Source: a virus (taxonomy: Duplodnaviria > Caudoviricetes). From it: 64,000 nt of DNA. The DNA is taken from IMG/VR virus record IMGVR_UViG_3300023178_000046, positions 836-64,835 of that record; one strand, given 5' to 3'. A program made the position numbers and the translations under genes. A model generated the notes under the pieces. That model was not told the DNA's origin and ran no database searches. It saw only the letters and a list, made by a program, of their open reading frames with translations. Shown piece by piece: positions 1-64,000 of this stretch (its first letter is position 1; the number at the start of each line of letters is the position of its first letter).

Positions 1-2151
1 TGCTCTTGTTTTCTCTAGCTCCATTTCTGCCTGATACTTATATTGCATTTCTTGCATTTGAGATTGAGAAGCAGCTTGAGCTGATTTTATGTTAGACTCT
101 GTCTGCATATTAATATTGGCTTGCTTTTTCTTTAAATCAAGAACCTCTTTTTTACCTTTTCTTATTTTGAGAAGCATGTTAGCCAACTTTATGTTTTTGA
201 CATTTCTTATGTCTATAGCGTCATCTAAATCTATTTTTTCACCTTGAAGAGATTGTTGTATGTTTTGTTCAAGCATATTTTTCTCTTCCTCATCTGGATG
301 CAATTCAATTTCAATACCAAAGTCATGTATATGAAGAGACTTTATATCTTCTAATATATCAACTGCATGACCACCGATCATATTAACAAAACTGTCTCTC
401 ATGTCCCCATATTCAAGCATATCAGAGAATCTATAAGATACTGCAGTAATAAGCTTGTTAACTAGGTTAATTCCAGATTGAAGTATGTGTCTAGTGGCCG
501 TATTAGAGTTTAGTGCCGCTAGCTTCTGTACACCAACAAGAGTTTTTGCATCAGGAGTAGAAGCATCTCTCGCCTCATTGATTCCTGTGACATCTCTTAT
601 CATTTGTATATAATGATTATACATGGAAACTAAAGAATTTATTTTTGCATTAGATCCTGAGCTAGTTAGTTCCTGTACAGGTACTTTTGCATTATTAAAT
701 TCACCTTCCTCGGTCAAACTTCGTCCCACAACACTTCCAGTCTGGAAATACATGCTGAGAGCTTCATTCGGATTATAAATAGCTCCATTTCCAAGATCAA
801 CACTTGCAATGCCGTCTAAATCCAAGTATACTCCATCTGGAATCATTTTTTGAATTACTTGCTGTAATTTTAAATGTGTAAGTTGTATTTGGTCCGCAAA
901 AGGAATCATTCTTTTTACAATAGAATCAATCTGACCTCTGTACATTTTTGGCGCACTTACAATGTATGGAGCATACACCTTTTGTATTCCTGACTTTGGT
1001 CTCACCATGTTTTTCATTAGATCCCACTTGAGAACGTAATTCGTCCCTAGAACAAGAACACCTTCGTACCATACATCTATTCTTTTTGAGCGTTTTACAA
1101 ATCGAGCCTGCTCTGTTTTTGGTGGGCTAAAAGAGTCATCTTTTTCTATAGCTCTTTTCCCTCCATTAGCAGTCTCCTTAACCTTATATACAATGTTTTT
1201 ATCTGTTTTGTAGCAGAAATATAGTAAGGTGGCTGTATTTGAATCGAAATTGTCTGTCTTGTAACCTCCTCTTATACCTTGATATGCATCCCACTTTGCA
1301 CTTAACTTAGATATATCTTTGATATCTTCTTGTGTTAAAGATGGGTCTATTTTTTTTAATTCGGTTATGTTAACGTTTTTTACCTCTCCGAAATAATAGC
1401 AATCATCAAAATTAGGGTCTTCCGTAGGGGACCATATCATATTTGCTGGGTCTACATATTCTATCTTAATACCATCATGGGTATTATAGCTATGCTTTAC
1501 GCTTGATATTCCGATAACAGTTGCATCTTCATCAACTCTTCTTTTTGTAAGCTCAAAATCATTTACGTTGAGAATAGCTTCTAGAGCCTTTTCTTCTGCC
1601 ACCTCTATCTTTTGTTTGTAGGCGAGCTTCATATGTAGCTCTAACTCTTCTGATGTTTCTGGCAGGGCAGCAGGGTCATTAACAAAACCATTTACACCTG
1701 TTTGACTTTGTATATGCTCCAAGATAGGTCTAGCTAGCATATCTTTTTCTATCTCAGTTCTATAGTCTTGTCTTCTAGTCCTAGACGTGTCGTCTACAGC
1801 CTCTACCTTAACATCAAACAATCTGTTCGACATACCGTTAACAACAATATCTACGAATTTTGGTACGATAGGTACAGGAGTCCAGTCAAGGTTTAAATAA
1901 GAAGTGTCACCATTGACCGCTAATTCGTTTTTGTATTTTTGAACAGACTGCTCTCCACGAGCGTACATCCTCAACTTGTGAAAATTATCTCTGTTGTTAT
2001 AAAATCTTGCTGCTCCATTATCTTTTCTAAACCACTCTGACTCTATTGCCTTTCCAACCGTGAGTCCATACTCCTTGGAGGATTTTTTTGAGTCAGGCGC
2101 TAGCTGATCAGGAAAAGAAATGTTAGCAATTTTAAAGTCGTCTCTTAGCAT
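1..2151 (-). CDS. Portal protein (3' end runs off the window)
   Basis: Not in the ORF track. Translated by eye from ATG at 2151: MLRDDFKIANISFPDQLA...YARGEQSVQKYKNELAVNGDTSYLNLDWTPVPIVPKFVDIVVNG, resembling Bacteroidota-phage portals; directly downstream of terminase. Confidence 0.85.
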   Translation of the reverse strand, partial: MLRDDFKIANISFPDQLAPDSKKSSKEYGLTVGKAIESEWFRKDNGAARFYNNRDNFHKLRMYARGEQSVQKYKNELAVNGDTSYLNLDWTPVPIVPKFVDIVVNGMSNRLFDVKVEAVDDTSRTRRQDYRTEIEKDMLARPILEHIQSQTGVNGFVNDPAALPETSEELELHMKLAYKQKIEVAEEKALEAILNVNDFELTKRRVDEDATVIGISSVKHSYNTHDGIKIEYVDPANMIWSPTEDPNFDDCYYFGEVKNVNITELKKIDPSLTQEDIKDISKLSAKWDAYQGIRGGYKTDNFDSNTATLLYFCYKTDKNIVYKVKETANGGKRAIEKDDSFSPPKTEQARFVKRSKRIDVWYEGVLVLGTNYVLKWDLMKNMVRPKSGIQKVYAPYIVSAPKMYRGQIDSIVKRMIPFADQIQLTHLKLQQVIQKMIPDGVYLDLDGIASVDLGNGAIYNPNEALSMYFQTGSVVGRSLTEEGEFNNAKVPVQELTSSGSNAKINSLVSMYNHYIQMIRDVTGINEARDASTPDAKTLVGVQKLAALNSNTATRHILQSGINLVNKLITAVSYRFSDMLEYGDMRDSFVNMIGGHAVDILEDIKSLHIHDFGIEIELHPDEEEKNMLEQNIQQSLQGEKIDLDDAIDIRNVKNIKLANMLLKIRKGKKEVLDLKKKQANINMQTESNIKSAQAASQSQMQEMQYKYQAEMELEKTRA

Positions 2152-2155
2152 ACCG

Positions 2156-4372
2156 TTACTTTATAATTTCGCTGTTCAGGCCTGTATTATCGTACTTTGC
2201 AAAGTTAACGTTTATTTTATTATACTTTTTCTCAGGCTTATTTATAAATCTTTGATTTGCCATTATGGCTAGACCAGAGCTAACTGTGGCGTCAAACTTG
2301 GTTCTATTAAATATGTTGTAGTTGGACCAATCCTTCAATGTTCTCATAAAATACATCTTTCCCATAGCCCCTACATCTCTGTAGACACCTATATTGTCTA
2401 CTCCTACATTCTTCTCTATGTAAGCTTCAATTGCTTCAGCGTGAATAGATATCACCGCTTGTGATGAAGGAACTCCACCAAGCTCTCTTTCAGACTTAGA
2501 AAGATCGTGTTTTAGCTTGTCTGGTCTGTTCATAGAGAAAGCTCTATAGCCTCTGTTCTTCATATAGTAAAGCAACCTTGGCTTATTATTCTCAACTAAT
2601 ATAGGCATTCCATAAAAATGCATTGCCATCAAAACATCCTCATAAAACAACTCTGCCGTTTGTGGTCTTGCTATGTATTCCAGGAAAAACAGTTCAGATG
2701 GAGCGTTGTCAAAATTAACCTTTGTAAGCCCATGTAAAGCACCTTTTGAACCTGACCCACCAACAACTCCAGATATATCATAAGAGTCACAACCAAAGCT
2801 TCCTATGTGGTCGTTAAGAGGGAAAAACTTTCCTCCGTCTTTTCTTACATTATTCCTCAGTTCTTTTGGTGGTAACCAAGTTACATAGAACCTGCCTTTT
2901 CTATTAGGCATCCAGACAACTTGTGAATCTCTTTTACCGTCCATCCAATGAAAGTCTCCTCTTTGAACAATAGACTCGATACCTGTAGTGTCGTTGTAAT
3001 CTATCTGTTCGTATATCTTTGTTAGATTAAAAAGGCTGTTTTTAGACTCATCTCTAAATGCATGGTTCTCTGACCTCGGAAACTGTCTGTAAAATTCATT
3101 TAATGCGTCTGCATCGTTTTTTAAAGAATAAACTTCATTTTCCCAATAATCCAATACTCCTTGATCGATGTAATCACCATATGTTGTTAGCGTTTCCTCT
3201 TTTGGAGTTCTAAACACAGGCTGTCCATACATATCTATAAAACCTTCCATATTCCATTCCATTGGAATAAAAAGATGATATAGTCCGCTTTTAGTCTGTC
3301 CATTGGAGTTTCTTTCCTGTGGATTGCTATCGTAGAATAGTTTTTTGAAGTTGTCTCCTCCTTTATCTAAAGCGTTTGATGTTGATCCCATCATACACTT
3401 TCCTATAATCCTACGACCTAATCTTAGCGTAGTTTTAGTGACACGCCAGTTGTTGAGGATATTATCTGGACGTTCCCATTTTCCAGATTCATCATGCACA
3501 AGGAGTCGTAGCTTTTCCCCATCGTAGGAGTTATCTCCAGTGTTTTTCCAGTCAATAGTTGTGTCGAGCCCTGTAAGATTGTCTGTGTCTTCTGTATTTT
3601 CGATATTCTTTCTTGTGAGCTTTGATGCTGGTACTCTGTAGGCAAGCTCTGTTTTTGGTCTATCCATACCATCTTGAATTGGTCTGAAGAAGAATGGATA
3701 GTTTGTTGAGATTGGGACAACCTTGTCGGTGAACATTTTTTTGGCATCTGCACCAGTCTTGGATAAAATACCGAACCTAGCATCTGAGGTGATTGTAGCT
3801 TGGTTGACTGTTTCTGACGATGACATAAAGCTAAATCCACTCCGTCTATTTTTGAGGTAGCACATTCCATAACATCTGTCGTCTGCTTTGCACGCTTCCC
3901 AATAAATAAAAAAGATTCTGTTTGATTCTCTGTACTCTGGCTTTCCAACATCAATCTTTGTCCATTGGAGGTACATGTAGTGAGACCCAGTAATATAAGT
4001 AGGATTACCATTATTTTTAAACCAGAAACCAGAATCTCTTCTTTCAAACTCATCTTCAATGTATGGGATCCATGACTCTTTGAATGAAGACGACATGCCA
4101 TTCCACTGGAATATGGTCTTGATCTTATTGAGCTCTTTTGGGTATTCAAACTCCTCCCAGAACTGCTCCTCTTTTTTCTTGCTGCGCTCATGTATTTTTT
4201 TTGGCTGCAAAGGTAAGGCTATTTTCAACCCACTTATATTGACTACATCGCCAATTTGTCCTGTTTTAGATATAACCACAACATCATGGTCTTTGTTGTA
4301 GCCATAATCCCAAGCTTTATTTTTATTTAGTTTGTCTATCACTTTTGAATCAATGTGATAAACAAGCCTCAT
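2156..4372 (-). CDS. terL: Terminase large subunit
   Basis: Walker A-like YLKNRRSGFS, Walker B LLVHDESGKW, MGST coupling motif, RuvC-like FGCDSYD...KFDATVSSG. Start moved from 4450 to ATG 4372 (MRLVY) to avoid overlap with the upstream gene. Confidence 0.92.
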   Translation of the reverse strand: MRLVYHIDSKVIDKLNKNKAWDYGYNKDHDVVVISKTGQIGDVVNISGLKIALPLQPKKIHERSKKKEEQFWEEFEYPKELNKIKTIFQWNGMSSSFKESWIPYIEDEFERRDSGFWFKNNGNPTYITGSHYMYLQWTKIDVGKPEYRESNRIFFIYWEACKADDRCYGMCYLKNRRSGFSFMSSSETVNQATITSDARFGILSKTGADAKKMFTDKVVPISTNYPFFFRPIQDGMDRPKTELAYRVPASKLTRKNIENTEDTDNLTGLDTTIDWKNTGDNSYDGEKLRLLVHDESGKWERPDNILNNWRVTKTTLRLGRRIIGKCMMGSTSNALDKGGDNFKKLFYDSNPQERNSNGQTKSGLYHLFIPMEWNMEGFIDMYGQPVFRTPKEETLTTYGDYIDQGVLDYWENEVYSLKNDADALNEFYRQFPRSENHAFRDESKNSLFNLTKIYEQIDYNDTTGIESIVQRGDFHWMDGKRDSQVVWMPNRKGRFYVTWLPPKELRNNVRKDGGKFFPLNDHIGSFGCDSYDISGVVGGSGSKGALHGLTKVNFDNAPSELFFLEYIARPQTAELFYEDVLMAMHFYGMPILVENNKPRLLYYMKNRGYRAFSMNRPDKLKHDLSKSERELGGVPSSQAVISIHAEAIEAYIEKNVGVDNIGVYRDVGAMGKMYFMRTLKDWSNYNIFNRTKFDATVSSGLAIMANQRFINKPEKKYNKINVNFAKYDNTGLNSEIIK

Positions 4373-4376
4373 AAGC

Positions 4377-4673
4377 TCAAGACTTTCTACCTCTCGACTC
4401 AGCGAAGCCTTGGAAAGACTCTTCTTTTTTGGTTTCTTTAGATCCTCCATCTTCGAGCTTTTCTCTTTCTAGTTGTATTCTGTTCAATATCTCAAATGCA
4501 TCGAATATAGCCAGCTTCTTTGTGGCAGCAGCGTTTTTCAATCTATCTGCAGCTAAATCTTCTGATGGGTCATCTGTTATGATTTCATCATGAGCAACCT
4601 TGATGAGCTCCTCTACAGCCTTTTCGCCTGCAGCAATGACTCTTTCTATGGTTTCTTTAATATCTTTTGACAT
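4377..4673 (-). CDS. Helical protein upstream of terL, possible terminase small subunit
   Basis: ORF with DLAADRLKNAAATKKLAIFDAFEIL; function inferred from position only; ATG at 4673. Confidence 0.55.
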   Translation of the reverse strand: MSKDIKETIERVIAAGEKAVEELIKVAHDEIITDDPSEDLAADRLKNAAATKKLAIFDAFEILNRIQLEREKLEDGGSKETKKEESFQGFAESRGRKS

Positions 4674-4731
4674 AAACGTACTCAAAGCTTCCTGAGAACG
4701 TAGTTGTAGCGTACCAGTAATCTTTATCCAT
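4657..4731 (-). CDS. Putative 24-aa micro-ORF
   Basis: MDKDYWYATTTFSGSFEYVYVKRY*; fills the gap between neighbours, A-rich leader (taaattaaaATG). Confidence 0.4.
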   Translation of the reverse strand: MDKDYWYATTTFSGSFEYVYVKRY

Positions 4732-4732
4732 T

Positions 4733-5293
4733 TTAATTTAATTTAATGCAAATATCTTTAGTCTTCATTCGATAGAGTAATGTGTCGTTAATTTCGAACT
4801 CATATTCACTATCATCTAAATATCCAACCCTATCTCCTTCTGTAACACCTAATGCTTGCAAAGACTTGTTTGTGTATTTCATAGTTCCTATATTCTTATT
4901 ATATCTTCCTACAAAAACTCCTGTCTCCTCCTCTTTTTCTGGACGGACAAAACAAAACTCATCAAAGCTAAACCAGTTATTATCTTTCTTAACAAGGTAT
5001 ATTTGATATATGTCTACAAGATACAAATTATCTTTGAAATGCTCACGGCTTTTACGCTCATAGCCTTTCATGTCATAATATGATCTAAAAATATTGTGAT
5101 GTATTACAACTAAATCTCCTTTCGAGATTTCTCCTTTGTAACCAACAGGCACTTCTACAACTTCTCCTATACGGTTTACATCCTTATGATTTTCTATGGA
5201 TGAGGTAAGTATTACTCCGTTTTTCTCTTTGTTGTATTCTGACCGTCCGTGTGGTTGTATTAAGAATTTATTTAATGGATTAAAAATTGACAT
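4733..5293 (-). CDS. GroES-like (two GroES-fold repeats) protein
   Basis: PLNKFLIQP...GVIL...GEVVEVP...ISKGDLVV and a second FCFVRP...GVTEGDRVGY...LYRMKTKDI repeat resemble the Cpn10 fold. Confidence 0.6.
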   Translation of the reverse strand: MSIFNPLNKFLIQPHGRSEYNKEKNGVILTSSIENHKDVNRIGEVVEVPVGYKGEISKGDLVVIHHNIFRSYYDMKGYERKSREHFKDNLYLVDIYQIYLVKKDNNWFSFDEFCFVRPEKEEETGVFVGRYNKNIGTMKYTNKSLQALGVTEGDRVGYLDDSEYEFEINDTLLYRMKTKDICIKLN

Positions 5294-5498
5294 TATATTC
5301 GATTGTAATAGGCATATTCTTATTGAATTCTTTCCATTTTTTTATTTCATCGCCTTTTTGTATCCATACATTGTAACTTAGATCGTCTTGCGTTACAGCG
5401 TGTATTTTCCAATCACCACCCATAACGACTTGATCAATCATATAATGCATAGCATCCTTGTAGTTAGCTCCTACAGAAATCTTTCTAATATGCTTCAT
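5280..5498 (-). CDS. Hypothetical protein
   Basis: 72-aa ORF in operon, overlapping next gene. Confidence 0.7.
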   Translation of the reverse strand: MKHIRKISVGANYKDAMHYMIDQVVMGGDWKIHAVTQDDLSYNVWIQKGDEIKKWKEFNKNMPITIEYNVNF

Positions 5499-5521
5499 TT
5501 AATTAAATGATATGAAACTTT

Positions 5522-6298
5522 TTATATTTGTACAATAGGATCTTTCATCCATCCTGCTGCTGCGTAATTTGAGTAATTTCCAGGATTTGTAAGCAACCCT
5601 GTAGTCCCATAGTGTTCTATCTTGAGGCTGTTAGAAAAACTTAGATATGGAACTTGCCACTTATAACAAGAAGCAACACTTAAAACACCAATATATTGAT
5701 TTGCTGATCGAACTCCGTACTTATCTGGTCTTGTTCCCCAATAAGTTGCTGGATCATATCTATGCTCTCCGTGCTCATAATAGCTGTTAGGAGACGGATT
5801 GTATCCTGAACCAGTTTGAGGAAGGTCTGTAAAATAGCCCCAAAGAGCCTTATCATGATAAGGGCCTCCTGAGGTCGTTGTTTCTTTATTAGAAGCTAAG
5901 TAACTTGCGGTGTCTTCTCCTATTGTCATGTTTTGCTTCTTAAATGTGTAAGAGGAACCGTCTACTGTTATCCTCATCCAACTCTCTGTGTTTGTATCTC
6001 CATTTGCTGCAACTCCAATAACCCAATATAGCCTACCTGCACCACCTGAGTAATCAACGTGTGTTTCCCAAGTGTTTTCTGCTGATAATACCATATAATC
6101 AAAAGTTTCATCACACTGAAAACTCACTCCATTCCAGAAATATTGATTGTTCATCGCATCGTAGGAAGTAGAGCCGTATTTAAAATATAAATTATTCCAC
6201 CTACTACCCTGAAAAGGCATTTTAGTTGGATCTGTTACTATTGATGAATCAGTTCCGCTACCTTGTGCGTCTCCAAAAAATGATGATAATAATGCCAT
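5522..6298 (-). CDS. Putative tail tip/receptor-binding protein (paralogue of 6311-7219)
   Basis: G/Y/S/N-rich; shares N-terminus and ITVDGSxYTF with neighbour. Confidence 0.55.
   Translation of the reverse strand: MALLSSFFGDAQGSGTDSSIVTDPTKMPFQGSRWNNLYFKYGSTSYDAMNNQYFWNGVSFQCDETFDYMVLSAENTWETHVDYSGGAGRLYWVIGVAANGDTNTESWMRITVDGSSYTFKKQNMTIGEDTASYLASNKETTTSGGPYHDKALWGYFTDLPQTGSGYNPSPNSYYEHGEHRYDPATYWGTRPDKYGVRSANQYIGVLSVASCYKWQVPYLSFSNSLKIEHYGTTGLLTNPGNYSNYAAAGWMKDPIVQI
6249..6290. repeat. 42-bp direct repeat, copy 1
   Basis: tcagttccgctaccttgtgcgtctccaaaaaatgatgataat, identical to 7170-7211. Confidence 0.9.
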
Positions 6299-6310
6299 GT
6301 TTTATGTTTT

Positions 6311-7219
6311 TTATATAATAACTGTTGGGTCTACAATTCTTTTTGCGTAGGCTCTGTGAGTATATCTGTGATTAGTATAACCTGCTGATCCTGTACCATT
6401 AGTCACTGTGTCTGTACTTTTATTAACTGCACACTCAACTTTAATACTGTTTTCATATCTTACAGAAGGTCTTCTTCCCTCTACAAACCATGAAGGATGT
6501 AATACATATGTTGTACCTCTTGCAGACCAATCATAAACACCAAATTCATCTTCTTGATCATAGTTAAACCAACTGCTGTTCATGTAGTCACCATACGGAG
6601 CCCCTATAAAGTTACCAGCTCTACCTCCATAAGAACTAGTGTAATATCCTCCACTTCTTCCAAAATGACCCCACTCTAGATGTTGATAACCTAATTGAGA
6701 ACTAGCTACATTATTGTGGGTTCTCAACACAGTTTGAAAAGTATACGCACTTCCATCAACAGTAATTCTTATTTTAGAAATAGCTTTATCTCCTGCATTA
6801 AAATCATAAGTAGCATTCCAAGCCCCAAATCCTTTTACATAACACAAATTACCAGCCTCGTTAGAGTGATCCATTATTGTTATCCACTCACCTGCATAAG
6901 TAGCAGAGTCGTATTGAGCCCAATCAGCTCCCAATCTAGCAAATGTAGTACTACTAGCTAAAGTACCATTGTCATCAAGCGTATTGGTGTTTCCACCAGG
7001 AGCGGTATATGGATCTCCACCAGTAGTTTGCCCTGTATTGCTATAACTATAATACCAAAAATTATTTTCATGATCTCCGTAAAAGGAATGACTATCACTA
7101 TACTTATAGTAAACAGGACTGGCACTGTGATTAACAGGCAATTTACGAGGGTCTGTTATTACTGAGGTGTCAGTTCCGCTACCTTGTGCGTCTCCAAAAA
7201 ATGATGATAATGTTGCCAT
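6311..7219 (-). CDS. Putative tail tip/receptor-binding protein (paralogue of 5522-6298)
   Basis: MATLSSFFGDAQGSGTD N-terminus; aromatic/Gly-rich. Confidence 0.55.
   Translation of the reverse strand: MATLSSFFGDAQGSGTDTSVITDPRKLPVNHSASPVYYKYSDSHSFYGDHENNFWYYSYSNTGQTTGGDPYTAPGGNTNTLDDNGTLASSTTFARLGADWAQYDSATYAGEWITIMDHSNEAGNLCYVKGFGAWNATYDFNAGDKAISKIRITVDGSAYTFQTVLRTHNNVASSQLGYQHLEWGHFGRSGGYYTSSYGGRAGNFIGAPYGDYMNSSWFNYDQEDEFGVYDWSARGTTYVLHPSWFVEGRRPSVRYENSIKVECAVNKSTDTVTNGTGSAGYTNHRYTHRAYAKRIVDPTVII
7170..7211. repeat. 42-bp direct repeat, copy 2
   Basis: Identical to 6249-6290. Confidence 0.9.
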
Positions 7220-7225
7220 AATTTA

Positions 7226-7714
7226 TTAGTTTTGTCCGATTACAACCCAACCTTTGTTTGATCCACTATAAACCATTTCAAAAGAACTATATCTGTTATC
7301 TAGAGTTAACGCTCCAGACAATCCTAATATCTTTTCTGCTCCCCCATCTACCTGGCAAGTGTCTACTTGAGAAAGGTTTGATATTTTAACACTATGTCCC
7401 ACCGTTGGGCTTGATGGCAGTGTTAGAACCAAATTTGCTGTTAGAACGTAAACCGCTCCAGCTACTGCTGTTGTGTCTGTACTTATTTCAAAAACACTAT
7501 ACAGTGTATCGTTTGCGTCTAGAGTGACGTTCCCATTCCTTCCGTTTACTGAGTTTACGTCTGCCGCATCGTCTCCTTCAAAGTCCGTTCTCAACTGTGC
7601 TACGTCATCGTATAGCTCAATAAAATTGTCGTTGCTTTTATCGAATGCACTTCGAATTCCCTCTCCTGTGCCATCGTTAGCTACGGTTCCGATTAAAATG
7701 TGTTGTCTTGCCAT
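7226..7714 (-). CDS. Tail fibre/baseplate-type protein with T4 gp9/gp10-like N-terminal motif
   Basis: IGTVANDGTGEGIRSAFDKSNDNFIELY motif, VNSVNGRNGNVTL fibre motif, LTLPSSPTVG module. Confidence 0.7.
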   Translation of the reverse strand: MARQHILIGTVANDGTGEGIRSAFDKSNDNFIELYDDVAQLRTDFEGDDAADVNSVNGRNGNVTLDANDTLYSVFEISTDTTAVAGAVYVLTANLVLTLPSSPTVGHSVKISNLSQVDTCQVDGGAEKILGLSGALTLDNRYSSFEMVYSGSNKGWVVIGQN

Positions 7715-7725
7715 GGTTCTTTACT

Positions 7726-10700
7726 TTATATGATAAATGGTATCTGTGTTGTTGTTGTTGTCGTTGTTGGTATTACGTATGATTGATCTCCGCACTCTTC
7801 TTCAAATATGAGTCTGTTTTGCCCACCACCGTAACCTGCGTGAGTATAGTAACTAGCTATTCCAAAATCAGCGCTTACATAAAGCTTAACATCACCCCAG
7901 AACATCTGATATTGATTTCCGTCTGGGCCTAAGTGTGTTATGTTTTTATTTGCATCTCCCCTTACATATATCTTTTGATAAAATCCATCATTTAAGACAG
8001 TGAAAGCATGCGTTTGAGGTACATTTTTAAGCAAGTACTGACCTGTGTTAAGTCCTTGTAGCAAAAACTCATTATAAGGAACTGCATCAAACTCTAACTC
8101 TCCGTTTCCATTAACGGTAACTTCTACCTCATTAAGAAGACATTTTGTGTAATAAGTGTTCGCTAAAGTTGTTGTTGTTGTAGTTGGTGCTGCTGTAGTC
8201 GTTGTGGTTGTGCTTCTATCCCAGCTAAAACAATTCTGAGCCCCTGCATAACCTAAACTAAATTCATACAGACTAACAGTTACAAATGGTTGATCCACTA
8301 TTACAGTTATCGCTCCACTATAAAAATAGTAAGGGATGTCGTTTATAGTCTTAATAGATCTTTTGTAGAAATCACCGCTATAGCTTATATTTGAATGCTG
8401 AGGTCCAAAATTTCCTGAGTTTGTTGCACCTTCTATAGCTATAGAAAGAGTGTCTGGTACATTAAATATGTAAGTTCCTTCAGGAAGGACAATTCTTTCT
8501 CCTTGAGCAGCCAAACTGCTAAACGTAGATGGTGTTGCTAACGAACCTCCTTGTATGCCCAACTGTCCTCCTTGTTCGAATATATCAAAAGATTCGTTAG
8601 TCAAAGATATTGCTGTTGTATAATTTTCATCTCCATAGTCTGGAGCAGCAGTCGTAGTTGTAGTTGTAGGCTCTTGAATTACATCGTAAATTGGAGCTAC
8701 CGTAGTAGTTGTTGTTGATGTAGTAACTCTAACAATATCGCTTCCCATTGTTTGTGAGTTTCCGTCACAAGTGAACCCTGTGAAGCTACTAGCATCAATA
8801 ATGTCGCTATCAACTTTTATAGTATCATTATCAGCTCTAACTCCGTCTAAAAAGTCTTGGTGAATAAATATGTTTTCCATTCCAAGATCTCCATTACCAT
8901 AAGACCAAAGACTTACTCTTCCAAAGTTTCCTTCAACTTTTATAGTTATGTCTCCATAATAAAAATCATAAACTCCATCGTTATTACTTCCAACAACATT
9001 TTTTAGCTTCTTTTTTGTTGGATCTCCTGTATATGATATTTCTGGGTATTTTCCAAGGTTTAATACTGCTAATGGATCTGTTTCTGGTACATTTTCAATA
9101 GTATAAATACCATTCTCTAAAACGTAGTAAGTGTTGTCGAACTCTGTCTTTTCGTTAAATAGAATACGCCACTTATTAAAATGAACCTTATTAACCCCCT
9201 TACCTTCTATCAAGCACTCTAGTCTAGTTAGACCTTCTTCTCCTGTAGGTAGTGCTGGTGCTTGCGTTGTAGTTGTGGTTGTAACTTGAGATACATCAGC
9301 TCCTAAATCATAAGAACTTAATACAAATCTAGTTCCTGGAACAGTACCCACTATACCTCTATTATCTATAATTGATAGTTGAAAAGAGTATGTTACATCA
9401 AAAAGACTTTCATCCCATGTATATCCATTTAAACTTGTTGCATATCCCCCTGGTATTGGAATAATATATATTCCGTTGGCATACAATACTCTTTGTGAAG
9501 CTGTCGTTCCATATTGAAACCAGTATCTGTCGTAATTATATCCTCCCTGCGACAAGTCGTACCCTACCTCGTCTGGGAATGTCATTATTAAGTTCCTATT
9601 GTCGCCTGATTGTGAATAATATTGTGTAACCCAAAATCTCCCATTTTGATAGGTTGCATAAAGCATAGAATAATAAGATGTAGATCCTTGCTGAATATTA
9701 ACATCACCTACCCTTACTATATCTTGATTTATCAAAGCACCGTTATCACCCCAATCCGAAACAAAAACATTGTTCTCACCAGCAACCATGTAGTAATAAC
9801 CAGTGTTAACGCCATATGATGGTACATTGACTAGCTCATAATTTGTGCTTCCAGGCGTTATCAATATTTTACCTAAGTCCCACTGGTTGGATGGATTTCT
9901 ATAAGTTGCAAGTATAGTGGTGTCGTTTAGGTTTGCCATGGAAAGAGTGTTACTGTTTCCAAAACTGCCTGTTACGTTTGTAAATGCTCCACTAAAGTCT
10001 CCTGTGTTCCAAAGAATAGAACCCTTACTTAATATCGGATCCCATCCACAAAAAAACCAAACGCCATTTGCCGAATCATAGGCAATAGTGTCCCACCTGT
10101 GGTCCATATAGAACTCTTGAGTAGGATGTGAAGCTGTGTTCCATGTTTTTAAATCGTCACTCCACAAAAATGAGCTTGATCTACCACTATTAACACCAGT
10201 TCTTATAGCCAAAAAGTATCTGCCTCCAACATATTTGATTGATTGATCATCTTGTGTAGGATCGTCAAATACTTCTGTTTGATTAAATTTAAGGTATTGT
10301 CTTAGCTTTTTAAATACTTCAGCATTTGAGAATATAGCTGCTGCTGAGTTTGGATTCTCCGTGAATGCTTTTAGTCCGTTAGGAGCATTAAGTAAAGCAT
10401 CCAAAGCCTCATCATTACCCAATATTAAATCAACGGCAGTAGAGCTTTCCGCTATATCAAATGCAGTTTTAGCGTTATCGATAATAATACCAAAACCAAT
10501 ATGTCCAGACACGGTGTTTAAAAAAGCGTCAAACTCTGCTTGTGTTCTTCCCTCAGCCGTTATGTATATAAATGCATTAGACTCTAACTTAGAGTTTTCC
10601 TCTCTAGTTATGTTGGAAAGAATTAAGTTGTATGCGGTTGTTCCAATGCCTATTATCTCATCATATCTGTCATGAGACTGCATTTTTTCCAGTAGATTCG

Positions 10701-10833
10701 GATATGAGATTACTTCTTCAAATGCTAATCTACTTAAAGAGGACTGTTCTAATTGGGAGTCAAACTTTTCACTAGTAATGTAAGCACTAAAGAAGGTGTC
10801 ATAAATATATACTGCCTTGTCAGATAAAGCCAT
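7726..10833 (-). CDS. Large virion appendage protein: beta-propeller-like region plus three repeated beta domains joined by poly-Thr linkers
   Basis: BNR-like WSDDLKTW and TSLNGYTW; three copies of GxYxxxNVP...I(S/Y)xxGD...F(Y/W)xGxxxxxV...F...S; TTTTTT runs. Confidence 0.6.
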   Translation of the reverse strand: MALSDKAVYIYDTFFSAYITSEKFDSQLEQSSLSRLAFEEVISYPNLLEKMQSHDRYDEIIGIGTTAYNLILSNITREENSKLESNAFIYITAEGRTQAEFDAFLNTVSGHIGFGIIIDNAKTAFDIAESSTAVDLILGNDEALDALLNAPNGLKAFTENPNSAAAIFSNAEVFKKLRQYLKFNQTEVFDDPTQDDQSIKYVGGRYFLAIRTGVNSGRSSSFLWSDDLKTWNTASHPTQEFYMDHRWDTIAYDSANGVWFFCGWDPILSKGSILWNTGDFSGAFTNVTGSFGNSNTLSMANLNDTTILATYRNPSNQWDLGKILITPGSTNYELVNVPSYGVNTGYYYMVAGENNVFVSDWGDNGALINQDIVRVGDVNIQQGSTSYYSMLYATYQNGRFWVTQYYSQSGDNRNLIMTFPDEVGYDLSQGGYNYDRYWFQYGTTASQRVLYANGIYIIPIPGGYATSLNGYTWDESLFDVTYSFQLSIIDNRGIVGTVPGTRFVLSSYDLGADVSQVTTTTTTQAPALPTGEEGLTRLECLIEGKGVNKVHFNKWRILFNEKTEFDNTYYVLENGIYTIENVPETDPLAVLNLGKYPEISYTGDPTKKKLKNVVGSNNDGVYDFYYGDITIKVEGNFGRVSLWSYGNGDLGMENIFIHQDFLDGVRADNDTIKVDSDIIDASSFTGFTCDGNSQTMGSDIVRVTTSTTTTTVAPIYDVIQEPTTTTTTAAPDYGDENYTTAISLTNESFDIFEQGGQLGIQGGSLATPSTFSSLAAQGERIVLPEGTYIFNVPDTLSIAIEGATNSGNFGPQHSNISYSGDFYKRSIKTINDIPYYFYSGAITVIVDQPFVTVSLYEFSLGYAGAQNCFSWDRSTTTTTTAAPTTTTTTLANTYYTKCLLNEVEVTVNGNGELEFDAVPYNEFLLQGLNTGQYLLKNVPQTHAFTVLNDGFYQKIYVRGDANKNITHLGPDGNQYQMFWGDVKLYVSADFGIASYYTHAGYGGGQNRLIFEEECGDQSYVIPTTTTTTTQIPFII

Positions 10834-10840
10834 GTTTTAA

Positions 10841-11302
10841 TTATGCATTAGTCGTTGTGGTTGTTGTAGATGGATCCGCCATAATTTTTTCGTATGCTTC
10901 GGTATATCCTATAATTTCATCTACTTTTTCTTGCGTCAATAATCCATTATCAACTAAGCAAGTATCCTCTAACATGTCAATTGATCCTAAACTTAGTTTG
11001 TCATATACTAATTGAAGAGACGCATCAGAAGCTTTGTTTGTATAAAAATCAGTAAGCTCTGTGCTGGTTAGAACCTGTTGCAATCCAGATAAATTTATTT
11101 TTGATTGAATCCTCAAAGAGAATCTATCAACAACTTCCTCCCTTGTTATATCCCTAACAGTTCCGTCATCTTCCATGATTTGTCCCACAGAGCCAGCAAA
11201 ATCGTCTTCCACCAAAAGACCCACTCCTTTGTTATCGTAATCTGAAGGAAGATCAGCTTCTATGCTTTTTATCAACTTAGCGTCTAATATGATGTTTTTC
11301 AT
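10841..11302 (-). CDS. Hypothetical tail-associated protein (possible fibre chaperone)
   Basis: Acidic 153-aa ORF between fibre genes; ends in STTTTTTNA. Confidence 0.5.
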   Translation of the reverse strand: MKNIILDAKLIKSIEADLPSDYDNKGVGLLVEDDFAGSVGQIMEDDGTVRDITREEVVDRFSLRIQSKINLSGLQQVLTSTELTDFYTNKASDASLQLVYDKLSLGSIDMLEDTCLVDNGLLTQEKVDEIIGYTEAYEKIMADPSTTTTTTNA

Positions 11303-11314
11303 TTTTTATTTTTT

Positions 11315-13228
11315 TTATAAAGTTCTGGTGTCTATATCGTTCTCGTTCATAAAGCCAATCTCTGGACTGTATTCCTTGTATATGTTGTTCCATTGAGCAA
11401 AACCAGAAGGATAAGTTTCTCCCCACATATGTGAATAACCTGTGGTATTTGACTGATAAAGGTTTAAGAAAGTTCCGTCAGCATGCTGTGCAAACAAATA
11501 GTCCATATCTGCCATATTATTATAGCTATATCCAGTATAAGCCTGTATGCCAAAGTAAAATTTGTTTCTTTGAACTGGTATAACTTTATATCCATAACTA
11601 GTGTCGTCGTAGTCAAAGAAAAGAACCTTTCCATCCGAAACTCTTATGAATGTAGATCTTATCCCAGCTCCGTAATAATAATAGCTATTAAAGGCAACAA
11701 CATATTTTCCGTCATTAGAAACGCAGCTTCTAACCCCATATGATGAACCTTGTTCATATCCATAGTTTGTCGTCTGACCACTGTGATTAAAGTGGGTGTC
11801 ATAAATCAAATCATCTCCTGCTCCATTAGGTGTCCATCTATGAGTAAAAGCAGTCCCACCAGTAGCTGGGGTGTGTATGTGCTCAACAACATTTCCATTA
11901 TCGCAAAGAACAGATATTCCTCTGTAGTTAGCTTCATTTGTGCTATTAGATGGTCTTCCTGTAGAATTGTCTACAGTACCGTCTATTTCCAATGTAAGCT
12001 TTAGATTACCTAATACATCATAGTTATATCCTATCTGCTGCTCCCCTTTAGCTATGTCTACTAAATTAAAATCACTAGCAAAACCATACACTTTAGGCGT
12101 GTGATTATATGAACCATCTGAAGTCATAACCAAAAGCTTGTTGGTGTTTTTATTGTAACAAACCATTCCGTATCCAGTACCTACACCAGTGATTTGAAAT
12201 GTTTCATGACTATTTTTCCATCTTTGTGGTTCATCCCAATAGTTTTCAGGAAACCCATAGCTTGTACTGTTAGCATTTCCCTCTCTCATCCAGGCTCTAT
12301 TGTGCCAACTATCAATAGTCGATGTAGCTATTCCTTTCGAACCACCAATCTTAAAAATATCATTAGTTCTTGAGATGTGGTACCTTTTATCTGCATCACC
12401 AACAACAACACCAACATCTCTCATCCAACTATTATTCCACTGATTATCTAAACCTAGCTGTCTCATGTCTGTGTCGTTAAAGTGACCATAATGTGGTCCA
12501 AACGTACCGCCATTAGAGGTATAATAATTAGCTTCACCATTAGAACCAGTAGTTGGATATGTGTGAGTATAAAGATGTGTATAATATCCAGCAGTAATTT
12601 CTCTATAATTAAATGTGCTATTACTAGCAGTTTTTCTACCCCCAGAAGTTCCGTCAAGCTTCCAATCACCGAAGTAAATAGTTTGTCTCCACCTTTGTCC
12701 ACTTAACTTATCACAAACCCACTCACCTCGGTGGTTCATCCAGTATATACTGGTTTCATTTGCCGATGAGTCATGGTCAGTTAGCATTACATACGCTGGT
12801 CTGTCGTATGGGTGAATATAATTCGAATCGTTATAAACCCCCTCTCTAATCTGTGTTAAGGATGGCAATCCAGATATAGTTGTTTCAAGATTTACAGAAC
12901 TAGAGTTAAGAGTGTCCTTTGCGTTGTTGATAGCAGCAACTGCATTATCAGCAGAAGTATCAATATCCGATGCAGTTGTATTAAAAATACTTGTTATAGC
13001 ATCAATAGCTGCTTGTGAATCTTCTTGAAACTGTGCGTTCGAAGAATCTATTGCATCAACTGCGGATTGTGACAGTCCTATTACGACTGCCTGAAAATCG
13101 TTTCCCTGTTGAAGTTGTTGCAACCCTTTTGTATACAGAACTACCTGCTCTGCTGTTGCGGTTCCGTCTTGAATCTTCTGAGCTATATCATCAACTAGAC
13201 TCTGACTTAAAGTTATAGAATTTGCCAT
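11315..13228 (-). CDS. Tail fibre/spike-like protein
   Basis: N-terminal helical/coiled-coil segment followed by G/Y/N/S-rich beta region. Confidence 0.6.
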   Translation of the reverse strand: MANSITLSQSLVDDIAQKIQDGTATAEQVVLYTKGLQQLQQGNDFQAVVIGLSQSAVDAIDSSNAQFQEDSQAAIDAITSIFNTTASDIDTSADNAVAAINNAKDTLNSSSVNLETTISGLPSLTQIREGVYNDSNYIHPYDRPAYVMLTDHDSSANETSIYWMNHRGEWVCDKLSGQRWRQTIYFGDWKLDGTSGGRKTASNSTFNYREITAGYYTHLYTHTYPTTGSNGEANYYTSNGGTFGPHYGHFNDTDMRQLGLDNQWNNSWMRDVGVVVGDADKRYHISRTNDIFKIGGSKGIATSTIDSWHNRAWMREGNANSTSYGFPENYWDEPQRWKNSHETFQITGVGTGYGMVCYNKNTNKLLVMTSDGSYNHTPKVYGFASDFNLVDIAKGEQQIGYNYDVLGNLKLTLEIDGTVDNSTGRPSNSTNEANYRGISVLCDNGNVVEHIHTPATGGTAFTHRWTPNGAGDDLIYDTHFNHSGQTTNYGYEQGSSYGVRSCVSNDGKYVVAFNSYYYYGAGIRSTFIRVSDGKVLFFDYDDTSYGYKVIPVQRNKFYFGIQAYTGYSYNNMADMDYLFAQHADGTFLNLYQSNTTGYSHMWGETYPSGFAQWNNIYKEYSPEIGFMNENDIDTRTL

Positions 13229-13242
13229 CTTTTATTTTTTTA

Positions 13243-13250
13243 CAAATTTA
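13243..13250 (-). promoter_or_regulatory. Bacteroidota -7 promoter box TAAATTTG
   Basis: Matches TAnnTTTG ~15 nt upstream of ATG 13228. Confidence 0.65.
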
Positions 13251-13262
13251 CTAAATATATTT

Positions 13263-15887
13263 TTACAAATTTTGTGCGTAGTACATGTCTGACAAGCCAA
13301 CCAAGTGGTAAACCGCCTCCATATTATCTCCTCCAGCACCTGCTCCATTAGTCCAAACTTGATTTACAGAATCATAAACAAGAGCCTGTCCTTCTTCTGG
13401 AGATGTAACTGAAACATCTGCTAAATCATTCAATCCAGCATTCACATCAACACCACCAGAGAATGTAGCCGATAAATTTCTAAACAAACCTGCCTGATAA
13501 ATAAATGCATCAGCCTCTACTGTCAGGTCGGTTGTTTCTTTTTTCACCAAAAGTGTAGCTACATGTATAGCTTGTTGAGAGGTGTTGTCGGCTTCTTTAA
13601 ATTCTTCCAAAAAGATACTTCTTTCTCCAACATCTTTGTTATCATAGTATCCTCTACCATAATAAACAACCAAAATATCTGGTGTAGATGGGAAATAATA
13701 TATCCTTTGAATAGAATATTTGTTATTAGGCATATTAGCCAAAGTTCCTGATCCATTATCAAACTTAGTTGGATCAATAGTAGTATATCCCTGTCCAGTA
13801 GGACCATCGTCTTTTATAAAGCCTCCAGATCCATCCTGATAATATCTATGGATAACACACTGAGTCTTTGCTCCATCTATGATGTCAGAAGGAGCATTCG
13901 GATTTGACGCATAGTTTCTTCCTAGAGCAAAAGCTGTACCAGCAGATCTATCCAAAGAAAGGTTTATACCGTTTGGTGATATAATATGACCTTCTCTTTT
14001 TAGAGGTCCAAACAATCTGATAAACTGATTGAATTGAGTTGTATTACCATAAGCTACAGCAGGGAATGTTCTAGCAAATCTTGCAGCACCTGCTGAGTGT
14101 ATAACAGAACCTATGGTTATATAATTTCTATACTGAGCATCTGTAAATGGATCAGCTTGCTGTAAAATATTACCACTTCCGTCTATATAGATCCACGCAT
14201 TTAATTGTGCATCATCATTAGAATCTAGATTTGTTATAGTTATAGTTTGTGTATTCCAGCTAACATAATCTACATCAGGATAAGGCTCTGTAGTAGAAGT
14301 TTTTCTCAAGTTTACAATAATACCTGTACCTGCTTGAATGGTAAACTGTGTTGTGTTTGCTACTGAAAGCTCACCGCCTTTTAGAATACCTGTACTTAGC
14401 TCCTCTGTAATAGTAGAGAGGCTCAAGTCATGACCATGGTATCTGAAGTGCATTTCTTCATGACCCCCTGATTGTCTTATGTATATACCATTATCTAAGT
14501 CGGCTGGAGGTGTAGACTGAGAGTTATTAATTCTAATTAGATTCTGCGCCTCTAAATCATCTCCTATGACATCTCCTGTTGCAGTAATGTTTCCTGTAGC
14601 GTCAACGTTATTTCCTACAGTAAGATCATTTGTTACTGTCACGTCATCTGGAAGCCCTACGGTAAAAGAAAGATTGCCTGAGAGTGCTTGTGGTGTAGCT
14701 GGAGAAACAGAAACCTCATCATTAGTTCCTTGAATCTGAACTGTTTGTGTCTTTTCAACTAATTCATCTTCAATTCTTGTTCTCTCTGCATCCGTAATAA
14801 TGTATCCTGACCCTTGATCAAAAACATCATTTGTTTCTGTAACACTATGCAAAGACAAGTCCGTAACATCTGTTGGCTTGTTTTTAATGTAAGAGTCCTC
14901 TGTAGTAATCCCAGTGTTCCAATCAGACTGAACGTTTACCTCAGCTTCTGCTTCTATACCATCCAGTTTAGTTTTTAGAATAGTAGTAAAATCTTCTTCT
15001 GATAATTGTTTTCCTGTTATCTTGTCAACCTTGCTGTCTAAAGCAGATTGCAATCCAGCAATATTAGAAATAGCTAAACTTTCTAGCGTATCCCTATTTG
15101 CTTCAATAAAATCAACTACCTCCTGTAAAGAATCTAAATCAACATTGTCGCTTAACAATAATGTATTAATATCATCTATCAGTCCTTTTAATACAAGCCC
15201 TTGATTTGCAGATAAAGGAACATCGTTGTTATTGCTAACTAAATCATCTATTACATCTGAATGTCTCAGACCATTTACATGTATCTCATTATAATTTGAT
15301 CTTTCCGTATTTGTGATAATCTGTCCAGATCCTGCGCTAGTAACGTCTCCAAATTCAGTTACTGAGTCGTCACTAAAATCTTTGTCGATTATGGACTGAT
15401 AATTACTTACAAAGTACCTTTCTTGCGAATGAATAGATCCGTTGCCTTCAATAAAGTTTACAAGAAGCTTTTTGTAATTAGAGTTGTAATCCTGTATCTC
15501 GTTAACCTGGAAAATACCAAAATTATTTAGATTTCCCTGTTGGTTTATTTTTATATAGTGCTCATTAAATGCCTGAATATAATTAGCAACATTGTCACCT
15601 GAAGCTTGCTTTACGCTTAAAAATATTTGTGTTACTGCAGAAAAAGCAGTTACAGCATTTCCTGTTTCTGTTATGGCAATAATACCTGTTGGATCTAATT
15701 CTGCATCTAAGGTTTTATATTCGTATATAACACCGTCAAATTGATCAATAAGAGAGTTGTCGTTCAAAAGATCGACAATGCTCTCTACAGAAAAGTTCTT
15801 TGTTGAGTTAGTAGCTGAATCAGTCCCAATCCACTTATCCGATAAACTTGGGGTTGAATCTAAGCCATATGTGGATATCCTTGCCAT
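13263..15887 (-). CDS. Tail fibre protein
   Basis: Fibre motifs PLSANQGLVLK, LDSLQEVVDFI, KVDKITGKQLSEEDFT, KLDGIEAEAEVNVQSDW, LNDLADVSVTSPEEGQALVYDS..WTN. Confidence 0.75.
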   Translation of the reverse strand: MARISTYGLDSTPSLSDKWIGTDSATNSTKNFSVESIVDLLNDNSLIDQFDGVIYEYKTLDAELDPTGIIAITETGNAVTAFSAVTQIFLSVKQASGDNVANYIQAFNEHYIKINQQGNLNNFGIFQVNEIQDYNSNYKKLLVNFIEGNGSIHSQERYFVSNYQSIIDKDFSDDSVTEFGDVTSAGSGQIITNTERSNYNEIHVNGLRHSDVIDDLVSNNNDVPLSANQGLVLKGLIDDINTLLLSDNVDLDSLQEVVDFIEANRDTLESLAISNIAGLQSALDSKVDKITGKQLSEEDFTTILKTKLDGIEAEAEVNVQSDWNTGITTEDSYIKNKPTDVTDLSLHSVTETNDVFDQGSGYIITDAERTRIEDELVEKTQTVQIQGTNDEVSVSPATPQALSGNLSFTVGLPDDVTVTNDLTVGNNVDATGNITATGDVIGDDLEAQNLIRINNSQSTPPADLDNGIYIRQSGGHEEMHFRYHGHDLSLSTITEELSTGILKGGELSVANTTQFTIQAGTGIIVNLRKTSTTEPYPDVDYVSWNTQTITITNLDSNDDAQLNAWIYIDGSGNILQQADPFTDAQYRNYITIGSVIHSAGAARFARTFPAVAYGNTTQFNQFIRLFGPLKREGHIISPNGINLSLDRSAGTAFALGRNYASNPNAPSDIIDGAKTQCVIHRYYQDGSGGFIKDDGPTGQGYTTIDPTKFDNGSGTLANMPNNKYSIQRIYYFPSTPDILVVYYGRGYYDNKDVGERSIFLEEFKEADNTSQQAIHVATLLVKKETTDLTVEADAFIYQAGLFRNLSATFSGGVDVNAGLNDLADVSVTSPEEGQALVYDSVNQVWTNGAGAGGDNMEAVYHLVGLSDMYYAQNL

Positions 15888-15901
15888 CTATTCTTTTTAT
15901 G

Positions 15902-15909
15902 CAAATTTA
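15902..15909 (-). promoter_or_regulatory. Bacteroidota -7 promoter box TAAATTTG
   Basis: ~15 nt upstream of ATG 15887. Confidence 0.65.
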
Positions 15910-15928
15910 CGAAATAAGAAAACACATC

Positions 15929-16063
15929 TTATCTCCCTTGAGAGCGGTACGCCTTCTTGTAGAGCTTTGACGACTTGATTTTAGAGGTTTTTGTTTTTGC
16001 GTGTACACCAGGTCTTTTAACCTTTGTTTTCTTGTAATGTACAGTTAAAATCCCCTTAGCCAT
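15929..16063 (-). CDS. Small basic protein (44 aa)
   Basis: Hand-translated MAKGILTVHYKKTKVKRPGVHAKTKTSKIKSSKLYKKAYRSQGR*; start overlaps the holin stop. Confidence 0.65.
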   Translation of the reverse strand: MAKGILTVHYKKTKVKRPGVHAKTKTSKIKSSKLYKKAYRSQGR

Positions 16064-16538
16064 TTTTATCGTCTTTCTTTACAGCAGAGCCGAAGTAATA
16101 GCCAAATATACTAAGGGCAACACCCTCAACGATACCTATCATATGGATAAATATCTCTTTGTTTTCTACAGGCACCTCTGTTGTAACAACGGTATAGACT
16201 AAAAATCCGAACGCAGCTAATCCAACAATACCTGTTAAGGTCATCATCCAATCTCTGCCTCCTGAAGCTACGATAGCAGCCTCTCTCTTTCTAGCTGAAT
16301 CTCTGTCTGCTACCTCTAGTCTGTAAAGTTCAACAAGCTGATCGTGTGCAGCAGCTTTTTCTTCTTCAGACATATCAGGGTCTGTATCAATAAGGTTTTT
16401 AATAACACCTAGCACCCCAGAATCTGGCAGCACTTTTGACGCTCCTTTAACGACTCCTGGAAGTACACTAAGCAATATCTTGCCTAATCCAGTCTCTTTA
16501 AAGGGTTTTTTAGCATTATGTTGCTTCTCTGTACTCAT
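16056..16538 (-). CDS. Putative holin
   Basis: EVADRDSARKRE motif, two hydrophobic helices, GYYFGS C-terminus; adjacent to endolysin. Confidence 0.65.
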   Translation of the reverse strand: MSTEKQHNAKKPFKETGLGKILLSVLPGVVKGASKVLPDSGVLGVIKNLIDTDPDMSEEEKAAAHDQLVELYRLEVADRDSARKREAAIVASGGRDWMMTLTGIVGLAAFGFLVYTVVTTEVPVENKEIFIHMIGIVEGVALSIFGYYFGSAVKKDDKNG

Positions 16539-16993
16539 ATGTAAATATATTTAGTTTTACCATTAACTTTTTCTGCTTTCATTACACGACCTCTATTTTG
16601 ATCCTCCGAAACATAACTGACGTGAACCCATGCTGGGTTTTCACTATCACCAAACTCCCAGATGAGCTGGTCAAAACTTAAGTTATCTTTAATGTAATTG
16701 AACATTTCAGCATTTGTCTTGTGTCCAAAAGTGTCATCCAGGTCAATCGCTCTACCCTCGCAATGCTGTGACCGACTACTTCCTCCAATAGCCTTATTTA
16801 GCTTAGGCGATCTATAAAAACTGTTTATTTTTACTGGTCCCCCAACCCACTCTCTAAGGGGCTCGAATATTTTTTCTGCAACTATTTCCATATTCTGTTG
16901 CTCATAAGCTCCTGGCGTGTTATCAATTCCTCTTCTAAGCGCTGTATTAGATTTTACAGCTTCCTTGTAACTGATGTGATCTGATATTTTCAT
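16535..16993 (-). CDS. Endolysin, peptidase M15 family (D-Ala-D-Ala carboxypeptidase-like)
   Basis: INSFYRSPKLNKAIGGS..SQHCEGRAID...FDQLIWEF...WVHVSY Zn-binding signature. Confidence 0.88.
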   Translation of the reverse strand: MKISDHISYKEAVKSNTALRRGIDNTPGAYEQQNMEIVAEKIFEPLREWVGGPVKINSFYRSPKLNKAIGGSSRSQHCEGRAIDLDDTFGHKTNAEMFNYIKDNLSFDQLIWEFGDSENPAWVHVSYVSEDQNRGRVMKAEKVNGKTKYIYI

Positions 16994-16994
16994 T

Positions 16995-19591
16995 TTATGT
17001 TATTTGATTTACAATATTTCCATTTGAATCTCTAATTTCAGTAATCCACGAATTATTATTATCAGCAGGTGTATCTACTATATTAGATATAAGTACGGCA
17101 TAATCTGGGGAAGTAGAGAATATGTCTGTAACATAAGGATACCAACCTGGACTCTGATAGGTTCTATAGGGCACTGTGGAGCTAGTAAATATTTTATCGT
17201 ATGTTTCTGGATATCCATTCTGTCCGTCATGAGCGTAGTATATGTTTCCAGTAAACGAATAGGTCAGTGACTGGTCTAATGCATCTTGATAATTTGTATA
17301 AGGGGTTAGTATAGTCCCAGTATCACTTGTAGGATATAGCAAGGCTCCGTAATCCCCAAGGTACTGTTGTCCAGAAGGAGTTGAAATATCAACTAAAACA
17401 TTTGTTGTTACATTTGTGTTACTCCAAAGACCTAGTATCTCAGACGTTGTTCCGTCAATCTTAATCCAAACAAAGTCATCTTGTGTTGGGTCTATATTTT
17501 CATTATAAGCAACACTACCATCATACTTCATAGCTATATAAACGTAGTCGTGACTTTTTGGGAAATCAGACCAAACAGAAGTGAATAATCCTACGTTTGA
17601 TCCGTTTTGACCGTAAATAAAATCACCAACATCTGGACTTGACACTGAGTTTCCTTGTGAGTCCCTAAAAATCAATAAATATCCTATCCCAAACGCTGAA
17701 TTTGTACTAACCTGAGAGTAGCAATACTCCATAAGTCTTTTAACTTCATTTGGAGTTTCGTGCATACTGTTATATCTCAAGTCGTTACTAAGATTTGATG
17801 TATAAACTCCTTTTGGATATCCTATTAAATTATTTGGATCTGATATTGATATAGATTGGTTTAATGTTGACGAATCGTTTACTTTGTCTAAAATGTCACT
17901 TACATATAAATATCCATTTGCATCTGGGGATATCTCTAAATAAGTAGAAGGTAATTTTAACCTATAATCTATTAATCCATCATTGTCTTCATCAATACTA
18001 TTAGGATCCCTTATGTAAGAAATACTAGGACCAACAATCATGTAAAGAGGATAATCAGAAGCTGATCCGTAATAAATAGTGTCAACCTGGTCGTTTACGT
18101 TTACAGAGTTAAATCCTCCGCCTCTCCATCCGTCATAAATGTAATCACCAATCTGCGGTGTAGAACTGTCAAATTGATATTGAGCAAATCCATTACCTCC
18201 ATACAGTTCTCCTTCATAATCTTGGAATGTGGATATACTAGTCATCAGACCTGTGTTTTGTCCAGTAGGGGAATCAGCTTCAACTGCTCCAGTTAATATA
18301 GTATGTAGGGCATACAAAGTGGTTCCAGACCCTTGAGTGGGTCCTGAAGAAGTTGTAGGAGCAGGAGTAGGACTAACTGTAGGTGCTGGTGTAGGAGCAA
18401 CTGTAGGTGCTGTTGTAGGTGCTGTTGTAGGCGCTGGTGTAGGAGCAACTGTAGGTGCTGTTGTAGGAGCTGGTGTAGATGATGTAATTATTTCAGTTAT
18501 TTTTACATATCCATTAGCTTGTTCCAGTTTATATATTGGGTAAGCAGCATAAGGGTTTCCAATTAAAGAAATACTATTTGCAACAATCTTCATATATACT
18601 GGCGATGAAAAAGCTGCGTAAGGAGGAAATTCATATGTTGAAATTAAATGTGTGTCATCACTATTTATAAAAGTGCCATCCTCATCCGCAATAAAAGTAC
18701 CTACTGCTAATGAACTTGTGTCAATTTTCATTTCACGACTTCCTGCGTTAGAAGGCTCCAATCCGTTTGGTTCAGTTAAATCACTTAATGTGTATGTAAA
18801 TCCAGGATAATTTGTTCCTCCATAACTCAAATTAATTGAAAAAGAATCGGTTGGGTTTCTTGTATTCAAATAACTCATATAGTGCCACGTATCGGTTGTC
18901 ACAGAATCAGGTGTATCACAATTATAAGTATTTAAAACTTCTCCAGTTGTGTATGATACTTTAACCATATACCCAAAAGAAGAGTCATTATCAGTTTGAG
19001 ACACACCATACCAGTAATTACCTCCATAGAAAGGATTACCAGTTGAAGCATAATAGAGAACAGTTCCTATAGGTGGAGGAAACTCGGTTCCTGTGTAATA
19101 TAAGTCTGTATTGTGGTTTGCAGTAAGGTTACAGGCTTCTGTGTAATTAAAGTCAGTAAAATGAGGATAAAGACCCTCTTGATCTGCACCATCTGCATAA
19201 ATATAAATAGTCCCTGTTGTAGGGGCTGGCGTAGGAGCTACCGTAGGAGCTACCGTAGGTGCTGGTGTAGGAGCAACTGTAGGAGCAACTGTAGGAGCAA
19301 CTGTAGGAGCAACTGTAGGAGCAACTGTAGGTGCTACTGTAGGTGCTGTTGTAGGTGCTGGAGTAGGAGCTACTGTAGGAGCCACTGTAGGAGCAGGTGT
19401 AGGAGCAGGTGTAGGCACCGTGGCTAAAGGTAGATCAATATCTTGAAAAACGTAGCTTCTTATAGAAGATAATGGATAGTTTTTAGTTGACTCTTTGAGA
19501 TTTGAGTCCACACCAATGATGTTTTCATTTCCATCTAATTGGGTGTCTTTATCGTATTCTTCTTGTTTTTTTTGTGGTACGTCATTAGTCA
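16995..19591 (-). CDS. Virion appendage protein with Pro/Thr (PTVAP/PTPAP) linkers
   Basis: Two long (APTV/APTP)n tracts separating Y/G/S-rich domains; probable ATG at 19591 (MTNDVP). Confidence 0.65.
19267..19326. repeat. Five perfect 12-bp tandem repeats (gtaggagcaact) encoding VAPT
   Basis: Read directly; embedded in a degenerate tract at ~19221-19420. Confidence 0.9.
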
Positions 19592-19594
19592 TAA

Positions 19595-19789
19595 CTACTC
19601 CCAATAAAGACCCCCAGCTCCATCGCTTTTGAGGACTTGGCCTGGCTGTCCTCCAGGAGGTATGATATAATTTTTTAAATCAGCAAGAGTTATGAGCTTT
19701 GATTTACTAGAATCATTAGCATCTGTACAGAGAAGTTTATCATCATCATTCAACTGTATATCAATATCATATCTTTTTATTCTTGCCAT
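19595..19789 (-). CDS. Small tail-associated protein
   Basis: MARI... N-terminus resembling 13263-15887; ends in GQVLKSDGAGGLYW fibre motif. Confidence 0.6.
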   Translation of the reverse strand: MARIKRYDIDIQLNDDDKLLCTDANDSSKSKLITLADLKNYIIPPGGQPGQVLKSDGAGGLYWE

Positions 19790-20082
19790 TATCTTTTCTT
19801 ATTATCGATATCTCTTCTTAAGTACTCTATGTCCTTCATAAATGCCCTCATTTCTGCTTCAAGCTGCTTTACCTCTTCTTCGGTCTTTCTTTGATTAGGC
19901 CAGGTATATTTTTGTTCGTTTTCCTTTAATTTTTTAGCTTGCAACTCTACAGCGTCAACCCTAGCATTTAATGTGTAATAAGAACCGATTATAGATACGA
20001 ATAAGGTTAGTACCGTAATTATTTGCATTGGAGACACACTGAAATCAGCTTTACCGTCACCATTAATATCAATTTTGCTCAT
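19789..20082 (-). CDS. Membrane-anchored coiled-coil protein
   Basis: MSKIDINGDGKADF, one TM helix, coiled-coil tail. Confidence 0.6.
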   Translation of the reverse strand: MSKIDINGDGKADFSVSPMQIITVLTLFVSIIGSYYTLNARVDAVELQAKKLKENEQKYTWPNQRKTEEEVKQLEAEMRAFMKDIEYLRRDIDNKKR

Positions 20083-20236
20083 TTTTTCTCTTTCCCTTAA
20101 ATTTTTCAATTATCTGTATAAGAGTGTATATTAAGGTTGCAGTCAAAACAAGCGTTGATAATATTGGGTTTAGTTCCGCCAAAAAACTACCGCCTAGTGC
20201 GGTTAAGCTAATTCCGTATATCTTCAAATCTTCCAT
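20069..20236 (-). CDS. Small membrane protein (55 aa, holin-like)
   Basis: Hand-translated MEDLKIYGISLTALGGSFLAELNPILSTLVLTATLIYTLIQIIEKFKGKRKNEQN*. Confidence 0.6.
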   Translation of the reverse strand: MEDLKIYGISLTALGGSFLAELNPILSTLVLTATLIYTLIQIIEKFKGKRKNEQN

Positions 20237-20529
20237 TATTTTTTTGGCTTACGCCCTGGTCTTGTTCTACCTGTTGCTGCTTTTGGAATATCACCAATTT
20301 GATTTCCAACCTCTTTCACAGCCTTAACTACATCTTTCATTTCTTCGCCTACTCGCTCAACTCTGATACTTACGTCTTCTTTCAAGTCCGTAAACTTTTC
20401 TTCTAAAATATCAGGTATCATATTGTTGTTGTCGTCACGAGTCAATCCTTTTCTTGTCATCCAGATTGCAGCAATATTGACAACTATCAACAATATCACT
20501 AATCCAATTAAAATAAAAATTACATTCAT
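20236..20529 (-). CDS. Membrane protein
   Basis: N-terminal TM helix MNVIFILIGLVILLIVV, DDNNNMIPD motif. Confidence 0.65.
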   Translation of the reverse strand: MNVIFILIGLVILLIVVNIAAIWMTRKGLTRDDNNNMIPDILEEKFTDLKEDVSIRVERVGEEMKDVVKAVKEVGNQIGDIPKAATGRTRPGRKPKK

Positions 20530-20545
20530 TGTTTTAAAATTAATA

Positions 20546-20794
20546 TTAACGTCTATCTCTACCTCCACGAGCCCTGTTGGTATAACGTCTCTCGCTTAGG
20601 ATAGTTCCTTTTTTATGAGAACAGTCCATATTGTCTCCGTTCCCATAAGTTCCATTTCTTCTGTTAAATTTATTGCATTCAACTCTCTTCCTCACCTGTC
20701 GAGGTCTTCTTTGAAAAGAAGAGTCATACTTCTTTTTAACCTCTCTAGCTTCAGGGTTGTTTCGATAATACAGAGCTGATTTGCTTAAACTCAT
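20546..20794 (-). CDS. Small basic protein, degenerate HNH-like
   Basis: GDNMDCSHKKG...NRARG resembles an HNH-like remnant. Confidence 0.5.
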   Translation of the reverse strand: MSLSKSALYYRNNPEAREVKKKYDSSFQRRPRQVRKRVECNKFNRRNGTYGNGDNMDCSHKKGTILSERRYTNRARGGRDRR

Positions 20795-21048
20795 TATCTT
20801 CTTCTAGTTAAAACTTTAGCTTGAGGTTTAGCGGTTTTAACCTTCTTAGCTCCTTGCTTTTTAATAACATTGGCTTTCTTCTCTACTTTGATGTAAGATA
20901 CATCAGACGCAGATCCGTTTTTTGTAAAAACCTTTCTTCTTGATCTTGAAGGTGTGTTACTCATTCTTTTTTCCCCAGATGAAGTTCTTGTAGTGCTACG
21001 AATATTTCTCATAGCCTGAGTTGTACCTCTTGTTGTTTTTTTAGCCAT
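20794..21048 (-). CDS. Small K/R-rich protein
   Basis: ORF track; coupled stop/start with neighbours. Confidence 0.6.
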   Translation of the reverse strand: MAKKTTRGTTQAMRNIRSTTRTSSGEKRMSNTPSRSRRKVFTKNGSASDVSYIKVEKKANVIKKQGAKKVKTAKPQAKVLTRRR

Positions 21049-21176
21049 TACTCTCCTTTTTTAATTTTATCTGAAGCTTTTTCTTTTTTTACTGCTTTCG
21101 CCTTTGGCTTTGGCGCTTCTTTTACCTTGCCAATTCTTTTTAAATAATCTTCTTTAGACTCGTTGATTCCTCTCAT
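21048..21176 (-). CDS. Small K-rich protein (42 aa)
   Basis: Hand-translated MRGINESKEDYLKRIGKVKEAPKPKAKAVKKEKASDKIKKGE*. Confidence 0.55.
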   Translation of the reverse strand: MRGINESKEDYLKRIGKVKEAPKPKAKAVKKEKASDKIKKGE

Positions 21177-21179
21177 GTC

Positions 21180-21425
21180 TTATTTTTTAAATGAAACTCT
21201 TGCCGCATTTGTATTTGATACAAACTGCTGTCCTCGGCTCCCAGCAGCTTTTTTCTTCTTAGCAGTCGTTGCTCTTTGAGCTTGACTTAAACTTCTTGCC
21301 TTAGCTAATGGTAAACATCTATCTGGATTCTTTTTGTTCTTACTAGTACCACATTCGCCTTTTATTTTGCCATCAGTACCAATGCGAACCCACTTTTGCC
21401 GTCTCCATTCAGCTAACTTACTCAT
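21180..21425 (-). CDS. Small basic protein
   Basis: WRRQKWVRIG..GECG...RCLP..KA. Confidence 0.65.
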   Translation of the reverse strand: MSKLAEWRRQKWVRIGTDGKIKGECGTSKNKKNPDRCLPLAKARSLSQAQRATTAKKKKAAGSRGQQFVSNTNAARVSFKK

Positions 21426-21583
21426 TTTTTGCCTTTTCCGTATTTAGGGTCTTTGCAATACTTTGATGCAGCCATATTAGCGTAAGCTGAAGGATACTTG
21501 TCGAAAGTACGCTTTGCCCATTCTATTCCTGCCGAACAAATCTTGTTGCCCCTGTTGGCTTTTGTTTTACTTTTTGTTGCCAT
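21422..21583 (-). CDS. Small basic protein (53 aa)
   Basis: Hand-translated MATKSKTKANRGNKICSAGIEWAKRTFDKYPSAYANMAASKYCKDPKYGKGKK*. Confidence 0.65.
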   Translation of the reverse strand: MATKSKTKANRGNKICSAGIEWAKRTFDKYPSAYANMAASKYCKDPKYGKGKK

Positions 21584-21743
21584 AAGGAAATAGGTCATTT
21601 AAGGTTTTTTTACGACCATCACAGCCGCAATCGGTGTTCATAGCCTTTGCAGCTTTTTCCACAATGGTTTTTATTCCAGTTGCCTGGGTAAATGCCTCAA
21701 CCGTATCACCAAGCCCTTTATGTCCTTTTAATGGATGACTCAT
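21567..21743 (-). CDS. Small protein (58 aa) with GLGDT...CGC motif
   Basis: Hand-translated MSHPLKGHKGLGDTVEAFTQATGIKTIVEKAAKAMNTDCGCDGRKKTLNDLFPYGNKK*. Confidence 0.65.
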   Translation of the reverse strand: MSHPLKGHKGLGDTVEAFTQATGIKTIVEKAAKAMNTDCGCDGRKKTLNDLFPYGNKK

Positions 21744-21940
21744 GCTTTTGTTACTGGTTCTTTAGTTACAAATGTTGTTCCGTGAGCTCCTGGCTGACCG
21801 ACCTTTCTCTTTGCTTTATTGATCTTTGGTTTTTTACCTGAAAGAGTATCAATATCTCTGTTTCTGAAAGGAATACTATCGTATTTCTTTTGATCTCTTT
21901 TTACTCTTTGCTTAATAGATTGTCTTTTATATGGATCCAT
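21740..21940 (-). CDS. Small basic protein
   Basis: Probable start MDPYKRQ at 21940 within ORF 21740-22033. Confidence 0.55.
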   Translation of the reverse strand: MDPYKRQSIKQRVKRDQKKYDSIPFRNRDIDTLSGKKPKINKAKRKVGQPGAHGTTFVTKEPVTKA

Positions 21941-21944
21941 AATA

Positions 21945-22244
21945 TTAATATTTACCTCGTCTATTAGAAGGAGATGATTTTGTGGACCCTCCTTTTCCAG
22001 CCCATAGATTTTTACACGCCCAATACCTAGCACTTAGCTTGTTTGTAGCAGATGAACATTTGTGTCTAGCTTTGAATGATTTACGTGCCGCTGAAGAATA
22101 GTTGTGTCCGTACCCTTTAGCTCCGTAGTGAATAATTTTCTCCGTTCCGCCAGAACAAGCCTTAACCATTCTTTTCTTTCCTGGTCTTGTGCTTGATCTT
22201 GGCTTATTACAAGCCATTTTTGATTTGTCTACTCTAGCGGCCAC
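21945..22244 (-). CDS. Small basic Cys-containing protein
   Basis: GTG start at 22244; GKKRMVKAC...IIHYGAKG...ARKSFKARHKC...SARYWAC. Confidence 0.65.
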   Translation of the reverse strand: MAARVDKSKMACNKPRSSTRPGKKRMVKACSGGTEKIIHYGAKGYGHNYSSAARKSFKARHKCSSATNKLSARYWACKNLWAGKGGSTKSSPSNRRGKY

Positions 22245-22276
22245 GTATAAAGATTTTTTAGATTTATTATCTTCGA

Positions 22277-22284
22277 CAAATATA
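22277..22284 (-). promoter_or_regulatory. Bacteroidota -7 promoter box TATATTTG
   Basis: Heads the small basic ORF cluster. Confidence 0.55.
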
Positions 22285-22308
22285 CGAATAAAAAAAAAGA
22301 GGTTTTTT

Positions 22309-22836
22309 ATGCATAAACGCCAAATGAAGCGTCTTCGTATGAAGGCAAAAGATAAATACCACATAACATACGAAAGAGAGAGGAAATATAATTTTTTAAA
22401 ATATTGGAGAATTGTGAGGTATTATGTTAAAAGAAAATACGAACTATCTGAAACAGATTTAGAGATGCTTTTGTTTCTTTATGACGAAGGAAGGTTCACT
22501 TCTACTGATTTTAAAGAATACTCAAATTTAATGCATTGGGATAGGGATAGGTTCTGGAAGATGAAGGAAAGAGATTTTATTGGTGTCTGGAGAAAGAAAA
22601 ATGAAGTAGCAAATAGAAAAGCAATATATGAATTAACAGCTAAATCGAAAAAAATAGTTTCTATAGTTTACAGAAGACTATTGATGGAAGAGACTTTTTC
22701 CGAAGACCCTAGACACAACCCTATAATGAAGGGATCAACCTACACAGATAGGATTTATAGAATGGCGATAAAAAAGATGAATAGTAAAATTAAAGACTCT
22801 CAAGAACGCAAGTTTTTAGAAGATGATAGTCTCTAA
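22309..22836 (+). CDS. Putative winged-helix (MarR-like) DNA-binding protein
   Basis: YELSETDLEMLLFLY...IYELTAKSKKIV; lone + strand gene in a - strand block; probable ATG 22309. Confidence 0.55.
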   Translation: MHKRQMKRLRMKAKDKYHITYERERKYNFLKYWRIVRYYVKRKYELSETDLEMLLFLYDEGRFTSTDFKEYSNLMHWDRDRFWKMKERDFIGVWRKKNEVANRKAIYELTAKSKKIVSIVYRRLLMEETFSEDPRHNPIMKGSTYTDRIYRMAIKKMNSKIKDSQERKFLEDDSL

Positions 22837-23518
22837 TAGGGACCCTTTTTTTTACCTCCCTCATTGTTAATGATCTGCCTTCTTTTTTAATTTGTGATAT
22901 AGCTGAATTAATTAGTTCTTTCTCTTTTTTCTTCTTGATTAGAACGTTTTTATATTTAAGCATTGCAATCATATCATCATCAAAGCTTTTCTTTAGTGTA
23001 GGTGCAGAACACCCTAAAACTTCAGCTATCTTTTTCATAGTTAATTTCCCATCTATCATTCTGCATGCATCCCATATTTCATTAGATTCAAACCTTATTT
23101 TAGGGTGTATTAATTTCTGCACTATTTTTCTTTTTTCTTCAACAGACAACATTTTGCTTGGATTAAATATTACTTTTCTTTTTCTTCTGCAATATGGCTT
23201 TTTATTTTTTTGCCACACTTCATTGCAAATGTATTCTACCTTTTTTTCTGAGTAAGTTCTTATTATGTGTCCATTAGACCTATCAGATACTTGCTTCATG
23301 TGATAAACAAAAACTTCCCACTCTATTTCAGGATTTAACCACAAAAGCTTTTCTCCTACATACTCTAGTTCCTGTATGGTATTTATCTTCCTTGTCCCTC
23401 TATAAAGCGTATAATAATCTTTGCCTTCAGGGTAGTACATATAGGGTTGACCTCTAAAGGATATTGGTGTTTCCATTATCAGTCTATCCCTTTCGTAATC
23501 AAACAAGGGTATATACAT
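22790..23518 (-). CDS. Hypothetical protein with C-terminal HTH
   Basis: LTMKKIAEVLGCSAPTLKK helix-turn-helix pattern. Confidence 0.6.
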   Translation of the reverse strand: MYIPLFDYERDRLIMETPISFRGQPYMYYPEGKDYYTLYRGTRKINTIQELEYVGEKLLWLNPEIEWEVFVYHMKQVSDRSNGHIIRTYSEKKVEYICNEVWQKNKKPYCRRKRKVIFNPSKMLSVEEKRKIVQKLIHPKIRFESNEIWDACRMIDGKLTMKKIAEVLGCSAPTLKKSFDDDMIAMLKYKNVLIKKKKEKELINSAISQIKKEGRSLTMREVKKRVPIRDYHLLKTCVLESL

Positions 23519-23772
23519 TACTGTTTAACAACACAACCATTAAGATCTGTGACCAAATAAATGTCTTCGCCAACTCTTATCTGACTAGAAGCTGCTTTAT
23601 CGTAATATATCCTATCTCCCTTCTCTAGATTGGTAACATCATCACCGCAAGTCACAACCTCTCCAGGCAAGTATCTTACATTTTTCTCTGAGTTAGTAGA
23701 AAGAAAAACTCCTTTAGACTCGATCTCTTCTTTCTCTGGTCTTATAACCACATATCTTCCTAACGCTATCAT
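23518..23772 (-). CDS. groES: Co-chaperonin GroES
   Basis: ALGRYVVIRP...GEVVTCGDDV...KGDRIYY; adjacent to groEL. Confidence 0.85.
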   Translation of the reverse strand: MIALGRYVVIRPEKEEIESKGVFLSTNSEKNVRYLPGEVVTCGDDVTNLEKGDRIYYDKAASSQIRVGEDIYLVTDLNGCVVKQ

Positions 23773-25364
23773 GCTCTAATATTTGTAATTACACAATTTG
23801 TAGACAACAGTTCACAAGAAACACTAACTGCATTTTCCAATACTGACAATGTAACTGCTGTTGGATCTAACACTCCTGCTTCAAACAAGTCTTCAACTTT
23901 ATCTGTGTTGGCATTATATCCAATCTTACCGTCATCATCTTCAAACAGTTTTCTTCCAATATCAACTATTTCATCCTCTGTTTTGCCAGCATTCATCAAT
24001 ATTGCCACAAAAAGACTATCCATGCTATCTTTCAAAGCATTCCATCCAAGAATGTAATCTTTAGTGTTTTCCATTTGATCTTTCAGAGACATAACAAAAA
24101 GTCCTGCATGAGATAAAGCAGATCCTCCTCCAGGCAAAACACCCATCTTCATTGCAGCACGAGTGGCGCTGATAGCATCGTCTACCCTATCTTTCTTCTC
24201 TTTCATTTCTATCTCAGTAGACGCTCCAACGTGTATAGATGCAACCCCTCCAGTTAGCTTAGACAACCTATCTCTTAGGTGCCAGGCAGAGTCTTCATTC
24301 TTTTCGTCCTCTAGTTCAGACTCGATAAAGTGCTTTATTGCTTGTATCTCGTTTGCTGTATTTTCATCTGGATTGATATACAAAACAGTTTCCCCTTCAC
24401 TTACAATAAGCTTATCTGCATTACCAAGCCAATCTGGTGTTAATGTGCTAAAATCTTGCCCATGACTTTCAGAGAAGAACTCTGCCCCTGTCATTCTAGC
24501 TAGATCTTGTAAAAGCTCATCTCTCTTGTACCCTATTCCTGGAGGTCTAACAACACAGGCTTTGAATCTTCCCTTTGAGTTGTTTAAAATCATAGTTGCA
24601 ATAAACTCCTCTGTGCATTCCGATACTATCAATATCGTTTTGTTATTTTTAGCACAAAACTCTAGAACAGGAAGAATCTGCTGTGCACTTTGTATTTCCG
24701 ATCCAGAGATCAAAACAAACACATTGCTGGCTACAAACTCTCTTTTTGTAATATCTGTTACAAGATGATGAGAAGCCCACCCCCTGTCTATCTTGGTTCC
24801 TTCTTTAACACTGATGTATGAATCTTCGTTATAAGACTCTTCAACAGTTACAACCCCATCTTTTCCTACCTTCTCAAAAGCATCGGCAATAAGCTGCCCT
24901 ATGTTTCTGTCGTTGTTAGCTGATATGCTTGCTACATTAACTAGGTCATCGGTGGATAGCTCTACGCTCAAACTCTTCAAAAAAGTCTTAGCCATATCCA
25001 TGCAATCATTCATTCCCATTTTGAAATGGTTGACGTTGCGGATTTCACTTTTCTTAGTGTTTTGGATAATGTGATTAGCAAGTACAACTGAAGATGTTGT
25101 GCCATCACCAGCGCGAAGCGCTGTTTTTTTAGAGGCCTGTCTAACAACAGTCATAGCTAAATGCTCTATTGGATCGCTGAGGTTTACACTCTCTGCAACC
25201 GTTATTCCGTCTTTAGTGACGTGTGGATTCCCAAACTGGTCTTCTAGGATTACAGTCTTTCCGTTAGGTCCGAGTGTACTTCCTACTGCCGAAGCTAGTT
25301 TGTCAACGCCAGATAATATCTTATCCCACGCTTCAGAATCAAAAGAAAGTTTTTTTTCTATCAT
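23769..25364 (-). CDS. groEL: Chaperonin GroEL
   Basis: TLGPNG, VTKDGITVA, AGDGTTS, ISANND, GKDGVVTVEES, EMKEKKDRVDDA, GVLPGGG. Confidence 0.96.
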   Translation of the reverse strand: MIEKKLSFDSEAWDKILSGVDKLASAVGSTLGPNGKTVILEDQFGNPHVTKDGITVAESVNLSDPIEHLAMTVVRQASKKTALRAGDGTTSSVVLANHIIQNTKKSEIRNVNHFKMGMNDCMDMAKTFLKSLSVELSTDDLVNVASISANNDRNIGQLIADAFEKVGKDGVVTVEESYNEDSYISVKEGTKIDRGWASHHLVTDITKREFVASNVFVLISGSEIQSAQQILPVLEFCAKNNKTILIVSECTEEFIATMILNNSKGRFKACVVRPPGIGYKRDELLQDLARMTGAEFFSESHGQDFSTLTPDWLGNADKLIVSEGETVLYINPDENTANEIQAIKHFIESELEDEKNEDSAWHLRDRLSKLTGGVASIHVGASTEIEMKEKKDRVDDAISATRAAMKMGVLPGGGSALSHAGLFVMSLKDQMENTKDYILGWNALKDSMDSLFVAILMNAGKTEDEIVDIGRKLFEDDDGKIGYNANTDKVEDLFEAGVLDPTAVTLSVLENAVSVSCELLSTNCVITNIRA

Positions 25365-25584
25365 AATTAAAACTATTTTATTTTTATTTTATTATTATTA
25401 TATATATATATAATATATATACTATGTATTTGCTGTATATATACTCTGTAGTATTATATTTATTATATACAACAGGACTAGAGTTTGTGTCATACTTTGT
25501 GCGATTATTAAGCATCGACTTCTGTAAAGCCTTATGAATAAAGGGATACAAGGGTTTTTGCTTGTGTTGCTGTTTGTGCGACAT

Positions 25585-25830
25585 CTACTCTTTCACATGT
25601 TTCCACTCAGACACAAGAGATTCTATTTTATCCAGAATCCCTTTCTGCTTCTCGGATAGCTCGATATTCTCATCATTATGGTCTATGAGAATCTCATAAA
25701 TCAGTGATCGAACCTTTCTTAAAGTTTTAACTGCGATTTTTCTCTCAAAGAATAAGAGATTAGCAACTGTTCTGACGCTGCCGTTGTTTTCTTTTAGCAT
25801 ATCTCGTATGCCGTCATTGATATTAGTCAT
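25585..25830 (-). CDS. Hypothetical protein
   Basis: Probable start MTNIND at 25830, downstream of TATATTTG box at 25852-25859. Confidence 0.6.
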   Translation of the reverse strand: MTNINDGIRDMLKENNGSVRTVANLLFFERKIAVKTLRKVRSLIYEILIDHNDENIELSEKQKGILDKIESLVSEWKHVKE

Positions 25831-25885
25831 TTTGATTAGATTTAATTTATACAAATATACAAAATGTGGCGAATTTATTAAAACC

Positions 25886-26389
25886 CTACACCACAATTAT
25901 TTCTCTATAACTAGGAATTTGTTCTGATAAATGTTTTCTACTGGTTTTTGTAGTTATGTCTTTCCGTCCACGACGTCTGTATAACACATGATACGGAACA
26001 TCTAGCCCTGTTTTATCAGTGAAGACTTTCTTTACATTTTTCTTGACGAATTCTCTCAAATCAGACGTCTCCATTACTGCAATAACCCCTATGTTTCTGT
26101 AAATTATAGCAAAGTGAGTGGACTTACCATATATAGATCCAGGAAAATTATAATTTCCTTTTATCTCTAGCCATACATGAGATTGATCTTTGACCTTCAC
26201 ATCAAAAGAAAACGTTTTGCCTCTGTAATAAGCAAAGTAATCTATTTTATCTATTTTGTTCTCATGCACTGACGATGCCTTAACTACCATACCCTTGCTC
26301 TGTAAGAACCTTACAAAGGCAGACTCTCCTGCATCACCCTCTTTTTTATCTCTTTTTAGAGTCTCGTAAAACTTATCTGAGTTATTCAT
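25886..26389 (-). CDS. PD-(D/E)XK nuclease-fold protein
   Basis: GDAGESAF...KIDYF...SFDVKVK...WLEI pattern; probable ATG 26389. Confidence 0.55.
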   Translation of the reverse strand: MNNSDKFYETLKRDKKEGDAGESAFVRFLQSKGMVVKASSVHENKIDKIDYFAYYRGKTFSFDVKVKDQSHVWLEIKGNYNFPGSIYGKSTHFAIIYRNIGVIAVMETSDLREFVKKNVKKVFTDKTGLDVPYHVLYRRRGRKDITTKTSRKHLSEQIPSYREIIVV

Positions 26390-26538
26390 ACCATAAATAT
26401 ACAAAAAATATGTGGCAGAAAAAAAAATATCCTTACACACCTATTATTTTATTATATAGCACTTTTATTTTTCGCCACAATGTTTTATATTTATAAACGA
26501 TATTAAATCATTTAGATTTTATTATTGTTTTCTTGGAC

Positions 26539-26575
26539 AGCCAGGTATGAAGATATAGTAATACCTGGTTTTTTT
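26539..26575 (+). terminator. Intrinsic terminator-like hairpin
   Basis: ccaggtat...atacctgg 8-bp stem followed by a T tract. Confidence 0.6.
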
Positions 26576-27315
26576 ATGCAATATTTTCAAGGGGTTTAGA
26601 TGCGTTGAGGTATTGGGTTCTCTCTTGTTTCAGGACATTACCGTTTGTCAGAAAAGTGAGTTCAGAAACAGTACCCCCTTGCTTTAGTCAGTTTTATTCC
26701 TCAAATTTTTTGGCTTTTTTATATTCAGCCGTTAAAATACAGTCCACATTTGCTCGCTTCGAGATATTTTTTTGCTATTGTATGCCTGTTGAGGTGGGGC
26801 TATCACAGCCGACCCATTCACTATCATTAAACAGTTTGTCTGTCCGCTCAAATATCTACTTGCTCATCTACAGTACATTGCGACAAAAATGTAATGTCAC
26901 AGACAGCAGATTGGAATATCGATTCAACTTTGCAACCCACAATAATGGAACGGCTACACTGCAAGCACATAGTCTTTGTAATGCTGTCTTCTGATTACAC
27001 AACCTTCAGTTGTAATGTTAAAGTTAGATTAAATTAATTTCAGTTAATAAAAACGGTTCCAGATAAAAAAAATACAACAGCCTTACCGATGGCGTATCTA
27101 CCTTTAACATTTTTGAAAATACTGGACATTTTGCATGATATATATTTTAATAATGCAAATATCAGCCATGACATTTAGCATCCAACTTCTCGCCTTCGGC
27201 TCGGCTGTCGCTGTTATAATATTTCTTTTTTGCTGTCGCAAAAAATAATATGTATAACAAAGTTGTCTTGCAAAATCTAACGGCTAATTTATTCGCAAAT
27301 TAAAATTTATATATC

Positions 27316-27681
27316 ATGGAAAATGTAGTATTTTACGCAAAAATGTTGAAAGGCAGAGACGCCATAGTTGGTAAGGCTGTCGTATTCGAGCAGATCAGTA
27401 ACGATAAAAAGTTAACTGAAATTAATCTAATCAAAGCTTACTTTCCACTATCACAACTTCAGGTGGATGTAATCAAAAAAGATTACAATAAAGACTATGC
27501 ACTTGTAGAGTGTAGAGTTCCAGTATGGTTGTGGGATGCAAAAGTTGAAGCCGAGAGAGGTTTCCAATCTAAACTGTCTGCGTCATTTACACAGTTGACG
27601 ATGTTGACTGCAGATGACAATCCGACACTTGAGGCGGAAGCAGAAAAAGTTAGAGATGTAGTGAATGAGGGGCTGGAATAG
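27316..27681 (+). CDS. Hypothetical early protein
   Basis: First ORF of the + strand block, followed by a terminator. Confidence 0.7.
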   Translation: MENVVFYAKMLKGRDAIVGKAVVFEQISNDKKLTEINLIKAYFPLSQLQVDVIKKDYNKDYALVECRVPVWLWDAKVEAERGFQSKLSASFTQLTMLTADDNPTLEAEAEKVRDVVNEGLE

Positions 27682-27692
27682 CCCCTTTTTTT
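27668..27692 (+). terminator. Intrinsic terminator
   Basis: aggggct-ggaat-agcccct plus T tract. Confidence 0.75.
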
Positions 27693-27804
27693 AGTTATTA
27701 ATGATGTGTCAGTATATAATCTTTTGTTTAGCATATTATCACTATCACTTTTACAAGGATAGTATCAGTACAAAAAGCACAGCTTTACTGACACATTTTC
27801 CAAC

Positions 27805-27834
27805 GGAGAGTTTCAGTGCTTCTCTCCTTTTTTT
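27805..27834 (+). terminator. Intrinsic terminator
   Basis: ggagag...ctctcc plus T7. Confidence 0.65.
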
Positions 27835-27886
27835 ACAGTATACAAGGATAATCCTTGTTGTTTAGTTTAATTTAATTCTATTTATT

Positions 27887-28264
27887 ATGTTACGTAAATT
27901 TACGAACGACCAATTGTATCCATTGTTTAACTATTACACAAACAATGGTAAGAGTATCAGTAAGACAGCTAAGAAATTCAAAATTTCTTACAATGATGCT
28001 TATTATCGTATCAGAGAATACGAAAGACGTTTAAACAAAGGTGAAGACCGTGTTGCTCAAGACACAAATGGCAACAAGATTCGTGTTGCAGGTCTTGCTC
28101 CTTTCATGATTCGTTTCAACTCTGTTGATGACGCATGGGAAAAAATGCGCAAAGAGTTTACACACGATCAACTCACTATCATAACCAAGTTTTACAATAC
28201 TGTTATTTATCAAGCAGATTGTATTGGGACAGATAAAGTTAATGTAATCACAGAAAACGTCTAG
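27887..28264 (+). CDS. HTH-domain protein
   Basis: SISKTAKKFKISYNDAYYRIRE HTH pattern. Confidence 0.6.
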   Translation: MLRKFTNDQLYPLFNYYTNNGKSISKTAKKFKISYNDAYYRIREYERRLNKGEDRVAQDTNGNKIRVAGLAPFMIRFNSVDDAWEKMRKEFTHDQLTIITKFYNTVIYQADCIGTDKVNVITENV

Positions 28265-28266
28265 TT

Positions 28267-29250
28267 ATGAATAGTAGAAAGTTTGTAGATAATCTAAAAA
28301 AACTTGTTACTATTCAGTCCGAGTCATACAACACTAGAGACATGGCTCGTTATATCGTTGGTGTTGTACAGTCCATTGGTGGCTGTACAATTACCAATGA
28401 TAAATATGGTAACATATACGTGACCAAGGGTAATGCTGATAAGTATGATTCTATGGTATGTCATATTGATACAGTGCATAGTATTGTTAAAGCTAAGATT
28501 CATGCAATCAACATTGATGGTAACATAGTTGCTTTTAACGGCAAAACTATGAAACAACATGGTACAGGTGGTGACGACAAGGTTGGTATACACATTACAT
28601 TAGAACTCCTAAAAAGACGTAGTAATTTCAAAGCTGTATTCTTTTTAGATGAAGAAGTAGGTTGTGTTGGTTCAGCCAAAGCTGACTTCAAATTCTTTAA
28701 CGACTGTAGATTTGTACTGGAATGTGATAGACGTGGCTCAAACGATTTCGTAGATAGTATATCTGGTACTCAATTGTATAGCAAAGAATTTTCAAAAGAT
28801 ATACAAAAAGTATTGCAGAAATACAATAGAAAAGAAGTTTCTGGTGGTATGACTGATGTAGTAGAGATTGCTTATTCAACAAACAAGTGTGTAGCTAATA
28901 TGTCTTGTGGATATTACAATCCACACACTGATACAGAATATATCAATATTGAAGATGTAATTGACACTTTCAACTTTTGCAATGATTTATACGATATAAA
29001 CAAGAAAATGTATTCATATGATGTTGCACGAGTAAATCAATGGGCAAATTATAGATGGGATTACGATCCATACTATGGAACAAATGATGCATTCGATCAT
29101 TATGATTTATTAGATGATAACGATGCTGATAAGAAAATCAAAGAGATTTGTGGACCTGGTTGTATGTTACATGATAATTATTGTACAACATGCATGATGT
29201 ATACAGAAGAACTAACAGAATTTTTTGAAGATGAGACTACCATTGACTGA
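28267..29250 (+). CDS. Zn peptidase, M20/M28 clan
   Basis: CHIDTVH, GGDDKVG, DEEVGCVGS, ECDRRG, GYYNPHTDTE metal-ligand motifs. Confidence 0.85.
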   Translation: MNSRKFVDNLKKLVTIQSESYNTRDMARYIVGVVQSIGGCTITNDKYGNIYVTKGNADKYDSMVCHIDTVHSIVKAKIHAINIDGNIVAFNGKTMKQHGTGGDDKVGIHITLELLKRRSNFKAVFFLDEEVGCVGSAKADFKFFNDCRFVLECDRRGSNDFVDSISGTQLYSKEFSKDIQKVLQKYNRKEVSGGMTDVVEIAYSTNKCVANMSCGYYNPHTDTEYINIEDVIDTFNFCNDLYDINKKMYSYDVARVNQWANYRWDYDPYYGTNDAFDHYDLLDDNDADKKIKEICGPGCMLHDNYCTTCMMYTEELTEFFEDETTID

Positions 29251-30835
29251 ATTTAAAAATTTATATAATATACCAGATAAAGTTATAGATGCATGTTTTA
29301 ATGCTGGTAATATACATCCTGATGTCTATACATTATATGACATATTTGTAGAGTTAGGAATGAGTACTGAACGTTGGTTCGATAGTAATAAAAACTTCAG
29401 AAAATATAATTATTCTGATAAACCATTGTATCAATATGATATAGATTACTTTATATGTAAATATTTTTATGAGTATGAAAAATGGTGTGATTTATATCAC
29501 AACACTAGATTTCATAAAGAAATCACTATCATTTCTAGATTAAAAACAACAAGCAAAAATATGTGTTATGCACAGTTACGAAATGTAACTGATGAGAAAG
29601 ATTTTAGTTTGCTTGTTAAAATCAAAGGTGAAGATCGAAATGTAACTTGGGGTAAATTTTTACGATCATTACCATGGCTTTATAAGAAAACAGATGCTGA
29701 TTATGAAGAAATGGTAAACATTGCAAAAAGTCAGTTAATCAAATCATTTAGAATTAGAGAAGTACATCATTCTGCTATAATTGACTGGTATTATAAAGGT
29801 CGATATGCTGACTATAATACTGGTAGTTTAGCTCAGAGTTGCATGAGATATTCATCTTGCGAAGATTATCTTCATATATACAATCAAGATGGTATACGTA
29901 TGATAATTGTAATTGATAACGATGATAAACTTGTTGGTCGTGCTATTGTATGGGACAAAAAAATATGGAACAAAAACTATTTTGATGATACGAATGCTTT
30001 TATAGATCGAATATATGGCACAGATAGTACAATACAAATGGTCAAAGATTATTGCAAAACAAAAGGCTATGCATGGAAAGAACGTCAAAGTTATGATTGT
30101 CCAAAAACATTTCAATATCTAAAGGATGGTGAAATACGTACTATTGATCGTAATGTACGTGTGAATATAGAAACAAAATTTGATTACTATCCATTTATGG
30201 ATACTATGTTTATGATGAATGATGGATATTTAGCTAACCAAGGTGGTGGTGACAAACTACGTGAGACAGATGGTCATACCAGAAGTAACGGTTCTTGTTA
30301 TAGTTGTGACAATGAACTTGATTATGATGATTGTCACAATATAGATGGTGACTCTTATTGTGGTGAATGTGCTAGATATTCAGAATACAGTGATCAATCA
30401 TTCGTATATGATGATGTTGTATGGTCAGACAGAGATAATGATTATTACCATCATGAAGATGCGGTATATTGTGAATATGAAGGAGATAATATATTACATG
30501 AAGAAGCTATAGAAGATTTTAGTGGTAATTGGATACATACAGACAATGCTACAAATGCTGATGTCAGCGAAAGTCTAATCTTTCATGATGAAGAATTTAA
30601 ATGTTTTGAAATATTTGTAGCTGTTAACACACCAAATGAAGTAGGTATTTATATCCCATACACAAACGGTACAACACAAACTGCATTTGTTGATTCTTTA
30701 CACAGATATGTAAAAAATATTGGAAATGTTGTAGAAATAAAATTAGGTGATGATATTATAGAATATGATACAGATCAAAATTCAGTATTACACATAATGT
30801 TAGATAGTTATATAGAAAATCATGTATTAGTATGA
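29231..30835 (+). CDS. Hypothetical protein with GSLAQSCMRY core and Cys/acidic repeats
   Basis: SCMRY...GRAIVW...DRIY...YPFMDT; CxxC...CxxC and acidic repeats in the C-terminal half. Confidence 0.7.
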   Translation: MRLPLTEFKNLYNIPDKVIDACFNAGNIHPDVYTLYDIFVELGMSTERWFDSNKNFRKYNYSDKPLYQYDIDYFICKYFYEYEKWCDLYHNTRFHKEITIISRLKTTSKNMCYAQLRNVTDEKDFSLLVKIKGEDRNVTWGKFLRSLPWLYKKTDADYEEMVNIAKSQLIKSFRIREVHHSAIIDWYYKGRYADYNTGSLAQSCMRYSSCEDYLHIYNQDGIRMIIVIDNDDKLVGRAIVWDKKIWNKNYFDDTNAFIDRIYGTDSTIQMVKDYCKTKGYAWKERQSYDCPKTFQYLKDGEIRTIDRNVRVNIETKFDYYPFMDTMFMMNDGYLANQGGGDKLRETDGHTRSNGSCYSCDNELDYDDCHNIDGDSYCGECARYSEYSDQSFVYDDVVWSDRDNDYYHHEDAVYCEYEGDNILHEEAIEDFSGNWIHTDNATNADVSESLIFHDEEFKCFEIFVAVNTPNEVGIYIPYTNGTTQTAFVDSLHRYVKNIGNVVEIKLGDDIIEYDTDQNSVLHIMLDSYIENHVLV

Positions 30836-31470
30836 AAAATATAAAAAACAAAATAAATAATATCGGTATTGTTACAAAAGAAAACCATGATCAACTTGAA
30901 ATTGTAACAAAAATGTATATGCAAATATGTGCTACACAAAATATAAAGTTTGATGCACACTTGCATATGCAATTACACTATGCTTTAAGAAGCATTGCAG
31001 AAAACAACGTAATAATAACACAATTAGTATGTGATATGAGGGAAGAAATTGATAATAAATACAAAGAAATAAAAAGCAGTGTATATATAAAATATCTTGA
31101 TGATTACATACATCCAGATAATGCAAGAAAAGACTTTAAAAATTGTTATTGTGACATAGATGATTGTTTAAACGAACTAACATCTGATGAACTTGTGTTT
31201 TCTCATAAAGAATATGAATATGTATGGATAAAAATGAATGGTAATGTTATAAATATACCTATAGAAAGTAATGGTTATTTAATAACAGAATTCATGGAAA
31301 ACCTATATAATTACTTCAAAGAACATACAAGTATAAACAATATAGAATTTAAAATAGGTGAATATATTTTCACTTTAAAACGTGATGAATGTAGTTATTC
31401 GGACTTTTACGATATGATTTTCAAACACATATCTGCAATTAGTAAAAACGATTGGAATGGGAAGAAATAA
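30832..31470 (+). CDS. Hypothetical protein
   Basis: ORF track; the region YIHPDNARKDF...IPI resembles the C-terminus of the preceding gene. Confidence 0.6.
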   Translation: MKNIKNKINNIGIVTKENHDQLEIVTKMYMQICATQNIKFDAHLHMQLHYALRSIAENNVIITQLVCDMREEIDNKYKEIKSSVYIKYLDDYIHPDNARKDFKNCYCDIDDCLNELTSDELVFSHKEYEYVWIKMNGNVINIPIESNGYLITEFMENLYNYFKEHTSINNIEFKIGEYIFTLKRDECSYSDFYDMIFKHISAISKNDWNGKK

Positions 31471-31719
31471 ACCAATAGACATTCTTAGTAGAATAATACA
31501 AATTTTATTAATTATAGGTATATTTTATATATGTTTTAGCTTATAATAATGATAACACATGCAAATGTGTTTTCATTTTTCACTATCATCAGGGCGACTG
31601 ACAAGGGCGATGTCGACTCCAGCCATACAAGGGCGATAATTTCGAAAAAAATATAAATTATTAAATAAAAACTTGCAAATGTTAATAAATATGATTATAT
31701 TCACATAAAATTTAAAGCG

Positions 31720-32028
31720 ATGACAATATACAGAGTAGAAAAATTAGAGTATGACGACAGCTGGGGGTTGCTGATAGGTCAAGAATTTAGGGTCTATTCC
31801 ATAGACACAAAAACAAACATGGTGATAAAAGATATAGCGAACAAATCTAAATTCCTTGTTGAGAAAGACAAACATGATAGATGGTATGTTTTTGAAGTAG
31901 AATTTGATGATTTCGAAACAAAAAAGGATGCAATGGATTATTATAATAGCTGTGAATTCAATATAGAATACTATAACGATATTGTTATAAGTAATGTGAG
32001 TAAGTTAAATAATTTTTTAAATGGATAG
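31720..32028 (+). CDS. Hypothetical protein
   Basis: ORF track. Confidence 0.6.
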   Translation: MTIYRVEKLEYDDSWGLLIGQEFRVYSIDTKTNMVIKDIANKSKFLVEKDKHDRWYVFEVEFDDFETKKDAMDYYNSCEFNIEYYNDIVISNVSKLNNFLNG

Positions 32029-32284
32029 TAATTACTGCAAGGGCAGAAAAATGAGGGATTATTTACATTCAGATGTAATGATCAAAGACAACATACAGGT
32101 GTTCAATGATGTGTATGAATACATTGATAAAATGATAAATGACCGAAAGGATTTAATAGTAAAAATGCTAAGAGTAACAGACGAAGAAACTATACAAAAA
32201 ATAGAAGACGACTGTGCGAAACATTTAGCAGATGATATAATAAATATGTGCAATAAAATTATTCATAAATGGAGTCACAAATAG
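32021..32284 (+). CDS. Hypothetical protein
   Basis: ORF track, overlapping neighbours. Confidence 0.6.
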   Translation: MDSNYCKGRKMRDYLHSDVMIKDNIQVFNDVYEYIDKMINDRKDLIVKMLRVTDEETIQKIEDDCAKHLADDIINMCNKIIHKWSHK

Positions 32285-32691
32285 GACTTTCTTACAAAAA
32301 CATAGGATTGAAAGAAAAAATATGGGCTGAATTAACCACCATGAAAGAGCCTTCTGATATGGATGGTGATGGCGTGAAAACATATTTTATGTTTAATATT
32401 AAGGCATATAGTGATGAAAATGGTATATTTATAGTATATACGAACTCTAGTCTATACCCAAGCGTATCAAGCGATGACTTGCTCATCATCGCAGAAGAAG
32501 GTGTAGATAAAGGTGTGAGGCAAATTGCCTGGAGAGAAGCCAAAATAAAACTGGTGAATTTAAGAGATCAATTATATTTAAATCAAGCGAGAGGAGCATT
32601 TAAAAAAGTAGAAAAATCAAGAGAAGAAATCGAGCGGCATATAAACTATATGCGCAAGATAAAGGACAAAGAAACAGTATTTTTAATCTAA
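32269..32691 (+). CDS. Hypothetical protein
   Basis: ORF track. Confidence 0.6.
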   Translation: MESQIGLSYKNIGLKEKIWAELTTMKEPSDMDGDGVKTYFMFNIKAYSDENGIFIVYTNSSLYPSVSSDDLLIIAEEGVDKGVRQIAWREAKIKLVNLRDQLYLNQARGAFKKVEKSREEIERHINYMRKIKDKETVFLI

Positions 32692-32701
32692 ATTTAATCA
32701 A

Positions 32702-33202
32702 ATGTCAATTACAACAAAACTCTTTGCCGTTCAACAAGAGATAGGCAAGATATCAAAGGATGCAACAAATCCTTTTTACAAAAGCAAATACTTCGATATA
32801 AACAGCTTAATTGAACAGACCATACCTTTGTTTAAGAAGCACGGTATTTTGCTCTTACAACCGATTAGAAACGGTGAGGTGTACACGATACTACGATGTA
32901 CAGAAACAGAAACTCAAGAGGAAAGCAGTATACCTCTACCAGAGATGTCAGATCCACAAAAGGTAGGTAGTGCTATTACTTATTTCAGAAGATACAATCT
33001 AGCTTCGATGTTAGGGCTACAAGCTCAAGATGATGATGGTAACGCTACCGTTGGTAGTGTTGTTGACAACAGACCATTTTTGACTCAAGAAGGACTAGAC
33101 TATGTTTTGAATGGTACGAAAGAAGATGCGATCAAAGCCATGCAGACTAGACGTATGAAAACCGAATACAAACGATTAATACAAAAGAAACATGGAATAT
33201 AA
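32702..33202 (+). CDS. erf: ERF-family single-strand annealing protein
   Basis: KDATNPFYKSKY...PQKVGSAITYFRRYNLASMLGLQAQDDDGN, the ERF signature. Confidence 0.9.
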   Translation: MSITTKLFAVQQEIGKISKDATNPFYKSKYFDINSLIEQTIPLFKKHGILLLQPIRNGEVYTILRCTETETQEESSIPLPEMSDPQKVGSAITYFRRYNLASMLGLQAQDDDGNATVGSVVDNRPFLTQEGLDYVLNGTKEDAIKAMQTRRMKTEYKRLIQKKHGI

Positions 33203-33926
33203 AGATCAAATAGAGATGCTAAGAAATGACGATCAATACTACAATGGTATTGGTAAAGAGTATCTTTCGAACTCGGACATACAAGTGTTAACTAAAAATC
33301 CAAAAGAGTTTCACAAGACCACAGAAAAAACAACTGAAATGCTGATAGGTAACTATGTTCACGAGATTGTTTTCTTCGGTAAATCAGATATACCTTTTGT
33401 TTCTGCATCGAATAGAAACACAAAGATATACAAAGATGCAGTGGAAGAACACGGCTCAATTATGTTGCTGGAAAAAGAAATAGAAATGGCAAGAGATATT
33501 GAGTCTCATTTACGAAGCTTAACCAAAGCAAGTATATTGTTCGATAAAGATAATATATATGAGGAACCTAACATAAAAGATTTGTTTGGTAACGGAGTCT
33601 TGTGGAAGGGAAAAGCAGACATTATAAACAAAAAAGAGGGAAAGATAATTGACCTCAAGACTACAAGTAACATAGATTCATTTTCAGCTAAAGCAAAGCT
33701 ATATAATTATGATAGCCAAGCTTGGATTTACAAGGAGCTTTTTGGATATGAAATGATGTTTTTTGTAGTAGAGAAAGGAACTAACAGGTGTAAAATTGTT
33801 GAAGTTTCTGATGAGACCTACCAAAGAGGTAGAGATAAGGCCCAAGAGGCAGAGTTAAATTATGTGGATATGTATAAAAACAAAAACACAGATCCTAATC
33901 AATTTGTAGAGCATGGAATCATATAA
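33192..33926 (+). CDS. PD-(D/E)XK exonuclease (RecE/DUF3799-like)
   Basis: LSNSDI...GNYVHE...KGKADII...IIDLKTT...YDSQAWIY. Confidence 0.85.
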   Translation: MEYKDQIEMLRNDDQYYNGIGKEYLSNSDIQVLTKNPKEFHKTTEKTTEMLIGNYVHEIVFFGKSDIPFVSASNRNTKIYKDAVEEHGSIMLLEKEIEMARDIESHLRSLTKASILFDKDNIYEEPNIKDLFGNGVLWKGKADIINKKEGKIIDLKTTSNIDSFSAKAKLYNYDSQAWIYKELFGYEMMFFVVEKGTNRCKIVEVSDETYQRGRDKAQEAELNYVDMYKNKNTDPNQFVEHGII

Positions 33927-33992
33927 AAAAAGCATGAAACTGTGCATTACAATACTAACATTTTATTTATTAATTTTTTTATTTTTTTAATC

Positions 33993-34337
33993 ATGATTAA
34001 AGCTAACATTTCAATCAACTTAACAAAACTAGGACAAAATCAAGCTAAAATTTCAACCTCAAAAAAAGGTGAAAAATGGGCTAACCTAGAAATTGCAATC
34101 AAAGACGAGGTTGATCAGTACAACCAAAACATTAGTGTGAAATTCTCTAAGAATAAAGATAATCCGAATGAAGATCCAATATGGCTAGGGAATGGGTCTA
34201 CATACTGGACTGATGGAGCCACACCTAAGACTTCAAGAGAATTACCTTCAAAAGACGCAAATGCTGTTGGTAGTGTAGCCTCGCCTTTTCCTACAACAAC
34301 AGAAACAAAAGTAGTTGAAGATGACTTACCATTCTAA
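33993..34337 (+). CDS. Single-stranded DNA-binding protein
   Basis: DEVDQYNQN...WLGNG and acidic EDDLPF C-terminus; ATG at 33993. Confidence 0.75.
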   Translation: MIKANISINLTKLGQNQAKISTSKKGEKWANLEIAIKDEVDQYNQNISVKFSKNKDNPNEDPIWLGNGSTYWTDGATPKTSRELPSKDANAVGSVASPFPTTTETKVVEDDLPF

Positions 34338-34836
34338 AAACATATTAGCAGCTTTTCATATAGTCGATAAAGTTTGTGAATGGTATGAAACAAAGCCATC
34401 ACAATTATTTCAAAGAAGAAGATTCAGAGAAATAATACTTGCTAGACAAGAAGTCTTTTATTTAATAAAGAATGTATGTCCAAAAATGAGTTTAGCCTCC
34501 ATTGGGGGGCTAAGTGCTCATTTTGTTGAAGGGTCGGAATTTAATCATGCTACAGTACTACATAGTGTAAAAAGCGTAGAAGACAGGATGTTCTGCGATA
34601 AAAGTTATAAACATGGAATTCAAGGAAAACTATTTCAATTAAAAAGGGAGACTTTAAAAATAAAAGGTGATGACGATGATATTTATCAAACTATGTTGAC
34701 AGATCTGATTTTAGAGCTAAACAAACGAAAAGAAAACAAAGAGTTAGAAATCTTATTAATGTATTTAAGAAAACTTCGAGATGAAGGAGAGGCCAATACA
34801 AATTCATACGAAAATCACGCAATGGAGGTGGTATAA
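34321..34836 (+). CDS. DnaA domain IV-like HTH protein
   Basis: RRFREIILARQ...MSLASIG...NHATVLHSVKSVE matches the DnaA C-terminal DNA-binding motif. Confidence 0.75.
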   Translation: MTYHSKNILAAFHIVDKVCEWYETKPSQLFQRRRFREIILARQEVFYLIKNVCPKMSLASIGGLSAHFVEGSEFNHATVLHSVKSVEDRMFCDKSYKHGIQGKLFQLKRETLKIKGDDDDIYQTMLTDLILELNKRKENKELEILLMYLRKLRDEGEANTNSYENHAMEVV

Positions 34837-35485
34837 AGACGCAAATACAAAATCTCTATTCCTACACTTAATTATAACGGCCTGTCAATCTTCATGTATT
34901 GAAAACGAAATGTCTGTACAAAGAGGGCAACGTCTGACTACATACAGAGAATTGGCAGAGGAGAGCGGTCTTTCACTATCACAAACAAGAACTTCGGTAA
35001 AAAAACTTTTTGAAACAGGCGAAATAGATTTAGACACAACAAAAAGGTTTACACTTATAACACTGCTAAATTACGAGTCTTATCAGCAAAGACAAAAAGC
35101 AATAATTACTGAAGAGATTTCAGAAAACAATAACAGAATGTTTTACAAACAATCTATTAGCAACACAGTATGGGTAGAAACTATGTGTATGCAGAATAAT
35201 ATGTCGAGTGAAAACTTAAAGTTTTTATTAGACAAATTCATGTTGCATTTACAAGCAAGCAACATAAGAAAAACAAGACTGCAAGATTTTACTGGACACT
35301 TTAATAATTGGGTAAGGTATCAAAAGATAGATGAGACCTCTGTTCCTGCGAATGAAACTTACATTTATACATGGAGAGGTATGCATGAAAAAAGGGGAAA
35401 TTTTTTACAATTTTCAAAAGACAAAAAATCATACGATCATCCAGGGTTCGATTTCAAACTAATAAAAATATTAAGAGATGAATGA
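34781..35485 (+). CDS. Replication initiator/replisome organiser-like wHTH protein
   Basis: WRWYKDANTKSLFLHLII...RGQRLTTYRELAEESGLS...TLITLLNYESYQ. Confidence 0.7.
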   Translation: MKERPIQIHTKITQWRWYKDANTKSLFLHLIITACQSSCIENEMSVQRGQRLTTYRELAEESGLSLSQTRTSVKKLFETGEIDLDTTKRFTLITLLNYESYQQRQKAIITEEISENNNRMFYKQSISNTVWVETMCMQNNMSSENLKFLLDKFMLHLQASNIRKTRLQDFTGHFNNWVRYQKIDETSVPANETYIYTWRGMHEKRGNFLQFSKDKKSYDHPGFDFKLIKILRDE

Positions 35486-37262
35486 AATCAATGGATTTAA
35501 AATAAAAAACTACAACCAATACGGTTTTCCATCAAAAGCAAAAACACATACCTGCCCTGTATGTAGCGAAAACAGAAAAAAGAAAAAAGATAAGTGCGTG
35601 ATGCTTGATTGGGATAGAGGTCTTGCAACTTGTCAGCACTGTGGTATCGTACTGCAAATGCATGAATACGAAAAGAAAAATCAAACAGAAAAATACGTAT
35701 TACCTCCAAAGAAATTGTACGATGATCCTAGCGAAAACGTACAAAAATGGTTTCTTGACAGGGGCATATCATTGACAACAATAAACAAACTAAGAATAAC
35801 CGATGGCATTGAGTGGATGCCTGTGGTCAATAAAGAAGTACACACAATACACTTCAATTATTTTATTGATAGCACATTAGTGAATGTTAAATATAGAGAC
35901 TCACAAAAGCACTTTAAAATGTATAAAGATGCGGAAAAAGTGTTCTATAATTTAGATTCCATAAGGTTTTCTGATTCTTGTGTAATTGTGGAAGGAGAAA
36001 TGGATGTTGCCTCTGTCGTAGAAGCTGGTATAAATAGCGTAATATCTGTTCCAAATGGATTTAATCTAAACGGAGAGTTAAATCTAGACTACTTAACAAA
36101 CTATTACGAATTGTTTGAAGGCAAAACAAAAATATATTTGTGTGTAGATAATGATGATGCTGGTAAGAAAGGACAGGCTGAACTAATAAGAAGACTAGGC
36201 GCAGAGAAATGTTATCTTGTAAATTTAGATGACTGTAAAGATGCTAATGACTATCTACTAAAGTATGGAGCAGAAAAGCTGAAAGAAAAAATACTTGGCG
36301 CACCACAATGTCCGCTAGAAAATGTGGTGACTGCTGAAGATGTAATGGATGACTTGGAAAACTTTTACCTCAACGGTCATCAGAAGGGTTTTGGTGTTGG
36401 ACTATCGGAGTTTGACAACATATTTACAACATACACAAAACAATTTATTGTTGTCACAGGATTCCCTTCATCTGGAAAATCAGATTTCGTTGATCAGATG
36501 TGTGTAGGATACAATATGTTGCATGGTTTTAAAATAGCATACGCATCAACAGAAAACTTTCCTGCGTACCTACATGTAGATAAGATTGTAAGAAAATACT
36601 ACGGCATGAGACCAGACTCAAAAGAAGTGTTATCCGAAAAGTGGAAAAGAGTAGTAAGACACGTATCAAAAAACTTCTTTCATATAAACTACGATGATGG
36701 CTACGATTTAGAGAAGGTTCTTCAGAAGGCAGAAGAATTAGTTAAAAGAAAAGGCATAAGGGTTCTTGTCATTGACCCATACAATAAAGTAAGGTACAAG
36801 AATGGAAAGAACCTAGGTATTAATGACTATACAAATGAATACCTTAACATGATCGATAACTTTTGCAAAAAACATGATGTACTCGTAATTATAGTTGCAC
36901 ACCCTACAAAGCCTGAAAAGATAGATGGTAAGCTACAGCCTCCTACATTTTACGATGTGAAGGGTGGTGGTGAGTTTTACGACATGAGTCCTCATGGAAT
37001 ACTTGTTCACAGAGAGAGGACAGAAGAAGGGATGAGCAGCAATCTAGTAAAGATTAAGGTGTTGAAAGTAAAGTTTGCTAATCTTGGAGTAAACGATGCA
37101 GAATGTATGTTTGCATGGAATGTCAACAATGGTAGGTATGATAAAGTTGTGAATGGAGAGCCTACTTGGGACAATTCTAATTGGATAGAAAATCCAAAAA
37201 ACAAAATAGTACAGACGAAAATTATAGATGAAACTGTAAAAGACTTGGAAGATGCCTTCTAA
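35478..37262 (+). CDS. Primase-helicase (T7 gp4/Twinkle type)
   Basis: Zn finger CPVC..CQHC, TOPRIM IVEGEMD/DNDDAG/KDAND, Walker A GFPSSGKS, VIDPYN, VAHPTK. Confidence 0.92.
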   Translation: MNEINGFKIKNYNQYGFPSKAKTHTCPVCSENRKKKKDKCVMLDWDRGLATCQHCGIVLQMHEYEKKNQTEKYVLPPKKLYDDPSENVQKWFLDRGISLTTINKLRITDGIEWMPVVNKEVHTIHFNYFIDSTLVNVKYRDSQKHFKMYKDAEKVFYNLDSIRFSDSCVIVEGEMDVASVVEAGINSVISVPNGFNLNGELNLDYLTNYYELFEGKTKIYLCVDNDDAGKKGQAELIRRLGAEKCYLVNLDDCKDANDYLLKYGAEKLKEKILGAPQCPLENVVTAEDVMDDLENFYLNGHQKGFGVGLSEFDNIFTTYTKQFIVVTGFPSSGKSDFVDQMCVGYNMLHGFKIAYASTENFPAYLHVDKIVRKYYGMRPDSKEVLSEKWKRVVRHVSKNFFHINYDDGYDLEKVLQKAEELVKRKGIRVLVIDPYNKVRYKNGKNLGINDYTNEYLNMIDNFCKKHDVLVIIVAHPTKPEKIDGKLQPPTFYDVKGGGEFYDMSPHGILVHRERTEEGMSSNLVKIKVLKVKFANLGVNDAECMFAWNVNNGRYDKVVNGEPTWDNSNWIENPKNKIVQTKIIDETVKDLEDAF

Positions 37263-37503
37263 AAAGATAAAAAACTTTTTTGCTCCTACGAAAGAAATGT
37301 ATAATGCTTGTTCTTGGTGTTTTAGCAATGACATAAAAGCGTGGATAGAGCCAATAGGAAAAGAATATGTTGTTGTTTTAGATTATCAAGGAAAGGTTAA
37401 ACGTGGTAAGGAAATAGCTGTGTCTAGTGAGGAAGCATCAGAAATAATATGGAGGCTATACAAAACAATATATGAAAAACAAAAAATATTTGGTGATTTG
37501 TAA
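37252..37503 (+). CDS. Hypothetical protein
   Basis: ORF track. Confidence 0.6.
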   Translation: MPSKKIKNFFAPTKEMYNACSWCFSNDIKAWIEPIGKEYVVVLDYQGKVKRGKEIAVSSEEASEIIWRLYKTIYEKQKIFGDL

Positions 37504-37528
37504 AAATTAATATAACTTTAAAAGCATT

Positions 37529-37906
37529 ATGAAAATTAATGCTATAGAACTCGTCCAAAAATTTAATAAATCTTTTGGAATTTTGATAAACAAGAAGCCG
37601 AAGGCTCTTTCTGAATCAGACTACAAGCTGAAATTTGATCTGATGAAGGAAGAGCTTTCTGAATATATGGAGGCTTGTAAAAACAATGATATTGTTGAAA
37701 TTGCTGATGCGGTAGTTGACATGCAATATATATTAAATGGCATCGTGCTTGCCCATGGACTACAGGATGTTTTTGAAGACATGTTTGTTGAGGTACATGA
37801 GAGCAATATGAGTAAACTAGAAAACGGTAAGGTTTTAAAAAGAAAGGATGGCAAGGTGCTGAAGGGAAAAAACTATTACCCACCTAACCTAAAAAAATTC
37901 TTATGA
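37529..37906 (+). CDS. MazG-like NTP pyrophosphohydrolase
   Basis: EELSEY...VEIADAVVDMQY...EVHESNMSK...DGKVLKG. Confidence 0.88.
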   Translation: MKINAIELVQKFNKSFGILINKKPKALSESDYKLKFDLMKEELSEYMEACKNNDIVEIADAVVDMQYILNGIVLAHGLQDVFEDMFVEVHESNMSKLENGKVLKRKDGKVLKGKNYYPPNLKKFL

Positions 37907-38151
37907 AATTAATAGACGAACAAATCAGAAAAATACTAGGCTACAAAACATGGTCAGTACAAAGAAAAGTGGACACTCTTTTAGAGATGGATGCTTCAGC
38001 TTATACTCAGCTTGGCACAGACTCAACCTCTACAGAAAAAAAAGAAACAAGAAAAAACAGCAGAAAGATATACAGAGCTATTGCGCAAATAAGTCCTATG
38101 GACGGATATATCCTGGAAGCGCACATGATGGAAAAAGAGCTAAATTTGTAA
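37903..38151 (+). CDS. Hypothetical protein
   Basis: ORF track; ATGA coupling. Confidence 0.65.
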   Translation: MKLIDEQIRKILGYKTWSVQRKVDTLLEMDASAYTQLGTDSTSTEKKETRKNSRKIYRAIAQISPMDGYILEAHMMEKELNL

Positions 38152-38152
38152 C

Positions 38153-38326
38153 ATGAAACAATTCGGTGCATTTATTATAAATTACTTCAATGATCTCAAT
38201 GAGATGTCTACGGACACGTATGAGTCTATCATGGAAAGCGATTTTGATACTGCAAAAAATCAAATAAACCGAATGATTTTTAAACTTCAAGAGCTTAGAA
38301 AACTCTTGCACGACAATAATGAATGA
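38153..38326 (+). CDS. Hypothetical protein (57 aa)
   Basis: Hand-translated MKQFGAFIINYFNDLNEMSTDTYESIMESDFDTAKNQINRMIFKLQELRKLLHDNNE*; fills the gap. Confidence 0.6.
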   Translation: MKQFGAFIINYFNDLNEMSTDTYESIMESDFDTAKNQINRMIFKLQELRKLLHDNNE

Positions 38327-39461
38327 TGAAATCAAACAATATGTTTTAGAGTATTATCAAAAAGGGTTTACCAATAAGACTGTTTTAGCTCGTATGTGTG
38401 TTAAAAAGTTTCACTTAAGTGAAACATACACAGTAGAGAAATTAAGAAGATCCATTTCTCACTTCTTGCAAAGACAGCAAATTAAAGAAGAAAACCCTGC
38501 TCTACTACAGGAATGTGAAACAGTAGGTATTGATCCATCTACTGTTGGACAGGCATGGTATAAAGGTAAGCATTGGAGTGTAAACTTTAAGCCAGGCAAA
38601 GTTGGACCGAGCTTCGAAGAGATGCTCAAAGATCATATAGAAGATGTTAAAAATCATACGTTCAAATATGAGGAGATTAAACGAGAAAACAATTCTGATG
38701 ATTGCTTACTTGTTATTGATCCTGCTGATATACACATTGGGAAGCTAGCTTCTTCATTCGAAACAGGCGAGGATTACAATTCACAAATTGCAGTACAAAG
38801 GGTTCTTGATGGTGTTGATGGAATCCTAGAGAAATCCTCTGGCTTCAATATTGATAAAATATTGTTTGTTGCAGGTAACGATATTCTTCATTACGACACA
38901 CCCAAAAGAACTACTACAAGTGGAACACCACAGGATACTGATGGGATGTGGTACGAGAACTTTCTTACAGCAAAGAAATTATACGTTAATGTTTTAGATA
39001 AGCTTTTGAAGGTAGCTGACGTACACTTTATGTTTAATCCATCAAATCACGACTATCAAAGTGGGTTCTTTTTATCAGATTCTATAAGATCGTGGTATAA
39101 CACGTGTAAAAACATAACCTTTGACACGTCTATAGCTCACCGAAAGTATTTCAGATACCACAACAACCTTATAGGCACAACTCATGGAGATGGAGCTAAA
39201 ACGCAAGACCTGCCTTTGTTGATGGCGCAAGAAGCTGGAGACGATTGGTCTGCTGCAAAAAACAGATATGTATACATACATCACATACATCATAAGATGT
39301 CTAAAGATTTTATTGGCGTCACTGTCGAAGCTCTTAGATCACCATCTGGAACTGACTCCTGGCACCACAGAAAGGGCTATCAACACGCCCCTAAAGCTGT
39401 TGAGGGTTTTATTCATGAAAAGCAATTCGGACAGATAGCAAGATTTACACATTTATTCTGA
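38319..39461 (+). CDS. Calcineurin-like metallophosphoesterase
   Basis: ADIHIG, GNDILH, PSNHD, THGD, HHIHH motifs. Confidence 0.85.
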   Translation: MNDEIKQYVLEYYQKGFTNKTVLARMCVKKFHLSETYTVEKLRRSISHFLQRQQIKEENPALLQECETVGIDPSTVGQAWYKGKHWSVNFKPGKVGPSFEEMLKDHIEDVKNHTFKYEEIKRENNSDDCLLVIDPADIHIGKLASSFETGEDYNSQIAVQRVLDGVDGILEKSSGFNIDKILFVAGNDILHYDTPKRTTTSGTPQDTDGMWYENFLTAKKLYVNVLDKLLKVADVHFMFNPSNHDYQSGFFLSDSIRSWYNTCKNITFDTSIAHRKYFRYHNNLIGTTHGDGAKTQDLPLLMAQEAGDDWSAAKNRYVYIHHIHHKMSKDFIGVTVEALRSPSGTDSWHHRKGYQHAPKAVEGFIHEKQFGQIARFTHLF

Positions 39462-39515
39462 TGTTTTTAAAATTTGTAGAGTTTATAACCTTCTTGACCT
39501 CGTTTGTTTGTATCG

Positions 39516-39523
39516 TATATTTG
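39516..39523 (+). promoter_or_regulatory. Bacteroidota -7 promoter box TATATTTG
   Basis: Intergenic, upstream of 39578. Confidence 0.55.
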
Positions 39524-39577
39524 ATACGAATTTTGTTTTTCAACAAAACCGATTTGTAATCACTATCATCATGCATA

Positions 39578-39802
39578 ATGAAAGAAACAGAACTAATAAA
39601 AATCAAGAACAAGGGGATTCAGACACAAGCCAACGTGATCGCACTGCAGCATACTGTAGAGAATTTGCAGAGGCTTTACGTAGGACTACACGAGGTAGTG
39701 AAGAATATGGAGGGCTACGAGAAGGCCTTAGAAGAATTCAAGGAGACTTTCAGTCAAGATTCTGGGACGATGGGTGGAACGAATAGCGAATCAGATGTTT
39801 GA
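39578..39802 (+). CDS. Hypothetical coiled-coil protein
   Basis: ORF track. Confidence 0.6.
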   Translation: MKETELIKIKNKGIQTQANVIALQHTVENLQRLYVGLHEVVKNMEGYEKALEEFKETFSQDSGTMGGTNSESDV

Positions 39803-39971
39803 GATAAGATTTTTTCCAATATATGGTGTTGCGGCAGGGGTCAATTACTGGGACACTTACATGGATTATGACCTAGAGGACTTCAAAGAAGATGGAGAAT
39901 CCGTTCATATATTACAAATTCTTTTGTTTTTATTTGGAGTTTCCGTAATTTGGTACAAGAGCTTAGAATAG
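39795..39971 (+). CDS. Small hypothetical protein
   Basis: MFEIRFFPIYG...LQILLFLFGVSVIW. Confidence 0.55.
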   Translation: MFEIRFFPIYGVAAGVNYWDTYMDYDLEDFKEDGESVHILQILLFLFGVSVIWYKSLE

Positions 39972-40001
39972 CTTTTTTCATATTAATTGTTTGTTTTTAG
40001 T

Positions 40002-40036
40002 GCTCCCATCAGCAAATATAGTTGGTGGGAGTTTTT
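40002..40036 (+). terminator. Intrinsic terminator
   Basis: gctcccatcagc/gttggtgggagt stem (with G-U pairs) plus T tract. Confidence 0.65.
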
Positions 40037-40050
40037 CGTATTTTTACAGC

Positions 40051-40506
40051 ATGAGGTACAACAAGATCATTTATAGCAAAACCCTAACAACAATACAGGA
40101 ATTCATGTACTACGAGTTTCTTTCGGCTAGCAGAATGCTCGATAAACTTGACGATCACTACATGTATGTTCATTTGGTTTCCCATGGGGAAACTTATATC
40201 TCATATTATAAAGATGGCAAAGTGAAAAGACTGGTCAATAAAGAAGAAATGACCATAATGGAGGCCGTAAAATATCTACACCATTCTTTTGGTTTTTTTC
40301 AGGAACTAAGGGAACTTCTTTACTGGAACGGCATCAATAGTTTTAAAAAATACGTACCTTGTACTGGAGAGATTAGAACAGTAGATGGTATTGAGCCTGT
40401 GACTGAAGATGAATGTGTCTTTGCTAAAAACGAAGAAGAAGCTAAAGATCTATTTAAGCAGTCTGGAGTCAAAGGTATACTTTACGTAATAGATATAGAT
40501 GAGTAA
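40051..40506 (+). CDS. Hypothetical protein
   Basis: Probable ATG MRYNK at 40051, after the terminator. Confidence 0.6.
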   Translation: MRYNKIIYSKTLTTIQEFMYYEFLSASRMLDKLDDHYMYVHLVSHGETYISYYKDGKVKRLVNKEEMTIMEAVKYLHHSFGFFQELRELLYWNGINSFKKYVPCTGEIRTVDGIEPVTEDECVFAKNEEEAKDLFKQSGVKGILYVIDIDE

Positions 40507-40783
40507 ATTCCCATGTACATCCTGCGGTGCTTGCTGCAGAAGATTAAACATATTACCAAAAGAGGAAATAGAACAACACGGATTATCTTTAAATGAGAAA
40601 GGCCATTGCACGCATCTTAAAGAGGATAATACCTGTGAAATATATGAAGACAGACCAGATATATGTGTCGTCAATCACAAGAAATGGGGTTTGCCTATAG
40701 ATCAATATCATAAAATGGTTGCTGAAATCTGCAACGAGTGGATGGATGAAGACAATTCGGAATATGAAAGAGTAAAACTATGA
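40499..40783 (+). CDS. YkgJ/CxxCxxCC Zn- or Fe-S-binding protein
   Basis: FPCTSCGACCR...CTHL...CEIYEDRPDIC. Confidence 0.85.
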   Translation: MSKFPCTSCGACCRRLNILPKEEIEQHGLSLNEKGHCTHLKEDNTCEIYEDRPDICVVNHKKWGLPIDQYHKMVAEICNEWMDEDNSEYERVKL

Positions 40784-41229
40784 GAAGGAAGCCAAAGAAT
40801 AGACAAATAACTCGATCATCAAAAGTAAATTATAAAGGTATACAATTTGCCTCCAAATTAGAAATGCACATGTACAAACTGCTGTGCAAAGAAAAAATAG
40901 CAGTAGACTACGAAGGTAAAACATATGAAATAGTTAAGGGGTTTGATTTTGAGGCTGCAAGTTACGAAAAAACTAAGACCAGAAAAGAGTTGCACGATAG
41001 AGGCAATAAAAAGGTGCTTCCAATCAAATATACACCAGATTTTATCGATAGAAATAACCCACCTAGATTCATCATAGAATGCAAAGGAAATCCGAACGAA
41101 GCTTTTCCCCTTCGATGGAAGTTATTTAAAAAGCATCTAATGGATGAAAACATAAAAGCTGCACTTTTGATGCCAAGAAATCAAAAAGATTGCGCAGAGG
41201 TCATTAAAATAATAAAATCACTGATTTAG
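40780..41229 (+). CDS. Endonuclease (T7 endonuclease I/DUF1064-like)
   Basis: GIQFASKLE...YTPDF...IIECKG PD-(D/E)XK motif. Confidence 0.8.
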   Translation: MRRKPKNRQITRSSKVNYKGIQFASKLEMHMYKLLCKEKIAVDYEGKTYEIVKGFDFEAASYEKTKTRKELHDRGNKKVLPIKYTPDFIDRNNPPRFIIECKGNPNEAFPLRWKLFKKHLMDENIKAALLMPRNQKDCAEVIKIIKSLI

Positions 41230-44200
41230 AGTCTTCTTAATCAGTTCATTCATTTCAACTGCGTTTTTTATTTCATTCTTTGTTCTTGTTCTAGAAGGCT
41301 TCTCTTGTTTTTTGAACACAGGAGTTGTTCCTTCATTTTTAAGGCTAACTGGAGGAACTGTGGTCAAATATTTTCTCTCAAGAACACCTCTTAAACCTCT
41401 CTGTAATCTTCTTAAATCACCAGAAGGGATCACTGCGTTTGCTATAGTGATCAAATGCAATATTGCGGCTGCTTTTTCTGCTCCCTCTGTTACATATCGA
41501 TCTTTTCCTAGCGTTCCAAACTTAGGCATCTTTTCATTTGCAAAATAAACACCAGCATTATAAAGGTTTATACCGTCTTCCATCGTTAATTCATATATAC
41601 CAAACAGAGTGGTTAAGTATGTTCCTAAAGTCTCTTGCGAGATTGGCTCAAGATCAGAGCCCAACCCTCTTATGTTTCTATTATATATGTTGAATACATC
41701 TTCGTCTACAATACCAGCATTTTTCAAAGCATTGTTTGTTAATGCTGTACCTATGTCTATTACGCCTGAAGGAAGTGGAATAGGAAGCATGCCTTCGAAA
41801 AGCCCACCTACAGATTCCTTAACCAAATCTCTCTCATAATTATATAGGTCTAACTTATATTTAGTTACCTCATCTGCATTATCATACCCAATAACATCTG
41901 TCCATTCACTTAGATATTTATCAAAATCATCATCCCATCCAACTAAACTTGATATAAGTGGAGTAAGAAGCTCTGCTGTCATGATGCTAAAAATGGGGGT
42001 CAATGCCTTGAAAACTCCTATTTCTGTGGCTGCAGACGCTAGTCTCCTTTTTGCGTTGGCCTTGTCTGAATTAGAAGCATATGTATCATTTAAAATAGAT
42101 AGGTCATTTGCTATACCTACTTTTCTGTTTTGTGCAAACCTACCAAACATAAATGCAACTCTAGAGAAAACCTTTACCATTTCGCTAGCATTAACGCCTC
42201 CAAAAACAGTACCTAGGTCCCAAGCAGCTCCTTGTGTTTGTGATCTTTCAACCTCAAAGTCAGCATGTGCTATAGCTTTTGTATTTATGTTTTTAGACGC
42301 ATACTCCCAGAATTCTTCGTTATTCATGTCTCTGACATCTGGATTGTTTTTGTATTCATAATCCATGTAGTGAGCCAAGAAAGTTGATTTACCTGCATAT
42401 CTATCTGTACTTGCCAATAGTCCTTCAAAAAGACCATCAGTAACATAGTCGATTCCATCGCCCACTTTTTTACTAAATTTAGGCAACATCCAAGAAGGAT
42501 CTTCTATAGCTGCTCTTTCAATAAATCCTTTTTCGAACGCAGTATCTCCGCCCCTTGTTTTAGTCTGACTTTGATCTAAAACGGCTTGATAGAACCTGTT
42601 AGCTTCCATTCTGGGTTGACCCTGAAATGCTGTAAACTCTGCAATTCTATTTGTTAAAAAACTAGCGGCTTCTTTTCCAAGAACAGGAAGTTGTCCGAAC
42701 ATAGCAGAATAACCCTGTTTCAATCGCATATCAAGAGTTGTAAGCCTTGCTGCTCCTGCCGTCTTTGTTGCTAGTCTAGCAAGGTTGCTAGCATAGTATC
42801 CTACATCTCTTTTTAATGGCTCTTTTGATCCGTGAGAGGATAGATATGTGGCAATATTTTTGTTTTTTGATTTAAGTACATCAACCATAAAATCATAATC
42901 AGAACCCATCTTGCCTTTTACAATTCTATTCCTTGTTGTTTGATCAAAAAGATCAGAAAAGTTTTTAGAGTCAATAGCTCCTTCGAACTGATCCATTAGA
43001 GGTCTAACGTCCATGTAAGCTCTTGAATTTTTATAGGTATTTAAGGTTAGCCTAAAAAAGTTTTCTAATGGCAGCCTACCTGATATCGTACCATCAACTC
43101 TTGCTTCTCTAAGGTTAGACGGAACTGTTGCTGATGTAACGTTATACATGTCAGGCAATGAATTAAAATAAGATTCAATATCAGAAGAACCATCGCTAGC
43201 TACGATTTGGTCAAAAATAGTTGGTACATACTCTTCCCACATAGTTGGTTCTTTTCCAAGATGGTGTCTCATAAAAGATGCAATTCTGTCTTTGTCTTTT
43301 CTAAACACATCTCTCAAAAAGTCGATACCCTTTTGCTGATCTTTACCTGCATTATTTTGAGCATCACCATATGTAGAAGCCCTAGATACTAATCTATCAA
43401 AGATTTTTCTATGCATATCATAAAGCTTCTTTCCTTCTTTAGTCTGGTCCTTACCATATGTCTGTTCAATTGCAAGTTGTAGCTCTTTTTTTCTAGCCAA
43501 AAACTGTTCTTGCCTATCTTCTTCTGTTTTTTCGGATTTTAAATCAGCCTTGGTGTACTTCCCTAAATATCCCAGCATACCAATTTCAATCTGAGATTCT
43601 TTTGAAAAGAATTTTTGTTTTCTTTTATCGGTTAGCTGACCATCAAGAAACATCAAGTTATTAAACTCATCTATATCTGCCTGTGTCCCTTGTAGAGACT
43701 GGCTAATAGCAACATTCATTTTATTTGAAAGCTCTAAAAGAGGCATTTTCATCTGACCGTTCTTCAACATCATGCTAATAGCTTGATTTACAGAAGAGAG
43801 TCTGAGACCAGGAATATTGTACCAAGATTCTAGAACAGTTAAAGGAATTATTTTCCCTGTTACATCGGTAGGTTTTGCTAGAGCAATCTTTTTCGCTATA
43901 AGGTCTCCTCTTAAATAATTCGCTAAAGAAACAACACCACTTCTTTCGACATTAAAACCTTCGCCTTCCTTATTTATACCATTCATAAAAGATTTTATTC
44001 TTCTAGCGTATTCAGGAGAAATGTTAGTCTTTTCGTTGTTGTTTCTCAAATAGGAAATAATATCAGATATCTCTTGACTGTTTTCAACAAAAACATTTTT
44101 TGATGGATCAATTCCAACCTTTGGATTCGTAAAAGTACTTCTTAAATTTACTAGAATGTCAGCAGTCGATCTCATTTCTTTGTCAAAATCAGACACTGGG

Positions 44201-47200
44201 GCTAAGTATTCTTGTTCTCTAACAGACATTCTATCAAAAGCAGCGTAATCCTCTGCTGTTGCATTATCAGGATAAACAGTTCTCTCAAAAGACCTCCAAA
44301 CATCAAACTGATCTTTAGTTATTTCACCTGCTTTATACATTCCTTCAACCTGATAATGAGATTGTTTTGAATGTGTGAGTCTTATGGGAACCCCATATTT
44401 ATTTGCCAACTCACTAACAGATTTTTCTTTAAGCACATCAGGCATTCCAGCTAAGTCTTCAGTAAGAGAATTCATGATGAAAAATCTATCAGACGGATCC
44501 ATCTTTGGTAGATACAAATCAATACCTCTCAATCCATTGTCTCTGTTTAGAGGTATGTTTTGAGAAAAAAGAACTTCTCTTTCAATAGGAGTATCTTCCA
44601 TTCTTCTTTCACCCTTTTGTGGCAACAATCTTTTGTCAAAGATGAATCTAGATCTAACATTGTCATCAAAACTTAATATTTCGTTAGACCAGTTCTCTAG
44701 TTCAGTCAGAAAAACAGCGTTTTCGTCATTTTCTGCAAGTCTTTTAGTGGCCTCTTCACCTTTTTGCTTTTTTTGAACGTTAGGCAATTTTATTAACCCT
44801 TCATTAACTACGTCTAGACTTCTACTGTTATGATAAATCAACTGTATATCTTCAGGATCAGGAGCTGCGGTTCTGAACAATTCATCTGTCATTGCAGCTA
44901 CATCAGCTCTTTCTTTGTAACTTAGTTCAGGGTCTAGTCTCTTTAGAACTTTATCTATCTTTTTCTGTATATCTTTTACTTGATTTACTATACCCTCTTT
45001 ATTTACATTTTGTTTTCCAGAATTAAAAGAATCCTTTAGCAAAGCGAGATCCAAATCATATTTTGCTAAATTTCTAAGATCTGTTTCGTTTAGCCCTTTT
45101 CTGGCACGATCCAAATACCTTTCTTTTGTTATCAGGATGTCGTCTTTTAGTCTCCTTAACTCATCCACATCACCCAAAAGACTATATGCTGTAGGGTTAT
45201 CTTTTAATCTTTTTTCGATCTCTATATCATCATTTAATTGTGATTCATTCAGATCTAAAGCATCAAGCATGTTAGCAAATATGTATCTATCTTTTAGATC
45301 TCCCTCTGTTAGCATTTGCTCAGAAACTCTATCAAGCATAATCTCTCTAGCAAAATCATTTCTCTTTCTGAGAGCGAAGTAGCTTATACCAGCAGAAGCT
45401 GCGGTTGATGCAATAGCAACATCCTTCATAGCAGTAAAGTAATCGTCCCAGGAGTAATCTGTCAATCCATTTAAATCATCAATAAACATAGACGAAACAG
45501 CAATTAGATCTTCTTCAAGAACTTCTCTTTTGGTTAGGGTAGTAAACTCTTGCATCGTGCCAGTAAATCCTTTTGCGTAAGACTTCACAATGTCCATTAA
45601 TTCAGCATTAGATGCTTTTTCAGCAAAAGGCTTGACCGCTTTATTTAAGCCTCTAAAATAATTATATGTGAAAGCTCTTGTAAATCCAAATTCTACACCA
45701 GCCTGGGCTAGCGCAAGACCTCTTGCCTTGCTGTAAGACATGCCGCTATATCCAAGAAGACTCTTATCGACAAAACCATACATCTCTTTGGATTTTTCAG
45801 CTAATTCTGAAAACTCTAAATTCTGATTCAATCTTTCTCCGTAAACAGAAAGGCCTGTAAGTGCCAATCCAGCAGTAGGATTTGCTAAAAATGCAAAAGT
45901 AATAGGAGCTGTCTCTCCAACCGTCTGTCCTAATGACAAAGCAAACTGTCTGAAGCTCTCTGGGTCTGATAATGGGGCTGAATCTTCTACATAAGAATCT
46001 CTGATTTTTTTGACCTCATTCCTCATGTATTTGAAAGGTTTTTTATACCTAGAGTCGAACCCTCTATGTATGCGCTCTCTATCCTCATCACTCAACCCAC
46101 CATATTTCATTGCGCTTATACTGGCAAGACCCTCTGTAGCAATACCGACAAAGTCTAATAAAGCCGCAGGAACTTCGGTGGCAATATTTAGTGTTTCTCC
46201 AAGGATAGGATTCATAACCATTTCAACATTATAACCAAAACGATCTCTTACAGAGTTAGGATCATATGTTTGTTTGTCCCAATACCTTGCATATTGTTCT
46301 GTAAGTTTTCTGGTTATTTCCTGCATTGCTTCGCTACCAAAAAACAACTTAGACTCATCCATTACCATATCCAAATCACCACTATGATAAGCGTCTCTCA
46401 TCGTTTCATCCCTAAGAACTTGTTTTGCATAGTTAAGTGAAGCAGGTCTACCATTTATAATTATAGAAGGTAATGTTATGTCTGCTGGATCAAGCAAGTT
46501 GCTCTGAATAAGCTGTCCTATCAAAACTTCTCCGTCTTCATTTGAATCAATAAAACTTTGTAAACCTCCGCTAAGATCTATCATCTTAACAACGCCTTGA
46601 GAAAATCTGTCAATTTGATTTTGTCTAGCATCTAATATTTTATATTGCTCGTCTATAGCATCTTGTATTACTTTGTATTCAGGATTTATCTTCTGGTTTT
46701 TAACAGGTCCTGCTACCGTTCTAGACGTTAAATATGGGTCTGCAGAAAAAGAAGCTTCTTCTGAATACATTGGTATGTCTTTTCTTGCAGATAGCAATTC
46801 GTCAATCTTTGCATTTGCTCTGTTTACTTGATCATTACCTATCTTAATCAAATCGCCATGAAGACCCTCTATTGCAGAAACAGGATCTGTAGTGAACTGA
46901 GTATATCTCTGTGTCCATGGCTCTTGATAAGCGCTTTTCATAAACATCTGAATCTGCTTTGCAGCGTTCTTATTTTTTATGTCATAAGACGAAGTATTAG
47001 GTCTTTTTAGTTGATTGAAACCAACGCCTATTCCTAAACCAACCCCTGCTGTTGTTGTAGCAACAACGTCTCCAATAGTTTGAGATAAATTTCTAGATAG
47101 CTTTATTGGTCCAGACGAGACTTGCTCACCATCACTGGGTCTAGTGTAGGTGATTACAATCTGATCCTTCATGCCCATCCCAGCTTGACTAAATGTAAAA

Positions 47201-48204
47201 TTTAAATCGCCATAATCTTTTGTTAGCTTTACCTCTAACTCTTCTTCACTCAAATCGGATATGTAATCTGATGTGAGTTTGTTGAATAGCTCTTCGGTTG
47301 ATAAAGATCTATAGCTATCTCTGTACTGTGTTTCTTTTTCACTAGCTTTTATAGCGCCTATTGAAAATGCAGAAACATTTAATGCGTTCTCATATTCTTC
47401 AGGACTTATCTGAGCCATGTTTATGCCGCTCTCGTAATAAGACTGTCCTCTTTTTAGAGATTTATCTTGTTTTTCTAAATCTTCTAAAAGTGGAAGTGAG
47501 GCGAACTCTTTGCTCATTTCGACAGAAAACTGTTTCTTGAATTCATCAGGGTTATTTAAAAAATCTTCTCCACCCCTGTCCTTGAAGCTTTGCAAAAACA
47601 GAATGTCTTGATTTTTCTCTGAGAATAAGTCTTCTTCGGTGAGCCCTGACTTTTCCATCTTTTCCCTCATGGTGTCAGGCATATACTGGTATTTACCTAC
47701 AGCACGATACCTACCATTATCGTCTTTGTTTTCTTCTTGCCACTTTAAAACTTCTGAAATAGGCATGTCGACAAAGTTGTATCTCTCTTCTTTGTCATAA
47801 TACCCTCTATATGCATTAGGGTCGTTGTTAGATTCACCCTTAGCTACGAGATGGGAAAACTCTTTTAAGTAATCTTTGTTCTTATGAAATATTGAATCCG
47901 ATGAAGATTCTTCTTGTTCCGAGTTGTATAGAAAATCCGTACGACCTGACAGAACACTTTCCGCAAGCTCTGCAGTGTTCGCAAAAGTCTTTTTTTTTTC
48001 GGATTCCTCTTCTTGCTGATCAGACACAGGCGCTTTGTTGAAATCAATACTTTCTATAAAACCACCCAGATCATCTGCGTTCTCGATGAAAAGAGATTTA
48101 GCCCTTGAATTATATTTTTCTAACAAAAGGCTTTTGTCAGCACTACTGAATTCATTAGGATTCTCAGCATAAAGCTCTCTTAACAATTTTTCGATTTCGT
48201 TCAT
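41218..48204 (-). CDS. Giant internal virion/ejection protein with N-terminal lambda-lysozyme-like domain
   Basis: 2328 aa, mostly helical; GES..Y...AVGKYQYMPDT...FSEKNQD...EFASLP...GQSYY near the N-terminus; follows tail genes. Confidence 0.7.
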   Translation of the reverse strand: MNEIEKLLRELYAENPNEFSSADKSLLLEKYNSRAKSLFIENADDLGGFIESIDFNKAPVSDQQEEESEKKKTFANTAELAESVLSGRTDFLYNSEQEESSSDSIFHKNKDYLKEFSHLVAKGESNNDPNAYRGYYDKEERYNFVDMPISEVLKWQEENKDDNGRYRAVGKYQYMPDTMREKMEKSGLTEEDLFSEKNQDILFLQSFKDRGGEDFLNNPDEFKKQFSVEMSKEFASLPLLEDLEKQDKSLKRGQSYYESGINMAQISPEEYENALNVSAFSIGAIKASEKETQYRDSYRSLSTEELFNKLTSDYISDLSEEELEVKLTKDYGDLNFTFSQAGMGMKDQIVITYTRPSDGEQVSSGPIKLSRNLSQTIGDVVATTTAGVGLGIGVGFNQLKRPNTSSYDIKNKNAAKQIQMFMKSAYQEPWTQRYTQFTTDPVSAIEGLHGDLIKIGNDQVNRANAKIDELLSARKDIPMYSEEASFSADPYLTSRTVAGPVKNQKINPEYKVIQDAIDEQYKILDARQNQIDRFSQGVVKMIDLSGGLQSFIDSNEDGEVLIGQLIQSNLLDPADITLPSIIINGRPASLNYAKQVLRDETMRDAYHSGDLDMVMDESKLFFGSEAMQEITRKLTEQYARYWDKQTYDPNSVRDRFGYNVEMVMNPILGETLNIATEVPAALLDFVGIATEGLASISAMKYGGLSDEDRERIHRGFDSRYKKPFKYMRNEVKKIRDSYVEDSAPLSDPESFRQFALSLGQTVGETAPITFAFLANPTAGLALTGLSVYGERLNQNLEFSELAEKSKEMYGFVDKSLLGYSGMSYSKARGLALAQAGVEFGFTRAFTYNYFRGLNKAVKPFAEKASNAELMDIVKSYAKGFTGTMQEFTTLTKREVLEEDLIAVSSMFIDDLNGLTDYSWDDYFTAMKDVAIASTAASAGISYFALRKRNDFAREIMLDRVSEQMLTEGDLKDRYIFANMLDALDLNESQLNDDIEIEKRLKDNPTAYSLLGDVDELRRLKDDILITKERYLDRARKGLNETDLRNLAKYDLDLALLKDSFNSGKQNVNKEGIVNQVKDIQKKIDKVLKRLDPELSYKERADVAAMTDELFRTAAPDPEDIQLIYHNSRSLDVVNEGLIKLPNVQKKQKGEEATKRLAENDENAVFLTELENWSNEILSFDDNVRSRFIFDKRLLPQKGERRMEDTPIEREVLFSQNIPLNRDNGLRGIDLYLPKMDPSDRFFIMNSLTEDLAGMPDVLKEKSVSELANKYGVPIRLTHSKQSHYQVEGMYKAGEITKDQFDVWRSFERTVYPDNATAEDYAAFDRMSVREQEYLAPVSDFDKEMRSTADILVNLRSTFTNPKVGIDPSKNVFVENSQEISDIISYLRNNNEKTNISPEYARRIKSFMNGINKEGEGFNVERSGVVSLANYLRGDLIAKKIALAKPTDVTGKIIPLTVLESWYNIPGLRLSSVNQAISMMLKNGQMKMPLLELSNKMNVAISQSLQGTQADIDEFNNLMFLDGQLTDKRKQKFFSKESQIEIGMLGYLGKYTKADLKSEKTEEDRQEQFLARKKELQLAIEQTYGKDQTKEGKKLYDMHRKIFDRLVSRASTYGDAQNNAGKDQQKGIDFLRDVFRKDKDRIASFMRHHLGKEPTMWEEYVPTIFDQIVASDGSSDIESYFNSLPDMYNVTSATVPSNLREARVDGTISGRLPLENFFRLTLNTYKNSRAYMDVRPLMDQFEGAIDSKNFSDLFDQTTRNRIVKGKMGSDYDFMVDVLKSKNKNIATYLSSHGSKEPLKRDVGYYASNLARLATKTAGAARLTTLDMRLKQGYSAMFGQLPVLGKEAASFLTNRIAEFTAFQGQPRMEANRFYQAVLDQSQTKTRGGDTAFEKGFIERAAIEDPSWMLPKFSKKVGDGIDYVTDGLFEGLLASTDRYAGKSTFLAHYMDYEYKNNPDVRDMNNEEFWEYASKNINTKAIAHADFEVERSQTQGAAWDLGTVFGGVNASEMVKVFSRVAFMFGRFAQNRKVGIANDLSILNDTYASNSDKANAKRRLASAATEIGVFKALTPIFSIMTAELLTPLISSLVGWDDDFDKYLSEWTDVIGYDNADEVTKYKLDLYNYERDLVKESVGGLFEGMLPIPLPSGVIDIGTALTNNALKNAGIVDEDVFNIYNRNIRGLGSDLEPISQETLGTYLTTLFGIYELTMEDGINLYNAGVYFANEKMPKFGTLGKDRYVTEGAEKAAAILHLITIANAVIPSGDLRRLQRGLRGVLERKYLTTVPPVSLKNEGTTPVFKKQEKPSRTRTKNEIKNAVEMNELIKKTLNQ

Positions 48205-48205
48205 C

Positions 48206-50167
48206 CTATTTTATATTTAATGCCTTTATTAATATTCTTACTGGATCGTCTTTGAATGCCGCTCCTACTTCTTGTTTTGCTTGAGCCAGTCTTATTTGGA
48301 AATTCTTATCAGCTTTAATAAGTCGATTTGTTAAAGCTTGAACCTCAGCCTTATTAAGAGGCTTAGAAACAGACGACATAGTAGTCGATCTTTCAGAAAC
48401 CAAACCAACCCCTCCTTGAGTAATAGCGCTTTGCTTCTGTGGCTGACCTGCTGCCAGGACCTGTGTTGATTGGTATTCAGCCTGACCAACGACTCTAATG
48501 CCCATTGGTATTTTTGTCACTCTGCTTGAATCGAATTCTGTTTCTCCTGGTTTAGGTGTATATCCATGTCTGTATGTGACAGTTATACCGCTAATGTTTT
48601 CCAGCTCTTGTCCTGTAGAATTAGTTTTAACAACCGCTTGCACATCAGCTTTAGAAAGGTTCAATCCTAAAGACATGTGAGATTGTTCCATAGTCTTGTC
48701 CCTGTAAATGTCTTCTAGGCTCTCTGGTCGTCTTTCTTCTCTTGGAGACAATACATTTATTTTTTTTGTATTGCCACTATCATCAGTAACGGTCTGTTCT
48801 CTTTCTACATAGTATAAATCAGGATTGGATTTCTTGAACTGTTGATTACTCATTACCTCATTTATGATTTCTTGATTAGATTTCGATTTAATTTCGTCAA
48901 CCGATTGATTAAATCCTTTTATCTTGTCTTCAGGTGTCTGTGCTTCTGATGACATCAAAAATGCTTTAGTTCCTATCTGATGAAGCATTGCATAATCAAC
49001 ATTGCTCATTTTTTTGCCATACCCTGAAGGATCCAAACTATCTGAATCTTCTGCAGAAATAGATGATCTTTGAACGATGCCTCCAGCATCCCCATAGGTG
49101 CTTACTATTCCTAAAGATCCTGATCCTCCACCTATAGTGCCTTTTCTAACTATCTGTGCATTTTTAGTTGTTTCAACTCCGAAAGTCTCATCTAGGTATT
49201 GAGAGAAACTATCTTTAACTTCTTTAAGCTTTCTAGCATCTTCCTCGTTGTTTTCTGGATCAAAAACTACAGATCCATTAGAAACCCTATATGTTTTTCC
49301 AGAACCACTTCCAGGTTCATACCCCATATGATCATGAAGATAAGAAACAATATCATGTTTACTCATTTCATTTACGAAAGTTTCTTTTAGTTTCTTGTAA
49401 TTTTCTGGTGTATCTACTATATGACCAGTTATTACTGCGGTTGCATTCGCATCATCTAAATCCAATAATTCAGGAGGAAGAAAGTCTTTGTTTTTATTTA
49501 CAAATATATCTCTAAACGTTTTTGCCTCATCAAGCTTGTTGAACATTGCAATGTCTTCTGGGCCACTAGAAACGAATTCTTTAATGTCTGTGGAAACCCA
49601 AACAGGATTGCCCTTTTCGTCTCTCTCACCTCTATCTATAACATAAGATCCGTCTTTTACAGAAATTGAGTTTACAGATCCTCTGCCCATTACCTTTCCT
49701 AGATTGTAGTCCAAAATAGATAATTGAGCTCCAGAAACCTCGTCTCCTTTCTCTGCGATAGCATCTCTTGTATCTTTATAAAATTGTGGAAGTTTTGTGA
49801 ACGATGCTGCAGACCCCATGCTTTTTGCTAATAGCTGATTATAATCATTAACAGTAAAGCCGTCTTTTCCTATTCTGCTTTTAGCTGAATAAATGTCTTC
49901 TCTAACTTTAGACATTAAATCTGCTGCTCCTCTATCAAAAAGCTCGTTTCCTGTTATTGGTGCGTCTGCAAGCTTTATAGCTTCATCAGTTCTTTCCAGA
50001 ACCTGAGCATCTACAGATCTTTTAACCTCTTCAATGTGCTTAACGCCATCAAGGTATAGTTTTCCAAATTCACCGAAATCTTCTTGTATCGGCCCCCCTG
50101 TGGTACTGTAGTCGAATAGGTTTCTATTTCTATAAACCCCACCTAAACCTCTTCTGGAATTAGCCAT
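48206..50167 (-). CDS. Internal virion/ejection protein
   Basis: Position between small and giant ejection-like genes. Confidence 0.55.
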   Translation of the reverse strand: MANSRRGLGGVYRNRNLFDYSTTGGPIQEDFGEFGKLYLDGVKHIEEVKRSVDAQVLERTDEAIKLADAPITGNELFDRGAADLMSKVREDIYSAKSRIGKDGFTVNDYNQLLAKSMGSAASFTKLPQFYKDTRDAIAEKGDEVSGAQLSILDYNLGKVMGRGSVNSISVKDGSYVIDRGERDEKGNPVWVSTDIKEFVSSGPEDIAMFNKLDEAKTFRDIFVNKNKDFLPPELLDLDDANATAVITGHIVDTPENYKKLKETFVNEMSKHDIVSYLHDHMGYEPGSGSGKTYRVSNGSVVFDPENNEEDARKLKEVKDSFSQYLDETFGVETTKNAQIVRKGTIGGGSGSLGIVSTYGDAGGIVQRSSISAEDSDSLDPSGYGKKMSNVDYAMLHQIGTKAFLMSSEAQTPEDKIKGFNQSVDEIKSKSNQEIINEVMSNQQFKKSNPDLYYVEREQTVTDDSGNTKKINVLSPREERRPESLEDIYRDKTMEQSHMSLGLNLSKADVQAVVKTNSTGQELENISGITVTYRHGYTPKPGETEFDSSRVTKIPMGIRVVGQAEYQSTQVLAAGQPQKQSAITQGGVGLVSERSTTMSSVSKPLNKAEVQALTNRLIKADKNFQIRLAQAKQEVGAAFKDDPVRILIKALNIK

Positions 50168-50170
50168 TTA

Positions 50171-50806
50171 TTAACTTTTTTTCTTAAATATACTTCCTAT
50201 TGCAGCACCTAACTTCGTCTCACCCTTAAAAGTTTGGCCGAGCTTTGTTTGGTTAAAAGGCTTTCTTTGTTTGCCTGCGCTTCCAGTTGTAGTTGCTGTT
50301 TGTTCTTCTTGTCCAAGACCCAAACCAAGTCCGATTTGAGAAAGATCTCCAATAGCACCATATATATCTTGTCTGGCTGCAGCCATGTCTTCGCTAGCTC
50401 CTGATATCTTAGCTGCTTTTTGCGCCATTTCAAAATCACCATAATCAGCTTCACGACCAGCGATATCCATATCTCTTCGATACATTCTTTGTTCTGCTTC
50501 TGCGCCTATCTCTGCCATACCTGCAATACCTGCTTCAGCGACTTTTCCAAGACCTCCAATGACTGCTCTCGTGCCTGCTTGTCTCAAAGTGTCTTGCATT
50601 TCGGATCTCATCGCCTGGATATCTTCTCTTCGCTGCTCTAAGTCTTCTTGAGGAATTCCTTTTTCATAAGGATTTTGTGGCAGTGGAGCAACTTCAGCTT
50701 CCATCTGTTTTCTCATTGCAAGCTTTCTTTGTTGAAAACCATCAACGAGCTTTCCCACACTTCCTGCGACAGCCATACCTGTACTAATTAATGTGAAAGG
50801 ATCCAT
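50171..50806 (-). CDS. Internal virion/ejection (pilot-like) protein
   Basis: MDPFTLISTGMAVAGSVG hydrophobic N-terminus, A/G/Q-rich helices. Confidence 0.6.
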   Translation of the reverse strand: MDPFTLISTGMAVAGSVGKLVDGFQQRKLAMRKQMEAEVAPLPQNPYEKGIPQEDLEQRREDIQAMRSEMQDTLRQAGTRAVIGGLGKVAEAGIAGMAEIGAEAEQRMYRRDMDIAGREADYGDFEMAQKAAKISGASEDMAAARQDIYGAIGDLSQIGLGLGLGQEEQTATTTGSAGKQRKPFNQTKLGQTFKGETKLGAAIGSIFKKKS

Positions 50807-50822
50807 ACTAAATAATTTTTAA

Positions 50823-50830
50823 CAAATATA
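50823..50830 (-). promoter_or_regulatory. Bacteroidota -7 promoter box TATATTTG
   Basis: ~17 nt upstream of ATG 50806. Confidence 0.65.
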
Positions 50831-50836
50831 CAAAAT

Positions 50837-51586
50837 TTACAGGTTGCTCTTAGTAACCTCAGAGTCTACAGCATATAGCTCAATAGGCGATGTGCTTGAG
50901 TTTGTCATGGTGTACTTTGTGTAATACCCTCTAACTCCTTCCGACTCGGAGGTTTGATTTTTACCCAACATAATAAAATCACCTGAAACAGGCATAGACG
51001 ATATATTTTTAATTGTTATCGAATTCAAATTAATACTTTCAACAACCCCAACAAGAGTCATATCCCCAATCTCTGATGTTTCCTCATTAACAGTTGCTTT
51101 GTAAATATTGTCCTCCACGGATAATGTAGAGTCTGAAAAATCAGAAAAATTTATAGTGTCAGAGGAAACGCTTGTGCAAACTCCAATTCCTTGAAAAGTG
51201 AGCTTTTTCGTGTCTACCTCATCGTTATTGTTTCTAACGTACGCATAATACATGTTTTCTCTTTTAACAAAAGATTCTTTTTTTATGTGTCCGCTTTCAA
51301 TATCGCTGTCAACCAAAACATCCCAATTTTTACTGTTTCCTTCAGTCTTTACAGCCCTATACATTTTAACTTCAGAAGGCCCTTCGTTATTAACGAATTC
51401 AATCCTCGTGTCGTAAGATTCACCATAAAATGTATTTCTGTCATTATCATCTTTATGATGCACATATATTTGTCCATTTTTGAAAGTAAAATATTCATCA
51501 TTAAGATTGTCTATCCATTCTGGTTCATAAGAATAAAACGATGTCCATCCTTGTACCGATTTCTTATATGTTAATGTTTTAGCCAT
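50837..51586 (-). CDS. Tail stabilisation protein, C-terminal part as separate gene
   Basis: TLTY....GWTSFYSYEPE....L...FTFKNG.IY.H...RNTFYG...F..RE..YY...GVRGYY...ELYAV.SE...S resembles C-termini of podovirus stabilisation proteins. Confidence 0.65.
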   Translation of the reverse strand: MAKTLTYKKSVQGWTSFYSYEPEWIDNLNDEYFTFKNGQIYVHHKDDNDRNTFYGESYDTRIEFVNNEGPSEVKMYRAVKTEGNSKNWDVLVDSDIESGHIKKESFVKRENMYYAYVRNNNDEVDTKKLTFQGIGVCTSVSSDTINFSDFSDSTLSVEDNIYKATVNEETSEIGDMTLVGVVESINLNSITIKNISSMPVSGDFIMLGKNQTSESEGVRGYYTKYTMTNSSTSPIELYAVDSEVTKSNL

Positions 51587-51587
51587 A

Positions 51588-52727
51588 TTATAATATTCTT
51601 ACACTTAATGTAGCTGTACCGAATGCTCCTGAAGCACAGTCTAATGGTTCTAGCTGTAACTTGTAAATACCAACAGGTAACGTTATTGTTTTTGTTTCAA
51701 TAGTTGGTCCAGATTGGTCTCTACCGTTAATAACATATGGAGGCCATCCGTAAGGGTTTGATGGGAATGACACATATTGTGTGTAAATACCTGCATTATT
51801 CAACAACAATCTACCTGTAGCATAAACGTATTCACCTGTCGTAACATCCACCTCTATTTTAACTTCAACTTCCCCTTCAGCTTCGACATTGAATATTCCT
51901 GTTTGATTTACGCTATTTGAACAATTAACATTTATGGAAGTAGTTCCTGTAATTACCGCAGATTTATCTGGCACGACTGCTGGATCTGTACAGCACTCAG
52001 AACACTCACTATAAATAGGAGTAGTTGAGTTTATAATAACGTTATGAGCTTGCTGAGGAGAAACTTGTTCCCTGACCTCCCAACAACAAGAACTATTTTC
52101 AGTCTTAACAACTTGACCCTTGTTTAATTGTCTTGTTGTTCTCACTATTCTCCTTTCTTTGTTATTATAGCAATTTATCGTTTCGTAGTGATTTTTATTT
52201 ATATCTACGTCTGAAAAACCATCTGCCCATTCTACAAACTCTACGTCTATTTCTGCTCCACTATTCAAGAAAGGCTCAGTAAGAGATTCCATTTCCCTAT
52301 CTGTATCTGGATACATTATTTTTGAAACCTTTTGACCAGTAGAACAGTCTGTAATCTGGAAATAAGATGTGCGAACAGGATCTCTATTAGTGATAAGATA
52401 CACAGCACATTCTGTGTTAGCTACATCTAAGGTAACACAAGGATTACAAGTTGTCTGATCAGGTATAGGCTCTTCCTGTGGAACAAAAACAGGAACAGGT
52501 GTTGGTGAAGGTGATGGCGTCGGTGTAGGAGTAGTACCAGGCGCTGGAGCTGGTGTAGGAGCTGGCGTGGGCACATCGTACACATATAGAGGGCAAGACC
52601 TAGTATCTGTATAAGGCTCAATGTAATCTGGGTCAGAAGATTGATTTACCTTCGTTTCAGTTGTTGCCTTACCATTTATGTATTTTCTAAGTCTTGTAAC
52701 AGTCTTTAGTCCAGTAGTCTCTGCCAT
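51588..52727 (-). CDS. Virion decoration protein with PTPAP linker and Cys-rich modules
   Basis: N-terminal ...DPDYIEPYTD..CP module, PTPAPTPAPAPGTTPTPTPSPSPTP linker. Confidence 0.6.
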   Translation of the reverse strand: MAETTGLKTVTRLRKYINGKATTETKVNQSSDPDYIEPYTDTRSCPLYVYDVPTPAPTPAPAPGTTPTPTPSPSPTPVPVFVPQEEPIPDQTTCNPCVTLDVANTECAVYLITNRDPVRTSYFQITDCSTGQKVSKIMYPDTDREMESLTEPFLNSGAEIDVEFVEWADGFSDVDINKNHYETINCYNNKERRIVRTTRQLNKGQVVKTENSSCCWEVREQVSPQQAHNVIINSTTPIYSECSECCTDPAVVPDKSAVITGTTSINVNCSNSVNQTGIFNVEAEGEVEVKIEVDVTTGEYVYATGRLLLNNAGIYTQYVSFPSNPYGWPPYVINGRDQSGPTIETKTITLPVGIYKLQLEPLDCASGAFGTATLSVRIL

Positions 52728-52742
52728 CTACAGAATTTTCTA

Positions 52743-52750
52743 CAAAGATA
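52743..52750 (-). promoter_or_regulatory. Bacteroidota -7 promoter box TATCTTTG
   Basis: ~16 nt upstream of ATG 52727. Confidence 0.65.
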
Positions 52751-52755
52751 GTAAA

Positions 52756-53757
52756 TTAACCAACCTGCTTTTTTATCCAATCATAGGTCAACTGTACTCC
52801 ATCCTTTAATTGGTACTGAGGTTTCCATCCTATCAACTCAGATATTAGTCTGTTGTCGGAGGATCTTCCTCTAACACCCAAAGGCCCATCTATATGTTTT
52901 ATTTTTAACTTTTTTCCTGAAACGCTCATAACTGTATTTACAAGTCCATTGATGGTGACCATTTGCTCTGAACCAATATTAACAGGACCTAAATGCTTGT
53001 CTTGTCTCATGAAAGCAATTGTAGCGTCAATGGCATCGTCTATGTATAAGAATGATCTGGTTTGTTCGCCATCTCCCCATACTTCAACCACCTTGTCATT
53101 TTCAGCGACTTTTCTGCATATTGCGGCTGGTGCTTTTTCTTTCCCATCGTTCCAAGAACAATTTGGTCCATACACATTATGGTATCTAGCGATTCTTACA
53201 TCTAGATTTTCGTTTCTGTTTGCAGATAAATAAAGTCTTTCTGAAAAAAGTTTTTCCCAACCATATTCTGAATCAGGATTTGCAGGGTAAGCACTATCTT
53301 CTTCCGTGATAGGATTATCTGGATCAAGCTGGTTGTGCTCTGGATAAACACAAGCCGAACTAGAAAAAAATATTTTTTTGACGTTAAAAGAAACAGCGCT
53401 ATCAACTACATTCAAATTAATCTTTGATGAGTTAGACATAACCTGCAGGTCATTATCTCCAGAAAAAATGTATCCTGCTCCACCCATATCTGCTGCCAAA
53501 TTGTATACCTCGTCAAATGCGTTTTCACTATCATCTAACGACTTTTGATCTGGCGCATGCATGCATAAAGAAACAAAGGATGGATTTCTCAGGTCTACAG
53601 GAGCATATTCATCGCATATTTCTTCTTTTTTGTGAAAGGAAGGCTCTTTTTTTATATCTGCAACTCTCACAAAACAACCCTCTTCTTTTAATCTTTTGGC
53701 CAAATGACCACCAACGAAGCCACCTCCCCCTAATACTAGTACCTTTTTTTTACTCAT
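52756..53757 (-). CDS. GDP-mannose 3,5-epimerase-like extended SDR
   Basis: GGGGFVG, YNLAADMGGAGYI, SSSACVYP, PDSEYGWEKL, GKEKAPAAICRK, WGDGEQTRSFLYIDD, GPLGVRGR, all typical of GME. Confidence 0.88.
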   Translation of the reverse strand: MSKKKVLVLGGGGFVGGHLAKRLKEEGCFVRVADIKKEPSFHKKEEICDEYAPVDLRNPSFVSLCMHAPDQKSLDDSENAFDEVYNLAADMGGAGYIFSGDNDLQVMSNSSKINLNVVDSAVSFNVKKIFFSSSACVYPEHNQLDPDNPITEEDSAYPANPDSEYGWEKLFSERLYLSANRNENLDVRIARYHNVYGPNCSWNDGKEKAPAAICRKVAENDKVVEVWGDGEQTRSFLYIDDAIDATIAFMRQDKHLGPVNIGSEQMVTINGLVNTVMSVSGKKLKIKHIDGPLGVRGRSSDNRLISELIGWKPQYQLKDGVQLTYDWIKKQVG

Positions 53758-55684
53758 TTTGATTCATTTTAATTTCAGTTTCTATTTCTGCGACCCACTG
53801 ATCTACAGTTCTTTTTGTCTCCCTTGACTTAAATAAATGTAATGGATTTTTTATGTAATTATCCAATCTATTATCTTCATGCCACAAGGGTCTAAGCTTT
53901 TTGTCTCCTCTTTCTGTGTTGTCGTTGTAGTTATGCCAGACGTTAGCAAACTTAGGGACATAAAAATCATATCCTGCTATGTATGCTAAACAAGAGTATA
54001 TTTCTTGATCTAAAAACGGATTTATCAAAAGATCGTTATTATCATCGTATTTGATTACATCTACTATTTCTCCTCTTCCAAAAACATTAGAGCCTGACAC
54101 ATGAAAAGTTTTGCAGTATTTCTCACTCCTAGGCACGGTCCCTCTACTGTTAAAGAAAGGAAAAGCATTTTCTTTGAAATTTAATATTTTATTGCAATTA
54201 AGCCTATCGTGCTGTATATAATCATTGTATTCCGAGTAATTTCTTACATCTGGGGGGAATCCAGTTAGAAAGCTGTTCTCTGGAGATTCATCTATTTGTT
54301 GTGCTATACCTATGTCCCAATTCCTGTAGAATCTACAATGGCTGTCAACCTGTAAGAATATTTCCTCTCCATTATATAGTTCGTTGTTAATTCTATTTCT
54401 AGCGTAACCAACACCTTTTGCTTCTTTATAATGACAGTATATTATTTTTACATCACTCATCAGTCTTAACCTATCCAACATCCACTCTTCATCTTGTAGC
54501 ATTACACCAAAGACAAGTCTATTTGGAAAAGCAGCTTTCTCTCTTGCATCATCTATCGTTCTTATTAAATCTAAATCTCGATATGAGGCTATATTTATAA
54601 AGATCTTTCTGTCGTCTTTTTCAGGTGTCCAATAGTATTGAGATAAGTCGTGCCATGAAGATTGATTGTCTTTGTTCCAAGGTAAAACATCGTAAGCAGA
54701 ATCAACAGAGTCATGATTATTATATTCTAATATCCTGACGTTTTGATTTATTGACGCTCTATTTACATTTATGTAATCGCTAAAAGTGCTTAACCTGCTA
54801 CCTAAAAACTCTTCTGCATTACTACATGTTATCATGTCTAGCGCTATTTCTCTAAGAGGGTCTGTTATTTCATACAAATCTGAAAAGAAATGCTTATTTT
54901 GTATGTTTAATGAGTCAAAAAAGCTTTTGTCTTTTTCATCTGTTGCTATATAAACTGGTTTATCATAGAAGTAATCTGGAAGAAATTCATTTATAGCACT
55001 TAAATCATATTCCATATTAGGTCTATCTGATAAGAAATCACCCCTTCTTATGTGAAGTGCGTTGTAATTTCCCATCTTTTTCTTCGCTTCATTTGCATAC
55101 CTGTATAGATCTTGGTTAAAACGAATACCTCTGATTATCTTATTTTTTATGTAGTTTCTTTTGTCTGGAGAAGATCCATATACTATGTAATAGAAATGAC
55201 CAAACAGGTTTCTTGGAAAATGAATGAACTTAGCTTCAGAGTTTACAGAGAAAGGTTTTCTTCCTGCAGCAAACATTTCAAAATCTTCCTGATCTTCTAT
55301 ATTGTTATACACTACGAAATCCTTATCTGGAGGAGGCAACGGATGCAGTTCTTCGTATTTAGATGAGAAGGTTTTTATTTCTGCTATTTTATCTATGCCA
55401 TTAAAATATCCTATCTTACTGTTTAGAGAAGCATATTCTTCTACATCGTGATAATCAACAGCGTTAAATGTTTCTAAGAAAGTGTCTTTTCTCCAAATAC
55501 TAAATATATCTAGGTATGAGTTCGTGTCATTCCAGTCGTTAATACCATTAAAATAAACCTTCGGTGGTATTATCAATGTTCTTCCTGTTATTTCTGATAT
55601 AGCAATAGCTATCTCAAAAGACATTCTAACATTAGAATATCCTGCCCACCAAGGCTCAAAAGATATATACTTATTCTGCGACAT
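53750..55684 (-). CDS. Bifunctional glycosyltransferase: O-fucosyltransferase-like domain + GT60 (Gnt1-like hydroxyproline GlcNAc-transferase) domain
   Basis: N-half: GYSNVR...GRTLIIPP, ALHIRRGDF, VYIATDE, FLGSRLSTFS. C-half: IFINIASYRD, GVGYAR, LQVDSHCRF. Confidence 0.8.
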   Translation of the reverse strand: MSQNKYISFEPWWAGYSNVRMSFEIAIAISEITGRTLIIPPKVYFNGINDWNDTNSYLDIFSIWRKDTFLETFNAVDYHDVEEYASLNSKIGYFNGIDKIAEIKTFSSKYEELHPLPPPDKDFVVYNNIEDQEDFEMFAAGRKPFSVNSEAKFIHFPRNLFGHFYYIVYGSSPDKRNYIKNKIIRGIRFNQDLYRYANEAKKKMGNYNALHIRRGDFLSDRPNMEYDLSAINEFLPDYFYDKPVYIATDEKDKSFFDSLNIQNKHFFSDLYEITDPLREIALDMITCSNAEEFLGSRLSTFSDYINVNRASINQNVRILEYNNHDSVDSAYDVLPWNKDNQSSWHDLSQYYWTPEKDDRKIFINIASYRDLDLIRTIDDAREKAAFPNRLVFGVMLQDEEWMLDRLRLMSDVKIIYCHYKEAKGVGYARNRINNELYNGEEIFLQVDSHCRFYRNWDIGIAQQIDESPENSFLTGFPPDVRNYSEYNDYIQHDRLNCNKILNFKENAFPFFNSRGTVPRSEKYCKTFHVSGSNVFGRGEIVDVIKYDDNNDLLINPFLDQEIYSCLAYIAGYDFYVPKFANVWHNYNDNTERGDKKLRPLWHEDNRLDNYIKNPLHLFKSRETKRTVDQWVAEIETEIKMNQNE

Positions 55685-56900
55685 ACTGCCAGTCGCTTAG
55701 CTTATAATGAACGAACATATTTCTAAAGTATGTTCCTGCAAATAAATAATTCCTTGCGTGTTCACAAGCTGCTGACTCATATAAAATCATTTCCCCTACT
55801 TCAGCGTACACTTGATTCCATGCTCCGTTGTGAGATTGTATGTCTAATGGCCAATCATCGGCAAACTCCCTGTTTTTGCATCCACATTTTAAGTCTTTGT
55901 CTACGATAATAATAGAAGATATGTGATGCGTTGCTATTCTATCCTTATGCGCAACTAGACCAGCTCCTCTTAAATAAGATCTAATACCGTAAATAAATGA
56001 AGGCTCTAGTTTTGTTCTTGCAAACTCTTCGTGCAAAGGCAACAACATCTGATGAAGTCTATCTCTTTTTTCATACACCTGTCCCACATCTAAAAGCTCG
56101 CTTGTCTTTCCTGTTCCAGGGATTATACTTTCTTTGCCTTCAAAAACCTCCTCTCTTGCGGTAGGCTTCACATCTTCATACATCTCTTGTATTAAAGCCC
56201 ACGCATCATCTGGCACTTTTACAACTTTAAAGCCTGTCTCATGAAATTTAGGTATGTTGTCGTGATTACTAAAAACCTTTTTCAAGTCTGTTGATTTTGG
56301 CCTTCTGTTATGATGTTCTGTCGCTAGCCTTACATCTTCAGATCCATTCCATTCGTTCTCTCTCCACCAAGATGTAATTATGTATTTTGTTCCAGACACA
56401 ACATCTGTACCTTCATGAAGAGTATCGTGTTGAGGAATACCGTTCTTTGTGTTTTCCCAAAAAACAGCCTTACCTGTCTTAGGCTCTACTGTTTTATCTA
56501 AACTTGGAAAGTTAGTGCCACCTCCTTCAAAATCATCGTTAAGATAAATCATCATTGTGTATGTTCTGTTTCCAGAGCTAAGACAATGATTTGTGTAAGA
56601 ATCGCCTGTAAAATAATCGTGATGCTGTCTAAAGAATTGACCAGCTTCATATTTTTGACCCTGTATAGGCTCTCCTTTGCTTAAGTCTTGCTGTAAAAAA
56701 GACGCTATACGTCCCTTTACTTCAATAGTCAGACTATCATTAACATCAAGGTTCGATGTGTATGATGTTCTGGATGAGTCAGTTTTTGATGCTTGTGATC
56801 CAGATCCAGCTACAGAAGATCTTACATTGTTTGCTTCAATGTTTGATATAAGCTGATCACATTCTTCTTTCGTTAGAAAGTTCTCTATTTCTGTTATCAT
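55671..56900 (-). CDS. Prolyl 4-hydroxylase (2OG-Fe(II) oxygenase) fused to a second 2OG-Fe(II) domain
   Basis: IENFLTKEEC, SRTS, EPIQGQKYEAGQFFRQHHDYF, RTYTMMIYLND..GGGTNFP, LHEG..V..GTKY..W; second domain HKD...EHAR. Confidence 0.85.
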   Translation of the reverse strand: MITEIENFLTKEECDQLISNIEANNVRSSVAGSGSQASKTDSSRTSYTSNLDVNDSLTIEVKGRIASFLQQDLSKGEPIQGQKYEAGQFFRQHHDYFTGDSYTNHCLSSGNRTYTMMIYLNDDFEGGGTNFPSLDKTVEPKTGKAVFWENTKNGIPQHDTLHEGTDVVSGTKYIITSWWRENEWNGSEDVRLATEHHNRRPKSTDLKKVFSNHDNIPKFHETGFKVVKVPDDAWALIQEMYEDVKPTAREEVFEGKESIIPGTGKTSELLDVGQVYEKRDRLHQMLLPLHEEFARTKLEPSFIYGIRSYLRGAGLVAHKDRIATHHISSIIIVDKDLKCGCKNREFADDWPLDIQSHNGAWNQVYAEVGEMILYESAACEHARNYLFAGTYFRNMFVHYKLSDWQYVAE

Positions 56901-56925
56901 TGTATTTATATTTAATTATATTCAT

Positions 56926-58284
56926 TTAAAATCCACCATTTGCCGCAACACAACCTGAGCAATCATTAAATTCTGAAACCCAAGACAATGTTGGAGTATT
57001 ATTAGATGGCTGCATTAAAGTGTAACACTCTCCATCACTAGCTAATACTATATCTCCTGTCACGATTGAACCTGTGCTATCCCATGCAAGATACTGATTA
57101 TTTTGTCCATTTCCTCCTGCACAAGGTTGCAATTCCCAAGAAGCATATGAAACTGGAGCTGGTGTAGGTGCTACAGTAGGCGCAGGAGTTGTTTGTGAAT
57201 TAAGACACTCACTACAAGAATCAAACTCTTGATCTACAGTTTGAGTGGGAACTCCATTTGCTTGGTATGAATCTATTGTATAACAAATACCATTAGACGC
57301 TAAAATTACAACTCCTACATCTAAATTAGCATCATACGCTATTTGCTGATTGGCAGTTCCTCCGCTACACAGACCTAGATTCCAAACAGGTGTTTGTGAA
57401 ACTGGAGCAGGAGTTGGAGCAGGTGTTGCACAAGAACTGAAAGTAAACACAAATCCATTAGGTCCTACTTGGAAAGAGTTTCCTCCACCATATTGGTCCG
57501 TAAAGTATGTATTTCCTCCGTTATATAATGTTGTTAATGCGGCATCTAAATATAAAGCGTGCCCATTATTGTATGTTTGTTGAACAGAAGTATCTCCGTG
57601 AGAGTTGTATACTGTTACAGGAGCTCCAGTCGAAGAACAAGCTAAAGCAGAGCTGGACCATCCTTGCAATGGATTTGTTCCGCTCGAAGTATTGGCGTAT
57701 ATAGTAAATGAAGCTACTGCAGGCGCAGGAGCAGGTGTAGGTGAAGGTGTAGTAGGCGCTGGTGTAGTCGTTGGAGCTGGTGTTGTAGGAGCTGGTGACG
57801 GTGATGGTGTTGTAGGTGCTGGCGTTGGAGCTGGCGTAGGGGCTACGCAACTAAAAGTTGAAATCACAGTGCCATTAGATATTTCTATTCCAGATCCACT
57901 TGCGAGTATATAATGACCATCTGCATAATCAGATAAGCCTTGATTGTCTTGATAAACAGAATTACTTACACCTGGATAGCTGCCTGATCCATTATGATAA
58001 GCTGTAGTATATCCTCCAGAATGCGCACATGCTTGGACTCCATCTGTGTAACCCTGATCTGAAATAGCAAATGATGGGTATGAGAATACTGGAGCTGGTG
58101 TAGTCGTTGGAGCTGGTGTAGGAGCAGGAGTTACAGGGTCTGCACTTACAACACATTTAGCCGTGTCTTGAAAGGGAGGGATGTAATCTGGGTCTCCTTT
58201 TGAGTTAGGTTTTGTGTCTAAAGTAGCAATTCCGTCTACTAGCTTTTTTAGCTCTGTAACTACAACTATACCAGTATTAGCCAT
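56926..58284 (-). CDS. Virion decoration protein with four Pro/Thr linkers and Cys modules
   Basis: N-terminal DPDYIPPFQD..C module; PTPAPTTP tracts separating Cys-bounded domains. Confidence 0.6.
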   Translation of the reverse strand: MANTGIVVVTELKKLVDGIATLDTKPNSKGDPDYIPPFQDTAKCVVSADPVTPAPTPAPTTTPAPVFSYPSFAISDQGYTDGVQACAHSGGYTTAYHNGSGSYPGVSNSVYQDNQGLSDYADGHYILASGSGIEISNGTVISTFSCVAPTPAPTPAPTTPSPSPAPTTPAPTTTPAPTTPSPTPAPAPAVASFTIYANTSSGTNPLQGWSSSALACSSTGAPVTVYNSHGDTSVQQTYNNGHALYLDAALTTLYNGGNTYFTDQYGGGNSFQVGPNGFVFTFSSCATPAPTPAPVSQTPVWNLGLCSGGTANQQIAYDANLDVGVVILASNGICYTIDSYQANGVPTQTVDQEFDSCSECLNSQTTPAPTVAPTPAPVSYASWELQPCAGGNGQNNQYLAWDSTGSIVTGDIVLASDGECYTLMQPSNNTPTLSWVSEFNDCSGCVAANGGF

Positions 58285-58300
58285 TAAAAATAATTTTACA

Positions 58301-58308
58301 CAAAGTTA
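58301..58308 (-). promoter_or_regulatory. Bacteroidota -7 promoter box TAACTTTG
   Basis: ~17 nt upstream of ATG 58284. Confidence 0.65.
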
Positions 58309-59226
58309 CTAATTTTTGAGACTCGCTTCTTTTAGTAAGCCATAGTATTGATAGGAGCATTTTTTTTCATCTAGCTTCAAATCTGAAGCAAACGGATCGT
58401 TATGTATGTAAGCTCCTTTGTAGAACATTCCTGTGTGTGAGGAGGTAACACCAGCGTTGTGATATATAGAACAATGATCCCATCTTTTTATAGGATCTGT
58501 TGCCCAACAAAAGTCCATATCTGGATGTATTCTTGTCTCTATACCCCTCATCCAAGCCATCCATAATGTAGCCCACATTTCGGCAGTCCAAACCTGTAAC
58601 ATGTGATAGTTAGGGTCTGCTTTCTTTTTAGCCTTCTCATATACATTTGTCATCTTGTAAAGCTTAACGCCCATACTGTAACAGTCGTACCAGAATTTTG
58701 CGTCTACATTTTTGACAATATATTGCGCTCCTCCAGAATTATCTTCATTTTTCTTGACAGTATCTTCATCAATGCCTGTTGTAATGAGCATAGTTTCTAA
58801 GGTATCCCTACCCTTAGACATAATATAATTATATCCTAAGTAGCTTTTAGTGTCGCTTAGATACCAGATATCGTCATTACATAAATGATCTAGACTAGGA
58901 TTTTTAGTAAAAGCGATATCAGAATCATGAAAAAAAACGGAATCATTTCTCGTTTCAGGAAATTGCTCATAGTATCTAAATAACAAATAATGTTTTATGC
59001 TTGGTATGTAAGACTTATCAGGCCTACCATCTTTATACCTGTGTATAGATATACCAGGGTACTTGCCTTCTAAATGTGAAAACCATTGTTTAGGTTGGTT
59101 GGGTAAAACAGATGCCAATATATGAACATCTCTCATTTCTATGCCTGCTTTTTGAAAAGAATAAAGCATGACATCTAGTTGCCAAGAGAAATAATGATTC
59201 TCTGGTTGAGCACATATATATTTCAT
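58309..59226 (-). CDS. Glycosyltransferase resembling plant HPAT/SGT1 (GT95/GT96)
   Basis: YFSWQLDVMLYSF..AG, Y.PSIK, FHDSDIAF (DxD), WTAEMWA, IYHNAG parallel the YFDWQ...SF, DxD and WxxEMY motifs of HPAT/SGT1 as I recall them. Confidence 0.65.
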   Translation of the reverse strand: MKYICAQPENHYFSWQLDVMLYSFQKAGIEMRDVHILASVLPNQPKQWFSHLEGKYPGISIHRYKDGRPDKSYIPSIKHYLLFRYYEQFPETRNDSVFFHDSDIAFTKNPSLDHLCNDDIWYLSDTKSYLGYNYIMSKGRDTLETMLITTGIDEDTVKKNEDNSGGAQYIVKNVDAKFWYDCYSMGVKLYKMTNVYEKAKKKADPNYHMLQVWTAEMWATLWMAWMRGIETRIHPDMDFCWATDPIKRWDHCSIYHNAGVTSSHTGMFYKGAYIHNDPFASDLKLDEKKCSYQYYGLLKEASLKN

Positions 59227-59236
59227 TTTAATTCAA

Positions 59237-62200
59237 TTAACTACAAGGCGTACACATTGAAGAGAAGCTCGATCCACTCCAGTAACTATACTCATTATTC
59301 TTGGTATAGTATCCTGTTGATGCATAACCACTTGTATCTCCTGTGTAACAAGCACTAGCGACTTGATATACTTTAGACGAACTACACCAGTTAGAATTAT
59401 CAGTATAAACAACTACGTAACTTCCTTCACAAACGCTAGTTGAACTATAGTACACCCCATGAGCATAACAAGGTGCGTTAGTAGGCGTTGGAGCTGTTGG
59501 CGCTGGAGTAGTTGGTGCTGGCGTTGGTGACGGTGCTGGCGTTTCTGTTGGCGCTGGTGTTGTCGGTGCAGGAGTTGTAGGTGCAGGTGTAGCACATGTT
59601 GTATCAACTCCGACAGTACAAGTTATAGTTGTTCCTGAGTTAGTCCAATATGGGTCGCTTACATAGAAAGATGCACTAACACTTGCAGTTCCGCTATTTG
59701 GCGTAGCACTAGTTGGACTATAAGAAACTAATGTTTGATCGCTAAATCTAGCTGATACATCAATTGCTCCTGAATTACAATCAAAGCTAGTTACAAACCA
59801 ATATGAACCATGAGTACCACAACTGTATGTACTACAATTAGTTGTACATACTGGTGGTGGGTTTGTTGGTGTAGGAGCAACAGGAACTGGTGCATTAGTA
59901 GGTGTTGGAGCTACAGGTGGTGGTGATGTAGGCGCAGGGGTCGGATTAGGAGATGCTGCTGTTGGCGCTGGAGTTGTTGGAGCAGGGGTTGGAGCTGGTG
60001 TAGGCGCTACAGTAGGAGCAGGAGTTGGAATTGGAACGACCGCTTGTTCACAATAATACTTGTTTACAACCCAAGAAACATTACCTTTCTCACAATAGTA
60101 ATCATCTTCTCTCCACTCAATAACAGGGTCTTTTACATTTATTACATATAAATCATTATAAGGATCATATCCTCCAATAACCTGAGAGTTAGCTGTGTCT
60201 CCAACATTTTCTCTGAACCAGTCCTTCATTCCATATTCAGAAATCTCTTCTAAACCATTACTATCCAGTCTAACAACAGTTCCTCTCTTACTGTCTGTGA
60301 AAAATATGTCATTATACCATTTAGCAAAAGAAGATGGCGATTTTGATATTCCATATTCTCCTATATAAGGAACTTGTGTTCCTAATACATCTTCGGTTGA
60401 ACCAACATTTCCAGTTCCGTCTGCATTATATAAAACAGACTTTTCGAACATAATTTTACTAACCTTGTTCTCTTGGAAAACAATCAGGTCTGTATCTCTT
60501 GAAGATATTTTTTCAATAGACCCATATTTATCATCTATATCCCTAAAGTTAGATAAAGACAAATTAAATTCGTTAAGTCCATTGTAATTTGTAGATTGCT
60601 CATATCGACCACCATATGTTAATGAGGCTATTCTCTTATTTTGACGATAGCCTTCGTAGCTAATCAAAGGTCTTGCATTGTGCAACAATTCTTTTGCGTT
60701 AAAAGCATCTTTGTACTTATAACTTTCTATGGGTCCACCCCAAGTAAATGCGTTGAAGAAATCTAAAGTAACTAAAGCTGCTCTTCCTTCTGCTTGATCT
60801 CTATCTCCATTTGAGCCCTTATGATATCCTTGCTCCGTTATATCATATGTTTCTCCTATTTCATGAAAAGTATCATCATTTAATACTTTAGGCTTTGTTT
60901 CAAAAACAAGTAGAGAATCTCCTCTATCCTTCAGAACCATATTCCAGCTAGCCTCACAAAATACATTTGCCGACAAACCGTCAAGTATGCCTCCAAGCCA
61001 AGTGTGATCTCCTGATCCAATAAGATCTGCTAATCCTGCGTCTTGTGAATTTTGAGAATCTATGATCATGCACAAGGGGTCAGATGCGTTGTTTGTCACC
61101 TGAAAAGTTCTCCCTAATTCAGTTCCTGTATCTGTGACAACACCTCTTCTCCATTTAATCTTAGATTCAGGAATCTTTATGGTCATTTCTTCCTTCATCT
61201 GCTCATGCCAAAACTCCTCTATGTTTGGATAATATTTGCTTGAAAGAATGCTGGACGAAAATATATTAAAATAATCCGATCTTCTTTCATTGAAAGTCAA
61301 TCTCAACGTACTTCCTGGACCAACCTCTCTGTTATCTTCTGGGCCCACTAATACAACTTGAGCAAACTTTTCTTCATCGTATGAGGTTATTGGGTTTCTA
61401 GCATTTACAGTCCATCTTTCACCTAAAGAATGACCTGTAGATGCGTTAAATGAAATTCCAAGTCCATCTTGAAGCGAGTAACTTTGATTCATCAAAAGAT
61501 TCTCTGTCCATGGTCCTGTTCCATTTTCATCGGTTACCCTCCATTTAAAAGTATCAGTCGTTCCAATTGAATCAACCTCAATTTCGAATCTTTGATCCGT
61601 AGATCCACTAGGTGTTCCTGTAATAGACATGTCGTTCAAAGATGAGCCTGCAACCTGATAATAAAAAGGCCCTTCAAAATATCTTACTGTCTGTTCGTTT
61701 GTGATCCTATTGCTAAGCTGACCTGTTTTTCTTCTTGAGTTGTCCTCGTCTCTACTTGTTTTCTTAAAATAACCTGCATCACTAATGCTATATCCTGAAG
61801 GCTTTAACTTCATATAGGTTCCCTCTTCCTGCAAAATTTCACCTATACCAGCAGATCCTGAAGTATCAAGAAAGTTTCTATCTTTTTGTCCAAACTCTAG
61901 AACTTTTGTTTCTACATAATTATCTTTTTTCCCTGATGTATCAGATTTTACAACAAGAAAATCACCTTCTTTAAACTTATCCAAATCAGCCTTCTCTACC
62001 TTAACCCAAGCAAAATCAGAGTCAGTAAAAAATATTACAGGAGTTACTGTTTCATACTGGCTTTCATTTTCTTTTAAGAATAATCTATAATGCTTTGCCC
62101 ATTTAGGTGCAATATTTTTTATTGTTAATTGAAGTTTATTTTTTCTATCAGAATATCCAACTGGTATTTTTACAGCATTATTTTCGCAAGTCATTACCGT

Positions 62201-63382
62201 AGACATTCTTCCATATTCATCGAGGTAAACAATGCCTGCCTCATAACTTCGGTTACTCTTTATTGTTCTAGTTGGGTTAGAGAAAGGAACAAACGTAGAG
62301 AGGTGGTTCAAAGTGAAATCGAAGTTTATCTCTTCATTATTCACGTCAACCATATCGTAGTTTTCCGTGTAGTTTGCGTAAATGAGCCTATTTCCAATAA
62401 TATCTTGTGTTTCGGCTTTTAATGGGACATTGTCAAATAGCCTAGTGCTTTCGTCAGAAGGAAGCACAGTATATATCTTGCTGTTTTTAAATGAAAAAGT
62501 ATAGTCTGAGTTATCTGACAACTTTAACTTGCTTTTTTTAAAATTTTCTATCAAAAATATTCTTGACGAATCAGACTCTCTAAAACACAAATCAATCGAA
62601 ACAACATTAGAGCCTCCTGTCTCAAAAGTTACATTTGCTTGATTGTATTGGTTTTTCATTGACTCATTAGTAGCCTCATCATAGTTGTAGAAAAACTCTC
62701 TTGCATCAAATGCATATTCACTGAAAGGCCCAAGGCTACTAACCTCGCCATCAAGATATTTGTATCTGTAAGCAAACTGTATAAATTTATCAGTCAAGAA
62801 ATTCTCTTCACTGTTTCCAGTATTCACCAATTCAATCTCAGGCTGCCTTATGGGAGGTTTTACGATAACATTTATGTCGTCTTGTGTAAATCCGTTTTCA
62901 GAGTAAGTTTTTGCTCTTTGTATATTTATTTTTCTAGGTGGATTAAAGCCATCTGTCCAAAACAAAAAGTCCCTATCATTATCAGTGTCGTTAAGTATGT
63001 TTGCACTGTGTATTTTATTAAACCTTTGAAAATTTAGTACATTTTCACCTTCAGGTCTAGTGTCTGATAAAACAAAAGAGCTTGTTCCAGAAACATTATC
63101 GTATTCGCAAATATAAGAAGCAGAGGAAGTAACAACAAACCAATAAATTCTATTGTTTGCGTCATCTGCTATAGAACCTATAGTTTCTGGATTACTTCCT
63201 GAATAAGACAACAGTTGTCCAGCTAATCTGTTTGATTTAGCATTTTTTAAAACGCCTGTATCAGCATCTACAACGCTAGAAACCAAAACATTTTCAGCAT
63301 GAATATACTCGTCATTTTTTAACAAGCGTTCATCCGCATCTTTATTCATGCGACCAGAAAGGAATACGTTTTGTAGCTTCAT
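59237..63382 (-). CDS. Tail stabilisation protein (P22 gp10-like), N-terminal part with Pro/Thr-rich C-terminal extension
   Basis: MNKDADERLL..EY..AEN, LFWTDGFNPPRKIN, FAYRYKY.DGE.S, GNRLIYANY, GIVYLDEYGR, NGLNEF, GEYGIS..P.SFA, ISEYGMKDWFR, GGYDPY; then PTPAP tracts. Confidence 0.8.
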   Translation of the reverse strand: MKLQNVFLSGRMNKDADERLLKNDEYIHAENVLVSSVVDADTGVLKNAKSNRLAGQLLSYSGSNPETIGSIADDANNRIYWFVVTSSASYICEYDNVSGTSSFVLSDTRPEGENVLNFQRFNKIHSANILNDTDNDRDFLFWTDGFNPPRKINIQRAKTYSENGFTQDDINVIVKPPIRQPEIELVNTGNSEENFLTDKFIQFAYRYKYLDGEVSSLGPFSEYAFDAREFFYNYDEATNESMKNQYNQANVTFETGGSNVVSIDLCFRESDSSRIFLIENFKKSKLKLSDNSDYTFSFKNSKIYTVLPSDESTRLFDNVPLKAETQDIIGNRLIYANYTENYDMVDVNNEEINFDFTLNHLSTFVPFSNPTRTIKSNRSYEAGIVYLDEYGRMSTVMTCENNAVKIPVGYSDRKNKLQLTIKNIAPKWAKHYRLFLKENESQYETVTPVIFFTDSDFAWVKVEKADLDKFKEGDFLVVKSDTSGKKDNYVETKVLEFGQKDRNFLDTSGSAGIGEILQEEGTYMKLKPSGYSISDAGYFKKTSRDEDNSRRKTGQLSNRITNEQTVRYFEGPFYYQVAGSSLNDMSITGTPSGSTDQRFEIEVDSIGTTDTFKWRVTDENGTGPWTENLLMNQSYSLQDGLGISFNASTGHSLGERWTVNARNPITSYDEEKFAQVVLVGPEDNREVGPGSTLRLTFNERRSDYFNIFSSSILSSKYYPNIEEFWHEQMKEEMTIKIPESKIKWRRGVVTDTGTELGRTFQVTNNASDPLCMIIDSQNSQDAGLADLIGSGDHTWLGGILDGLSANVFCEASWNMVLKDRGDSLLVFETKPKVLNDDTFHEIGETYDITEQGYHKGSNGDRDQAEGRAALVTLDFFNAFTWGGPIESYKYKDAFNAKELLHNARPLISYEGYRQNKRIASLTYGGRYEQSTNYNGLNEFNLSLSNFRDIDDKYGSIEKISSRDTDLIVFQENKVSKIMFEKSVLYNADGTGNVGSTEDVLGTQVPYIGEYGISKSPSSFAKWYNDIFFTDSKRGTVVRLDSNGLEEISEYGMKDWFRENVGDTANSQVIGGYDPYNDLYVINVKDPVIEWREDDYYCEKGNVSWVVNKYYCEQAVVPIPTPAPTVAPTPAPTPAPTTPAPTAASPNPTPAPTSPPPVAPTPTNAPVPVAPTPTNPPPVCTTNCSTYSCGTHGSYWFVTSFDCNSGAIDVSARFSDQTLVSYSPTSATPNSGTASVSASFYVSDPYWTNSGTTITCTVGVDTTCATPAPTTPAPTTPAPTETPAPSPTPAPTTPAPTAPTPTNAPCYAHGVYYSSTSVCEGSYVVVYTDNSNWCSSSKVYQVASACYTGDTSGYASTGYYTKNNEYSYWSGSSFSSMCTPCS

Positions 63383-64000
63383 TACTTAATCCACTTGTTT
63401 CTACCTTTCAGGCTTTGTACAAGGTCATCTAAATTAATATTCATCAATCTAATTTTTGCATTTCTGAGTTTTGCGCTAGCTTCTTTTTTTGCTCTTCTAA
63501 CAATATACTCTTGAACGCCATATTTTCTATCTAAAACTTGTGCCTGAATATAGCTATAAATAAAATCTTCAGCAAGTTTATGTACTCTCAATGTTGCATC
63601 GTCATTTGTAAACATACCATCAGATATATATTGTATGATGACTAAGTCGCCATCTTGTAAATGTGAGCTAAATCTGATGTATCCTGATTTTTTTTCTACA
63701 ATGTATGTTCCGTTCTTGTTTGCGCTAGATGTATCCATTCCAAATCTACCGCCTGTGTGTTCAGCTTCTAAGGTGTCATAATCAATAGAGTCCTGCTTAC
63801 TAATGTAAGACCTTTGCTCTGCCAGGGAGTCTGCTTCTTGCAAATCTCCATCTTGATTAAAAATAAAGTTTCCGTTTTCATCTTGCAGATAACCCTTAGC
63901 TTGAGACATGTTTTTATTTTGAGTTAGCGGATGCAATCTACCACTATCATCAACCCAAGACACCTTTGTTAATTGCACAAAATCTTCTGGCATAACAACT
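63382..64000 (-). CDS. Tail adaptor/tubular structural protein (5' end outside window)
   Basis: Frame is open to the window edge; PEDFVQLTKVSWVD, YISDG, VHKLAE, QEYIVRR, LRNAKIRL...KWIK. Confidence 0.65.
   Translation of the reverse strand, partial: VVMPEDFVQLTKVSWVDDSGRLHPLTQNKNMSQAKGYLQDENGNFIFNQDGDLQEADSLAEQRSYISKQDSIDYDTLEAEHTGGRFGMDTSSANKNGTYIVEKKSGYIRFSSHLQDGDLVIIQYISDGMFTNDDATLRVHKLAEDFIYSYIQAQVLDRKYGVQEYIVRRAKKEASAKLRNAKIRLMNINLDDLVQSLKGRNKWIK

What the first reader, a model, noticed from the sequence alone, without database searches (positions are those of the whole stretch)
51588..59226. Phage-encoded, eukaryote-like hydroxyproline O-glycosylation system with its own extensin/mucin-like virion substrates
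Seen in sequence: one co-oriented block in the tail module encodes an HPAT/SGT1-like GT (58309-59226), a PTPAP-linker protein (56926-58284), a prolyl 4-hydroxylase (55671-56900), an O-FucT/GT60 fusion (53750-55684), a GDP-mannose 3,5-epimerase (52756-53757) and a second PTPAP protein (51588-52727). Established: P4H then Gnt1 (GT60) are the first steps of the Dictyostelium/Toxoplasma Skp1 hydroxyproline glycosylation pathway; P4H then HPAT (GT95) and SGT1 (GT96) modify plant/algal extensins; GME makes GDP-L-galactose. Inference: the phage hydroxylates Pro in its (P-T/S/A)n linkers and builds Hyp- or Ser/Thr-linked glycans in the host cytoplasm. The result would be stiff, protease-resistant glycosylated tail appendages, perhaps for adhesion to algal particles, as bait for glycan-foraging Bacteroidota, or for shielding. 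I know of no described bacteriophage Hyp-glycosylation pathway, but cannot check the literature here.
Basis: partly seen in the sequence, partly recalled or inferred. Interest (0 to 1): 0.93.

Follow-up and report, generated by a model that had tools for sequence, protein, structure and literature searches.

The report
Phage proline-hydroxylase/glycosylation cassette for tail appendages
A marine crAss-like phage carries, wedged into its split tail-tip gene, a prolyl hydroxylase and sugar-adding enzymes next to tail proteins with long proline-rich stalks, which suggests what the very common but unexplained viral prolyl hydroxylase genes of the sea are for.

Summary
All six ORFs lie at the stated coordinates. 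Five family calls are solid: a prolyl 4-hydroxylase (P4H) with a second oxygenase domain, an O-FucT/GT60 fusion, a GDP-mannose 3,5-epimerase (GME), and two proteins with (X-Pro)n linkers. The sixth enzyme is a GT8-like GT-A glycosyltransferase with only weak signals of the HPAT (hydroxyproline O-arabinosyltransferase) family.

The block is cargo inserted between the two halves of a split crassvirus muzzle (tail-tip) gene. Across 102 distinct related loci, 24 of 32 with the P4H also had a Pro-rich linker, against 2 of 70 without it. The P4H is paired with either a GT60 gene (16 loci) or a 276-aa gene that passes Pfam's HPAT cut-off in 2 of 7 members (9 loci), never both.

Best reading (about 0.5): the P4H hydroxylates linker prolines of tail-tip appendage proteins, and the transferases then build O-glycans on Hyp and/or Thr.

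Caveats:
- Nothing is shown biochemically.
- There are only 2-3 phylogenetically independent contrasts.
- Some P4H loci lack Pro-rich genes.
- The 305-aa transferase also occurs with a poly-Thr linker and no P4H.

My searches found no paper describing such a phage system. First-stage readers of this scan had already noted the same features on this same stretch.

The parts
59237..63382 (-). Muzzle (tail-tip) protein, N-terminal part, 1381 aa. Its last ~280 residues (about nt 59237-60085) are an extension with two (X-Pro)n linkers (residues 1112-1178 and 1264-1304) and Cys-containing modules. Candidate substrate.
   Evidence: Pfam crAss_MUZ E 9.6e-17; phrog_14478 E 9e-253; Pro-rich runs
58309..59226 (-). 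305-aa GT-A glycosyltransferase (phrog_4417), GT8-like fold, with invariant D101-x-D103.
   Evidence: phrog_4417 E 3.9e-79. AF2 pLDDT 94.9. VIA-align: glycogenin Z 15.6, rmsd 3.0, 211 aligned; LgtC Z 14.7; Skp1 Gat1 Z 14.5. Invariant columns. PF23452 HPAT hit in 4 of 30 homologues, best E 3.4e-4.
56926..58284 (-). 452-aa accessory protein: conserved ~45-aa N-terminal module, three (X-Pro)n linkers (residues 50-66, 147-192, 286-300) and Cys-containing globular modules. Candidate substrate.
   Evidence: the N-terminal module recurs in relatives
55671..56900 (-). 409-aa double 2OG/Fe(II) oxygenase. The N domain is a collagen/extensin-type prolyl 4-hydroxylase (H93, D95, H162, K172 invariant). The C domain is a second, PhyH/HalB-like oxygenase (H318, D320, H381 invariant).
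   Evidence: Pfam PF13640. PDB sequence hits: B. anthracis P4H 7e-25, PBCV-1 vCPH 8e-14. Alignment A3. VIA-align: Z 22.1 Chlamydomonas P4H-1, 20.1 vCPH; C domain Z 14.5 HalB.
53750..55684 (-). 644-aa fusion of an O-FucT-like GT (residues 15-309) and a GT60 GlcNAc-transferase-like GT (residues ~360-592).
   Evidence: Pfam PF10250 and PF11397, both above cut-off; POFUT2 4ap5 E 0.0094
52756..53757 (-). 333-aa GDP-mannose 3,5-epimerase. Likely supplies GDP-L-galactose/L-gulose.
   Evidence: PDB 2c59 E 2.1e-85, full length; found only together with the O-FucT-like domain in relatives
51588..52727 (-). 379-aa accessory protein with the same N-terminal module, one (X-Pro)n linker (residues 52-80) and a Cys-containing C-terminal part. 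Candidate substrate.
50837..51586 (-). 249-aa muzzle C-terminal domain protein, the other half of the split muzzle gene.
   Evidence: Pfam crAss_MUZ_C E 1.7e-11; phrog_15100 positions 1552-1650 of 1783; fused to the N part in 7 of 80 related loci
16995..19604 (-). 869-aa protein beside a tail-fibre gene, with two long (A-P-T-V/P)n linkers encoded by 12-bp tandem repeats. Candidate substrate in trans.
   Evidence: tandem repeats at 19231-19406 (14.7 copies) and 18352-18478

Best explanation
The block is a virion-maturation cassette carried as cargo at the break of a split muzzle (tail-tip) gene in a marine crAss-like phage.

Its substrates are the alternating (X-Pro)n linkers. These join small Cys-containing modules in the muzzle extension, in two accessory proteins that share an N-terminal docking module, and probably in a distant 869-aa fibre-like protein.

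Proposed steps, all in the host cytoplasm before assembly:
1. The N domain of the 409-aa enzyme hydroxylates linker prolines to 4-Hyp (inferred).
2. The GT60 domain puts a first HexNAc on Hyp, or on Thr (inferred).
3. The O-FucT-like domain extends or adds L-galactose from GDP-L-Gal made by the epimerase (inferred).
4. The 305-aa GT8-like enzyme adds a further, probably Ser/Thr-linked or chain-extending, sugar (inferred).
5. The second oxygenase domain does a further oxidation of peptide or sugar (unknown).

The result would be stiff, glycan-coated stalks on appendages at the tail tip.

Shown here: the gene families, the insertion site and the co-occurrence. Not shown: any chemistry.
For: 1. 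Enzyme identities.
- The P4H fold and metal/2OG residues are conserved. The nearest structures are the enzymes solved or named for X-Pro/collagen-type peptides: Chlamydomonas P4H-1 (Z 22.1; entry 3gze holds a (Ser-Pro)5 peptide), chlorovirus vCPH (Z 20.1), B. anthracis P4H and human C-P4H-II.
- GT60, O-FucT and GME are identified.

2. Location.
- The block sits between crAss_MUZ and crAss_MUZ_C genes.
- In 80 loci anchored on the C-part gene, that part is fused to the N part in 7 loci. In most others it is adjacent, or separated by about one gene.
- In the P4H loci where both halves were seen, the gap is 3.5-7.3 kb.

3. Co-occurrence over 102 distinct loci.
- 24 of 32 loci with the P4H N domain have 13 or more Pro in some 30-aa window, against 2 of 70 without it.
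- Of 21 P4H loci with at least 3 kb upstream, 17 have such a linker.
- P4H-less relatives keep homologous accessory proteins with the same N-terminal modules but without Pro linkers (L042, L031).

4. Proline is the constant.
- Linker Pro is 41-52% in every group, while Thr+Ser ranges from 8% to 43%. P-x-P far outnumbers P-P.
- The L079 linker has almost no Ser/Thr, yet sits with P4H plus an O-FucT-like gene.

5. Glycosyltransferase partners.
- Of 28 P4H loci with at least 2.5 kb downstream, 16 have GT60 and 8 have a 276-aa gene starting 1 nt before the P4H match ends.
- That 276-aa gene scores 30.7 and 26.2 bits on Pfam HPAT (cut-off 23.9) in 2 of 7 members.
- GT60 and the 276-aa gene never occur together.

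6. An unrelated context.
- L004 has a tape-measure gene, a 1121-aa protein with long Pro linkers, the P4H and the HPAT-family gene in a row.

7. Other sugar-tailoring genes ride in the same slot: carbamoyltransferase, DegT aminotransferase, GNAT and a methyltransferase.

8. GME occurs in 9 loci, and all 9 have the O-FucT-like domain.
Against: - No biochemical or proteomic data exist.
- The P4H label needs only 3 changes on the muzzle-C tree. Only 2 (starred branches) to 3 independent contrasts exist, so the association cannot reach significance once relatedness is counted.
- Full-length P4H homologues occur without any Pro-rich gene within 10 kb: L018 in a DNA-metabolism context, and L020/L021/L024 beside a T4-like fibre gene.
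- L078 has GT60 and a short P/T linker but no P4H within the ~10 kb upstream (the GT60 gene lies in the 3.4-kb gap between the muzzle halves), so GT60 may act on Thr.
- L031 has the 305-aa GT with a poly-Thr linker and no P4H.
- L065 and L071 have P4H and linkers but no GT in the slot.
- L080 keeps only the C-terminal oxygenase domain.
- The window's 305-aa GT fails PF23452.
- For the chlorovirus P4H, a review reports that attempts to find Hyp in virions failed (PMC7019647, passages).
Confidence: 0.5

Rival explanations
1. Hydroxylation and glycosylation are separate. The P4H makes Hyp only to stiffen or stabilise the polyproline-II stalks. All transferases work mucin-style on Thr/Ser of the same linkers or on the Cys-containing modules, so there is no sugar on Hyp.
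For: - L031: the 305-aa GT plus a second GT sit with a proline-free poly-Thr linker and no P4H.
- L078: GT60 with a P/T linker and no P4H.
- L065 and L071: P4H and linkers without a GT in the slot.
- The 305-aa GT family lies in structural modules of 77 phage records, where I saw no P4H in the two regions read.
- From recall: GT60 includes Thr-directed enzymes, and POFUTs act on Ser/Thr of small Cys-rich modules.
Against: - Eight loci pair the P4H directly with a gene of the Pfam HPAT family.
- The L079 and L080 linkers have only 8-10% Ser+Thr, yet carry an O-FucT-like gene.
- GT60 and the HPAT-family gene replace each other beside the same P4H. This is easiest to explain if both use its product.
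Confidence: 0.27
2. The oxygenase and transferases act on host or non-virion targets: a translation factor or ribosomal protein as for bacterial PPHD or Tpa1/OGFOD1, or host surface glycans. The Pro-rich linkers are ordinary spacers that merely travel in the same variable region.
For: - The two-DSBH-domain architecture aligns with OGFOD1 and Tpa1 (Z 13.8 and 12.7, but rmsd 11-12 A).
- A B. anthracis P4H entry is titled as modifying EF-Tu (5v7y).
- P4H homologues occur without Pro-rich genes nearby (L018, L020 type).
- Viral P4HA is usually filed as an auxiliary metabolic gene of cryptic role (PMC9301287, passages).
Against: - The N domain is much closer to collagen/extensin-type P4Hs (Z 19.6-22.1, 27-36% identity) than to the EF-Tu or HIF/Skp1 types (Z 14.7-17.2, 15-19% identity).
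- The contingency with Pro-rich linkers is 24/8 against 2/68.
- The position is inside the tail-tip gene.
- The C domain keeps its own metal triad, unlike what I recall for Tpa1.
Confidence: 0.1
3. There is no joint function. The slot between the muzzle halves is simply a hot spot that collects unrelated morons, and the apparent association is shared ancestry.
For: - The slot holds varied cargo in P4H-less relatives, with gaps of 0.7-5.2 kb.
- Only 2-3 independent contrasts exist.
Against: - The genes overlap by 8-14 nt in the window, and by a few nt in relatives, as in operons.
- The same P4H plus GT plus linker-protein set recurs in a siphovirus-like locus (L004).
- Accessory proteins lose the Pro linker where the P4H is absent.
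Confidence: 0.06

Closest known systems
Chlorovirus PBCV-1 prolyl 4-hydroxylase (vCPH) and algal/plant extensin-type P4Hs (Chlamydomonas P4H-1)
   Same: A virus-encoded, small, soluble P4H of the same structural class (Z 20.1 and 22.1). The genomes also encode proteins with alternating-Pro repeats. That such repeats are substrates is recalled from Eriksson et al. 1999, which I saw only as a citation.
   Different: - This is a bacteriophage, not a virus of a eukaryote.
- The P4H is fused to a second oxygenase domain.
- It lies in an operon with its candidate substrates and with glycosyltransferases.
- For PBCV-1 the role is unknown and Hyp was not found in virions (PMC7019647).
Skp1 hydroxyproline glycosylation pathway of Dictyostelium/Toxoplasma (PhyA, then Gnt1 of GT60, then further GTs)
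   Same: A cytoplasmic P4H together with a GT60-family transferase, followed by further soluble GTs. The 305-aa GT also resembles the pathway's last enzyme, Gat1, in fold (Z 14.5). The pathway itself is known to me from recall and from abstracts in a search listing.
   Different: - The P4H here is not of the PhyA/PHD class (Z 15.2, 18% identity).
- The target is a repetitive linker, not one Pro of Skp1.
- The fucosyltransferase-like domain is PF10250, not (as I recall) the GT74 of PgtA.
- Whether GT60 here uses Hyp or Thr is unknown.
Plant/algal extensin and AGP modification (P4H, then HPAT of GT95 and SGT1 of GT96)
   Same: A P4H with an HPAT-family gene directly beside it in 8-9 related loci, and X-Pro repeat substrates.
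   Different: - In the window itself the HPAT-family gene is absent. The 305-aa GT gives only weak HPAT signals.
- The system is cytoplasmic, not Golgi.
- Prolines are non-contiguous.
- GT96 could not be tested.
Mycobacteriophage virion glycosylation (Freeman et al. 2023)
   Same: Phage-encoded glycosyltransferases next to structural genes are proposed or shown to glycosylate virion proteins.
   Different: Known to me only from recall and as a citation; the paper is not held. As recalled, it concerns capsid and tail-tube C-terminal extensions, with no hydroxylase involved.
Crassvirus muzzle protein gp44 of PhicrAss001
   Same: The flanking genes are the two parts of this tail-tip protein. The structure paper says it probably contacts the cell surface (PMC10172136, passages).
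   Different: Here the gene is split. Its N part is extended by linkers and modules, and 7.3 kb of cargo lies in the break.

Membership tests
Collagen/extensin-type prolyl 4-hydroxylase (Pfam PF13640; structural class of Cr-P4H-1, vCPH, BaP4H) | Double-stranded beta-helix fold closest to known P4Hs | tested here: met
   VIA-align Z 22.1 (rmsd 1.7, 168 aligned) to 2jij; 20.1 to 5c5t; 19.7 to 5iax; 19.6 to 7zsc. Pfam 60.3 bits against cut-off 27.
Collagen/extensin-type prolyl 4-hydroxylase (Pfam PF13640; structural class of Cr-P4H-1, vCPH, BaP4H) | HxD...H iron triad and 2OG-binding Lys | tested here: met
   H93, D95, H162 and K172 are invariant in 14 homologues and align with the B. anthracis enzyme. 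The roles of these residues are from recall.
Collagen/extensin-type prolyl 4-hydroxylase (Pfam PF13640; structural class of Cr-P4H-1, vCPH, BaP4H) | Hydroxylates peptidyl proline | not testable with these tools
   Needs an enzyme assay or mass spectrometry.
GT60 (Pfam PF11397 'GlcNAc') | Scores above the family's curated cut-off | tested here: met
   95.3 bits against 21, residues 407-592, profile positions 94-278 of 352. Stand-alone forms in relatives score 116.9-253.4 bits.
GT60 (Pfam PF11397 'GlcNAc') | Acceptor is Hyp (Gnt1 type) rather than Thr/Ser | not testable with these tools
   Context points both ways: paired with the P4H in 16 loci, but present without the P4H in L078.
GDP-fucose protein O-fucosyltransferase superfamily (PF10250) | Scores above the curated cut-off | tested here: met
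   56.3 bits against 31.5, nearly full profile (10-323 of 326). Donor and acceptor are unknown.
GDP-mannose 3,5-epimerase | Full-length similarity that separates it from other SDR sugar epimerases | tested here: met
   E 2.1e-85 to 2c59 over 5-332, against 7.7e-24 for the next family.
GDP-mannose 3,5-epimerase | Catalytic Cys/Lys acid-base pair and Tyr-x-x-x-Lys | tested here: met
   In the printed alignment the Cys, Tyr, Lys and Lys positions of the plant enzyme are identical in the query. Which residues are catalytic is recalled.
GDP-mannose 3,5-epimerase | A curated equivalog model for the family | tested here: inconclusive
   NCBIfam listed no GME model. All 22 hits were other SDR families, far below their cut-offs.
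HPAT / GT95 (Pfam PF23452), for the window's 305-aa protein | Scores above the curated cut-off (23.9 bits) | tested here: not met
   No hit even at E up to 10. The six-frame search of the genome found nothing, but its controls did not ring either. Four of 30 homologues hit, best E 3.4e-4. One Atlas neighbour cluster has HPAT on 10% of its members.
HPAT / GT95 (Pfam PF23452), for the window's 305-aa protein | GT-A fold with a DxD motif | tested here: met
   GT8-like GT-A fold, Z 15.6; D101 and D103 invariant. This feature is shared with many families. My fold searches listed no GT95 structure.
HPAT / GT95 (Pfam PF23452), for the 276-aa gene next to the P4H in related loci (not in the window) | Scores above the curated cut-off | tested here: met
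   L015 30.7 bits and L018 26.2 bits, against 23.9. The other 5 of 7 members gave no hit. The top Atlas cluster has HPAT on 40% of its members.
SGT1 / GT96 | Any sequence or fold match | not testable with these tools
   No model or sequence of this family was available in the libraries I could query.
Skp1-type pathway (PhyA-class P4H) | The P4H belongs to the PHD/PhyA class | tested here: not met
   Dictyostelium PhyA 6t8m: Z 15.2, 18% identity, well below the collagen/extensin class.
Crassvirus muzzle protein | Pfam crAss_MUZ and crAss_MUZ_C | tested here: met
   60.8 bits and 44.8 bits against cut-off 27, on two separate ORFs.

The most novel reading that the evidence does not exclude
This would be the first hydroxyproline O-glycosylation system outside eukaryotes, and it is common in marine phages. 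One two-headed prolyl hydroxylase is coupled interchangeably to a GT60 or to an HPAT/GT95-family transferase, the two enzyme families known to put sugar on Hyp. Together they decorate (X-Pro)n stalks of tail-tip appendages. The abundant viral 'P4HA auxiliary metabolic gene' would then be a virion-maturation enzyme. Phages would be a reservoir, and possibly a source, of enzyme families thought of as eukaryotic.
Probability: 0.35. Interest if true: 0.9.

Novelty: new variant of a known kind. Interest (0 to 1): 0.78.

Why it matters
Viral P4HA is among the commonest 'auxiliary metabolic genes' in brackish and marine water. It was found at 62% of Baltic water stations, and the authors call its use by viruses cryptic (PMC9301287, passages). 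The two-domain form found here has at least 505 clusters of relatives in public metagenomes.

This locus names concrete substrates and partner enzymes, so the question becomes a simple co-expression and mass-spectrometry experiment.

If Hyp-linked glycans are found:
- protein Hyp glycosylation would no longer be a eukaryote-only chemistry;
- phage virion glycosylation would extend beyond actinophages to the tail tip of crAss-like phages, where it could bear on host recognition;
- it would offer a compact bacterial toolkit (P4H plus GTs active in a bacterial cytoplasm) for making Hyp glycopeptides.

Tried and rejected
- Near-identity DNA search of 51000-60000 in the phage collection: no match.
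- PDB sequence search with the 305-aa protein: only chance-level rows.
- NCBIfam: nothing for 5 of 6 proteins, and no GME model.
- PF23452 six-frame search of the window's own record: nothing. The control genomes did not ring either, so this says little.
- Profile-profile comparison of the 305-aa family with the 276-aa HPAT-family gene: probability 1%, E 0.052. Their kinship is therefore not shown, despite the Atlas neighbourhood.
- Phylogenetically corrected co-occurrence test: only 2-3 pairs, median p 0.5, so it is underpowered.
- My first linker definition (Pro plus Thr/Ser/Ala) missed the Val/Gln-rich linkers of L079 and L092. I replaced it by a Pro count per 30 residues.
- The fusion protein query found only one viral locus, so I used the P4H and the muzzle C part as anchors instead.
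- I considered a complex prediction of the P4H with a linker protein and did not run it, because enzyme-substrate pairs are said to be rarely informative.
- I considered and rejected DNA or LPS as GT targets. The grounds were family (all three GT families are protein- or glycan-directed as far as I recall) and position. I did not test this.

Literature searches:
- 'crAss-like' + 'prolyl 4-hydroxylase': 0 papers.
- 'bacteriophage' + 'hydroxyproline' + 'prolyl 4-hydroxylase' + 'glycosylation': 12 papers, none by title or abstract start on a phage Hyp system.
- 'GT60' + 'phage': 6 papers held, 5 listed, none relevant.
- 'hydroxyproline O-arabinosyltransferase' + 'phage': 2 papers held, 1 listed, a plant review.
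- 'Crassvirales'/'glycosyltransferase'/'muzzle': 34 papers held, 10 listed, none on this.
- 'phage' + 'prolyl 4-hydroxylase' + 'tail': 40 papers held, 20 listed, none describing it.
- Also.
- Supplements were closed and were not consulted. Subscription papers are not covered.

Full report
**What is there**

They are tightly packed: the P4H and the fusion gene overlap by 14 nt, and the fusion gene and the epimerase by 8 nt.

Family assignments:
- The 409-aa protein hits Pfam PF13640, and the 644-aa protein hits both PF10250 (O-FucT) and PF11397 (GlcNAc/GT60), all above the curated cut-offs.
- The 333-aa protein is a GDP-mannose 3,5-epimerase. Its E-value to the Arabidopsis enzyme is 2.1e-85 over its whole length, against 7.7e-24 for the next SDR family. 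The Cys, Tyr and two Lys that I recall as catalytic are identical in the printed alignment.
- The 452-aa and 379-aa proteins have no family hit, but carry runs of alternating proline.
- The window is nearly the whole of a 64,835-base virus record rated complete.

**Where it sits**

The ORF upstream (59237-63382) hits Pfam crAss_MUZ and phrog_14478. The ORF downstream (50837-51586) hits crAss_MUZ_C, and it matches the far C-terminus of a long virion protein family.

The phage is therefore crAss-like, and the block lies in the break of a split muzzle gene. In PhicrAss001 the muzzle is the hexameric tail-tip assembly, thought to gate ejection and to contact the cell (PMC10172136, passages).

The muzzle N part itself ends in about 280 residues of Pro linkers and Cys-containing modules. 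A fourth linker protein (16995-19604, 869 aa) lies beside a tail-fibre gene 30 kb away. Its linkers are encoded by 12-bp tandem repeats. Only these four ORFs in the window reach 11 or more Pro in a 30-residue window.

**The oxygenase**

An alignment of 14 homologues shows two sets of invariant metal ligands. H93, D95, H162 and K172 lie in the first half; H318, D320 and H381 lie in the second.

The AlphaFold model has pLDDT 86.3.
- N domain: closest to Chlamydomonas P4H-1 (Z 22.1, rmsd 1.7, 168 aligned), chlorovirus vCPH (20.1), B. anthracis P4H (19.7) and human collagen P4H-II (19.6).
- N domain against other classes: clearly lower for the EF-Tu-type Pseudomonas enzyme (17.2), Dictyostelium PhyA (15.2) and PHD2 (14.7).
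- C domain (217-409): resembles HalB (14.5), an uncharacterised Oceanicola protein (13.4), and the sugar-oxidising AviO1/EvdO1 group (12.5, 11.1). Its substrate is open.

**The 305-aa transferase**

It belongs to phrog_4417, a family with 872 relatives at E 1e-5 or better among 1033 candidates. None of the 120 listed has a Pfam domain, and the few names given are uninformative.

Its model (pLDDT 94.9) is a GT8-like GT-A fold. The best matches are glycogenin (Z 15.6), LgtC (14.7), the Skp1 alpha-galactosyltransferase Gat1 (14.5) and the serine-rich-repeat glycosylase GlyE (14.2). D101-x-D103 is invariant.

Evidence for 'HPAT-like' is weak:
- The protein itself has no hit.
- Four of 30 homologues touch PF23452, best E 3.4e-4.
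- One neighbouring Atlas cluster carries HPAT on 10% of its members.

Homologues occur in 77 phage records, mostly of Gram-positive hosts. In the two regions I read they lie inside the structural module: after the major tail protein in phiFL1C, and one gene after the major capsid protein in PLE3. That fits a virion-protein glycosyltransferase, but not one that needs Hyp.

**Relatives anchored on the P4H**

A search with the P4H found 25 viral loci at 52-90% identity over its full length. Wherever flanks allowed, the order was:
virion protein - muzzle N - Pro-linker protein(s) - P4H - transferases - muzzle C.

The cargo varies by group:
- an O-FucT-like domain fused to a carbamoyltransferase, plus a separate GT60 and the epimerase;
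- GT60 with a radical-SAM/SPASM protein;
- a 276-aa gene with a DegT aminotransferase and a GNAT;
- a small methyltransferase.

**Relatives anchored on the muzzle C part**

This search hit at least 535 relatives, of which 80 were fetched. In 7 of the 80 the C part is fused to the N part. In most it is adjacent, or separated by about one gene. In the P4H loci where both halves were seen, the gap is 3.5-7.3 kb. The break in the muzzle gene is thus a cargo slot.

**Co-occurrence**

Eight loci were dropped first: five second copies of contigs already present, and three GenBank loci fetched for another question. That left 102 loci including the window.

| | Pro-rich linker present (13+ Pro in some 30-aa window) | absent |
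|---|---|---|
| P4H N domain present (32 loci) | 24 | 8 |
| P4H N domain absent (70 loci) | 2 | 68 |

- Two of the eight exceptions are fragments with no upstream sequence (L013, L091).
- The other six are real: L018, L020/L021/L024 and L025/L026. The last pair reaches 11 Pro.
- The two P4H-negative loci with linkers are L078, which has a GT60 gene, and L080, which keeps only the C-terminal oxygenase domain.

P4H-less relatives keep accessory proteins with the same N-terminal modules. After the module they carry either no linker (L042) or a proline-free poly-Thr linker (L031).

Linker composition points to proline as the constant. Pro is 41-52% in every group, Thr+Ser runs from 8% to 43%, and P-x-P far outnumbers P-P.

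One locus of a different phage type repeats the pattern: tape-measure gene, a 1121-aa protein with linkers of 73 and 100 residues, P4H, then the 276-aa gene (L004).

**How much the association is worth**

On a tree of the muzzle C part (90 rows), the P4H label needs only 3 changes, of which well-supported branches force at least 2. Only 2-3 independent contrasts exist, and the linker trait goes the same way in most of them. No significance is reachable. The raw table therefore overstates the evidence. What carries weight is three things together: the concerted loss of the linker in P4H-less sisters, the separate L004 context, and the operon structure.

**The sugar link**

Of 28 P4H loci with at least 2.5 kb downstream:
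- 16 have GT60;
- 8 have the 276-aa gene, which starts 1 nt before the P4H match ends;
- 4 have neither (L065 and L071 have no transferase; L079 and L080 have only the O-FucT-like gene).

GT60 and the 276-aa gene never occur together.

The 276-aa gene has no Pfam hit in five members. It passes the HPAT cut-off of 23.9 bits in two, at 30.7 and 26.2 bits. Its nearest Atlas cluster carries HPAT on 40% of its members.

So two families whose characterised members put sugar on hydroxyproline alternate next to one prolyl hydroxylase. That Gnt1 and HPAT are such enzymes is from recall and from the Pfam family name. This is the best argument for Hyp-linked glycans.

Against it:
- GT60 occurs without the P4H in L078.
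- The 305-aa GT occurs with poly-Thr in L031.
- As I recall, GT60 also includes Thr-directed enzymes.

The epimerase occurs in 9 loci, and all 9 have the O-FucT-like domain. Seven O-FucT loci lack the epimerase. This fits the idea that the domain can use GDP-L-galactose, an analogue of GDP-fucose.

**Verdict**

The most likely account is a virion-maturation cassette. It hydroxylates and glycosylates the (X-Pro)n stalks of tail-tip appendages. I put about 0.5 on this overall: somewhat more on 'the P4H acts on the linkers', and less (about 0.35) on 'sugars sit on Hyp'.

The main rival keeps both modifications but places all sugars on Thr/Ser. Host-directed action and pure hitch-hiking are less likely.

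**Known or new**

Viral P4H is known from chloroviruses, where its role is still unknown and Hyp was not found in virions (PMC7019647, passages). Marine virome work lists P4HA among the most frequent viral auxiliary genes and calls its use cryptic (PMC9301287, passages).

Phage virion glycosylation is known from mycobacteriophages. I saw that only as a citation, because the paper is not held.

Nine of my literature searches turned up no description of a phage hydroxyproline or proline-linker modification system. Supplements and subscription journals were not covered.

First-stage readers of this scan had noted the same features on this same stretch: the split muzzle, the double oxygenase, the shared N-terminal module, the epimerase-to-FucT link and the distant linker gene. 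I checked each here.

I file the finding as a new variant of known kinds, with high interest because it is widespread and directly testable. The two-domain P4H has at least 505 clusters of relatives.

Noticed in passing
window 50837-51586 and 59237-63382; loci L035, L036, L055, L059, L064, L069, L106: In this marine clade the muzzle gene is usually split into an N part and a ~250-aa C part. It is one ORF in 7 of 80 loci. The break serves as a cargo slot holding 0 to 7 kb of varied genes. How the two parts reassemble into the propeller is unknown.
   Followed up: partly
L031:6429-9987: In the closest P4H-less relative the slot holds four genes: the 305-aa GT, a radical-SAM/SPASM protein, a second GT (Mannosyl_trans3-like) and an accessory protein whose linker is poly-Thr instead of Pro-rich. 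This is a possible mucin-type variant of the same idea.
   Followed up: partly
window 56926-58284, 51588-52727; L042:9038-9964, L043:5287-6246, L078:6559-8646 and others: Two kinds of conserved ~45-aa N-terminal module head the accessory proteins in the slot. They are followed by small repeated Cys-containing modules of unknown fold, probably a docking module plus binding modules. They were not folded.
   Followed up: no
L017:11248-12054, L023, L027, L031:7337-8386: A radical-SAM/SPASM protein rides in the same slot in several lineages, with or without the P4H. It could be another peptide-modifying enzyme for the appendage proteins.
   Followed up: no
L020:3474-10682 (also L021, L024): The same P4H sits beside a T4-like tail-fibre gene, in what looks like a different phage type. 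It is followed by a 1205-aa protein with O-FucT and GT60 domains and by a carbamoyltransferase. No Pro-rich gene lies within the locus.
   Followed up: partly
window 23769-25364: A phage-encoded GroEL-like chaperonin (phrog_5725, E 1e-127).
   Followed up: no
window 41218-48204: A 2328-aa ORF just downstream of the tail-tip genes has almost no family signal (two weak PHROG hits at ~8e-5). A relative in L002 shares only about 30% identity with it. It may be a virion cargo protein.
   Followed up: no
window 18352-18478 and 19231-19406: The linker-coding DNA of the 869-aa protein consists of 12-bp tandem repeats (14.7 copies at 86% match). Linker length may therefore change by slippage.
   Followed up: partly
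L080:4803-5405: One lineage keeps only the C-terminal oxygenase domain, as a 200-aa ORF. It sits next to a Pro/Val-rich linker protein, an O-FucT-like gene and a carbamoyltransferase.
   Followed up: no
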